Assembly: GCA_047967505.1 (NCBI GenBank)
Contig: CM106538.1
DNA: 64,000 bases
Reading direction: 5' to 3' (one strand)
From: Dipteris shenzhenensis
Taxonomy: Eukaryota
The notes under the pieces: model-generated
Databases searched by the model: none
Seen by the model: the letters and a program-made list of their open reading frames with translations, nothing else
What the model was told of the DNA's origin: nothing
Translations under genes and position numbers: made by a program
Shown here: in pieces, positions 1 to 64,000 of the stretch
How positions within the stretch are numbered: the stretch's first letter is position 1
Layout: every line of letters starts with the position of its first letter

Positions 1-589
1 ATGGTGGAAGTCATGCAAGAACCTTCCAATGTGAATGATGAATTATATTCATTGATAACTTTCTCAACAAAAATAGAAGATCTCCGAGACGTTGCAGTCC
101 TACTCACATTTGCTACAAAGAACATATATCACTTTATTACAAGGATACAATGAATTAGGAACCTGTAAGAGGATGTAATTGACAAAGATACAAGAAGTTG
201 GGATCAGGAAGTAACTATTGCAGCCCAAGGATATTATGATTGCAACACTCAAATGTGGATCCCTAAGCCTCATCAACACAACAACCCACCTTCTCTTATT
301 TTGCCTGAAAGGCAACTTCATCCCTCTATAGCCATAATAGTTAGAGTGGAGACCCTAAAAGTTTGAGCCTACAATACCAACAGTGAAGAATACACTGGCA
401 GTAGCTACATGCGAACCTGCTCCTAAAAATGGAGTAGTGACACAAGAACCTACTGCAGAGAGAAGCCTACCAATGAGGTCTGATATAGAAGTGCGTCCTA
501 GTGTTGATTCCCTCGAATATAGGAACAACATTGATCATGCTTACTACCCACATCAGGTAGACCAAGGACCATCTGTTCTCAAGAAACTG

Positions 590-2259
590 ATGTAGTGCTT
601 CAACATTCAAGTGACCAAAACCAAAATTCCATAGGTCACGGTGAAGGGAGGACATGACCAAGGAAAGAGCGGACAAGGCATAAATCTCTTGATTCACCAT
701 ACTAGTTTGAACTTGGCTGGTAGCTTTATCCATGACCTCCACAAAGTGTTCATCGAATAGGATAGTAGGTAGCAATCTCATACGTAGACAATAGATTAAA
801 GCCAAGGGAGGGAAGAAACAGTACCCTGGGAGAGTGCATCCCTCCTTTGCTATTGGGGATAATGTCGAGATTGCCTTCATCACATACTTTAATGATAGAA
901 TTATAACTGATACAAATATCCCCCCTTGAAATCACAAAATTTGTGAATATGATTGGAGAAGGGCTCATGTTATGAGATGCCCCACTTAGAACAATCCAAG
1001 TCCTGGAATCTTTAGCTTGAAGAGCCATGACTCCCTCTCTAATAGAGGAAGCCAGAGAATCAATAATTTCAATGTGAAAATAGGCAACAGTAATGGCTAT
1101 AGAGGAGGAACTGGTACCCTTATTGGTTGTCCATAGGGGGCACTTCCTCTAGTAGTGGCCTTTTTTGCCACAATGATTACGTCAACGCTCCACCTTGAGT
1201 GCTTCCTTCTCTGCTTCTGTCCTCATATCAGGGGTCCAACAACTTTGATTCTTTCCTTGCTCTGTGGAGCTAGTAGATCATCGGAGCCACCACTATGGGA
1301 GGAAGTCTGAAATCTCTCCTCTTGATCTAGCACCATTGGTACCAAATTCTTCCCAGGTCAAGGTGTTCCTGCCGCTAGTGATTAATGACAAATAGAAGGT
1401 ATACTACTATGAAGTCAAGTGAGAGATTAGGGTAATGGCCATATCCTTGGAGGAAATTTCTTTTCCAGCTTGACGAATCTCTTGTTGAAGTTCTTAAAGC
1501 TTATTGATATGCTCCCGCATTGATCAAGACTTGGTAGGACCCAACAACCACATCTAAACTTCAAGAGAAACCCTCTTTATGGGGGAAGTCCTATTATATA
1601 AGAGTGTCAAGTGTTCCCAAATACTTTTGGCAACCGTCATATGCTTTACATTATTTATAATTTGAGGAGTACAATTCAAAAAAAATGAAAGAATGTACCC
1701 TTGCATTGACTCTGTCCTAGAGCTGAGCCAAATACTTGATCTAGGATACTTAAAACCTTTGCAAGGGTGTATGGCCGTTCGACACCCACCAGAATGAAGT
1801 CTGGTAAGTCATAGGACTAAAATGGACTCCATTATGACATGCCAAACACCATAGTTGCTCCTATCTAGCTGACTATCTACAAGAACATGGGTAATACTAG
1901 AATCTTTACCTTATTCTCTGCCATCTCTATTAGGGAAACCATTTGGATAGAAGTGGAATAAACGAGCGAAGTTGGGGGGAGGGTAAGAGAAAGAGGTATG
2001 AAGGAAGAAAAGGAGGGGAGAGTAAAAGACAAGGCAGAGAGACTTGAAGAGACCTCTTCCTTCAAGCTCCTTCAGTCTGGCCTTTACATACACCACCTCT
2101 CAGACCTGAAAACACCCTCCAAATTAGACGCCCTTTTCTACTAACAGCCCATACCTTCTTATTCTACTCTTTGGACAGTTCCAAAAAGCTTGTAGCTTGT
2201 TGGTTCCAAGCCCTCTCTATAGCACATGTCTTCTTAAACAACATTTGGCTCTAATACCA
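590..2259 (-). mobile_element. Degenerate Ty1/copia internal region (gag zinc knuckle, protease, GAG-pre-integrase), truncated near 590, with tRNA-Met PBS
   Basis: Minus-strand fragments: NHCGKKGHY*RKC (~1140-1180), WIVLSGASHNM (copia protease DSGAS-like) and DLWNFGFGHLN (LWHxRxGH-like). PBS TGGTATTAGAGC lies on the minus strand at 2248-2259. Confidence 0.8.
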
Positions 2260-3715
<1,456 letters not shown>

Positions 3716-4868
3716 TATGCACCCTAAGGTAACGAGTACTTTGAAAGGTTATGAACCAGTAGTGCGATCTTCCTCCATGCAAGATCTTTTGCTTGTCAGT
3801 GGCCTTGCTCCATTGTTCATCAATTATCTCCCTTGCTTGTTAGTGGTCTCACTACATTATCCATTAATTATCTCCCTCTTTTTCTCCAAGAACATGTGGA
3901 GGCAGATGCATAGGCCATGAGCATCCTTGATAGAAGCATCACAAGAAGTCTTGCGTAGTAACCTCAGCTAGAGCATGGGCGTGCATGCATGCACACATAT
4001 TTAACAAAGTGCAAGTAAGAGCGTGAGAGGGGGAGTAGCAACAACGAACATTTGATGAGCAAGTCATACCTAGGGCTATGTTGCAAGATAGATGTCCCAA
4101 TTCACGAGTTTAGAGCCATTCAAATATATTCACACTCAAGCTGTGTCCTTCGTCCTTCCCTCCTTTGCCCCCTCCTGCCGCTTCCTCCCCCTCTCTACCT
4201 CCTTGGCTACAAATGCAACTTCTCTTGCATTACTCGACTCAATTGAGGTGAGACATTCCTTTTTTTACATGACTTATGTACTGACCATAAGCTATGGTAC
4301 TACTCTAGACCAACTATTGAGCCTAAGTTCACCGATCCCCTTTGTTAATGAAAACCTTGAGAAGAGAGTATGTATGTTGATGCTCGCTCTCTCTAAGAAG
4401 AGAACATAAAATAATAATTAAGAGTCAAGAAAATTTGCAACATGGAAGAAATCACATCAATGTAGTTTCAAGACTTTAAAAAACTACCCTATAGTGAGGT
4501 CATGCTAAGGAGAGAGCATGAATGCTTGTGGTTTGTAATGGGAACAATATGAAAGCAAATAATACAATAATGGAAACAATTGAGAAAAGCAGAGAGAGAG
4601 AGAGAGAGAGAGAGCTCTACCAGCATTTGTAGAATACCTCATGGATCTATGAGACAAAGTATTAACAACTAAAAAGTCACGTACTACATCTAGATAACTA
4701 GAGAATTGGGGGAGTGCACAAATCTAGTCCTCCTGTTTTATTATAGGGCATGACTATATTCTAATGCTACCGTAAGGTGGCCTTTATAGTATGAGTTTGA
4801 GACTGAGAGCCTTTAGATTTGAAGTCCCTAATTAATGCTTGCCCATCTCCATAGACTGCCCATTTCCT

Positions 4869-5171
4869 TTATTTTGGTGAGTTCACCATTTCTTTAAGTT
4901 GGATAAGGGTGAGCTTCTCAGGTATACAAAACTTTGTACTGTTTAGCTTATGTGCTTGTTTGAGTATTTTAACTCTTGCTGCTCTCCCTCTGAAGTAGAC
5001 CTGTGCTTGTGTGCCATTTTGATTGTTATTGCATATATCATTTTCATCCCATTCAACTTGCGGTACTTCCTTATTAAGACATACGATTATATCATCTATG
5101 TCTTTCTCTTCATCATCACGAAGGCAACCATCTTTCAATCCCCCATCTCGTAAGATCGTTCTATTTTTCAC
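4869..5171 (-). pseudogene. Possible non-LTR retrotransposon ORF1 remnant
   Basis: VYFRGRAARVKILKQAHKLNSTKFCIPEKLT resembles the 'V.F....K..IL.....LK....I.EDLT' pattern of LINE ORF1 proteins. This is pattern recall only. Confidence 0.35.
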
Positions 5172-7089
5172 TCTATATTCCTACCTTTTTACTTCCATAT
5201 AAAGATAATCTTTATTTGCTTTGTTGCTAGGATTAGCAAGCATCTCTTCTTTGATAGAATTTACTTGATTAGTGATCATCTCCTCACCTATGGAGACCAA
5301 GCGTGGTGCTTTGTGGAGATATGCTACATTTGTGTACTGCTCGTCACTAGTGGGGGGAGAGAGAGAGAGAGAGAGAGAGAGATTAATAAACATATTTATA
5401 AGGCATAAAAACAAGTGACAAGCGAAAAACCACATGTCCAAGTTTTTGCCTAAGCACTATCAAATTAGCATTTCAGCCAAACAAGGTTGTAAAACCACTA
5501 TAATCCTAGCTATAGGATAATATTAACTAGCTCAATCAAAAAATAAAGTCAATCCTCTAATAGTTAGTGGAAGGGAAAAAGGATAAGTGCGAAATGGGAG
5601 GAGAGGATAGGGGAGAAAAGGATGTATATGGGGGAGCTGAGATGAACAAAGGAGAAGAGGAAAGATCAAGAAGGTGGGGGGGAGGGGGTGGGGCGGGGGA
5701 AGGGGGAAGGGGGAAGGGAGGGCAGGCCACATGACAATTAATGTAATTGGGGAGGGGGAGGGGAGCAAGTTGTCATTTATTTGGCTAGCCCAAGTCAATA
5801 TGTCTACATTTAAGAAAGGCCCATCAAACAAAAATCACAATCTAATTACTCTGTGACCCTTACATTACCATTAACAACCTCATTGCATGGAGCATAAATC
5901 TAGCTCATGTGACTAGGCACCTTACTCTTTTTGCAATGTGCTAGAAGTTGCTTGAAATGGTAGATTACGAGCACAAGTGGGGTGATAGGTGTGGTAATCT
6001 GAAAATGGAGCAGCATGATGAATTTGCCCATGTTAGGCATATCTAGATTGAACTTTCTTCCACGTTGTGTGACTTTCTAGATTATCATGCTCTTTTGATC
6101 ATAGCATGGTACATCACTATAGAGTTGAGCTCATATTGCAGACGTTGGGTGCTCAATGGCTTTCATTCAGAAAGAACCACATTCCACTTTGATGATAGCC
6201 CCCATTGAGGGTTCAAATGAAAAGAAAAGCCGACATTCCCAAGATATTGCCAAAATGGGGATAAAAACTGGATGAGAATAGATGTTAAATCCAACTCAAA
6301 TGGAATAAAACTAGGTTAGCGGTCAAGGAAGGACCTTAAGGCCTTATGACATTGTGATAGTTTTGTGGGAATAATGTCCCCATCTTTTTTCCCCATTTTT
6401 TCTCACAGCCCTTGAGGTCAATGGTTTTGTACCAAAAAATACTTTCGGAAGCACTTGCAGGTTCAAACTAACTCAAAACCTACATTTTTACCAAAGATTT
6501 TGATACCTACCATGGATAATAATCTTTTGCCATAAAAATCCACACGTCATTAGGGCTTTAGCACAAGGATGGGTTTAGAATTTGTCATCACGTTACTCCA
6601 CCCTAAACCAATTGGTATAGGATGGGTTTAGGACACATTTCTCCATGCTCAAGTCCCTTGCACTAAAATAAGATCCCCTTTTTAGGGATTGGAAAGAATG
6701 AATAATGAAGTGTCTTTGTCTCCACATCCTAAACAAATGAAATGATGCCATATGTCTTCTTCTTCTTTATGATGTCATGTGTCCTCTTGCAATAGCTAAG
6801 GGGACATGCACACGTAGCCCTTTGTGTGTGGCTAGAGGCATTGCACTTTGGGCCATACAACGAATGGAGAGGACACACTTATGCACGTTGAGATGCCCAA
6901 AATTGCACCTTTCATTTGTGGGGTGTGTTGAGAGTTATGGTGCCATGAGCACATGTAGAGCAAAGGTATGAGTAAAGGGCAAGCTGCCACATAGCATGGA
7001 GGAGATATCCCACAGTAGTGGGTTGAATGTATTTGTAGATCTCACCATTGGTTTGGTTTTGAAGTAGATAGTTTGGCAAGGGTTGATCT

Positions 7090-7620
7090 CATTGCTGCTG
7101 GATTGACCACCTTGGTCGTACTGCTTCTTGCGGCAATCTCTTTCATAGTGTCCAAACTTGTGACAGTAGTTGCACTGAATGTTTGACATGTTGGTGGATG
7201 CATTCCCTCGTCCTTGAAATCTTCCTCGGTTGGAATGATTTCCTCTTTGTTGATTCTGATGTTGCTGAGGATGATGCTGATGCTGATGCTGATGCTGACT
7301 TTGATTTTGTTACTCATGATTACCACATTTTTTATATGATCTACCTCTGCCTTTGCCTCTGCTTCTGCTTCTGCTTCTGTCTGAAGCTATGAATGCCTGA
7401 TCATTAGAATGACCTTTACGTGCTTGATCAAGCATATGGATGCAGTAAGTACCCTCACCTATAAAAGGGAGGTTCATTTGATGTAATATCAATCAAGCAC
7501 TTTGCACTATCTCAAGATTCTCTTTATGAGTCCAAGCTAATCTATCTTGGAACCTAATTGACTTGAGGTACATGTCATGAGCACTCTCTTCATCATGTTT
7601 GCACTTAAGTTGCATCCTCC
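7090..7620 (-). mobile_element. Ty1/copia gag C-terminal remnant
   Basis: CCHC knuckle IQCNYCHKFGHYERDCRKK, preceded by an RGRG-rich, low-complexity segment. Confidence 0.7.
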
Positions 7621-7649
7621 TTAGATTAGTGTTGTATTGTTGTATTAGG

Positions 7650-8083
7650 ATGTTGTCTCATGACTAGGAGAGCTCGATCCCCCGATTTCACAGGGTGGCA
7701 CTTGGGGCACTGGTGCCACCCGACTTTGACTAGCGGTAGGTAGTCCTACACGAATCATTGGCACGTGCACTTTTGGCTATGTAATAGGGAGGTAGAGGAG
7801 GGGTAGATGTGTACAACAAAGTAGTCACTAATGAGTAGTTTTATCTTGTGGGACACGAGGGGCAAGAATGGGCGTGAATGAAAACACTGCCATGTTGAGG
7901 GGCTCTGAGTTTGCAACTAACAACCTCTAAGCTCTTCTAAAAACCTCTAAGCTCTTTTGATTGGTGGGAACTTTTCTTTGACAAGTCTCACCTTTATCGA
8001 GGGGCTCACTACCCTAGATGAGTGGTGTGCATAGGTTGTCGCAGGTGATCGACCACACACACTCCACACTCACACCCCCTCAA
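7650..8083 (-). repeat. Candidate 3' LTR plus polypurine tract
   Basis: The minus strand reads TTGAGGGGG|TGTGAGTG at 8083-8067 (PPT followed by TG). The left boundary is uncertain. Confidence 0.35.
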
Positions 8084-8436
8084 TTAGAGTAGGTTGACCT
8101 GGGAGGGATGGTTGGCAAATCACCTTGCCCTTGAAACCAAGTGTTTCTGTTTACCAAATTGGTTTTCCCTCCAAAACCCAAACGCATGAATGCAAATTGA
8201 AATCTGGCGATCAACCTGGTTTGCAAACCACCATATTACCGAGCCAAGCCGATGACAGCTCCGAGGGGGGACCGAGTACAGGTGATGGAAGGACGGGCCA
8301 TAGGTAGTCAGTGTCATCCTATGGCTATGGTACTTTCTTCTTTTTAGCACTGCCTTCCAGGCAACCCTCTACTAACACTTTTGTAAAAAAGTGTCCCACT
8401 CGCGTTCTTGCCAAATGGATCCCTTTTATTTTGGTC

Positions 8437-8467
<31 letters not shown>

Positions 8468-8914
8468 TTTCTACAGTCTCTCTCACTCTCAGAAGATAGA
8501 GTTTGCAAATCTGTTTGCATTTACAAGCAATTGGATCATCCATTCATCTTAACAATAGTTTTGAGTGCGTAAGAACCTAAGGCAGTGCTCACTAGTACTT
8601 GTACTGACTTCTTCTTCTTCTTCTTGCACTTGCCACCTCGCCCTGTGAGCTTGAGCTGCATTATGTGTTTCATCTTTCTGTAGCTTTCAACATGCCTTGC
8701 CCCCCTCCTTCCCTTTGGCATTGGCTTTTCCGCCCTTTTGCCTCTGGATATTCCGCCCCTCTGCCTCATTGTCAGTAGCTACCACATCAGACACAATCCT
8801 TGCACTACTTGCTTTTGCTGCTCCAATTGTCTTCCTCGCATAGCAGCATTGCCAACCCTTTAGATTGGCTGCGCCCGGAGCAGTCGTGATTGCATTGCGC
8901 TCCTGCCGATTAGA

Positions 8915-9716
8915 GCGCTTGACGCTGCTGGCTTTACAGATTCACCCCAGGTCCTTATACAATCAGAGGACGGTGCTGTGCTGCAGCGTTTTCAACAGTT
9001 GACGTCCTACAGACTGGTGTACCGTGTACCTGATATGGACGTCTCTATATCAACGGAAACTGTCAACCAGATCCAACAGCTAGCGAAAATCGTGTCTTTA
9101 CCAAGGAAATTGGTTACCCCTGAAAATAGTGTGTACTTTTTGGAAAATACAACTAACATAGTTGCGGATTTCAAAGCTCAAAACATGACAGTCTTTGTGT
9201 ATTGCTAAAGAAGCGAGTACGTTGCACTGGCCTTCGATTACGAAGCAGACCCGACGTTGGAGCTTCACACCTGAGTGCAACTGTTCAAAGTCGACGGCCT
9301 TATCACGGACTTCCCTGCGACTGCGAGGGCTTATTTAGGTGAAATCTCTTTGTGGGTCGATGCAGCTAGGATCAGAACTTGAGAATTGTTGTAACATGAT
9401 AAATTTCAGAGGATGACGGGGAAATTTTGACATGCAGGAAACGAGTGTCTGAAACCGAGTACTGCGCCAGCATATTCATTGCATTTAGTGATACCGGGGG
9501 CACTCATGACTGGCACCGTGAAGGGAAACGAACCGGCTGCTGCGCCATCACCGCCGCTCGATGTATCTGAATCTGCGTTGCCTCCAATAGCATCATCTGG
9601 GTTGCCTCCGATAGCGTCATCGGGTCCTTCGCCACAAGCTGCTGGCTCAAATGCAGCGTCTGAGCGATCCCCTTTCTCTTTCTCGACGTGGTTCGTTTTT
9701 ACTTGGCCAGCACTAG
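8915..9716 (+). pseudogene. GDPDL: 3' fragment (two exons plus intron 9339-9437) of a glycerophosphodiester phosphodiesterase-like, SHV3/GDPDL-type GPI-anchored protein gene
   Basis: ALDAAGFTDSPQVLIQSEDGAVLQRF...AFDYEADPTLEL...VDGLITDFPATARAYL, then a phase-1 GT-AG intron, then GNECLKP...a Pro/Ser-rich linker and a hydrophobic tail. This matches my recollection of the GDPDL C-terminus. There is a frameshift near 9205, a TGA near 9272, and no 5' exons nearby. Confidence 0.8.
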
Positions 9717-9819
9717 GACGTTTTTTCAAATTCTGAAATCCTGTGCTTCCACATGGCACAATATACACCCTTAGATTTTTTAAATTCTGAAAGCCCAAAA
9801 GCTGCGTAAAAAGCCAATT

Positions 9820-10003
9820 GCGTAAAAAGCCAAGGCAAAACCTTTAAATATAGGCGAAACGGAGGAACGAAAGCCGTCTCGTACATGAAGGCTCTGTAAA
9901 AGCTTTGAAAGCTTTTGAAAAGCTGCGTAAAAAGCCAAGGCAAAACCTTTAAATATAGGCGAAACGGACGAACGAAAGCCGTCTCGTACATGAAGGCTCT
10001 GTA
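9820..10003. repeat. Tandem direct repeat, period ~105 bp
   Basis: GCGTAAAAAGCCAAGGCAAAACCTTTAAATATAGGCGAAACGGA.GAACGAAAGCCGTCTCGTACATGAAGGCTCTGTAA occurs at ~9820 and ~9925. Confidence 0.9.
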
Positions 10004-12414
10004 ACGTAGGCTTTGCCAAATTCAATCAAGGTAGGCTTCCAAATCTTCTTCGAGATATACAGATTGGAATACCCTGCAACGCTCTTGATCGCTTCCGTTC
10101 AAACTTGTTACTTCACTTGGTTATGAAGAATTCTCCTTCTTTGGCAAAATTCAACATCCTGAATGCGTTAGTCGTTTCCCTGTCAGCGGTTTCCCTGGAC
10201 AATTATCTTCCGCATTGCATATTCCAAAGAGTGCCACGGAGTTGTGCAGTCATGATCTAGAGAGGCTTCTCCAAGTAGTGCTTTTGCCTGCGCCAGAAAT
10301 CCACTCTATTACTAACATTTATTATCACGTCAAGTGCACTCTTTGGCTATTAAGAATTCTTTCTGCAAACGAATCCCCGCTCAAATATATCCCTCACGTT
10401 GCCCGCGGTTAAAAAGGCCATTCTATGTCAATGGGTAGTACGTAGCAGTTGTCATGCTTGACTGAATCAAACGAATTCATTCAAAGAGTTCCATTAATCC
10501 TCCTAAGCAATTTTACACATACAAACCCAACAGCCATCGTGTTTTGCTGAATCTGACGATGTCTTCTCACTGCTGGTTTTCGGAATTGTGCCATCAAAAC
10601 GTCCATCGTCGGGCGTCAGTCTTTGTCTTGGAGCTGTCTCACGGTTCTTCTACCGGACGAAGTTAAGATTGAGCTCCGACTATTAGACGATGGCGTTGCC
10701 AGGGATATCTAGGCTTGCTGTATTTATTCCCAGATCTTGGGTCTTCTTTTGTAGAAGAAACAACCCACCTCACGAAGACGCCCCTCGGGTTGTGTCATCG
10801 AGGAAATGCCCAGTGGATACTCCAAGGTTGTCGTGGTTGAACTAGACTCCCTTAGTATCGCTTCTCTCTCTCGGATGTTTAATCGCAACTGGAGATACTT
10901 GCCCTGGCAAGAGCCTTGCTCTGAAAGGCAAGCTATTTCCTAACTTCTCAAAGCTTCCTGCGCTGATAAATCCTAACTTGATGAGGGAATCAATCTTGCC
11001 AGTCTTGAGAGCCTCTCCAGCTTTGTTAAGCTCACCGGGCTTTCTTCGCTTGTCGAATTTGTTGTTGACGGTATCGTGTTAATGATTGGCACTGTCTACA
11101 GATATAGGCCTCAATTAGTTATGTCCGTTTTTGTAATTCTCCTTCTCCTCAGGCTTGCGGGAATCCTTGTCTCTAGGAGCTTATGAAGCTCTTTGGATTT
11201 GGGGCGATCGGAGGTAGCATTGGAGGAAGCAGCCCGATGGGAGGAGCAGACGGTGAAGGGGGCATTGCATAGCACCAATGTCCTTCCACTGGGACGATTT
11301 CAATAAACTTACGGGGACAGGCGCAAGCTCCTGGAGCTCCCGATGCTGCAGCACGTCTGGAGGGAGTAGCTAGGGCCATGGAAGCTCCAAGGTGGCGATG
11401 CCCCTTTTCTATAGATCTCTTCTTCCAAGAGGGTGTGTCTAGCTTTTGGTCTCTTTCTACTGAATTTTGTTGTCTGCTACTATGAGGCAATTGACACTAT
11501 CATTTCATGTTAGCATTTTGAGATTATGCATGACTTAGCAGCACTCCTTGTGGCTTACGTAACATGGACACTTTGAGTTGCTACCATTGGTAGACTACAC
11601 AATAAAATAGTTTGGAGGTGGATGCGATGCAAACATCAATAATTGTTGCGATCTGATCAAAGTTTGCAAAAGTGTCAATGATAACTATTGCCAACTCATA
11701 AGATCATGGACATAGTGAATCATTTTAGATATAATAAGATGTTATTTATACGCACTTTTATATTTCCATAGTCGTAATTTTTTGGAATCTTGCAAAGGCA
11801 AAAATTGTAACTACAACTGCTCGAAGATGTGTGAAGATGATTACCTTGATGGTTTGAACATCTTTGATCATTGGATTGTGTATAGCTTTTGTGCTTGAAT
11901 TTATCATCTTTAGGAAATTGCACATATGCTAACCAACATATCCAAACATGCAGAACAAGAGGAATGCATATTGACTAATCATGATTGTTTTTCAGATTCC
12001 AACATTCCAGCAAAGAAATAGGCGACTTCTCGTCGAGCTGTGGACGTCACAAAGGATACTCCACGTAAGTAGAATGTACGGTCATTTCAATTCTGAAATG
12101 TTTCTGCACCGTCTGTTGCTCTGGTCCGCATTAATGCGCTACACCTCCAACACTGGAGGTGACTATTCGAAACGGGGGGATGGCACGTTCCCCTATGATA
12201 TATAATTTTTGGAGAGACATGTGCTGGCTCTCCACCATACATTACGTATGGTTTTTTTTTTTTTACACATCTTGAGCACGCACACTTCTTCGCACATTCT
12301 GTTTCTGCAAGGGAACATTACATTTGCTTGGTTCGACCAACATACTAATCATGTCTGCAACACTTCTGTTTTCGAGATGTTTGCAGCCTCCAAACGAGTG
12401 TCTTCTCCTAAAGG

Positions 12415-13454
12415 GGGGGAAATCTTTTGGCGAGCTTTTTAATGTGAGCTTTTTTACCATTTCCTTTGTTTTTGCGAGCTTTTTTTAGAAATCCATACAT
12501 GTTTTTGTTATAAGAAAGATGGGGAGGTTAGAAAGAGGGGGAGAGAATATAGGATATGTTCATTTTCATAGCATGTGGGAGGGGTGGAAGAGTGTATACT
12601 ATGCACAAGGGGGGGCGGATATGAGTGGCAGTAGGAGGCAAAAAATTATGGAAGATATGTCCATATTCAAAGTAGAAGGGAGGAGCTATTGGAGATATGT
12701 ACATTTTAAAAGTGTATAATTTGAAATTTTTGACCTCATATTTGGATTCCTCGTCGAATTCCGGTCATTTTGAGTACCAACATGACCATATTCTGATAAA
12801 AATTGGAAAAATGGTGTTTTTGTCATTTTGGCCTGTTTGGGGCCTGTTTTGAGTCTGTGCTAGCCATTTTGGCCTGTTTGGGGCCTGTTTTGAGTCTGCG
12901 CTAGCGCAGACTCAAAACAGGCCCCAAACAGGCCAAAATGACAAAAACACCATTTTTCCAATTTTTATCAGAATATGGTCATGTTGGTACTCAAAATGAC
13001 CGGAATTCGACGAGGAATCCAAATATGAGGTCAAATCTGTCAAATTATACACCTTGAAAATAAACAAATTTCCCACATGCTCTCCCTTCCCCTTTACATT
13101 TAGTAGATGAACATAACTTTCACATTCCTCATCCTCTCTCTCCTCCTTGCACTCCTCTTTGCATACCTTATAAGTTCCCCCTCTACGTTCTCCACTATGA
13201 TAATGAATATATGTTCCAACTCCCCTCCCCTCCCTTCTCCATGCCACCTTACCCATGCGCCCGTCCCTCCCCCTTTCCTTTATCTCCCCTCCCCCCCCTC
13301 TCTCCTCTTAACTGCAACCACAACCCAAACTTTCAACCCACCCCACTCCATGACCCCCCCCCCCTCTCTCTCTCTCAGGTGAATGAAAAGCTCGCAATAT
13401 TCATGAAAATTGAAAAAAAGCTCATGACAAAAAGCTCACCAAAAAATCACACCC
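12415..13454. mobile_element. Non-autonomous Mutator-like (MULE) foldback element with central palindrome
   Basis: Direct repeat CTCCTAAAGG flanks it (12405-12414 and 13455-13464; 9-10 bp TSD). Imperfect G-initiated TIRs carry repeated GAGCTTTT / AAAAGCTC motifs. The central palindrome spans 12729-13035. No credible ORF. Confidence 0.8.
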
Positions 13455-13677
13455 CTCCTAAAGGTACGCACAACAGAATGTATTTGCTTGATTCAAGTTA
13501 TTTTATCAATTCTTTCACCTTCTAAAGATAGAGGTTCAGTCCATTTTGTTTTTCCTGTTGCGTTTAGACAAAACCACGTGAGTGAAATTCTAGCAAAGTT
13601 TCGGATGGTTTTTATTATTAATCCCTGTAGGTGTTTAAACCCGAACATAAGACATCGATTCATGTCACGATGTAGAA

Positions 13678-16600
13678 ATGACCACCGGAAACTCCTTCGA
13701 ACATGACCATTCGTCAACGGTCAGAGCAGCCAGAGGTCGAGCTATTCAACTTGATATAACATCAAGAAAGATGTCCTTGAGGCCAGCTACGTCATCGTGG
13801 TTGACCATCGCAGATAGATACAAGCAATGGGTTAGTAATTGCACGGCTATTTTCTCTAGCCTTCAAATCTGCGATGTCTGTGGCATAACCACGGTACTGT
13901 CTGCAAACCAAAGGATCGTTTCTTCGCAACGCATAGGCATCTCGAGCCACAGCGCCGCACTCGAAAACATGATACTTTTGGATGCCTGCGAGAATATGGG
14001 CATGCAAGTGACTTACTGGAAATGCCAAAGCAGCACACGAGATGCCCAGCGGAGCAGATACATTGTGCGGTTGATGCACTCTCGGCAGTTGCTTAAAACA
14101 AACCACCTCCACACGCAACTGCTAAGCATCATAGATATATCCATTTCAGTTACCACGACTGCAAATGCGATTGCTCGTGGCACACTCGATCGAAGGTCAC
14201 TTCTAGACAATCCTCTGATATCTCGAAAAAACATCCCACTAAGCTCGGCTCAAGAAATCGTGACGAACGAGCTGTCAGGTGTGCTCCCATACAACATCGA
14301 GAACAATCCAATATTGTGCAAGTACAATTCTTTAGCAGAGCGTGCGGACATCAAGATGGGTATGTGCATCTTGAGTCCTCAAACCATTGCAGGTATCTTG
14401 GAACTACACGATGAGACAGCTCCCTTCGAGTTAATGTCAATAGCAGAATCTCAGCCTGAGCTCCTGCTTTTGCAAAACATGGTGGACCCCGCGAACCGTT
14501 GCGCCTTTGATGCAAGGGACAAGCATGAGTTTGCCTCCATACAGCTACGGGGTACATAAATGCTTTCAGAGAGGGTCGCTTCATTCCACGTCGACGGAGT
14601 AGCAGCAGCTGGCAGTGCGTGCGTTGACATAACCATGGAGTCAGCAGTGTTCCCCTTCCTGTTCCCTTTCGGACGGGGCTACTATGATGGCTGCATACAG
14701 TTCAGCAACTATGTGAAAATGAGAATATGCACCTTATTCTCTATCTACACGCTCTACAAGCCGTACTTGTTGATCACGTTCCAGTTAAAACAGGGAGTGA
14801 TGATTGCCAATTCAAGCAACTCTACATGCTTGCAACGAGACATCGACCAATATAGGAAAGCCAACCCTGCCACGACCGATGAAGACGCAATGAGACACGT
14901 GCTTCGCTACAGCATGCCATCAACAATGCCGGGGTCCCCATCGTGGCATCGACGGCAACTGAAGGACCTCATAACGATGGTCGATGCTTGGGGCCTCCCA
15001 GATTTCTTTCTGACATTCACTGCAGACGAGGTCACCAATACACGATGGCAAGAAATTAATGTGATCGAGAGCATCGCAACACATTATAATGCGCAATTCA
15101 CTTGGAAGGACTGTCCTGTTGAATGCGTGGCACTTTTCCACGCACGCTTCCACATGTTCATGCGCAAGCATTTGCTTTCATCCGACGGTCTGCTTGGCCA
15201 AATACAACACCATGTCGTTCGTTATGAGATACAAAACAGGGGCTCCCTACACGCCCATGTCATATTGTGGGTCCACCATGATGACCGTCAGCGAATTGCA
15301 AATGAGATTGCGGCTTACGTCCCCAGGGACGAGGCCCTGGATCCTCGAAACACAAGGCTGCGAGAACTAGTTCTCAGGAAGCAGTTGCACGTATGCAGGA
15401 AAGCGTGCTACGTCGGACCGTCACACCACAGTTGCAAGCACGGCTTCCCTTTCGCAACACAGCCAGAATATGAACCCATCCTCGACCCTCTGACGCAACG
15501 TTGGTTGTATTACCGGCCGGGACACGAGCACCAAAATGTCGTCCCTTACCACCCTTCCGTGTTACTGTTGTGGGGTGCACACATGAACATACAGCGGGTG
15601 ACAAACTCTTCAATCTCTCACTACCTCCTCAAGTACGCGATGAAATCTGAACCAATGGGCAAACTGAACATCCATTCAGAAGACGCCTCGCGTTTGGGGT
15701 TGCAACATCTCGACGAAGTAAAGCTGAAACTCATCGCCGCGAGCCTCCTATCAAAACCAACCTCTCCAACAGAGGCCGCGCTAAACTGCATGCAGATACC
15801 AACAATCACAAGGAGCGAGACCGTTCACTATGTTGACTCCTCGCCACCATCTCTAAGACAACGCATCATCTCGCGCAACAACAACGTCACCCTGCACCCG
15901 GTCGACATATACTGCGGGAGACCGAGCGTCATCGAGGATAGCACGTTCTACGATTACCATAGGCAATATGTGATTCGAAAGCCCAAGGAAACGCAACGTG
16001 AAACGGTCGGTCTTGACCTCTTAGGCAACAGGATCGCAAAATGTGAGCGAGTAGTCAGATTCACTGACTACCACCCTGGACATCAACCAGAGGGGTACTT
16101 CTACAACGTGCTCTTGCGAAAACTCAGCTTCACGAATGAAACGGAGCTCATATCACCTGCCAACACAGCTGGATCCTACTTTGTCGAATGCCAAATGCGC
16201 GGCCTCATATTGAGCAACGAGGACCTCGAGATGTATGTGACCGACTACATGCAAAGGAACTTGCTAGCGACTGACCACATAGACCAGTTGATCAATATGA
16301 TATTGCAAAAGGTTGTGATCATCCGAGACTGCTCGATGGAAGTGCCTAACATCGACCAGCAAACCGTCGAAGGGCCAACACGCGCGAGGATGTTGGAAAA
16401 AATGGCCGAGTTTCGCACCGTCGCCAATGCCGCATTGACAGTAGAACAACAAAGAGTCTTCGAAAGCCTAGCTTCAACAAGCTCGAGGCTGCACGTTGTC
16501 TGTGGAACACTAGGTAGCGGCAAAAGCTTCTTGATACGGTACTATGTTTTGCATCTGGTAGTGCAAAACAAAACGGCAATACTCTGTGCATCAACAGGGG

Positions 16601-17739
16601 CGGCTGCGACGCGGCTGAGCGGGATTGCAACCACTGTACACTACCAATTCAAGATCCATGTGCGCAGCAGCAGTTAGTACCCACTGAACATCCATGAGAC
16701 GGATGAGCGACACCTCGCAATCAAGGAAGCCAACGCGATCATCATTGACGAGATGTCCATGCTAACAAGGATGACTTTCGATCTCGTGGTAAGACAAATC
16801 GTCAATGTGACTAATGGCACATTGCATGAGCCATTCAGACACAAAATGCTCATAATTTTTGGTGACCTGGCGCAATTACCGCCAGTCTAAAAACACCGCG
16901 AGGATCTCTGCGAGCCGTGCCACATCACGTCCTCCGCGCACTGGGCTCAAGCGAAAATGTACCACATGCAATTCTCGGTGCGACATGCACGAGACATGCC
17001 GTTCCTGGCATTCTTGCATACCATAAGACTCAGGACGCCCACAACTGATGAGATTTCCGACTGTTTGGGGCAGTGCATTGTTGACAAGGAAGGTGCATGC
17101 CACTTCATCGATGCCGAAACAACCATCATTTGCACGCACAGAGTTGATGTCGCTACCTTCAACGATGAGCTTGTGGAGAAATTCAACACTCCCGAGATGA
17201 TTGTGCATGTTCAAATACACAGTAACGCCGCGAGCGAACCAGCTCTCAAAGAATGGTTGGAGGACAAAAGCTTCAACGAGATAGGAAAAATTTGTGTGGG
17301 GGCGAAGGCAATGATAACGGAAAACATCGACCTCGCAATAGGTGCCGCAAATGGAGCAATGTGCAAAATCAAGAGCATCAATGCAACTAGCAGGGGAGAA
17401 ATCAATGGTATCACTGTCGTCGTGGACACAACAGCGGCCGTGCTCACATTACGACGCTCAAAGCATCAGCGAAAGGCAATAAATGGAAAATGGTTCCACA
17501 AGTCCACATTTCCACTAACCCTAGCATACACTATCACGGGACACAAATCCCAAGGCGCAACCATATCCAACAAAGCGCTGCTCATATTTCGAGGAGTGTT
17601 TGCCCCTGGCCTAGCATACGTGATGTTGTCCAGAGTGACTGAGAGAACGAGGCTGCGCATACTACATTGCCCACATCCAGACATATTCAGACCTATTCCA
17701 CGAGAGTTCTCACAGCCAACAACACAACCACGCGCATAA
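13678..17739 (+). mobile_element. Helitron-like RepHel transposase (HUH-Y2 Rep plus PIF1/SF1B helicase), Helentron/Helitron2 type; pseudogenised by three in-frame stops
   Basis: ORFs 13678-14559, 14560-16677 and 16957-17739 share one frame, with stops at 14557, 16675 and 16888. Rep motifs: FFLTFT, RYEIQNRGSLHAHVILW, HYLLKYAMK. Helicase motifs: GTLGSGKS, ASTGAAA, IIIDEMSM, FGDLAQLPPV, FPLTLAYTITGHKSQG, GLAYVMLSRV. Confidence 0.95.
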
Positions 17740-17849
17740 AGGTATTCACTACCAGAGATTGAAAAAGGCAGAGACAAGTCATGAATATGTTACGTCAAAC
17801 ATGCGTGCAAGGAAAATGGTTTTAATATCTTGTCTGTTGTCGAGAACAG

Positions 17850-19180
17850 GTGCAGAGAATCAGAAAGCTCGGGACATTGCAGCATAAGACATGGACGCAG
17901 ACAAGGTAAATTCCACCAGCATGAAAGAATCTTTTTTTTTTCTTGAAGATTTAAAAAGACAGCTCATTTGAAAAGACGGTGTAATAAGTCGTGCCTGCAA
18001 GCAGCTATTTGAGCTATACAAAAGCAATGCGAAGGCAACAAAACCTCCACCAGCAAAGAGGAGGTTCTTCCTAACCACAAAGCAATTCCGGCTAGCAAAC
18101 AATGCAGGAGAACGTCCGGGAGCTTACATCAATGGCTTCAACATGTATGTGGAACTACGCGACTTCATTGACAACTGCAATAGGCGTTTGCCAGCTAAAA
18201 GAGAGCCGAGAGGCTTGAGATTCGCAAATGGTACGTAATGCTTCCGAAAATTAAAAAAACCGCAACAATTGAGAAAAAGAATTAACGAGTTGCAAGAACA
18301 ACAAACTCATCATGGATTGCACTTCTCCTGTAGGACTCCTCAAAGAGATCCTTGTCGAGCTTGACATTGAGTTCGATGAGACCGATAGGATGATGGAAAG
18401 TTTGGAGGGGCAGAAGCTACTAGACACGAAGACGAAAGGGATCACAGCGTATGCGTGCGAGCTGCTGCATTACGGGTACAACGTATTCTTGAAGTTGCTG
18501 AGGGACACGACGCGCGATCAAGGAACAGCTATACTCGAACAATTCATGGAACAATTTGGAGGGGCGCACGACGTGACGCACCCGGTGACGACAATGGAGA
18601 AGCTTACGTATATTTTCGACAGGGACTTATACGAGGAGCACTTCGGTATTGGAAACGATCCTTTAACGCCAACAGAGAAAAACCAGGGCAAGTAAATAAA
18701 TGCATTCTATTATGGACCTCAAACGAAAAAAAAAAGACCAAAAACCTCGATGATTAACGTAATTGTCAACGTTTACGCAGGTACGACATTGAAAGACGCG
18801 AGCCTCCAGATGAAGGAGGAGCCTCCACTGAAGCGCCCGCGCAAGGGAATCGTGCGAGCCTCGTCGTCTACTGCATCACGTGCAAGCCCAACAACAAAAA
18901 ATACATAGGGAGCACGACGGACATGCCGCGGAGGATCAAACAGCACAATAAAAAACCACCTACGAAAATGAAAGAGGACTTGCAGCATTACAAGCCCTTC
19001 AAAGAAAATTTCGAAATCAAAGTTTTGGAAACAACAAACACTGTAGACAAAGCACGAACTTTAGAGCAGTACTACATAAGGAGCCACAACACAGTAGGTC
19101 CATTAGGTTACAACACGCTCGAGGGCCATCCGGCTAGAGCGCGGAAGTACTATTTCCTAAAGCGTAGGAACATAATTTGA
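17850..19180 (+). pseudogene. Spliced accessory gene downstream of RepHel encoding a C-terminal GIY-YIG endonuclease
   Basis: The last exon (18781-19180) reads VVYCITCKPNNKKYIGSTTDMPRRIKQH...LEQYYIRSHNTVGPLGYN. Intron 18692-18780 (GTAAAT...CGCAG, phase 2) joins it in frame to ORF 18312-18695. An upstream exon at ~17850-18234 contains two stops. Confidence 0.8.
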
Positions 19181-20679
19181 CCCAATCCAATGAAGTTGCA
19201 AATGGTGCTGGAACTTTTGTCGTACATGCAATGCAGCTTTGGGTTTGGATTATTCCTGTCACAGTTGCATGCTTCTGTCTCAATTTGGTTTTGATTTATT
19301 ATTTATACATTTCTGAAATACATCTCCCCGTCATTCGAAGTGGAATGACAATAGATTTGCTTACAGTGCAAAGAATAGGAATTTTTCTTCCTCCGAAAAA
19401 AAGAAAAACTACGTTTTACTGTCGACATGAACAACATCAAGTGCAAGCAGGACTGGATGATAACGAAATCTCTACAAAAGGTTGCATGCAATTGAACATC
19501 AATCTTCTGCATCATTTCTGACAACGTGACTCATGTGAACCTCAACAAGATAGCAAAAGAGAGAAGTATTCATCAAGAGCCCAGCTGGCCAAGCAATCTA
19601 GTTGCGGCTCTACTCTATAACTTATTGAAGCCATTCTAAGCAGTGCCTTCTTCAGCCCAGCAGCACGAGTTCAGGCGGGTGGGGCTTTGACCAAACTGTG
19701 CTGCTGGCTGCAGTTTGGGCTTTCACCCACCTCTGGTGGCTGCCCGCCTTCGATAGCTCGCTGCCTTCATTCAATAGGTTCCATTCCCTAGCTGCAGTGC
19801 CTCGCACAACAGTTTTAGTCAGTTTGGGCTTTCACCCACCTTTGCTGGCTGCCCGCGTTCGATAGCGTTCCATTCTCGACGGTTTTGACGTCCACTCACC
19901 GACGCTCGCTGCCCGTTTTTGATGCCCTTGGCTACCTCTCAAAGCACATCTGCTTGCTACCTGCCCACATAGCTCTAGAGGCACACAGAGTTGGCCCCTT
20001 GTAGTTTGTTCGTTAGAGGCAACCATATGGACCCGTTAAAAACGAACAGAGTCGCATTAAGTTTTGGTAAATTGAAATCTTTTTAGCATACCAAAGGGAA
20101 AACAATGATTGATGATGTTATTCCCTTGGAAGATCCAACGGGAAACTAGAGAGGACTATAAACAAATGCCACACAATAATGGAGATGCTTCACATCAATG
20201 GTATGGGAAATAGCACCCTCAGATCTAGAGCATGGAGTGCTATTCCCATGACCCCCCCTATTTTTAGTCTATTTCCCATGGTGCATTTTACACAACGTAT
20301 TTGAAATACTTGTTGGAGCGAGGAGCGGTGAAATCTTCTTCTCACTCGTTAATGTTTTTGGAAAATAAGGTTAATCTAAGTTGTGTATTTGAAATTACCT
20401 TTTAGAAAGATGTGATGTGAAGATTTTAGCTTTAAGCTATGATTACTTTTTAATAGCTCAACACATCAAAAAAATCATTTGCTTTTCTCACTTACCAATA
20501 TAGTAGATCTACTAATGCGTACTTGTTCAAGCCTGGTTTCAATCTAAATTATGTGTAGTTTATAAGGTACGATTTGTTGAGCAAATAGATAGAATATGAT
20601 GTTAAGTGGTGACTTGATTTTAGAGGGGTGATGCATCATTTGGAGGAAGGGGGAAGCATGCACGCGTGTGCACGTGCAC

Positions 20680-20701
20680 GCACACACACACACACACACA
20701 C

Positions 20702-20733
<32 letters not shown>
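20680..20733. repeat. Compound (CA)n/(GA)n microsatellite
   Basis: Read directly. Confidence 0.9.
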
Positions 20734-20736
<3 letters not shown>

Positions 20737-21618
20737 TAGTCATCTTGAGACATCTAAATCCCCTTTTGGGTAGTACACACCTATTTGCCATTTCCCTCAA
20801 ATCATTGCCAAAGCACATAGAGTTATGCAATAGCGACTTGGATTAGATTTTGTTTTCCTTAAGGCATTTTGCTATTTTAGATAATAGAACCAATCGGTCC
20901 TCACTGAGTTTCCTATAGAGATTGAGCATTAGCCAGAGTAGTAGAGCACCAAGGTCAAAGGTTTAGAAGCATGACTTTCATGGTCAATCCCTATGGTATT
21001 TACATAGACTTTGCCTACATATCCAAGAGCATCAACTATGATTACATCCTTTAAAGGAGCAAGTGCTACCTCGAATGAAACTCTATGGGCAAGTTGACCT
21101 CTATGCTCGTCCATGATGGCACCCTATATGAGAGTGTATATTATGGATTTTGCCCAATGCTCCTTTCCTTTCTTGAATCCCCTTCATGTTACCAGGACTT
21201 AGATTTGAGAAGATTAGTTTCTCCAGTGTCAAAATGGTAGGCAACCGACTCCTTACCTCCCTTCCTTTTTGCTCCTCACCTCCCTTCTTTTGACTTTAGG
21301 CCCCTAGAATTCTCCTTCTTTGCATGCTCTCCATGCAACAAACACCATAGAAATAATGAGATCTTTGGATCATAGCAAAGTATGTACTTGGAGAAGCAGC
21401 TTCCTAAGCAAGTATGTAGGTGGAATCAAAGGCAAGATTCCCAAGGTCCTCCTTAAAGGACCACAGTTTTACTCCTGAGTTTGAGTTCTACTCCCTTATG
21501 TAATTTTTTTTATCGAGGTTATTTTTGTGAATTACAAAGCATGTGTTTGATTTTCTTTCAAAATTTTCTAGGGTCCTTTAGACCACTACCCAACACCGTC
21601 TCTTTGACTGAGGGGGTG

Positions 21619-21749
21619 TTGAGTGAGGCTTGTAGTGTGTGTGTACAAATTAATCTCATTGATCCTTCTGTTAAGGTATACCATATTTTGAGTGAGGCTT
21701 GTAGTGTGTGTGTACAAATTAATCTCATTCGTCCTTCTCTTAAGGTATA
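21619..21749. repeat. Tandem duplication, period 69 bp
   Basis: TTGAGTGAGGCTTGTAGTGTGTGTGTACAAATTAATCTCATT..TCCTTCT.TTAAGGTATA occurs twice. Confidence 0.9.
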
Positions 21750-21899
21750 GTGTATTTTGACAAAGGTAAGAAGCAATAAAGTATGAAAATTTGTGAAGAT
21801 TAAGAAATTTTGTTAAGATATTAGTAATTTTGGACCATAATCTTGGAAAATATTATTAAGATTTCTTATCCATACAAAATGGCTCACACACATCATTTT

Positions 21900-22330
21900 T
21901 AAAATGGGGAGTGCCACCCTCCTTAGTTACTGATACATTTAATGCATATGTAGCGCTGCCCCTCTTGAGCTCTCTGGCCAATTGCCTTGTTGAAATGACC
22001 TGCAATTTAGGAGCTGCAATACCATGCAATGTAACTGATCCATCCCTGTGGACAAAGCTGAGTGTTAAGGCATTGAAATCCATGCTGATTTTGCCCAGTG
22101 ATTGCAACCAATCACAGCCCAGGACAAGATCTATTGGGCCCATGTCAAGTGCCAAGAGATCACCTGCAAATGTTTAGTCATCAGAGAACTTAATCCTTGC
22201 ATCTTGGCAACAAGATCTACTGATCATATGCTGTCCATTGGCCACTTCTACTCTCAGCCCATGGTCTATCTCAGTAGCAATCAGCCCCCAACCCTGCCAT
22301 AGTTCGTTCAAGTATGCATCTTGATTCTAA
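21900..22330 (-). mobile_element. Ty3/gypsy aspartic protease remnant
   Basis: LRVEVANGQ...LDMGPIDLVLGCDWLQSLGKISMDFNALTLSF is typical of the region after the active site in plant gypsy proteases. Confidence 0.75.
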
Positions 22331-22648
22331 TGATTTATTAAAGTTTCTCTCTTAGTTGGTGTAGCTCTTATCATTTTAATATCTTCAATTAATCATAACT
22401 AACAATAAGTCTTAAGCCATGCCTAATGTAAGTTCACAGTATTTTCAATACTACTCTCATGTTGGTATTTATTGAAATAATGTTAATGGATAAATGTGTT
22501 GTATTATCTTAGATAAGCACATCTTCTCTTGAATTTATATATTCATGAAAATTTGAAAATCAAATTTGTGAATAAGTCATATAATAACTTGCATTAGTTG
22601 CTCCACCATGTTTCTTTGTCCATGTCCTTTGGACTCCCATCTAGCTAT

Positions 22649-23021
22649 TGTTGAGTTGAGATGGGCACTTGTGAAGATAGTGGGAGAGAGGGAAGGAGTC
22701 TCACTTGCGGCTTTCTCACATGCACAATGGGGGAATACACACAAAGGTGGAGGCTGAAAACAGTTTTCCTCTTCTTAGTTGTGAAAGCCAAAAGAACTCT
22801 AGTACAAAGAAATAGAAGAACCCTATATGTGGGTCTCAAACCAAACTCAACTAACTAAGGTGGCATACTAACTGAGCCACGAACTAGTGTAGATAAGGAT
22901 AGCTGTTATCCAGCTATTATTTGTGGGCGGTGTACCAACCGCATCTGTAGCTAACAAGTCGGTGACATGAATGCACAACAGTCACCCTGGCATATCGCGA
23001 GTGGAGCTCGATATCTCAACA
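22649..23021 (-). repeat. 3' LTR of copia element
   Basis: Termini TGTTGAG...CTCAACA. PPT GAGGGGGAG is adjacent at 23022-23030 on the minus strand. Confidence 0.85.
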
Positions 23022-26000
23022 CTCCCCCTCGAGCTCAATCCCAATTCCTGCACACCAAGTACGTCTCTGAACTTGCGCAGCTTCTCTACGCCCAATGCCT
23101 TCGTGAATATGTCAGCTACCTGATCCTCTGTGCTGACATAAACTAGATCAATAAGACCTAGTAAAACCTTCTCCCGCACATAGTGATAATGCACCTCAAT
23201 GTGCTTTGTTCTAACATGATAGACTGGGTTATTTGCCAAGTGTATACTACTCATGTTGTCACAATAAATGACAACTGGCCCATCTGTAGACTGATGCATA
23301 TCATAGAGTAGCTTATGCAACCAAGCTACCTCACATGCAGCCATTGCTGCACCCCTGTACTCAGCCTCTGTGCTCGACAAGGCAACTGTAGGCTGTTTCT
23401 TGCTGCTCCAAGTGACTGCAGCACTCCCAAAAGAGAACACATATCCACTGGTAGATCGTCTATCAGAAATACTACGAGCCCAATCAGCATCAGTGTATCC
23501 ATGCAACTGTATCTGAACCCCAGTCTCATAAAATAGTCCATACTGCAATGTGGACTTCACATACCTGAGTATGCGTCTAGCCGCATCCAAATGCGGTTTC
23601 CTTGGAGCCTGCATAAACTGACTTACCAACCCAACAGCATAGCTCAAATCTGGCCTGGTAATAGTCATGTAAATCAAACTTCCTACTATGCGTCTGTACA
23701 TAGTAGGGTCTTCCAAAAGCTCACCTGCATCTGTGCTCAGCTTCACATTCTGCTCCAAAGGAACTGAAATAGGCCTACAGCCTGTCATCCCATATTTGGA
23801 CAGCATGTCCAATCCATACTGCCTCTGCAAGAGTTGTATCCCATTTGGTGATCTAATCACCTCAATGCCCAAGAAATAACGCAGCTCTCCCAAATCCTTC
23901 ATCTCAAACTTCTGCCTCAATAGCATTTTCACGTGAAGGACATCTTCATCACTATCACCTGTGATGATCAAATCATCAACATAAATGACCAGCAGCATAA
24001 TCCCTTTCTCTATTTTTCTCACATAGAGTGAGAAATCTGCCTTGGAAATCTGAAAGCCAATAGTGACAAGATACTGTCCTATCTTGTCAGACCATGCTCT
24101 AGGTGCTTGCTTCAAGCCATACAAGGCTTTCTTCAACCTGCAAACAAACTTAGGATGAGTAGCATGAACATAACCTGCTGGCTGCTCCATAAAGACCTCT
24201 TCTTGCAAATCACCATGCAAGAAGGCATTCTTTACATCCATCTGATGTAAAGACCATCCCTTTGATGCAGCCATAGCAATGGCTACTCTTACGGTTGCCA
24301 TCCTTGCAACCGGGCTGAAAGTTTCTTCATAATCAATGCCATATGTCGGTGCATACCCCTTGACAACTAATCTTGCCTTGTATCTATTCACAGAACCATC
24401 TGCATTGTGCTTGATCTTATAAACCCACTTACAGCCAATTGCATTCTTGTCTTTAGGCAAAGGCACCAATTCCCATGTAGCATTAGCATCCAAGGCATCC
24501 ATTTCTTCATCCATGCCTTTCTCCCATTTTTCATTTCCCATGGCTTGCTCAAAAGAAGTGGGTTCTGGTTCCTATATCACTTTGACCATATAGGCATAGT
24601 GAATGGCTGTAAATCCATCATATTTCAGCCTATCCACAGGATACCTAACCTTGGTAGACTGCGCGAAATAGGCTCACTTCTAGGTGCTCTCAAAACATCC
24701 CTGGTCTTCCTTACTCCAGGTGTAACAACAGAAGGAATACCCAACTCATTATCAATGCTCTGTTCTGAGCCACTGGATTCACCATCCACATAAGAGTGAC
24801 CTGCATTCACATCAAACATGGGCTGATCTACCTTCTCTTTTCCTTTTCGTGATACCTGCATACCACTCTCTGCATTGCTTTGAGGAGATTCTCCTGATCT
24901 CAATCTGCCTGTCCATGGTAAAGTATGTGAACCACTACTAGAGGACACTCTAGGTCCACTAATATTTTGTGATTGCTGCTGTGAATTCTGTGCAGCATTA
25001 CCATTTTGTGCATCTACATCAATCATTACATTTACTGGTTTATACCAGCTGCTCATCTCATCAAAAACAACATCTCTGCTCACTGTGAACTTTCGTGTAG
25101 AAGGGTTATAGCATCTATACCCTTTCTGCTGTAGAGAATAACCAATAAAGATGCACTTCTCAGCTTTTGGATCCAACTTGGACCTCAACTCATCTGGCAC
25201 ATGGACATAGGCAATGCAACCAAAAATTTTCAAATGAGAAATATCTGGTTTCCTACCAGTATACATCTCCTCTGGCGTCATGCCATGTATTGCTGCAGTG
25301 GGAGTCCTGTTCATTATATAAACTGCTGTAGCAACTGCTTCAGCCCAATAACAATCTGGTAGATCTTTTTCATTTAGCATAGCCCAAGATACCTCTCCAA
25401 TATGTCTGTTTTTCCTTTCTGCAATTCCATTTTGCTGTGGGGTATGACTGCATGAATATTGCTGCTTTATACCATGCTCCTGCAAGAACCTTGCAAACTC
25501 ATTTGAGAGGTACTCTCCCCCTCCATCTGACCTTAGGCATTTTATTTGCAGGCCTGTTTCTTTTTCAACCATAGCTTTGAAAGCTTTGAAATGCCCAAAC
25601 ACTTCCCTTTTCTTTTTCATAAAATACACCCAAAGTTTTCTACTGAAGTCATCAATAAATGTGACAAAATAGTGATAGCCTCCAATAGATGTAGCTTTAG
25701 TAGTCCACACATCAGAGTGGATTAATTCCAATGGCTTTTTACTCTCTTGAACATGCCTAGGAAAAGGTTTCCTTGCCTGTTTCCCAAATTGACAGGCTTC
25801 ACAAACCTTGTGCATTTCTGCAACCTTGAATTTAGGCAATCTTGCAACAATATTTTGGGCCTGCATTGATTTAAGTCACTGTACATTAACATGACCAATG
25901 CGTTTATGCCAGATATCAATATCTGCAACTACACCGGTCCCATGTGCAAACATTGCTGCACTCAATTCAGGCATGTCCACATCCAGCGTAAACATCCTGC

Positions 26001-27334
26001 CTTTCTTCTTTCCTTTTGCTATCAAGCGACCATTATTTTTCATATCCTCAACAAAACATCCATGAGGATTGAATCTGACTTGCAAGCCCTGTTCAACCAT
26101 CTGATCAACAGAAACCAGGTTCTTGGTGATGTTCGGGACATGAAATACATCAGACAAGTATTTCTTTTTCCCATCCTGCATAGATAAAGGAATTTTGCCA
26201 ATCTGCACAATAGGATGTGCAGTATCATCACCAGTCTCCACAAATCCTGGTTTTTCCATTTTCCTTGCATCCTGCATCCATTCAGCATGACCTGTCATGT
26301 GGTTTGACGCACCTGAGTCAACATACCACACATCATTGATTTCTTCTGCACTTGTCACAGAATTTGTCATATGCTGCACCATAAACAAATGCGCATTTTT
26401 GTCATCACCCTGTCTACTAGAGGATGCATAATTGCCTTGCTGCAATTTTCCATTCATAATGTCATTTTGCTTTTTATAGCAGTCCTTAGCCATATGACCC
26501 ATTTCGCCACAATAGTAGCATTCAACATTGCTGTTTGCATTTTGGCCTCTCTGCCATCCACCACGGCCTCTTTGGCTCCCCCTGCCTCTAGAGTTACCAC
26601 GTCCTCCTACATAGGACTGGTTTTCTTGCGTTTGCTGCATATTTTGATTTCTACCACGGCCTGCAGATCGGCCTCCTTTACCTCTGCCAGCATTTGAGTA
26701 GAAGACAGTTTCTTTTGAAGTTCCTGTTGAAGAAGATGCACCCCCATTTCTCTGCTCTTCAGAAATTAGAAGAGCAATCAACTCCTCAAAATCAGGAAAT
26801 TTTTCACGGACGGCAATGGATGTCCGGAACTGTGCATAATCCTTTCCTAGACCATTCAAGGTCACAGAAACTAAATCGTCATCATCCACTGGCGACCCAA
26901 TGGAAGCAAGTGCATCTGCAATTTTCTTCACCTTCATGTGGTAGTCATTGATGCTCATATTTTCTCTCTACACATTGTGCAGCTCCTGCTTGAGTTGCAT
27001 TTTCTTGGCCTGCGTATTTGTGCTGTACATTTTAGCCAAAGTATCCCATGCCACCTTTGGCGTACTTGCATCCTCAATATGCACAATCATTGAATCTGAA
27101 ATACTGATAGACAGCCAGTACATAACTTTCCTGGCTCTCTCATGCCATCCTTTGAATGCCTGCATTTCCTGTTGATTGGGAACATTAGGAAGAACAGGTT
27201 CTTCTTCATTTCCTGTAATGAACTCCCAATAAGCCTTTTCCCATCAAGAAATTCGTCATTCTAAACTTCCATGCCTGGAAGTTGTTCTTGTCAAGCTTTT
27301 CAGTGACAATTTGTGAAAGAGAATCAGATGCCAT
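22982..27334 (-). mobile_element. Ty1/copia gag-pol, nearly complete with a few stops and frameshifts; 5' LTR and PBS missing
   Basis: MASDSLSQIVTEKLDKNNFQAWKFRM start; CYYCGEMGHMAKDC; WYVDSGASNHM; IWHKRIGH; integrase HSDVW, RSDGGGEY, NGIAERKNR; RT QMDVKNAFL, YVDD; RNase H YTDADW, TKHIEVHYH. Confidence 0.95.
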
Positions 27335-28411
27335 TACAGAACACTGCAAAATATTATGTCACTGCAAAAAACACAGCTTTTGCCTCACACGGGCAGATCT
27401 GCAAAGCTGACGAAAGTGGTATTTCACCACACTGTCACTTCCTAGTGACGATTTTGCATCAACAGGCAACAAGCATGAATCTGCAACTCCCAATATCTCT
27501 GCACACAGGCATAGGATGCAATTTTTGCGGCAACTTTTCACCGACTAGCCGAGCAGTGGTCGCACAGCAAAAATAGGGCCTTTTTCTGAGTGCCTGCGGA
27601 GAACTTCCGCCTCCAAAACGGGCCCCGAAATGAAATTCCATGGCCCCATGATATTGTAATCACCATGATGTAATGACAATATTCAATGATGGTTTGATTG
27701 TCTATTGCTTCCAAACTTTCAGAATCACCACCTCTACCTTGAAAATTACTTATAAAGGCCTTTTTTGTATTGATTTCTTTCCCTTAATCTCCCATAATGA
27801 TCCTTGTTACCCATAGATGCAATGACACAACTCTAAGAAGCTTATCTATAAATGCCTTTATTATATTGTTTTCTCTCCCTTAATCTCCCATGGTAGTCCT
27901 TGTTACCCACAGATGTAATGAAACAACTCTAAATAATGACTAAGAATGAAATGCAAGATTGCCAAGAGATCTATTTCCCTTGACTAGTGTGCAAAGCAAT
28001 TTCCAAGGAAATTATGCCTTGCACTTTGTACTTTGAAGGTAGTTAACAACATCAGACACTCTTGAGGCCTCTGTCATCCCTGTCTTGTACTTTGTGCTTG
28101 GACCTCAAGTATGCATAGTTGTATATAGGCAATAGGTTCATGACATAAAAAATGACTCAAAAGTTTGACTCCATGATAGTCAAGGCAAGTTAAAAGATAG
28201 ATGGAATGGAAGCTAGACATAGTAGATGGAGCTAATTGATGGCAATGATGTAGCATTCAAGATATGCAGCTTAATCATTCAAACTTCTATACTCCAACCT
28301 TCCATTCCATATATCCAAGATAGATGTAATGGAAGGTAGAGATAGTACATGGAGCTAGTTGAGGACGATGATGTAGTGTTCAACATATGATTAAGTTTCA
28401 TATCAATAGGG

Positions 28412-29193
28412 AGATAATCAAGTTTCATATCAATCAATAGAGTTACAACACTAAATGATTATTATTTATGATTCTAATTATCATCAACATGAAGTGTAGT
28501 AATGCATCAAAACAATCCATCATGAACTTTGCTTCCTAAAGGTATTATTTTCATCACAACTTGCACTAATTAGGCCCTATTTTGTGACCCGAAAAATATA
28601 TTGGTCAATTAAAAAATCTCACATGACAATCATAAAAGCTTCCATATAGCTCCAATAGAGTTTGGCCCTATCTCTCTCACACCTAATTGTTATTTTTTTT
28701 AAAGCTTCTCTTCATAGCTTTTCCTATTCTCAGTTTTGTATAATGTGCATAGATTTCTTGAATGCAAGTTGAAGAAGAGGATTGTTGAGTTGTTTGGGTT
28801 CAATGTGTGGTTCAATGAGGATAACTAAAAAATTGCTACCAAACTTTCCATTCTTACAAGTAATCAATTATAGATGCAAATGCTGCAATATAGAAGCTAG
28901 ACATAGTAGATGGAGCTAGTTGATGGCGATGATGTAGTGTTCAAACTCTATTGGAGCTATATGGAAGCTTTTATGATTGTCATGTGAGATTTTCTAATTG
29001 ACCAATATATTTTTTGGGTCACAAAATAGGGCCTAATTAGTGCAAGTTGTGATGAAAATAATACCTTTAGAAGCAAAGTTCATGATGGATTGTTTTGATG
29101 CATTACTACACTTCATGTTGATGATAATTTAAATCATAAATAATAATCATCTAGTGTTTTAACTCTCTTGATTGATATGAAACTTGATTATCT
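28412..29193. repeat. Long inverted repeat (arms ~28412-28664 and ~28942-29193)
   Basis: Arms of ~250 bp are reverse complements with few mismatches, e.g. ...CCATATAGCTCCAATAGAGTTTG versus CAAACTCTATTGGAGCTATATGG... Confidence 0.9.
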
Positions 29194-29199
29194 ACAAGA

Positions 29200-32100
29200 G
29201 TACTTCAAGAAATTTGTTGTTGCAATAACCGAGCAGCCAAGCACTTCTTTATGGCATTGCAGGTTGGGGCACATGAGCCAGAATGGAATGAAACTCTTAT
29301 GCCATTTGGGTTATGTACCGCATTTGAGTTTCTCTAATTTTGAATTTTGTGAGCACTGTCTCTATGGGAAGCAGACTAAATCAGCCCATAAAAGAAGGGG
29401 AAAGAAAGAGTTTGAAAAGCTTGATTTGGTGCATTCAGATGTATGTGGTCCCATGCCTACACGATCATTAGGCAGGGCTGAATACTATGTGACATTCATT
29501 GATGATGCAACTAGAAAAGTGTGGGCTTATGCTATAGCTCAGAAGAGTGATGTGTTCTAGGTATTTCAGAAATGGCTGGCCTTGGTTGAGAATCAGTCTG
29601 GTAGAACGCTTAAATGCCTATGGACTGACAATGGTGGAGAGTATCTCTCTCATGACTTTCAGCATTTCTGTGATACACGTGGGATTAAGAGGGAGCTCAC
29701 ATCCCCTCATACTCCAGAGCAAAATCCAGTTGCAGAAAAGATGAACCGTACCATTCAAGAAAGGTTGCAATGCATGCTTTCCAATGCAAGTTTTTCTGGT
29801 GGTTTTTGGGCTAAGGCAATGAAAATTGCAGTGCATGTGATCAATAGATCACCTAGTAAGAGTTTGGATGGTGGTATTCCTGAAGAGGCATGGAGTGGCA
29901 AGAAGCCCTCTTACTCTCACTTGCATATATTTGGGTGCGAGGCATATGCACATGTGCCAAAAGAGCTTCGAAAGAAGCTAGATCCTAAGTCTAGGAAATG
30001 CATCTTTCTGGGTTATGGTGAAAGTGGAGAGATGGGCTATCATCTCTGGGATCCAGAAGCAAAGAAGATCATACGTAGCCATGATGTGGTCTTCAATGAG
30101 AAGAAGATGCATAAGGCACCCATGAGGGATGTGGAAATGAGGAGAATCACTTTCCAGGATGTGAATCCACCTGCATATGTTGATAGACAGCAGGCTGTCC
30201 ATGCACCAAATGTGCAAGAAATGGTACCACCAAGTACTCCCAGAGGTATACAATCAAGGGTAGATGATGGATCATCTATTGGTGGAAATGATGAGCCAAA
30301 TGTGGCTGATATGCAGGTGGGACAGCAAGCTAAAATGCCCTTGAGAAGATCTTCTAGAGTGTCTAGACCACCTGATAAGTTTACTCTAGGGGTAGACTAT
30401 GTGATGCTTACTGATTGCGGGGAGCCTTCTTGCTACAGAGAGGCTATGATGCACAAGGATCAATGCAAGTGGGAGTATGCTATGCAATTAGAGATGAATT
30501 CACTTATGAAGAATAAGACTTGGGACTGGTTTCTGTGCCACATGGAAAGAAGCATTGCCATGTAAATGGGTCTACAAAATGAAGGTCACAGGTGATGATG
30601 TGCCTAGGGACAAGGCCCGTTTGGTTGCTAAAGGGTTCAAGCAAGAGAAGGGTGTGGACTTTGATGAGATATTCTCTCTAGTTGTGAAGATGACCACACT
30701 TAGATGCATGCTTGGACTAGTGGCAGTAGAGGATATGGAGCTTATGCAGATGGATGTCAAGACAGCTTTCTTGCATGGGGATTTGCATGAGGAAATTTAC
30801 ATGGTGTAGCCAGAAGGCTTTGAAGTGTATCAGCATGCAAAACAATTTGATTAAACTGAAAATTGTTCCTGGCAATCCAAATATACCATAATGCATGTGC
30901 TCTAATGGGAGCCTAGGCTCCTGTTTTGTCTTTGAAGAGTCCCATAGAAGAATATATTTCCAATTAATGAGCTCTCATGTTTCAAATTGAACTATTTTCC
31001 ATACTTTTCTAGCAATGGGACAGGCAACACAGAGGTGGAAGACATCTTCCTTTGTAGAAGGGCATCTCATACATTTATCATTTCTCTTCTCAATTCTAAA
31101 TCCTCTGTTGTTAGTCCATACAGCTTTGTGTAAAAATAAACCAAAGCAAAGCAGACATTTTGTCAAAGATTGAACTTGACCACATGTAGCAGAATCTGAA
31201 TTTCCATGTCTCTGGAGTCATGAAGATTCGACTCTGAAAAGATTCCCTATGTCTTTGGCTAGTAGGCTAGGTATAGGGAAGAAGGAAGAACTCTCAACCC
31301 AACTGAACTATCTGATGTAGACCAAAAAAGTTTCCCCTTTCCATTGTTGCTTAACCTCCCAGAGGAGCACTCTGTTCATGATCAAAGTTTGGTTCTAGTT
31401 GTTTAATCTAAATTCCCTCTTGATTTCAATCAAGGTTTTCCACCTGAAATCAACTCTGTTCCAAATCTGACCCCAAGACTGCACTCCTTTCTTAAAGAGT
31501 TCAGCAGCCATAGCAAACTCTTCATCAGATAGGGGAGGTTTCTTAAAGATAGTAGAGGACCAAATGGAGTCTAATGCCATAAAAGCCCCTTTTCTAGAGA
31601 AAACAATTTGAGTTTTAATTCCTTCAAAGGCTATCCATAAAGATTGCCATAGTTGACTGCCTTTGGCTTTGCACGGTTTAGGGCTACACATGGTTGACAG
31701 CATGGGATAGTTCTTCCATTTGGGAGCTCTCAAAGGTCTTAAAGAGCTTACATTCCTAAGAAGGAGTTGAGCCCAGTCCTCTTGAGGATGGAGGATTTCT
31801 TTGATTATCCAAGTTTAGGATAATTTCAGGGAGGCCTGCTCTATATCCACAACATCTAAACCTCCTTCATGCTTGGTTTTAATGCAAAAATCCCATCTGA
31901 CTTTTGCAATCTTGCATCCCCACAGAAAATGCCTACAAATTCTAATGAACCTATCCAGAACTATTCTAGAAGGGGACCAAGAAGTGAGGGAAACAATAAC
32001 AGGTCCCATGTGGCTCTTTGTTCCACTAGGAGGTCTAGGTACCATTCTGAGGCTTCATCGGTTATGGCCATGGGGAACCAGGAGACCTTGGTTTCAATGG

Positions 32101-35100
32101 ATTGATCTAGACCAGCTCGGCGTGTGGCATTAAAATGCTGGAGGAATCAGGTTGTATCGCCCCTACCATTGTATTTGGGAAGTTCAAGTTTGCCCAGGGG
32201 GCACCTACCTTGATTGTTATTGTTGCGGTCAAAATTGTTGCGAGGGTTAAAGAAATAACACTCTCTTGCCATAGCAAAAGGAGATAAGGTCCAACAGTGG
32301 GCCAAAACCTTTTGTAAAATTCAATAGGCAGTCCATCCTCTCTTGGTGTTTTGCCATCTGCCATTACCTTGACAGCTTCATACAATTCATCAAACAAAAG
32401 ATACTTGTCTAAGTATTTATTGTCAAAGTTGGCCACAGTGTTGTTTCTAGCAAGTTTAAAAAGTTCTTTGGCATTACTCACCTCAGGATCAACTTGAATA
32501 GTGGAGGAAAGTAGGCTCTAGAAGTGGAGATGAATGAGATCTATGTTTTCATCTAGAGAGGAGACAAGAGAGTTGTCAGATTTCCTAAGGAGGGGGATCT
32601 CTTCATTAGATCTTTTTCTTCTAATAAGTTTAAAGTATTCCTTAATAGGTCTCTCAGCTTTGCCAGCCCACCAATCTCTGAAGTATACTTTAGTATCATT
32701 GAGTATAATCTTCTCTTCTTTCCTGAGTTCCTTCATTTTCCCAACCAAATCTGCTTGAGCAAGTATGTCTCCCTCCTTGGCTAAGTATTCCAGAGAAACT
32801 ATCTTGTCTTATGCAATTTCCATTCTGTTGGCCCTTATTTTAGCCCTTTCCTTTCTTGCTTTTCTAAGTAGTCTTTGGGTTTGATCAACAACTGCACACC
32901 AGGAATCTCTGACTAATTTTATCTCAGAGAAGGCCATTAGCCAGATAGCTTTTATTTCCTCTTGGACACTTTTGATGTCAAAAAGTTTAGGGTCAGCCTT
33001 GAACTAGGAAGTGGACTTTTTTCCTAGTCCAAAGTCACATTTAAGGAGAAATGGTTTGTGGTTAGAGAGAAAAAGAGAGGATAGGGCTTGAGTCTAAAGG
33101 AAACTAGTAAGTCTTACTAGCTCTTATGAGGCATAGACCCTATCTAATCTGGACTCTCTTCTGTTAACCCCAACTTGGCTATTGGACCAAGTAAAGGAAC
33201 ATTTCATTCCCAAGTCAACAAGGCATAGTTCCTCTTTCAGATTCTTCCAAATAGAAAGTTCACTACCTCTTATTACTATTCCTTTTTCAAGCCATCTGTC
33301 ATAGGAGTTTTCAACCATATTGAAGTCCCCACCCACAAAGCATTTATTGCCTACATGAAGTAGAGAGTCCCAACTGATCTTCCTGTCCTGAACACTATTT
33401 GGGACATACACTGAAATTATAGAAAAAGTCTAACCCTATAAGGAGCACTTGAGGGATATCCATATATGTAAAGCATCTATTTCCACACTTGAAATTCCAT
33501 GGGTGTCGTTAGAGAGTATCCCAACTGCCACTCCACCCTTTCCTTCCTCATGTTGAGTGAAGAACCAATTCCTTCTCTTATCAACACATTTGAGTCGAAT
33601 TTCAAGAGAAGCACCTGAGACTTTGACCTCTTATAATGTAAAAAAAGTGGGAGAAAGGTTGTTGGCTCTAAGCCAATAAGCTATCTCTTCCCCTCTATCA
33701 GAGTCAGTAAGGCCTCTGACATTGAGGGAGAGTGGATATTGGTTTATTTACCATTATTTCTATTCCCCTTTCTAGCCCTGGGGTTCGGGCTATTGACTTG
33801 AGAGGAAACCCCTTTACATTGGGAGAGCTTTCTCTTACCTTGCACTTGTGTAAATGCCTTTCCTTGTACTAGAAAATCCTTCTCCCCAGTATTGACAAAT
33901 TCTTAGTCTTCTTCTAGATCCTCCTTACTAAGCCTGGAAGAGGTCATCTCATCATCTCTATTAATGTCTTCTTCAAAGTCCTTTGACCATCTTGGCTCTG
34001 CCTGTGCATCTAAGTCCATGTTCTGATTTTGCTTTATTCACTCTTCAGCCTCATAGTCAGCCAAGGCATCAAAGGCATTATTCAGTAGTAGAGAATCATC
34101 CACTTTCACTTTGCCTTTGTCAAGAGAGGGCTTGGTTTTAGGAGCACCTTCATTCAGAGGAAGGGTTTTCTCGGTATTGGTGATAGGAGCCTTGGGAATC
34201 CATCTCTCAATCTATTTAAAGTTATTGAGAGCAGGAGGATCCTTGGGTTTAGCTTTAGCTCTCCTTTGAGGACAATTTTTAACTGCATGGCTTGCCAGCC
34301 CACAAAGGAAGCAAGAGTTTGGTAGGTTCTTGTACAAGAGGGGCTGTTCTGTGTATAAACTGCCATTTCTGTTCACCATGACCAGAGTGCTAGGGACATC
34401 CTCTACTATGTCCATTTTAATACACACCTGAGGATTAGCTCTAGGGTTTATAAAATTTTCCTTCTCCACTCCCACTACCTCACCCAGACCACTACAAAGG
34501 GAGGCCAATTGGTTGCAGAGGGATAGAGGAAGATCTGATAGTTCTACCCACATAGGGGTAATGGTGGATCTAAGTAAATCAGGGCTGAAGTTGTGGCTCC
34601 TCCTTTTTAAGTAGAGGGGTTGGTGTCTAATAGTCCAAAGAGTATAGTTGAGGGCATTGGAGGCCACACTAGGGGTTTCAAAAAGGAAGACAAAGAAACC
34701 TTTCCTAAAAAACCTCACATTGCTCACAATAATGCCCTTTCTCACCCAGTTAGTCCTAACCCAGTTTTCAACAAAGGATAAGGGGGGCCTAGGGCCAGGA
34801 AGGAAACCTATGAGTGCATGGGTGCTTATCTAGTCTATAGAATCAGAGAGAAGATCTTCATTGACAACTGTTGTAACTTACTTACCTCCTATAGTGCCTT
34901 GATTCTCACCCAGAGTCTTACTTCCTCCTGATGGGATGCTGTCGACTGGCGTCTCTGCTACTTTCTCTTCTATCTTCCTGTGATACTTCCTTGCATCCTC
35001 TTCATCATCACTTCCTTCTCCAATTCTAGATGGGAGGTTGACAGCTGTGATTGGCCCGTCCTTGGCACCTCTGTTCCGAGCTCCTCTACCATCATCAGTT

Positions 35101-36075
35101 CTACCTTCACCTCTATCATCTCGATCTTTTGGTCTTGTCATTGGAGTTCTCCATGCAGAGTTGTACTAGCGCTGGCTCTTCGATTTAATCCTCATCCCAT
35201 GCTGACTTTCCTCTAGAGCTGGCTAAGTGAGAAGGAGAATCCTTTCTCATGGGAAGGGAGAAAAATCCTCCTCTAAGTTTTTGCATTGTTGCCACATAAG
35301 ATACCGTGGCCCCTCCCCTTCGCATGTGGAAATTTACATGGTACAGCTGGAAGGCTTTGAAAAAAAGGGCAAAGAGAATTTGGTTTGCAAGCTGAAAAAG
35401 AGGCCTTAAGCAAGCACCTAGAGAATGGTATCAAAAGTTTGATGCTTTCATTCGGTCCCAAGTTTTTAGAAGAAGTGAGATTGATCACTACCTAAACACT
35501 AAAAGAGCTAAGGATAATACCCTGATACTCATGGCACTTTATGTGGATGATACACTATTGGCTAGCAAGAACACTTATGAGTTGGATGCATTGAAGGCCA
35601 AGTTGCATGAGGCCTTTGACATGAAGGATTTGGGACTTGGAGGTTGACATATTCTTGGCATGCACATCATGCGTGACCAGAGTAGGAAACTCCTTTGGAT
35701 TTCACAAAAGGAGTATGTTACAAAAGTGTTGCAACATTTCAATATGGAGGGGGGGAAGGCAATAGGTACTCCATTGCCTCCATATGTGAAACTGAGTCAG
35801 GCAGATAGTCCCAAATTAGATGAGGAGAGGACCATGATGGCCAAGGTTCCTTATGCATCAGTAGTTGGGGAGTCTTATGTATGCTATGATATCTACTAGA
35901 CTAGACATTGCATTTGTAGTGGGGGTTGTTAGCCGGTATATGGCTAATCCAAGAAAGAGGCATTGGGAGGTAGTTATGAGCATCATGAGGTACAAGAAGG
36001 GTACCAAGGAGATGTGTATCTGCTTTGGCTGAGGAGAGATACGTGTACTTGGTTAAATAGATTCAGACTATGCAA
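29200..36075 (+). mobile_element. Ty1/copia pol (integrase-RT), truncated at both ends and split by a LINE
   Basis: [44 protein letters not shown] up to 30824. RT resumes at 35362 (KQAPREWY, LYVDD, MKDLG, PYASVVG, DSDYA). Confidence 0.9.
30825..35321 (-). mobile_element. L1-clade LINE (ORF1 with zinc knuckle; ORF2 endonuclease and zf-RVT; RT core missing)
   Basis: ORF1: KGFFVFLF, PMWVEL, CFLCGLASHAVKNC. Endonuclease: SLNVRGL, VGGDFN, SRLDRVY. Also DGLPIEFYK, EGGL, CMRC...HLCVAC. Flanked by a 40-bp direct repeat. Confidence 0.9.
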
Positions 36076-36206
36076 GGCATCAATATCCAATCTCCTTGAA
36101 AATTTTAACTTTGATATTTCTGTTAACCTAGGCTTTTCTGCGCTCTTGGATGACTTGTGCAAAATGCTGACTTTCAAGTTGATTTTCTTCCAATTGATTC
36201 AATGAC

Positions 36207-37803
36207 TGTCGTCAAAATTGTGGGGGTTAAATGTCACTGTGCCTTTACCCTGGTTATGTACAATACTCAAACACATATATAAATGAATGAAAAAGAAGAT
36301 TAGGGTGGTTCTGCACCCACCAAAACTTGTGTGGCTCTCTATCTCTCTCTCTCCTTCTTCCGTTCTTGCTTCCGTTGAGAGCACTCTCAACTGGTATCAG
36401 AGCCCGGGTGATCTAACTGAGCGTGCGTGAATGCTTGAAGCTCAGCAGCTCTGTGGGAGGAAGGAGCAGCTCTGTGGGAAGCTTTGTGGGTGACTTTACT
36501 TGCATCCAAGTGTGTAGAGACCTTGGAGGAACCTTTGGAAAAGTCACTTTGGCTTTGCGAAGTGGTTTTGAGAGCCTGTTAAGAGCTTTCAAAGAAAAAG
36601 TCGTTTTTTGAGCTTTTTCCTATTCTGTTCGATGACAGAGACTCCGTATTGACTTGTAGAGGCAACTATTGCTTGCTTTTGGTGTCCACATTACTTCAGG
36701 AGCTTGGAAACACCTTCATTCTTGAATCTGGGATCATTTCAGTGGATTTCTGACTCACTATGTCAGTTCCTGCGTTTTTTGCCCGGGTGTTGGAACTCAA
36801 GTTTGGAGCAACCATTTGCAGATCTGTCAGTTCGGTGGACTCAGAAGGTCCTAAAACTTCTATGTTGCTCATCATTCGCACTCCGGTGGAGTTTACAAAT
36901 AGCTCTGTTTCAAAAAACGTTTTTCAGCCCGTGTGTTGGACCCAGTGATTGAGACCACGGTTTCCAAAACCGTCTGTCCCATTGCGTTCCGGACGCCCAA
37001 AAACCCCTACCAATCAGTTCTTGCATGATTCGGTGGAGGATTTTTAGAGTTATAAATCTCTGTGTATTCGATTTCGTCTCTCTGTTATGCATTTTTCATA
37101 CTAAGGTTTTAAAACCTTAGATTTATGCCACATGGCAGTGGATAAGTGTTGACTCCCATTTCTCACTCATCGGTTGGGATTTTGGAGTTCTGGCAGAAGA
37201 GAGATATTTGCAGATTTTCTTGCTGATTCCGATTATGCAATGGCACCCATGTTTTGAGGCATCTCAGGTTCTATTTTCAGTAGCGCTCATTACCGTGGGA
37301 CTATGATTTCTTGAGCATACCTTATGCAGATCACTCTGGTTGCAGTGTTTGAGCAGTGTGCGCTCATTCGTGGTGTGCATTGGGTTGCAATGGATGATTT
37401 ATAGGCCATTTGGATGCATTGCGGTCCTTATTGGATGCGCTGATAGGCCCAAATTGCCTTGTGGGATGCTATTTTTTATGGACGCTTTGCACATGGATGC
37501 TATTTTATGCTGAGGGACAGCTTTGACACATTGTTGGTGATGCACTGATAGTGCTATGCTCTCTTGGATGAGATATAATTGATGCATATGCCAGTGGACG
37601 GTGTTTATGCTTGAGTCATTTGGCACTTATTGGCATTTTCTTTTGGGCTAGATTTGCTCATATGGATGCATAGTATATGCACATGAGTCAGATGCATCTT
37701 TTGATGCTTTGAGCTTTGAGTTTTTTGTGATATTTTAGTCTATTGTGGCTCTCTATCTCTCTCTCTCCTTATTCCGTTCTTGCTTCCGTTGAGAGCACTC
37801 TCA
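36207..37803 (+). mobile_element. LTR retrotransposon fragment: LTR end, PBS, leader and a partial second LTR
   Basis: ...GAGCACTCTCA AC TGGTATCAGAGC (PBS 36392-36403). The last 60 bp of the LTR recur at 37744-37803. The left boundary is uncertain. Confidence 0.7.
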
Positions 37804-40200
37804 AAAATTCCACCGAGTCCTCCAGACTGAGCTTTTTTGCTGAGACTCGTAAAGTGGCGGTCACAAATTCCATGGGCACTACCACCTCAACCCCATAAAC
37901 CAGCTTGACAGGTGTTATTCCAGTGCTTACTTTAATGCTATTTGGAATTCCTACAATGCTGAATCTAGCTTTGGGTCCCAATCCGTTCTATTTTTCGATA
38001 TTGTCAATTCAGAATCTGCTTCATGATTTCGTTAGAACTTTATGCATGTCCGGCTACTTGTGGATGGTATGTTAATACAATTTTGTGAACAATCATGCGA
38101 GCTTTTGTCAAAATTTTAATAGTTCTATTTAGGATGTGTCCTCCCTGTTAGATATCAATGCTCCACTCTCGTGTAACTATGCGAGAACTAGCTAACTCTA
38201 CTTGTAAGCCCCCCATATGAGGAGAAGGCATTTGAGTAGCTCGGTTATACGATAGTTCTTGGTTTGGACACCAGATGGGGGCCATGTGTGGCCTGATGCT
38301 GGAGGCTTTAGATAGAGTTGGCATACTACCAACTAGGCTACATGCAAGTGCGAGAAGGCATCCCATGACTGACCGCACTGAGGGTAGATGGAGCATTTCC
38401 TGGGGCAGCCCAGTCTCAGGTTGTGGGGCCCGTTTGGAGCCCCAGATGATCCCGAATGGCTCTGGGTAGATGGGGGTGCCTCTTTGCACAAATGTCAATA
38501 CAACCTTGTTTGAGGTGATTGCAAAGTATTGTGCCCATTGGATATTCTTTACATTGTCGATCAAGCATTAAACACCGTTTTTGCCTTAGTGTCATGCACA
38601 ACTGTAAAAAAACACAGTCCTAGATGTGTTATTCAAACAAGTGCTTATGGGATGAGTGTGCCACTTTGCATGTAAGTTAATTCCACCAATTTTGAGGTGT
38701 GTGCAAACTATTGTGCCCATCAGATATGCTTTTCATTGTCAATAAAGCATAAAACACCGTTTTTGCCTTAGTGTCATGCACAACCATAAAAAAACATGGT
38801 CCTAGGTGTGTTATTCAAACAAGTACTTATCGGATGGGGCCTCCACTTTGCACACAAGTCAAGTTCAACTAGGTTGAGGTATGTAAAAAGAATTGTGCCC
38901 ATCGAATATGCTTTGCATGGTCGATCACACATTATACATCTTTGCGGGGCCCGTTTGGAGCCCCCAGATGATCTCGGATGGCTCTATTTTGTGCCACAGT
39001 TTTATCGTGTGGTCAGTGGCCTATTTCGTCCGACCCCCAGTCGGCCATTTTGGGTAGACTGGGTCTGTGACCCAATTGGGTCTAACCGACTACGAATGGT
39101 GGCTATATAAGAGCAAGCCCGTGAAGCCCATTATTATCACTGGCTACAGCAACCCTGATTCCTTAGCATCCAGCCTCTGTCCTCTACTATTTCCAGCATG
39201 CCATCAAAGCTTCTCACACAGGAGTGCACGGTTGGGAGGCAGCGCCATCTATTGTATCACTTTTACAGTAATCAAGTTTTTTATTCTCCATACTATCTAC
39301 TTTTCTCTCTTGCATATGAGATCCTGTTATCTGTTGAGCACAGACATTGTATTGTTTTCTTACACTCCCTACTCCGATACCAGCTCTATCAGACATCCAA
39401 TTTGTGTGATGAAATTGCAGTATCGAAATTTTGCAGTGTTGTCTAATGAATTATTGTGCAGAGCTTGTGCCTTTACCCACTTGGTGAAACAATCTATGGC
39501 TACCAAAATATATTTATTCCTAGTGTGTTTTGCAACTGGTTTGAATGGTCCCACAAAATCTAGACCCCATTTTTGAAATGGCTCCAATGATAAAATTGGA
39601 TTTAGTGGCAATCTATAGGCATCTGATGGTTGTCCATCCCTTTGTCAATACCGACATTTCTTTGCAAATTCATGTGAATCTTGATTGTTGTCAGCCACCA
39701 CAATCCTTCTTGAAAAATCTTTTTTGATGTTACATTACCCGCAAAATGACCACCCAATGTCTCTTGATGGGCTTCTTGCAAAACTACATGATGCTCATTG
39801 TCTGGAACACATCCTTGGAGTATCTAATCTATTCCCCTTTTGTACAGTGACCCTACAATAATCATGAATGGTCTGCTTTTGAGATTCATTCTATGCCTTT
39901 GATCGCTTTTAAAATTTTCAGGGAACACACCATCTATTAGAAATTGCAACATTATGTCATATCAATCTGTTATACGAATGGCTTCCACCTGGAACAAAGA
40001 TGCATCTCATAGATCATCCAGAACTCCTTGTCCTAGGTGTTCTCCAGGCTCCAATCTGCTCAGGTGATCTACAATAAGGTGTTGTCTTCTTGGAGTGTGT
40101 ACTATTTTGTAATTGAATTCTTGTAAGAGTAAGATCCACCTTGATACCCTTTTAGACGGTTGTGGTTTGTTGACCACAACAAAGAGAACGAACTCCAAAA
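37804..40200 (-). mobile_element. Ty3/gypsy RNase H-integrase remnant interrupted by a solo LTR
   Basis: RVSRWILLLQEFNYKIVH, PFQKWGLDFVGP, YILVAIDCFTKWVKA, TGITPVKLVYGVEVVVP. Confidence 0.85.
38146..39364. repeat. Solo LTR (1219 bp) with 5-bp TSD CTCCC and internal ~185-bp tandem repeats
   Basis: CTCCC|TGTTAG...TTACA|CTCCC. Removing it rejoins the integrase frame (LVSE-QGGHILN). Confidence 0.85.
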
Positions 40201-40439
40201 AAAAGTTGCCCACATGAAGAGGCATGCCATAGAAGAGGCCCAGGACCACTAAGGTAAAATGAAGCATCTAGGGCTAATCCCAATTTGGAAGGCAACAGTA
40301 GAAGGGCTAGGCCCCCTTGAAGACCTAGCCATTTCCCCTACTAGGTTGCTCGTGAACTTTCAAGTTTGTAAGAAAATGATCCACTCTGCGGAAGCTTTCA
40401 TGAACCATGAATCAAGCCATACCTTGACCTCCCAAGTAG

Positions 40440-42200
40440 TATGCGACCAATTAATATAAAAGGTGACTGCTCCTGTACTTGTAAGGGTTGTGATTGGTCG
40501 AGGCATGCTGGTGGTTGGGTATACGAAAGTGCAAGTTTCGATGAATAACCATAGTGTGGCAAGCCAATTCTATGTAATGTCCATAGATGCTATTGATGAG
40601 CAGATAATACTTAGTAGGACATGGTGTTGGGCTTCTCAGGGGGGTCACTATGTATAAACCCTATATATCACGTGCATTCAAGGCCTATTTGTAAAACCCC
40701 TTATGTGTAAATTTATCATTTAAAAAAACACACACTTTTTCTATTCAATCTATGAATTCCCCCCTTATATGATACTCTTTTGTATGTGAAAAATGTGTAA
40801 AAAGGGAATTTTAAAAAAGCCTCTATTGAACGCATGTGCTATGCTTACATATTTATCAGTGAACCCCCTCAGTTGGGCTGTCAGATTTTTAGATTGACTA
40901 GCATGAATGAACAACAACACTTGGTTATGCGTCTGTGACTCCACTTTATTTAGGATTCATGGAGTTGAAGATCTCCTGAGCATATAAGTTCAACACAGTA
41001 TCCACCCCGATCTACAAAAAGACTAGATAGATATCCACCTACTAGCAGGATGAGTATTCGCCATCCGCCTCCACTCCTTTTGTAGAGGCCATTTCCCTAT
41101 CTCAAGTTAGAAAGTTGGTCCTCACAATAGTTCTTCAATCTTCCAATGTCGACACCATTGTGACAATTAGGGCTGTAATAGGAAATGCAAGATCACCACT
41201 AGCCCACTATAACTATAGCATCTACATCCCAATCCTTTGAGTCACCCATGAGACCGACAGGAAGGACACTGATAGGTTCACAATGGGACTCTCCAAGACA
41301 ACGTTATCTGGATCATAGACAGAGGGCATCAACATGCATCTTCGCTCCTACCCTTACTTCCCATGCCAAACTTGGTTCAAGCTCCCAGACAAAGGAGACC
41401 TCGAAGAAGAAGACGTGCAACAAAGCCCAAGAAGCAAAGAAGTCACCTAAGGTGGATCCCTAAGCGGTTACTAAAAGCTCAAGGCTACTGTGAAAGTAGT
41501 GCTTATATTTAAGTACCCGGGACTCGCCACATGGAGATTCCACCTTCCATCGACCACCCCAAGAGCAGAAGGCAATCTCTAGCCTCATCCAGTTGCACGA
41601 TAGCAATAGAGCCACAAGAACTTGCCTCTGAAAAGGAGATAGCCCCACGAGAACCTATTGCTCACCCATAAAAAGAAAGGACCACCCTAGCAAGGTCACA
41701 AACAACCACACTATACCCTAGAATCCTTATGTTACAAGCGAGAATGTCATCGACAATCGCAACAGTCCCACAAGAACCTACTGCATTTTGAGGCAAGGAA
41801 TAAGCTAAAGAAATGGTTGATCCCCAATGGGTTCCCAAGGGAAAACCCCTAAGTTTTGGCTCCACTTCTACTTCTACATCAATGTATAGCTCAGTAGCAC
41901 CACAAGAACTTTCTCTTGAAAAGGGAGTAGTGCCACAAGAACCTACCGCTACTCCTACTTTGAAGGTACCAACTTCAAAGACAAAAATCCACATAGGCAT
42001 CATGCAAGATTGAGTTGAGCCACTAGGCTATCAACACCTCAAAGCCACATTCAAGATCAAGTTGAGCGACTAGGCTACCAAGACCTCAAAGCCACACTAC
42101 TTCCAATGGATGCTCATGCTGGGACCACCCAAGTCAACACCAATGAGACGACAACACCATTCATTTGCAACTCCAAGATGTTGCTATCCACCCTACTTAT
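40440..42200 (+). mobile_element. Decayed gypsy-like protease/spacer region related to 1-590
   Basis: QFYVMSIDAIDEQIILSRTW is protease-like. GGAGTAGTG.CACAAGAACCTAC motifs are shared with 430-455. Confidence 0.45.
40639..40868. mobile_element. 230-bp MITE (PIF/Harbinger, Tourist-like)
   Basis: TIRs GGGGGGTCACT...AGTGAACCCCC with 3-bp TSD TCA on both sides. Confidence 0.7.
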
Positions 42201-43200
42201 AGGTGCTCTAAACACATGCGTGGTGTGGAAAGAGGCAAGATACCCCAAGCACCCACAACTCTGATTTTATTTATCATGTTATGTAGGTCTAGGCAAAAAT
42301 AGGAAGTCCAAGGGATAGGTGGAAACAGGATGTCGCTACAGGAGAAGTCTCGATCCGTTTGTAAAAATAGCACCCTCCTAGTTGGTCGTAAGTCAACTAA
42401 AGAACTACACACCCATATTAAGTGAGTCAGCACCTTATGAGTCGACTTAGGTCACTAGAATCCAATATTATGCACACTTCAAACTACAAATTTCAATAGT
42501 CTTACTGACTTCATCACGTTGCAATAGCCCTAAATCACTGCCATACAACAATAGCTCTAATGCCCTACCAGTCATTGCCATGCCTCTACACTAACATTAA
42601 TACCCCACCATGAGGCATTGCCACTAATGCATCACCGGGTAATGCCATGCCACGATGTTATTTTCCCATCGCCTACCACTTTATGCATAACGCTTCATCT
42701 ATTATGCTACGTCATGCTGGGATATGCCTAGCACTTCGCACTGTGTTGTGAAGTAGACCGCTACTCCCTGATGCAAGTGACTATAAGCTCTCAGGTCCTC
42801 CACAAATTATGAGCCAAGGACAGATCACGAACAGGAAGGGAGCCATGTTAACCACATGGGTTAGCAGAGTCGCGATGGTAAACAACAAAGTCCCAAGAAG
42901 CTGAGACAAAGAAATAGAGTATATGACTTGGAGCTGGATGGGCCCAAGCAATTTGTAAATAGTGAGAATAGAGGGAGTGGTAGGGCAAAAGGTAGAATGT
43001 ATAAATGGCCAAAAGCTTAAGTTTGGTCTTCATTGTTAGATGCAAACATTTGGAATACAAGCTCTCTTTCTCTCTTTCATGAGTTTTCTCATGTTCTTTC
43101 ATAGTGCCCTTGTGATTGCCACTCCCTCTCCCCCTTCTTCCCTTCCATATTCCCCTCTTGCCCTCCCCTCTCCCTCTCTTCTCCTTTCTCCCCTCCCCCT

Positions 43201-45963
43201 TGTTGGGATAACTATGGTCAAGGGATTGCTCTATGGTGCATGTGTGCATCTAGGGGAGTCACATGTGTGTGTGTGTGTGTTGCAGAGGCACATCTAGTGC
43301 TATGATGTGTCTAGTGTGTGACCTAAGTGATGATGTAAGCCAAAGGCCCCCACATTGGAGGTTCCTTTGATTTAGAGATTTTGCCTCACTTGTGGTCTCA
43401 CTCTTTGTGCCATGATGCATCTCTTCTACCCCACACTCCTCTACATTTGGTATCAGAGCTGATAGGCTTTGTAGAACTCATTTTGGTAGTGCCACATCAT
43501 CATCTTCTCCAACACCTCCTTTTGAGTGTTCTTCCTCCTTCCTTCTCAGAATTTGCTTAGCTCTATTCTCCCCATTCCATGCAACTTTTGCCAAGCCCTT
43601 CTAGCTGGAGTTTCTCCACTATGGGGTGCTCCACTAGCCTAGAGCATCCTCCCAGAGATGGTGTATTCCACCCGCGTTGATCCAAGCAAACTGAAATGTC
43701 AAAATGCGCAATTCCTTCCTTCTGCTAAACCATTGCGTAAGCCCTTCTAGCACAAGTTGGTCCATGCCTAGAGCCTGCTGCTGATGAATTTTGAAGGCCA
43801 ATGCTTGTTGGAGCAAGGAGAAATCAAAGAAAAGACAGTCAAAGAAGGCACAACTCTCCTAGACAAAAAGGTGCACTATTTCAGCAATGCTCTGTGGTGA
43901 ACTTACTTGGGTATTCAAGCTTTAGTTTTGCATAGAAAGCCCTCTCAAACTCTTCTTCAGTTGTGTGAATTGTGCCCTCCAAGTTGAGCTAGTCTACTGT
44001 AATGCATTTTTGACAGTTTTGGACATTTAATGCTAGAGTAAATGCTAGAGTGATGCTTGAGGATTGAAGTAATGCCAAAGTACAGATCAGAGAATGCTTT
44101 TTCAGTTTGAAATTCAGTTGGGGCTGATCTCTTGTCAAAATGCCAAGCTCTGAAGGTTCTTCTAATGCTAATCATTTGAAGACTACAAGAAGGACAAAAT
44201 TCAAAGTGAAGAAGACCCCATCCAAGAAACTTTGGGAGAAGCCAATAGGTTATGAATATGCTAAACAATTAGGATTCTCTGAATTTACCTCTAGCAATCT
44301 ACATTTGTATGGTGAGGGAGATTTCTTTGTTCCACAAGATTAGTCATTTTTTTAAAGAGAGTAGACATTGCTTGACAAATGTAAGAACCTCTCATGGCTA
44401 CTTATAAAATTGACAAGTTCAATTGCCAAGGCTTCCATACTTGGCAGATGAAGATAAAGTTTATGCTTATGAAGGAAAATCTAGGGGACTTAGTCAAGGA
44501 GGGAACTCAAACCTCTCAAGAAGGTGAATCAACTACAACAAAAGGTAAAGGAAAGGCCACTGACTCTACTTCTACACCTGTAGATGCAAAAAGAATTGAG
44601 AAAGCCTATGCCATCATTGCATTAGGTTTGGGTGATGACTATGTACACCACATTTCAGATTTGGAATCCCCTTTTGAAGCATGGCACAAGTTAGACATAT
44701 TTTTTGGTGCTAGCTCTCATACTTCCAAATTAAATCTGAAAATTAAGTTCTTTGAACTTAAAATGGAGGGAGATAATGTTGTTGCCCATGTCAACACTCT
44801 GCTGAGAAGTATTATGACACAACTAGCTTCAATTAATTCCCTTGTCATTGAGGATGATGCTATGGCAGTGCTTTTAAAGAGCATGCCTTAGGATTTTGAC
44901 TATGTGGTTACTACTTTGAAGAATCTTGAGGCAAAATCCACGCATTAGAATGAAGGAATGTCCTCCATTTTATAGTCAAAATCCTCAGCCCTCATTAGAA
45001 GGCATCATTAGTGCCTTACAAGAAGGGAAAGAAAGAACACTTCAAGAATAGGCAAAATGCATACAGAGTCACTTGCAGTAAAGTTTTCAAAGAGTACGTA
45101 CAAGGCTTGTAAACACTGTGGGAAGAAAAATCACCTTGAGAAGGATTGTTATAGAATCAACCCTTGCTCATATTGTGGAAAGAATAATCACTCTAAAAAG
45201 TTTTGCAATGAGAAAAAGAGGACTATGACAAATTTGGTTGAAGAGAGAACTCCATCAGCAAAAGAAGCATCCAAGTTTGTGGTAGAAGACAAGGATTTTG
45301 CCTTTTGAGCAACTTGTCTTTGAATTTTTGTTTATCATCACTTGGTTAAACTTTGAGGTTCTCTGCCTGGAGTAGTAATCCAAAAAGAATGTCATGTCTT
45401 TTGTAAATCACCTCTGGTCACCATATGATGTAGGCCATGTGATATGTGTTTGGTCTATCCCATTTTTGTAAACCTTGACCCTTGGGCACCTTTGTAAGCA
45501 TGAGATCCTAGACATAGATTTATCCTTGACCACCATGAGATGGCATGAGAAACTATGAGTCTAGATGTATCCTTGACATTGCAAGAGGCAAACCCTTGAG
45601 GGGGGTATGTTGGGATAACTATGGTTAAGGGATTACTCTATGGTGCATGTGTGCATCTAGAGCAGTCACGTGTGTGTGTGTGTGTGTGTGTGTGTTGTAG
45701 AGGCACATCTAGTGCTATGATGTGTCTAGTGTGTGACCTAAGTGATGATGTAAGCCAAAGGCCCCCACATGAGAGGTTCCTTGATTTAGGCCAGTCCCAT
45801 AGCTGTAGGGGCTAATTGCCACTGATTTAGGGGAGGTGCCTACACCATCCTCTCTTTCTATAAAATGGAGGTCATTCCTTCATTCTAATACATGGATTTT
45901 GCCTCACTTGTGCTCTCACTCTTTGTGCCATGATGCATCTCTTCTACCCCCCACTCCTCTAGA
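43201..45963 (+). mobile_element. Gag-only non-autonomous LTR retrotransposon (copia-type gag, TR-GAG-like)
   Basis: LTRs 43201-43445 and 45608-45963 (TGTTGGGATAACT...), PBS TGGTATCAGAGC 43448-43459, PPT TTGAGGGGGG before 45608, TSD CCCCT/CCCTT. gag at 44394-45308 (KIDKFNCQGFHTWQMKIK, two CCHC knuckles). No pol. Confidence 0.9.
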
Positions 45964-48900
45964 CCCTTCTCCCTTTCATGGACCCACATTGCACCATTCG
46001 TGAAGCTGCTTGTGTGACACAAGTGGTGGATGACAAGCCATGCATTGCTCCTCATCTCATGAAGACGAGGAGGGAGTGCCCTTGACGTCTTGGTGAACTT
46101 CCCCATGACACGTGAGCCATAGCTAGGACTACACCAGAATTCATGATTTTGAACATTATTTATGTGGGTGATACAAGATCTAGAGAACAAATAATCATTA
46201 GCATCAAAAACAAACTTGCAATAGAGTTCTCCATGAAAGACATGAGTAGACTTCACTATTTTCCTACAATGTTTTCAAATACAAAACCATTTGATGACCA
46301 GTTGTTTCAATACACCAATTCCTTGTACATACATTTGAGAAAATACCATGAGTCGTATGTAGCATAATCTACTAAACTGCCACTAGGCTGGAGATGATGT
46401 ATGCGTTTGACTTTTCTCATTAATTAGATGCAAATCATTACATGGAAAAATTAAGAAGGTTCATATATAAGTCTCTAGAAGTGTATTTAGAAATATCAAG
46501 GACACTACAGGCTATGGCCTAAATTATGAAAGTTAATTTCAATGTTCATGGCAAAAGATCCACTAGAGGATTTGGGCATTTCCTTTTACTTGAAGGTACA
46601 TATCACTCGAGTGAGAAACAATTGACTATTATGTCATCAAAATACGCTAAATAATATTATACAACAACCAGCTCTGTTTGTGAAGCCTTTGTGTACAGGA
46701 AAGGTGGAAAATCTACTATTATTGTTCTATATGTGGATGATCTCCTTATTACAGATGACTATGAAGACTTCTTTATTATTATTATTCTTTGGGGGGGTGA
46801 GAGAGAACTATCAGCTACTACAATAGTAGGCAACTACCAATCTTCCATGCCCATACAAAGCCCTTCAAATCATGTATTAAAAGAAAACAACAAAATTACC
46901 AAAACAAACTACAAATTAACTTCTTCTTCAAAGTTGCATCATAAAATCTCGTTATTTTCATTGTCTTGCATTGTTCTAGAGGTTTTCTCACGTGAATCTC
47001 CATGCAAGTTGCTATGATAGACCCTAATTTGAGTTGAAAACTAAAAAAATTCTAAAACTACATGAATGAACAGTACCTGATTCTTGGAGCAAGGTTATTT
47101 GAAAGAAAAATGTGATCAAACTTGTCCCTTCGAGTGGTCCCAAATGTGTTCCAGAATTGATGAAGTTGATGGTTCTTGCTTCAAAACAAATTATATGCTC
47201 CCAAACATCTTAAAATCTATTTCAAGCAATATTCTGTAGAAAACCATTGGTAGTAAGAGTGAAAAAGACTCATTTCTCATGGAATTTCTTACAAAACGAA
47301 CAAATCTTTCAATGTTTTCAAACTATGAAATAAAACAAAACAACACAACTACACAAAATGAACTACGAACTAACCATCTCTTCAAAGTTACATCATTAAC
47401 AAACAAATCTCGTCATAATCACTGTGTTGCATTGTTCCAAAGATTATCTCACTTGAACCTCCATACAAGTTGTTTGGATGGACCCCAAACCTTCACAAAT
47501 GGTTTGAAATCATGCACTCTTAGAGATTGTAGCAAGGAAAGTAACTAGTATTGAGAGATGGGCAAAAGAAAAATTGATTCTCATGCATCAGCAATTGCAA
47601 TGCCTGAAAGTCAATCTTCTTTGATCCTTTCTCAAAGAATCTTGTCCAGTAGCTCCTCCTAAGCTCCAAACACCTTGCATCATTTATGGTTCACTCAGAA
47701 CATTGATTGCCATGTCTTCCTGAATGAAATGATTTCAGATCATTGGAGAATATTAGATGAGAGAGGAAGTGGCAAGATTTGAAGGAGAAGCACCCAAAAT
47801 AGAGAAAGAAGAAGGTAGGTTGAATCTCATTCAAAAATCTTGAACATTTTGAAAGAATGAGAATGAAATGGGAGGGAATGCAGGTAGAGAAGAGAAATGA
47901 TGAGATTTTGGTGTGAGAGTCCATCCCATGAGAGGGAGAATAGAGAAAGAAGCTACCCCCGCTCAGAGCCAGTAGGAAATTTGAAAAGAGGGCTGGAGCA
48001 AAGAAAAATTCGAAATGGTGCTCAGAAATGAGGGGGAAGCAAGAGGAATGATAGAGAATGAAAGGAGTGTGGTAGTTGGATGGGAGGATTCGGTTTCTAG
48101 TCAAATGGTACAAGCTTGGTTGAGAAACTAGGTTTCTCAGTTTGGTTACAGTTTAAAAACGTGATCGGAGAGTTGGGGTGCGCCACCTCATTGTTTGGGC
48201 CATTGAATAAAGAAATAGAGAAGTTAGGCCACTTCCAATATTCTATTGCCCTCCACTAGCCAATATTCTATTGGGTTTTATTCACCTTATTCTTCCATGT
48301 CGCTAGCCCAAGGGCTCCCTTACAGGGCCCTTTTTTAGTCCAAATTTTTTGTAATGTGACTTGGACTTTCCAAAAGTCTTCAGTTCCTCCAATGCATGTT
48401 CCTTCTCATTCTTAGTTCAAATTTGTTTGTCAAAAAGTATGAAAAGCTTGTATAAGGATTTCCATACTTCTGTTTTAACAGTTCATGCAATTCTGTTTGC
48501 TTCATGATCTTTAATTCATTGTGTACGTGCCTCCAAATGCCATACTGCACTTTTGAAACATAGCATTGTGTACGTGCCTCTAAACACCATACTGCACTTT
48601 TGAAACATAGTGTGATTGTCTGCTTAGTTTTCTCTTGCCCTATGGGCTATGATAAAAACCTTATAGCCTTCACTTCACCAATAGATGGCTTGATGGGCAC
48701 TTTGGTTCCATTCTTTGTTTTTTTAAGATCTGTTGTGATATGAACATATCCTCCATGGAGACCAATGTCCGACAATACTTTCTCAATTGCTTGAAGTGCA
48801 TCCTTCCTATGCTTTTCAGGACAAAGCTTCCAGGCAAAACCAATGTACAAAAATACCAGCTTCCAAGCAAATCCAATATACAAAAATGCCAGCTTCTCGA

Positions 48901-50009
48901 TGATTCGACATAAAGCATGTAATGTGCATATATGTACATTACACAAAGGGATATCAAGAATGGCTTTGAAATTGGGATCAACCTTATCTCTACTAGGTGT
49001 CTTCCTTCACCATTTGGGATCCATGACATATGATGGCTCCTTGCAGTAAAGGCATGGAGATTTTGAATTACCTCCTTTGCTTATGTTGAACATACACTTG
49101 AGGGTCTTGAGGTCTCGCCTGCCATATGCCAATCAACTTGGAAATCATCTTTGTAGGCTCACGGAAGCAAAAGGATGCACAAGAGTGGAGCAAGAAGTGG
49201 AAGCTGTCACATCAACTAGTAGAATGAAAATGAAAGTACAAAGTACTATAAAAGAGAACCCTAAGACCTTGTGTCCTAGTGGTACCACTAGTATTAGGTG
49301 TCATAAGACACTAAAAGTACTACGTGACCTAAGTGCCAATAACTAAAGCTACATGGCACATACTAGGGCCCAGAGGGCATTAATACGACCGAGAGAAGAT
49401 GGCCTACAAACCCCCTCCATGGTATGGGTTGAAGTATTCTAGAAACATCTCAGAATACCTACTGGATAGGCCCAAGCAATTTGTAAATCGTGAGAATAGA
49501 GGGAGTGGTAGGATGAAAAGAATTAGCCCTCCCATCAAAAGGCGGAATGTATAAATGGCCAAAAGTTTAACTTTGGTCTTCATTGTTGGATGCACAAATT
49601 TGGAATACAAGCTCTCTTTCTCTCTCTCATGAGTTGTCTTGAGTTCTCTTGTGTTCTTTCATAGTGCCCTTGTGATTGCCACTCCCTCCCTTCTTCCCTT
49701 CCATATTCCCCTCTTGCCCTTCCCTCTCCCTCTCTTCTCCTTTCTCCCCTCCCCCTCTCCCTCTCATGGACCCACATTGCAACATTCTTGAAGCTGCTTG
49801 CGTGACACAAGTGGTGGATGACAAGCCATGCATTGCTCCTCATCTCATGGAGACGAGGGAGTTCCCTCGACATATTGGTGAACTTCCCCATGACACGTGA
49901 GTCATAGCTAGGACTACACACCAAAATTCATGATTTTCAACATTATTTATGTGGGTGATACAAGATCTAGAGAACAAATAATCATTAGCATCAAAAACAA
50001 ACTTGCAAT

Positions 50010-53000
50010 TTTACAAGAGAACAATGCTAATTATATTACTTCGAGAACAAGATACAAGAGGTCAGCCTTGTAGCTGATGGACGCAGCCCAAAAGGTAACA
50101 AAAAAGTAAAGCACTCTCTCACGGAGGGATAAGGCGAGTGTGAATGAACAGCCAGAGAGGTGGTGAGTAGCGCCACCGAAGGCCCTACGAAGTCTGCTCG
50201 AAGAAGAGGCCCTGTGTGTCCCAAACCCGAAGGAAGCGTCTCCGCTTCTCCCGACCGGCTCGGGAGTCCCCCTGTATCTGGTCCCACTAACCTCTGAGGG
50301 TATGAATAATCTCACTCCAAATATCAATCATGATCTGGGCAGTTGATAAGGAGGTGCCACCGAGGATCTGTGCGCAGCGCGAGGTCCAAATGTGCCATCC
50401 TGCGATGCTGCTAATAATCTCCCAGACTGGCTGCCTCTCCTGAGCTCCTGTATCAGCCTCTGCTAGGTGCTACGGGATACTCTCGAGCGGCCCCCACGTC
50501 CCCTGTGTGATAAGGAATGTGGGGTCCTGCTGACATGCCTCGAATAAGTGATGAAAACCAAGTGCGGTGCTGCACCAACAGAGCGCGTCCCAAGTGATCA
50601 ATCCTAGCTCCGGTGCTGCGCGAGTAAGAATCTCGAAAGTCCACCTCCACACTTCCTGGGCGCGAGTGCAACTCCACAGGCAGTGTTTTGGTGACTCCTC
50701 ATCCTCATGACAGATCTGACAACGTCCGTCCTGGCCTATCTGCCACAACCAGCTCCCCACTGGAAGACCTTTGTGGGCAAGAAGCCACAGGAAGTAGGAG
50801 ATCTTCCGCGGCCGCCAGCTCTCCCACAAGGCCTTCCAGAAGGCCTGCAAAAAGAACCTGGAAATACCCTGTGCATACCAGCTGGGCTATTGGGTGGGAG
50901 GGCGGCTCTGCATCCTCCCAAGAACTCGCCTGCCCAAAGTCATGCTATAGGCAAAGAAAGAGGTTGGTGGTCCCTGACTTGTCACAATCTCTGGCCATCT
51001 CCACTCTCCTGGATCCCAGTCAAGCTCTGACAAGGCCCGCCCCTCCCAGAGCCAGAGTCGCCAAAGCTGCAGCTGATCCTGCTCTATGCTAGGATCGGCG
51101 GTCTGCCAGACCTTCCCCATGAGGCCTACGACCCGAACCCTCTGCCATGGGAGTAGGGGGTCAATGAGCGCTTCCTCTCTCCTGAGTCGTCCATCCCCCA
51201 TAACCGCGAAGAAGGAAACAGAGGAGTCGTCCATACGTCCTGCGACCACCAGCGGGATGCCACGGGGGGTGAACTATCCCAGCCAACGGTCATCACCAGG
51301 CATGAGGATCTGAAGCTCAGGTGGAACCAACCAATCAGCTGGGATCGCGCCGTCGATCTCCGTACATCTCGCCTGGGCTCCACGGGCACCTCCAGCTACG
51401 TCTGCGAGATCAGTCGTCTCCAAATGTCTGTATGTGTCCCTCCAAACTCGAAGGGACCGGGCTGGCCCCCGCATCCAGCCATCCCACCTGATGTGTGATC
51501 TCTCCCCCAAGTGAAGGCCCTCAGCATCTCTGACCTGATCATTCCAGATAAGCGGCTGGCGATCGATCTCCTCCTGATAGCTAGGAGGGGACTGAATGAG
51601 ACTGAGGCGGAGCCGCCTCCAAACCATGAGGAGGCTACGAACGAGTGGGGAGCGGGGCAGAAGTGAAGATCCACCTGAGGGACGGAAGCCACTCTCCACC
51701 TCGGCGCGGGACACAAGAACCGACCCCCTGCTGAAGTAGCATCTTCCACGTCTGCCCCCCCGGGGTCAAATCGCAGATGACTAGCTTGCCTAACAGGGCC
51801 TGACTCTGAAGCTCTGGATCGATGACCCCCAGGCCACCCTCAGCCTGCAGAAGAATGACTGTCTGCCAAGCAACCCTGGCTCTGGTATCTCTGAGGCCAT
51901 CCTCCCCGGACCAAAGGAAGTTCCGAACCAACCTCCCAAGCTGTGCCACGCTGGATCTCGAGAAGCACCAACAGGAAGCCACATACCAAGCCGTGGCTAG
52001 GAGGACCTGGTTGACTACCAGGGCACGACCTGCAAGGGAGAGCTTAGCAAGGCTCCAGAAAGCCAGCTTCCGTCGGATGGAATCTAGCACCGGGAGAAAC
52101 TGCTGAGCTGGCGTGATATCCAGGCCGACCTGAAAACCAAGATATCTAGCTGTCTGTCCCCGCGGGAACCACTTGAAACCCAAAAACCTCCCCCACTGAG
52201 AGCATGCCTCAGGGTCTGTGAGAAAACCAACTGATTTGTTCCAGTTGATTTTCGCACCAGCAGCCGAACAGAAGACCTCCAGGGCCATCCTCACCCTCTC
52301 CAGCATCATCTCATCGTCCTGGACATACAGGGCTATGTCATCCGCGTACTCTGAGTCCAGGAGCTCCGTGTCCTCCTGGAGTGGAAGGCGAACACCCCTG
52401 ATCCCAGTAGACCTCGCCCGAAGGTAGTAAGTCATAGCGTCAACGAAGAAGAGAAACAGGTAAGGAGCAAGGGGGCAGCCCTGACGCACTGATCTCTCCA
52501 AACTAAAATGCTCACCCATCCTGCCGCCAATGATGACCCTGCTAGAAGCTGTCCTGTACAACGCTGAAATACCCTGAATCCATCCTGCTAGGAAACCTAG
52601 TCGCTCCAAAGTCCCCTCCAGAAAGGAGCAGTCCACTCGATCGTAGGCCTTCTCAAAGTCAAGAAGTAGGATGGCTAGGTGTGATCCACTGTGCTGAGCC
52701 CACTCCGCCGCCTCTGAGAAGGTGAAGACATTATCCAGGATACTGCGATCCTGGACAAAGCCTGTCTGAGTGTCATGAATGAGGTCTGGAAGTAGAGGCC
52801 GAACTCTGGCACTGATCATCTTGGCAAGGATTTTGTAGGCAGTGGTAAGGAGGGTGATCGGGCGCCACTGACGGATCTCCTGTCTATCTCCTCCCTTCGG
52901 GATGAGGCAAATCAGTCCCAAGGAGAGGCTCTCTAGCATATAACCGCTGCTAAAAATCCTCTGAAAAGCTGCTAGGAGGGGCTGATGGATCTGATCCCAG

Positions 53001-54205
53001 AAGGAGGTGAAGAATGCCCGGGATAGCCCATCCTCACCCGGGCATTTCTGCCCGTCGATGGCCATCAAGGCCTCCAACATCTCATCCGTGGTGAATGGTG
53101 CCAACAACGTCGCCTGCATGCTGGGCTGGACCAGGGATGGAGTGTGCCTCCACACCTCCTCACGGGAGCGTCGAGTGCAAGGGGCAAGCGGCTCTTGCTG
53201 GAAAAGGGTCCTGTAGAAGTCGGTAGCCAACCCCAAGACCTCACCCGGATCCGTAACGATGTGCCCCTCCGCTGTCCTGAGACTCCGAAGCTAGTCACCT
53301 CTGCTGCTCTCTGGCCATGCAACCTGAAGAACTCCCTGCACATCCGGTCACCCTTCTGAGCCTAGAAGGAGAGAGGCGTGATAGGAAAACTTTGAACGGC
53401 ACTGGAGGGTCTCCTCAAGAAGGGCTCTGGCTCGAAGGGCCTGGATCTGAAGCTCCTCCGAGCCCGGGGCTGCCTGCTAGAGTCGCTGGATGGAGGCGAG
53501 GTCCCTCCGAAGAGCTCTCTCTCTACCCCACCATTCCTGTCGAACCTGTAGGGCTGCGAGTTGGCAAATCTGGCTAGACTCCTGCAAAGCCTGCGCCACC
53601 GAATCAACCAGATCCGCGCACTCACCCCAATCTCTGTCCCATAGACTGCATATACTGCTGCGCACGTCCACCCTCGAGAAAATGGAGTCAGGAATCCAGC
53701 ATGAGCGGGGGGGAAGGGCCTAAACTGCCGAGTCTAATGATAAGAGCACAGGCGCATGGTCGGAAAGTGTCGTCCCTGGAACTATCCTCGCCTGACTACC
53801 TCTGCTGATGGCCCAATCACTAACATAAAATCTATCCAGCCTCTCCAGGAGTCTGCCTCCTTCCCTGCGGAAGCCCCATGAGAAGTCCAAGCTCCCGTGC
53901 CAACGCTCCCGTGCCAACGCCGGTGCCAACGCCGGAAGGACGGGTCTCTCCAGCTGTCCCTACCTCCTGTCGCAAAGATAAAAGAGTCCCAAGCGGACTG
54001 CTCTGCCTGAGACATACCTGTAAACTCTGGTCCTTTGCCCTGCTGGTCCTCCAAGGTCTCCAGATTGTTGAAGTCACCTCCAACAATCCAGGAATCCATG
54101 TTTGGGAGAATCCCTGTAAGTGTCCTCCAGAAGGTGGCTCTGCAACGGAGGTTTGTGGGAGCATAAATGTTGAGGATTCCTACTCTGGAACCCTCCAGTT
54201 CCAGT
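50010..54205 (-). mobile_element. L1-clade LINE ORF2 (endonuclease, RT, zf-RVT), 5'-truncated, GC-rich, several frameshifts
   Basis: WIVGGDFN, ERLDRFY, SDHAPV, WRPITLL, LDFEKAYDRV, SVRQGCPLAP, YADD, YLG, EGGLG, CQIC...HCLWSC. Confidence 0.95.
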
Positions 54206-56645
54206 ATTATTATACAACAACCAGCTCTATTTGTGAAGCCTTTTACTATTAAAAGATTGACTATTTATTTATTATTATTATTTTTTTGGGGGGGGGGGAG
54301 AGAGAACTATCAGCTACTACAATAGTAGGCAATTGGCCAGAACCCAATCTTTCATGCCCATACAAAGCCCATAGATGTCGATCAAGCCCCCCATGGTTCT
54401 CATTGAACACGAGTTTCACCACACACTTGTCATTGGCTGCCAAAGTTTTGAAAATGAATCTAGGCCTTTGGTAAGGACAATGTAGCGTAGTGCTTGCTTT
54501 ACATTGTGTGGCATAAGTACACCATTTATATTCATCTTCTCCAACTACATTAGATTTTAGATGGCATGGATTCCTTGTCTCAGTAGTTATTGGAAACCAA
54601 CTTTTCACTCATCTTGTAATAACTAGGCTCACCTTTCATGGTCAAGGGTCTGCTTTGACTTCAAGAGTCTTTTAAGTCCCGTGATTAGAATGATCAGTGC
54701 ATAGACTCCTCCATTTAGGATAGCTTAACTTTGCAGCATGCTTCATTAACCAAGATGAGACAATAACCATTGACATTAGTTGAATGGTGATATGTTCTAT
54801 TGATTATCTCAATCTTAATCCTTATCTTTGCATGGTTAATCCTTGCTTTAGGCATCCTTGATGTTTTTTAGACAAGCACAATTATTTTAGTAGATATGAA
54901 TGAATACCCATTTGTTGGATTAGTCAAACAAATGCTATTCAAGTTTTTTCCATTTCAAACTGTAGTATGTCAAGATGGTATGGCATGGATCTGGTTAGTG
55001 AGAAGAAGCATTTATTTGATCCATCTTGGTGCCTTCATGCTTTGGGGGGTCCTAGATTATCTCAAGTACAATGGGACCTAAATGAACTTAACCTCTTTAA
55101 TGAAGTTTTAGGAAGCCTACCAACTTGTTTTCTTGCATGACGTGGATTGGGCCAACTTTAGACTTTCTGACTCTCCTCTTGCATGTCTATTTAAATGCAC
55201 TGAAGCTTGCATCAATTGAAGGGATGTGGGCAATAGCTAATGAGAACTAATGGTCTAGCCATGATAGTCACATTGATTGTGCATCCTCCTTCTCACGTGT
55301 AATCGTTCTTAAAGGAAATAGGTGTGTGTGAGGTTTTGGCAAGCTAGCCAGTGCCTTGCTCAAGGATGGGCTTTTTTCAAAAATGGTGATTGGTAGTAGT
55401 GAGGAGATTTGTTTTTTGAAAACGATCGATGTTGATGGGATTGGAGAGCATGCTAGCAAATAGGTAGGTGTTTTTCCTTATAAAGGTGCCACACATGTCA
55501 TGAGAGGCAAGTGCCAAGAAGGTGTAAGTATTTGGAGGTAGGTGTTGACTGCTAGTGTTTTCCTTTTTTGTCCAATGAGAAAGTGTAATTTCTATTGGGT
55601 ACAGTGGTGAAAATTCATGAGATTTGTTATTGAGCCGTTAGTTAGGGAACATATGTCATGCACATGAGTTAGAAAACCCATAGATGAGGGATTTTACATC
55701 GTGAAAGACTAGAGAGAATTTTTTAATGCCAATGGCTATTGTTGTATCCAACTATTCCAACCACCATAAGAGTGAATTGTATTGCTATTGGTTTAGAGAA
55801 AGTACTTTTTTTGTGTGTATGTAGTTGCGCAAGTACAAAAATACATGCCTACAATACATTGCTTAGGGGATTGCCAAATCTCAACTCACTTGGTGGCAGA
55901 CTCAAATGTAAAGGTCCTAGGTCGGCTGCAATCAAATCTCAACCATCCGATCAAGCCATTTTCAGAATGGGAATATGGTTGGCCCTTTGAGGTGAGTAAA
56001 TTCTGTGACTTGGCTCACATGGCAAGTACCTCCCAAACTCTCACAATGCAATGTTTTAAAATTCTGACTGCCGCCTTGGGACCCTTCGCGTGGGGGAATG
56101 GCTCGTGGTCGACCATTTTTGAGTCAAAAAGTGCCCGACCAATGGTTGGCGGTGGCCGTCAAGCACTCGCCAACTGGCCGGGAACTTTCCTTCTCGTCGA
56201 AAAGGCCTCTGCGGCGCATGCCCCGAGATGTGACACCCGCACCGACACACCCGTAACTGCAGCAAGGTGGACATGCACGGAACCAATCGCGTGGCAGTCC
56301 GCGAGGAAGTGCAGAAAGAAAGCTCAGAGGAGCGAACGAGATGCGGGGAGAGGCGATGTGGATGAGGGAGGGAGAAGTGAGAGGGGGGTGAGAGAAGGCC
56401 AAGGGGTAAAGGAATACAGAGGAGTGCATATAATACATAGGGGATGGAGAATCGCAACCTCGCAACCACCTGGCAGACCCAAACGTGACAGACACCAAAA
56501 CAAGGACGACACACACACACACACACACACAAAAACACAAAACACAATCGCAGCAAGCAAGCAAACCTCCATCAGCCACCTAGGTGCCTTCCCTCCCCCC
56601 CCCCCACCCTCCTCCCTCGAATGATTCTCCGCCGCATTCCCTCCA

Positions 56646-58022
56646 ATGCCTCTCCAAGAAGAGCATTCTCAGGAACCCATCTCCATTGAGCTCTCCCCTA
56701 GCCTCTCCGTTCCTGCAGCCCGCCTCGGAGCCCATCTTGGTATCACCGATGCACCAGCTTGCCTCTTTATGGAGCAGATTCCGACCCACCTTCCCGTTAT
56801 GGCGCCTGCGGACCACGGGATTGCTGCCCACGATCTGCCCATGACCGATGCTGCTCACCTTTCTGGTACGTTGCCATCTCATCCTCTAGCAGTGCAGGCC
56901 CAAGTCGCTGGTAGCAGTAGCCTTGAAATTGTTGCGGCCAAAAATATGGAGCCAAGCATGTGGGATTACCTGCCGGATCATATCTTGGAGCGTGTTCTGG
57001 CATACCTCCCCTTTTGGAGCATTCTCCGCATGCGATCCATCTCCAAAAAGTGGAACCACAAATTGGCATCGAGACATTTCCTAGACAGCTGCAGCAGACA
57101 GTCCTCTCGAGAAGTTCTCTTCATCATGTTTGCTGACTTCTTGCGCCTAAAAGCAGCTGCTACTTACAATCCAGCGTTAGACAAGTGGCATCTCGTTCCA
57201 TTGTCACTGTTTCACCCCTGTGAGCCACCTAGTTACTTTCTCATTCTAGCTACAGCTGGAGGCCTCCTTTGTTTGGAGGAAATTGCATGGCCCAACCGTT
57301 CTCTTTTTGTTTCTAATCCTATGAACAAATCATACAAGAAGCTTCCACCCATGCTACACATGAAATGTCCCTATGTCGTCGGGATGATGATGGATGCTGA
57401 CAGTAAAGGTTACAGGATTCTTGTTGCGCAAGATGGAGAGCCGCTGGTTTCTCAGTGTTACGAGTCGCGGAGCGACTCGTGGAAGATGAACTCTACTCTA
57501 AATCGAAGAGTTGCTCTGATTGCTGGCACTACGTCCTTTGAAGGATTTTTCATTTGCCTTACATTTGGGCCAGTTGGTTTGGTCGCATACAACATTGAAG
57601 AGTCATCGTGGCATGAGCTGGAAATCAGGTTGCCTGCATCAATCGCCTTCCCTCATGTGATGGAATGCAATAGGCGGCTGGTGGTAGTGGGAGGACTCGA
57701 AGAATATGGTTCTTTGACTAGTATCAGGATCTGGCAACTTGATCTTTCGAGACATGAATGCACAGAAATAGAGAGAATGCCTCATCATCTTTTCCATAGG
57801 CTCACTTCTTCTGGTCGAGAGCATTTCTTTTGTGTTGGACAAGCAGGCCTCATTTGTTTTAACGATGGTACAACTCCTGACATTCTTATGTATGACATGG
57901 CTGTGAAAAGATGGTGGTGGTTACCGCCCTGCCCTTTACACTACTCACTGAAGAGGCATAGCGGTTATGCTTTCAAAACGCTCGGGTTTCCAATTGAGCC
58001 CCGATTTGATGTGTGGGCCTAA
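56646..58022 (+). CDS. F-box protein with C-terminal kelch-like/beta-propeller domain (UFO/LCR/At5g15710-like group), intronless CDS, 458 aa
   Basis: F-box WDYLPDHILERVLAYLPFWSILRMRSISKKWN; ATAGGLLC, VSNPMNKSYKKLPPM, YESRSDSW; C-terminal FPIEPRFD. The ORF is uninterrupted. Confidence 0.92.
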   Translation: MPLQEEHSQEPISIELSPSLSVPAARLGAHLGITDAPACLFMEQIPTHLPVMAPADHGIAAHDLPMTDAAHLSGTLPSHPLAVQAQVAGSSSLEIVAAKNMEPSMWDYLPDHILERVLAYLPFWSILRMRSISKKWNHKLASRHFLDSCSRQSSREVLFIMFADFLRLKAAATYNPALDKWHLVPLSLFHPCEPPSYFLILATAGGLLCLEEIAWPNRSLFVSNPMNKSYKKLPPMLHMKCPYVVGMMMDADSKGYRILVAQDGEPLVSQCYESRSDSWKMNSTLNRRVALIAGTTSFEGFFICLTFGPVGLVAYNIEESSWHELEIRLPASIAFPHVMECNRRLVVVGGLEEYGSLTSIRIWQLDLSRHECTEIERMPHHLFHRLTSSGREHFFCVGQAGLICFNDGTTPDILMYDMAVKRWWWLPPCPLHYSLKRHSGYAFKTLGFPIEPRFDVWA

Positions 58023-59238
58023 TTATTTGTATGGGCTGCATCTTCATGACTGTCACATTCTTCCAAAGCTAACGCCACACTTTTTCTCAAGCTCAACGCT
58101 TAGTTTGAAAACAAACTTGAGCTTCTTGTTGGTAGATTTTAGACTCTGGAGTCCCTTGTGAGGTGGTGCCACCTTGCCCTTCATACTGGTTGTAAATTTT
58201 AAACCCTACCTGAATGAATACGATTTAATGCAAGGGTCTAGTATTTTATCTCGTCTCAATTTAAGTTCTCATCCATTTTTCGGGCTCTTATGGTGCCATA
58301 TGATGCCAAAAATATGGTTACAGAGAAATTGCAAGACCGGTCTTTGCATTATAATCCCTATTATTGCTTTGCATGTTGTAGCGTGATGGAGAGAATGTGG
58401 ACTCAATTTTGATTTGTCATTTGCTAGCGGGAGGGGGGGGGGGGGTGTTGGGGGGGTGGGCGCATGTTAGGGGGGAGTGGTAGGCGGGTACAGTGCTTGT
58501 ATTTCTGCTCCTTAACAGAAACTGTATTCTGTGTGTGAGGACCATTGCAGAATCTTAGTACAAGGATCATGGTATGATGCTCTTGAGTGTGCTTGTTTGA
58601 GAACATACGCCTGTGCAATGATCTTTACCTGCTGTGAGTGGTTAAGTTTATTGTAAAAGCAGCATAGTAGCTAATCCTGTTTTGATGCTAGAGACGAGTT
58701 TTGTTACCTTTGTGAGTTATTGTCATGAAGTTAGAAACAACACTCTTCTTTTTTGCATTTACATGACAAGTTTCGTAATGTTTCAACTAGACATGTATTT
58801 CCATGCACACGTTCTGTATGTCTTGCAATTAATGATTCAAAGGGAAAGAACCCCGTGCAGATAGTGAAATAGTGATTTGACTGGTATCAAGGTCATTGAC
58901 GTTGGATATTTCAAGCTGTCATGTGGAATCTGTCAGGATGTTTGATCCTTTGTGTTTCTTGCCACTAGACAAGGTCCCTGTGACTAGACGTATGAGGGGG
59001 AAGGGGAGGGCATGTGGGTCTTGCAGCTCCATATATTTATTCCGTGAGGCACATCTTTTGATTATTCATGATCTAATGTGAAGAGTCGTTTTTTGAGTGG
59101 TCACTTACTTTGTCTCATGCTCTTTATTAAGGACAAGCTTGTGCATGTGCGTACTTGCAGTTATTTGGTCCTCCATGGTTTTTACTTGGGCTATTCATGG
59201 CCTGATGTGATAGGTCATCTTCTGAGTAGCCACTTCTT

Positions 59239-59405
59239 ATTCTGTATCGGTTCTCTGCTTTACTGGATTGCTCCCTGAGCATCTCTAGGAAAGTTCATGG
59301 AGAGTGCTTACTACTCTTTAGCTACAATTCTGTATCGGCTCTCTGCTTTACTGGATTGCTCCCTGAGCATCTCTAGGAAAGTTCATGGAGAGTGCTTACT
59401 ACTCT
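59239..59405. repeat. Tandem duplication, period 88 bp
   Basis: ATTCTGTATCGG.TCTCTGCTTTACTGGATTGCTCCCTGAGC...CTACTCT occurs twice with one mismatch. Confidence 0.9.
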
Positions 59406-59726
59406 AAGAGAACAGCATTTGAACATTACCAAAATAGTGCAGAAGTGTCCTGTGAAAAACCTCTGCTACCCATATCGCTCCTTTGAATTCTTTGTGCTTT
59501 TAATTTTTGCAAAGTTTGTAATGTAACCATCTATGCTGACCATGCTGTTGGGATCCTTTATACTGGCCCCTTCTTTCTTCTACTCCACCCGTTCCTCCTA
59601 TTTCAACTTGCCCCTTTATCCCCTTTCCCTTTCTCTCCCTGCTAACCTTATCTGCTCGTGCAGTTTTTGGCAATGCATAAAGTTTTTCAAAGCAAAGCAT
59701 ATGAGCATCCTCAGTCTCATCAGTAA

Positions 59727-60068
59727 CAGTCACCAATAATAGTGTGTGACTAGAAAAGATGTGACACACTCCTGGTAGGACCTCTTTGTGAAAGAGAGAG
59801 ATTATTGAGATAAAAAATTATCAATCCTTGGTGAGTTGAGCAAATATCGTTTACGCATAAATTATTAAAATAAAAGCCGTGTACATGATCACTTTAATTG
59901 TCACCAATGACAGTGTATGACTGAAAAGATTCGATTTACTCGTGGAGGGACCCCCTTTGTGAAAGAGAGAATACGTAGATGAAATTTGTCAAGCCTTGCG
60001 AAGTCGAACAAGGATCATTTATGTAATTAAATTATTAAAATAAAAGCTGTTTGCACATGATCACTTCA
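59727..60068. repeat. Diverged tandem duplication, period ~170 bp
   Basis: GTCACCAAT...TTTGTGAAAGAGAGA...AAATTATTAAAATAAAAGC...ACATGATCACTT occurs twice. Confidence 0.75.
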
Positions 60069-60834
60069 ATCATTCTCTCTTCATGTTAGAATTCTGGAAG
60101 AGGAAGATGAACTTATCACATTAAGAAAGTGAGCAGCATAACTGTGCAAGCTAGTAGTAGAGTCTGAGAAATGCCCATGCTCTTTCATCTCTTTCACAAA
60201 CAGTTAGTGCTTTTGGAGAGGAGAGCACAGAAAACAGGAAGCTAGATCTGCGTTTCTTTTGAAAACAAAACTGGATTAGTATCCAGTTAGTACGGATTAG
60301 CTTTTCTGTAGTTCAGGACTTGTATTGGGCTCAAGTTCATTCAATGAATACATAGTTATAATTGGCAAGTCAGCATTTGTGATCGTGGATTGGAAACTTT
60401 TTTTTCGTCCTCTTCATATTCTCCAAGACAAAGGCAAAAGCCATGTTTAACTTTTGCCTCATATTATTAGACAGCATCATGTCTTTGATGTGCATTAATT
60501 TGTCATAGCCAGACACCACACACCATTTGAAGTGACTGTCTAGAATTCCTGTTCTTCTTCTTCAAGATAAGAGGCCTCTGAGACGAGGTTTTCTTCAAGA
60601 GGGAAGTCACAGTCATTGAAACATATTTTGTGCACCATATCCATTCTCCCTTTCTAGCAACTTGTCAGGTCCATAGGCAAACACTTCAAATTGAGAACAC
60701 AATGGCAAAGACCTAGCCTAGGAGAATTGCATGAGGCTGCCAAGGATTTCTTGGTCAAGTTCTTCAAGGATAGCTATGTCTTGGCAACCCATCCTCCACT
60801 GCACTTACTCAAGTTTTGGTTCAACTAATTATTA

Positions 60835-61429
60835 GGAAAAAAGGGAGCTCATTTTGGGGCCTTTTGGGGTTTGGAAAAATAGGCTCTCGACCAATCAAAA
60901 GAGGGGCAACGTAATGTTGGAAAAATACTAAAAACCATGTAAAAATATAAAATAAGTCATATTCAAAATCTTTTTCTTTTATTATGTTTGACATACGTGA
61001 TCTTCAAAAGATGATTTTCTTTGTAGTATTTGATGATTTTGACATCGCCAGCGCATCCGAAGCGGGCCAAAATCCCCAAATCGACCCTAGAGACATCGAA
61101 AACCGACGCCTGGAGGCTTGGAAAAGGGCGAAAATGCTCGAAATGGAGGATTTGCTGGAGCAGGCCTTTGAGCGTCGGTTTTCGGTGTCTCCAGGGTCGA
61201 TTGGGGGGTTTTGGCCCGCTCCGGACGTATTGGTGATGTCAGAATCATCAAATATTGCACAAAAAATCAAGGATCTTATATATGCATTTAATGTGAAGCC
61301 TGAGTACTAGACTGACATTTTTGCACAGTAAGTATCCGTATTTTATGGCATTTGCCATATTTTGAGTGCAACAAAAATAGGTGAATAGTGAATTTCTTAG
61401 AGGGTCCCAAAATGAGTTCCCTTCTTTCC
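60835..61429. mobile_element. MITE/foldback element with TIRs and an internal long inverted repeat
   Basis: TIR GGAAAAAAGGGAGCTCATTTTGGGGCC versus GGGTCCCAAAATGAGTTCCCTTCTTTCC. Internal inverted arms at ~61012-61119 and ~61161-61269. TSD unclear (TA, or a decayed longer one). Confidence 0.75.
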
Positions 61430-64000
61430 TAATGTGTTTGGAACTCTCTGCTATTGATGATGCCATGAGGTAGGCTGACATATTGCATTTCCTCCAATAA
61501 GGAGGCATAGGGTGAAGATTGAAGAAGTCCCTCCAATAATGTATTCAGTATATACTCAGTAGAATGCTCAAATTTGGGAAGAGGTGGATTTAGAGAAGGA
61601 GAATGAGGTGGGGATAGAAAGAGAGGTGGTGAGAAGAGGAGAATAAATGAGGATAGAGGAGGGGGATGTAGCTGAGGAGGATAGGAGAGAGTAGCTGAGG
61701 AGAAGAGGACAGCTAAGAAGAAAATAATTCTAGCAAATAAGACAGCTGAGAGGTTGACAACAATGAAAATGTTGTAGAAAGAACATAAGTAAGAAGAAAC
61801 GAGGATTCGGGAAGCTAGGAAAAAGAAATTCGTAGAGCTCAATTCCACAAATGCTATGCATTGGAACAGAGACAGTTGTTCCCACTAGCCTTTACCGTTC
61901 AGCGACGATGACATCAAACTTCTCACTTTGATGAAGATGAGATTCAATATTTTTCAACCCCCTTCGAGAGGTCAACAATTGAGTGCTACAAGGTGTCCTA
62001 AGGTTTGATACCTTTTTTTTTTCTTGGCTTCATACCTAAGTATTTTGGTTGAAGCTAATGAGCTAATGTTTGTTTACTTTTTGTTGTGGTATGATTATAT
62101 CATAGTTTCACAATGATGTACAAAACCATGTATATATTATTGACTCCCTTATTTCTCAGACTCTGTCTCGAACGTGATACCTCCTTTTTGGATATTCTTC
62201 ATTGGTTTTCCCAAATATCTTTTGAAAATGTGACGCTTCCCATTTTGGCATACAACGAAAGGTAAAGAACATCACATACTATTTTTTCCTCTTGCATGTG
62301 ACATTTTTGGATTGTTGGAATTGCTCATATAGCTCACATTGAAGTCATTTGGCTTGGCACATTGAGGCCAAATGGATTTATTTGGTCAATTCATCGGATA
62401 GGGTCCATGGCTCCATCAAAGAGTGAGTGTTTACTTCATGAGTTGTTACTATTGCATGTTTGTTGCAATGCACACATTGATGTTCTAGTATATGTTATAG
62501 ATTGGCAAGGAAGTTGGTATGTCCCATTGAGTCAATTACATAGGAAACCTTGGAAAATGACCTAGTACTGAACAATACAAAGTAACAGTGCAAAACAATG
62601 GCCATACCTGTGGTTGGAGAGTATACTACAACATCATGCTAGTCATCAACAAAGTTTTCAATTTGTCCTTACAAGTATGTAATGGATTGATTTCAATATA
62701 GTGATGTTTCATATTTATTTATGATTTCTCCATTCATGATAACATATAAACTACTAATTTCCTTGTAGTATCCCCCATTGTCATTGTATACAGCTGTGGA
62801 TCTAGACTTATTTAGGGTTGAGACCATTCAAAACCTACTTGTGAACATAGTGGAGGAGATTCCACTAATTGAATAGGACATTGCAGCCAGGCCTCCACTG
62901 GCCAATGAATAGGACACTACTAGCCAAGCCTCCACTAGCGATATATGGACATAGTAGTCCCCCATTTTGTGCTATGTTGGGCAATTATTCTTTGTTTATA
63001 TTGTTGAACCAAGAAATCTTGGGTTATTTGTAACATTGTCTGTTGGTTTCATGAATAATTTTTCCAAGTTAGTTTCGTTAAGAAGCTAAACTTTTATATT
63101 GGTGCCAAAAGTTTGTATGCCCTAATAAAAATAAAGGTTTGACATATTCACCAGGATTTGAAACTTTTATGCAAAAAAATTTTGAGTTTCACTAGGATTT
63201 ACATTTTTTACTTCAAAATTCAAAAGAAAATATATAAAAGTATCCTACATCCTATCGATATTGTGAAACTAAAAAAAATATTGATAAAATTTCACCAAGA
63301 TTTTATATTAATATATAAGCATAGCTTTGATAAAAACATCCATGGTTGGTTTATCGTAACATCATATAAAATTTTGAAATCAAAATAGTTTTGTCTAAGT
63401 ACCTATATTTATTGAATGCTTGAAATGTATGCACATAATTTTTGGTTTTCGATATGTACTTTGTGAGATTGAAAATTAAGAAATTCCTATTGATTAGTTG
63501 TGGACAAAAGAAGACAAGTGAAATATTTTTTAGATGGTCTTAGAGGTTCTTCATTCTTTAAAAAATGCTCAAAAAATGTGGTTGTAAGTCCTATCTGAAT
63601 TCTCTTATTCACATTTCTATTTGGATCGTATTATTCATGTTGTTCAAATCATCACAATACAATCAAGGACACTCCATCGATCTTGTAACTCCCATATTGC
63701 TTTGTGATGATTCTGAGACCTATTGGGTTTTTTATATTCTTTTTTTCCAATGTGATTAGGGCTCCTCCGTCAATTCTAGAACTCATTGTGATGATTTTGA
63801 GAACTTTCGAGATTTTTTTATTCGCTTTTTTTCCAGATCATCACAATGGGATTAGGGCCCCTTGCCTATTTTGAAACTTCCTTATTGCGTTGTGATGATT
63901 TCTAGGCCTATCATGTTATACTTATTCGATTTGCCATTTAGACATGTTGCCAGGTGCTAAAATCTTTCCAAGACTGTGTCTTTGTACAATCTGTTTGTTT

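Follow-up and report, generated by a model that had tools for sequence, protein, structure and literature searches.

Two genes lie side by side on the plus strand at ~13.5–20.0 kb of the window, by which we mean the whole 64,000-nucleotide stretch of DNA analyzed (Table 1). The first is a decayed Helitron-like transposase (RepHel) frame, and the second is a predicted spliced gene that ends in a GIY-YIG nuclease domain.

Table 1 Features of the RepHel and nuclease genes and their surroundings.
Feature	Position	Strand	Basis or remarks
RepHel transposase pseudogene	13678..17739	+	1353 codons, single frame, intronless; translation, Pfam and relatives
Rep HUH region EIQNRGSLHAHVILW	15220..15270	+	Residues about 515-529; Helraiser 7lcc alignment, motif columns in 14 relatives
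Y2 motif SHYLLKY	about 15616-15636	+	RepHel residues 647-653
Helicase Walker A GTLGSGKS	16504..16527	+	Motif columns of relatives
Spacer, RepHel stop to modelled nuclease start codon	17740..17890	+	151 nt, GC 0.41
Modelled exon 1 (speculative)	17891..17905	+	15 nt, 5 codons, ATG...AAG/GT
Modelled exon 2	18005..18230	+	No family match
Modelled exon 3	18334..18691	+	Predicted all-helical, low confidence
Modelled exon 4, GIY-YIG nuclease domain	18781..19180	+	Pfam PF01541; stop 19178-19180
Probable 3' UTR and 3'-terminal part of element	19181..20000	+	Repeat and composition scans

The RepHel frame contains Pfam matches to Helitron_like_N (3.1e-24), to PIF1 (1.6e-07 and 1.5e-09), and likewise to AAA_30, and PIF1 helicases in the PDB match residues 926–1331 at 3.4e-25. 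When aligned to its relatives, the homology spans residue ~35–58 through the frame end, with the frame stopping about 20 residues past the last helicase homology. The H-A-H (RGSLHAHVILW) and Y-LLK-Y motifs of Rep align with those of Helraiser and are kept in 14 relatives, providing the HUH motif and the two putative catalytic tyrosines of a Helitron-like Rep. C-terminal to it in the same frame is a predicted Pif1-family SF1 helicase, as in Helitron-like elements, in which Walker B (IIIDEMS) sits about 234 nt 3' of Walker A.

An earlier note on this DNA described a single 1353-codon RepHel frame. Homology does run along one frame; however, this frame is not open: three stops lie within it (TAA 14557–14559, TAG 16675–16677, and TAA 16888–16890). 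Because the stops occupy alignable coding columns they are nonsense mutations rather than introns, and because they interrupt the frame RepHel is a pseudogene. The motif columns of the relatives reveal two further losses, that of a conserved Trp and that of the Walker A Pro (GTLGSGKS here versus G-x-P-G-x-G-K-T in the relatives). This copy is decayed, its RepHel inactivated by the nonsense codons together with these substitutions at conserved positions.

A search for RepHel relatives, using a word prefilter that may hide others, returned 16 at E≤0.001, of which 14 score 469–897 bits and two are distant at 71 and 40. Only one close relative has an organism name, a protein of the chlamydomonad Edaphochlamys debaryana. 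RGS(P/L)H is a mark of HLE2 Reps, although our text search of the literature found no statement of it, and RGS[LP]H is present in this Rep and in 13 of the 14 aligned relatives. Alignment to Helraiser (HLE1; 7lcc) pairs EIQNRGSLHAH here with EFQKRGLPHAH there, and Helraiser's similarity to this RepHel is merely 35–76 bits as compared with the scores of the 14 close relatives. By motif, scores, and the chlamydomonad relative, RepHel fits the non-canonical HLE2 (Helitron2/Helentron) group, in agreement with the earlier assignment; the difference from the canonical motif on which that assignment drew holds for the one canonical reference compared. The Chlamydomonas Helitrons named in two published accounts are classed as Helitron2 (PMC3627910, PMC9977147). 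The N-terminal domain DUF6570, put forward as a marker of HLE2 without being called universal (PMC11417382, section 23), was not found by profile search at E≤0.1 in 13651–14556 or at E≤0.01 over the remaining frame, and none of the 16 relatives has it among its precomputed domains. No piece of the RepHel frame matches Exo_endo_phos (AP endonuclease) in Pfam, and with no such domain fused at the C-terminus, classification as a Helentron sensu stricto was rejected.

The nuclease gene model consists of four exons with a CDS of 999 nt (332 codons) and no internal stops. Its three GT-AG introns of 89–103 nt have a GC content of 0.33–0.36, versus 0.47–0.49 for the exons longer than 15 nt. Exon 2 has an alternative acceptor at 18002, 3 nt upstream and likewise in frame, and exon 3 gives solely a sub-threshold HeH/LEM-like match (0.002). 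With its junctions predicted, the self-consistent model supports a nuclease gene that is separate from RepHel and spliced, as anticipated by the note, which had placed a multi-exon gene downstream of RepHel on the same strand. The spacing of ~110 bp proposed at the time becomes 151 nt from the stop to the first ATG in the present model. It had also been observed that the ORF list skips the GIY-YIG core, and indeed that list opens the ORF at Met 18923, which is internal and lies 3' of the core.

The GIY-YIG core reported for the last exon (VVY-x10-YIG, Arg in RRIKQH, Glu in LEQYYI, and Asn in GYN) is present as described, and exon 4 matches PF01541 at 1.9e-14 (54.2 bits, cutoff 22.6). In a 48-sequence family alignment (A1), the nuclease residues fill the invariant columns R51, Y110, and N111, and the exon-4 peptide likewise matches the near-invariant columns Y41, G43, H55, and E95, with the catalytic set Y30, Y41-I-G43, R51, E95, and N111 in invariant or near-invariant columns. 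A family-specific segment, H-x3-PP-x-(R/K)M-x2-D, also occurs in the domain. An AF2 model of the domain (pLDDT 89) has I-TevI as its best PDB fold (1mk0; TM 0.79 by target and 0.60 by query, rmsd 1.9 Å, E 7.8e-05), followed by phage and chlorovirus endonucleases, with SLX1 and UvrC at E>0.1. The profile match and the predicted fold place exon 4 in the GIY-YIG nuclease superfamily (PF01541).

Membership in the I-TevI-type homing endonucleases (TIGR01453) was considered and rejected: the match (9.2e-15) scores 55.2 bits, below the cutoff of 56.05, the domain is C-terminal, and a profile search of the nuclease protein detected no NUMOD/HTH DNA-binding module. The domain appears to resemble the TIGR01453 catalytic domain in its working, and by architecture it is not a member. 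The I-TevI/Seg enzymes of phages and giant viruses share its catalytic-domain fold and profile similarity, but their GIY-YIG domain is N-terminal.

Relatives of the domain are short proteins, several of them very Ala-rich, together with giant-virus-like clusters, and include no named plant genes. As none of the best 150 of the 1851 relatives is longer than 680 aa, and a word search among longer proteins gave nothing, neither a fused form nor any other independent hint that the two are linked is seen. In Pfam, four longer A1 members (P0025, P0045, P0059, and P0078), as well as four further relatives (P0086, P0090, P0103, and P0128), contain GIY-YIG alone, and P0083, P0098, and P0108 have no match at E≤0.001. 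An I-TevI-type DNA-binding extension is seen in none of the remaining 44 A1 sequences, which were not profile-scanned; a NUMOD3/HTH architecture occurs in one relative, P0165, a distant match.

A published description of the HLE2 family HelenSM92 of Sphagnum magellanicum reports a transposed GIY-YIG domain (HELIANO, PMC11417382, section 21). As described, this family resembles the present element in having a land-plant host, an HLE2-type RepHel, and an extra GIY-YIG domain; it differs in that its host is Sphagnum, while ours seems to be another land plant, a fern-like or otherwise seed-free one, and in that the paper gives short TIRs and TT insertion sites (PMC11417382), whereas our flank scans found no termini. 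The novelty that the note had tentatively suggested does not stand up against HelenSM92, and because the same arrangement is already reported for peat moss, the present element is an extra example and not a new kind. The GIY-YIG-bearing Helitron2 elements of green algae that the note mentioned were not found in print in our literature search. In a Chlamydomonas paper GIY-YIG appears only as a legend key entry of the figure of active TE families, untied to Helitron2-7_cRei in the accompanying text (PMC9977147); we read this entry as referring to the Penelope-like elements in that figure.

Some Helitron2 elements have an extra nuclease-like gene, Fanzor1, with several exons (Bao & Jurka 2013, PMC3627910). 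Green-algal and Selaginella Helitron2 elements are similar to ours in a RepHel that lacks a fused AP endonuclease, and our nearest named relative is chlamydomonad; however, the accessory gene that some of them have is Fanzor/TnpB rather than GIY-YIG, and flank scans here did not identify the asymmetric terminal inverted repeats and double hairpins that define them (PMC3627910). In animal Helentrons, RepHel ends in a fused AP (Exo_endo_phos) domain at its C-terminus (Thomas et al. 2014, PMC4067079). These share with our element the same broad clade, as suggested by the Rep signature, and an endonuclease besides Rep, but the fused AP domain contrasts with the separate spliced GIY-YIG gene here (PMC4067079). 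Helraiser, a reconstructed bat Helitron, has an alignable HUH motif, two tyrosines, and Pif1 helicase, yet it has RGLPH where this Rep has RGSLH, aligns with low scores, and has no accessory nuclease.

We favor, as the probable explanation, a single decayed HLE2 copy at this locus with two same-strand genes, RepHel and an accessory GIY-YIG nuclease gene, and we infer that the two moved together. In its active days the family's RepHel would have used its tyrosines to nick the element end, unwound the DNA, peeled away a single strand, and pasted this strand into a target. These peel-and-paste steps are established for Helraiser, and we infer them for the present element. The second gene would encode a ~332-aa protein whose C-terminal ~105 residues form a predicted I-TevI-like GIY-YIG nuclease with all catalytic residues. 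Most likely this protein belongs to the element as an accessory nuclease and would add another DNA-cleaving activity to that of RepHel, in a position comparable to that of the Helentron AP endonuclease. Its N-terminal ~200 residues might guide it to nick donor DNA or, as the note had suggested, target DNA.

A less likely explanation, and the one that survives best, is that the gene sits inside the element as a passenger with no role in transposition, either of host or viral origin and taken up by capture, or a free-standing homing-type selfish gene that invaded the Helitron. Helitrons are known gene capturers, and the HELIANO account calls its GIY-YIG domain 'captured' and lists many other domains acquired in this way by HLEs (PMC11417382, sections 21–22). 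The domain itself is of the I-TevI/Seg homing type by its TIGR01453 score and its best folds (I-TevI, then phage and chlorovirus), but the DNA-binding extension of that type is not seen in A1, the only NUMOD3/HTH case being the distant P0165. The catalytic residues are all kept and the frame is open, which would argue for a working nuclease, though this is statistically indistinguishable from chance: at the RepHel rate (3 stops in 1353 codons) an intact 332-codon frame is expected to have acquired ~0.7 stops by our own arithmetic, and the open frame is therefore not evidence of selection.

It is more doubtful still that the GIY-YIG gene lies outside the transposon, as a host gene or an independent insertion that happens to adjoin a dead RepHel. 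The two genes are on the same strand and 151 nt apart in the model, the nuclease exon GC of 0.47–0.49 matches that of RepHel (0.496), and a positive AT skew is continuous over about 13.8–19.2 kb, unlike the flanks. The nuclease relatives, being short, in several cases Ala-rich, and in giant-virus-like clusters, are not named plant genes, and the published Sphagnum HLE2 family has a GIY-YIG domain in its copies (PMC11417382). On the other side, the nuclease gene model contains three spliceosomal introns versus none in RepHel, a difference that would suit a captured gene as well as an unrelated host gene, PF01541 is absent from the precomputed domains of all 16 RepHel relatives, and the window holds no second copy of the element in which the linkage would recur. 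The ends of the element also bear on this point. Canonical HLE1 elements have 5'-TC and 3'-CTRR termini, form a 3' hairpin, and insert at A/T, while HLE2 elements have asymmetric or subterminal inverted repeats with end hairpins and insert at T-T without a target-site duplication. In this single decayed copy, hairpin and inverted-repeat scans of both flanks yielded chance-level matches alone (four inverted-repeat matches in the proximal 5' region against about 3.4 expected by our own arithmetic), and folding of the 3' region is no stronger than that of shuffled sequence (z −1.0). This 3' region contains a GC-rich patch and a 47-nt direct repeat (19711–19757/19820–19866, 94%).

An assignment of the element to the canonical (HLE1) plant Helitrons is hardly credible, as its RGSLH motif and weak Helraiser score both speak against it and no named land-plant Helitron is found among the 16 relatives (two distant and unlabelled, with others perhaps hidden by the word prefilter), even though the Helitron_like_N and PIF1 Pfam matches do not separate HLE1 from HLE2.

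Beyond the accessory role that we prefer, a more ambitious proposal, which we regard as improbable, is that the I-TevI-like nuclease is not a random capture but a conserved functional partner of green-lineage HLE2 elements (in algae, mosses, and this plant) that cleaves unoccupied or target sites. Its role might, by a similarly improbable analogy, be like that of TnpB in IS200/IS605 HUH transposons, and perhaps that of Fanzor in algal Helitron2; the N-terminal region would direct cleavage and so promote retention or spread of the peel-and-paste element. Were the nuclease a stable partner, this would be a second independent case of a HUH rolling-circle transposon with a recruited DNA-cleaving enzyme, after the Helentron AP endonuclease, and a tractable lead on the part that such nucleases play in Helitron transposition. 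The present copy is dead and single, and the combination is already reported in a land plant; the locus mainly extends this combination to a second lineage of hosts, places the domain on the I-TevI-like branch, and gives a gene structure in which the nuclease is separate and spliced. As for the host, a host F-box/kelch ORF is 46% identical to the S. magellanicum protein among its matches, 51–53% to ferns, and 70–71% to further transcripts, bearing out the land-plant origin that had been proposed for this DNA.

The RepHel frame (13678–17739, plus strand), which carries the Rep and Pif1-type helicase of a Helitron transposase, belongs to a dead element of HLE2-like (Helitron2/Helentron-like) type, the single copy in the window, that adjoins the gene of a GIY-YIG nuclease, modeled as I-TevI-like. 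Pfam matches to Helitron_like_N (3.1e-24, 86.7 bits) and, in two adjoining pieces, to PIF1 (1.6e-07 and 1.5e-09) bear out its identity, while a below-cutoff match to Synapsin_C in the N-terminus (0.0008) was set aside as noise. The earlier note had described a single frame of 1353 codons; translation does give one frame of this length, but it is not an intact ORF, as it is interrupted by TAA at 14557, TAG at 16675, and TAA at 16888, and the ORF list splits it into three same-frame ORFs (13678–14559, 14560–16677, and 16957–17739).

A search for relatives with the frame read through and X placed at the stops, in which 7997 candidates were scored, returned 16 proteins at E ≤ 0.001, 14 of them close (469–897 bits) and two distant (71 and 40 bits). 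The top relative is an unnamed protein with 42% identity, and the sole close relative among the 16 with a named organism comes from Edaphochlamys debaryana (32%). In full-length relatives the homology starts at RepHel residues 35–58 and continues in one frame through all three stops, which identifies them as nonsense substitutions rather than introns. Additionally, the Walker A motif reads GTLGSGKS where relatives have G-x-P-G-x-G-K-T, and a conserved Trp ahead of the tyrosine motif in the aligned relatives is absent. The catalytic motifs are still recognizable, with H-A-H and Y-LLK-Y aligning to their counterparts in Helraiser, a canonical (HLE1) Helitron from bat. This RepHel copy is a pseudogene.

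Motif comparison suggests that the element likely belongs to HLE2. Helraiser, the sole labeled HLE1 sequence compared, scores 76 bits against the whole RepHel protein and 35 bits against Rep, and its EFQKRGLPHAH is replaced here by EIQNRGSLHAH. The aligned relatives carry RGS[LP]H in 13 of 14 cases and RQSLH in the other. The earlier note takes RGS(P/L)H as a signature of the Helentron/Helitron2 clade; a literature text search for the RGSPH/RGLPH signature found no paper. Pfam detects no Exo_endo_phos domain in the RepHel frame, which places the element outside the Helentrons sensu stricto. DUF6570, an HLE2 marker proposed in the parts of the HELIANO study consulted (PMC11417382), was looked for in the frame with Pfam and not detected. 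The Chlamydomonas Helitrons named in excerpts of PMC3627910 and PMC9977147 are of the Helitron2 class.

Downstream of RepHel, three-frame translation and inspection of splice sites yielded a four-exon model of the nuclease gene, in which the first exon is speculative. The joined coding sequence (999 nt, 332 codons) contains a terminal stop only. The introns have a GC content of 0.33–0.36, compared with 0.47–0.49 for the exons longer than 15 nt. A 238-residue relative, P0078, aligns to nuclease residues 127–329 and so spans the exon 3/4 junction, with weak similarity near the junction itself. From its sequence, the gene is apparently intact and spliced.

Coordinates of the modeled nuclease gene and of other coding features in the window
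Feature	Position	Strand	Remarks
Nuclease exon 1	17891–17905	+	15 nt, 5 codons, speculative
Nuclease intron 1	17906–18004	+	99 nt, GT-AG
Nuclease exon 2	18005–18230	+	226 nt
Nuclease intron 2	18231–18333	+	103 nt, GT-AG
Nuclease exon 3	18334–18691	+	358 nt
Nuclease intron 3	18692–18780	+	89 nt, GT-AG
Nuclease exon 4	18781–19180	+	400 nt
Copia-type LTR retrotransposon coding region	22985–26967	-	three stop-separated ORFs
Integrase fragment	29561–30562	+	
ORF with DUF4283	34215–34829	-	DUF4283 2.5e-13; weak zf-CCHC_4 match
Copia gag	44385–44888	+	
Non-LTR-type reverse transcriptase ORF	51638–53290	-	RVT_1 7.7e-32; inside GC-rich block
F-box/kelch ORF	56625–58019	+	intronless, 465 codons

The last exon encodes a GIY-YIG domain, as had been claimed: PF01541 matches within 18758–19177 at 1.9e-14 (54.2 bits; curated cutoff, 22.6). 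The ORF list begins at an internal Met (18923), and the core indeed lies upstream of it in the same frame. Given the Pfam matches and the presence of this core in that frame, both the RepHel and the GIY-YIG features are real and far beyond chance. The N-terminal ~200 residues gave no convincing match in Pfam, NCBIfam, or the Atlas; two matches there, HeH at 0.002 and a tRNA nucleotidyltransferase domain at 0.0018, fall short of the threshold, and a single-sequence fold of this part has a pLDDT of 53.

When 1.84 billion representative proteins were searched exhaustively with a profile, 1851 relatives of the GIY-YIG domain emerged at E ≤ 0.001, 76 of them at E ≤ 1e-10. The top relative, P0018, is an 87-residue fragment with 84% identity that lacks seven residues beside the catalytic Arg, and it points to at least one further copy of the nuclease gene, likewise damaged, in public data. 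The others among the best 150 of the 1851 share 30–59% identity, mostly 30s to mid-40s, and are mostly 95–145 residues long. We aligned 47 sequences picked from these 150 with the exon-4 peptide; in the resulting 48-sequence alignment R51, Y110, and N111 (exon-4 numbering) are invariant, Y41, G43, H55, and E95 are near-invariant, and a family-specific segment, H-x3-PP-x-(R/K)M-x2-D, is found. The exon-4 peptide retains all of these residues as well as the segment.

An AlphaFold model built on this alignment (pLDDT 89) has the I-TevI catalytic domain (1mk0) as its top PDB match, with TM-scores of 0.79 (target) and 0.60 (query), an RMSD of 1.9 Å, and an E-value of 7.8e-05, whereas SLX1 and UvrC fall at E > 0.1 in the same search. 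The viral library yields GIY-YIG and homing endonucleases of phages and chloroviruses as top matches, and the Atlas neighbors include two clusters with few recorded taxa, these being Nucleocytoviricota. The NCBIfam model for group I intron endonucleases scores 55.2 bits, just below its cutoff of 56.05. The predicted fold places the nuclease in the I-TevI-like GIY-YIG subfamily.

Several observations favor RepHel and the nuclease gene being one unit. They lie on the same strand with 151 nt between them, the nuclease exons are close in GC content to RepHel (0.496), AT skew stays positive without a break between ~13.8 and 19.2 kb, in contrast to both flanks, and excerpts of PMC11417382 provide a precedent for a Helitron with GIY-YIG in a land plant. 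Against this, the nuclease gene has introns and RepHel none; PF01541 is listed for none of the 16 RepHel relatives; a word search among longer proteins for a fused RepHel–GIY-YIG form gave no match; no protein longer than 680 residues occurs among the best 150 of the 1851 GIY-YIG relatives; and searches of the window for second copies, by blastn with 12001–21000 and by tblastn with RepHel, exon 3, and the GIY-YIG exon, returned self-matches and noise only. We infer both the linkage of the nuclease to RepHel in this genome and its function.

Scans for inverted repeats shared by the two flanks (exact or 11-of-13), for hairpins, and with TRF found no termini above chance, nor did DNA folding of 19640–19990; a candidate pair at 13546–13558/20093–20105 and a small hairpin at 20094–20127 were rejected as chance-level. 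Directly upstream of the RepHel region sits a foldback/MITE-like element (12414–13455) with outer inverted arms at 12414–12483 and 13386–13455 (70 nt, 76%) and inner arms at 12669–12864 and 12900–13095 (196 nt, 91%) that surround a near-perfect palindrome centered at ~12902; this element may lie outside the Helitron or be nested in its 5′ end. Downstream of the nuclease gene, where GC content rises locally to 0.55, there is a 47-nt direct repeat (19711–19757/19820–19866, 94% identity) that may represent a subterminal repeat of the element; a third copy, which is partial, is seen near 19896–19918. Positions 20677–20734 hold a compound microsatellite composed of (CA)13 and then (AG)15.5.

The supposed novelty of a GIY-YIG-bearing HLE2 in a land plant did not survive a literature check, as the kind is already in print: the portions of PMC11417382 consulted report HLE2s in six of eight land-plant classes sampled and describe HelenSM92, a GIY-YIG-bearing family of Sphagnum magellanicum whose terminal inverted repeats are short and whose insertion sites are TT. 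Excerpts of Bao and Jurka (PMC3627910) already place a Selaginella element in the Helitron2 group. Besides HELIANO, we found no report linking a Helitron or Helentron to GIY-YIG among the papers listed, which were covered largely at title and abstract level; the other co-mentions consulted in the text (including PMC9977147, PMC9033089, and PMC6431247) concern Penelope-like elements or unrelated genes. What is new here is a further host lineage, the host not being Sphagnum as it is for HelenSM92, together with the assignment of the nuclease to a subfamily and its architecture as a separate multi-exon gene.

The window is rich in repeats, with copia-type gag, protease, integrase, and reverse transcriptase ORFs, a LINE-type reverse transcriptase, and a DUF4283/zf-CCHC_4 ORF, a pairing typical of plant retrotransposon-derived genes. 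The ORFs of the copia-type coding region encode gag with a zinc knuckle and Pol_BBD, integrase, and RVT_2 (9.3e-79). A GC-rich block spans 50000–54300 (GC 0.56–0.57 vs ~0.41 elsewhere). Rfam and tRNA scans found no RNA genes. The F-box/kelch ORF, probably a gene of the host, suggests that the host is a land plant, probably a seed-free one: the nearest relatives with a name come from the ferns Adiantum (51–53%) and Ceratopteris (48%), with the mosses Sphagnum at 43–46% and Physcomitrium at 45%, and unnamed transcripts reach 70–71%.
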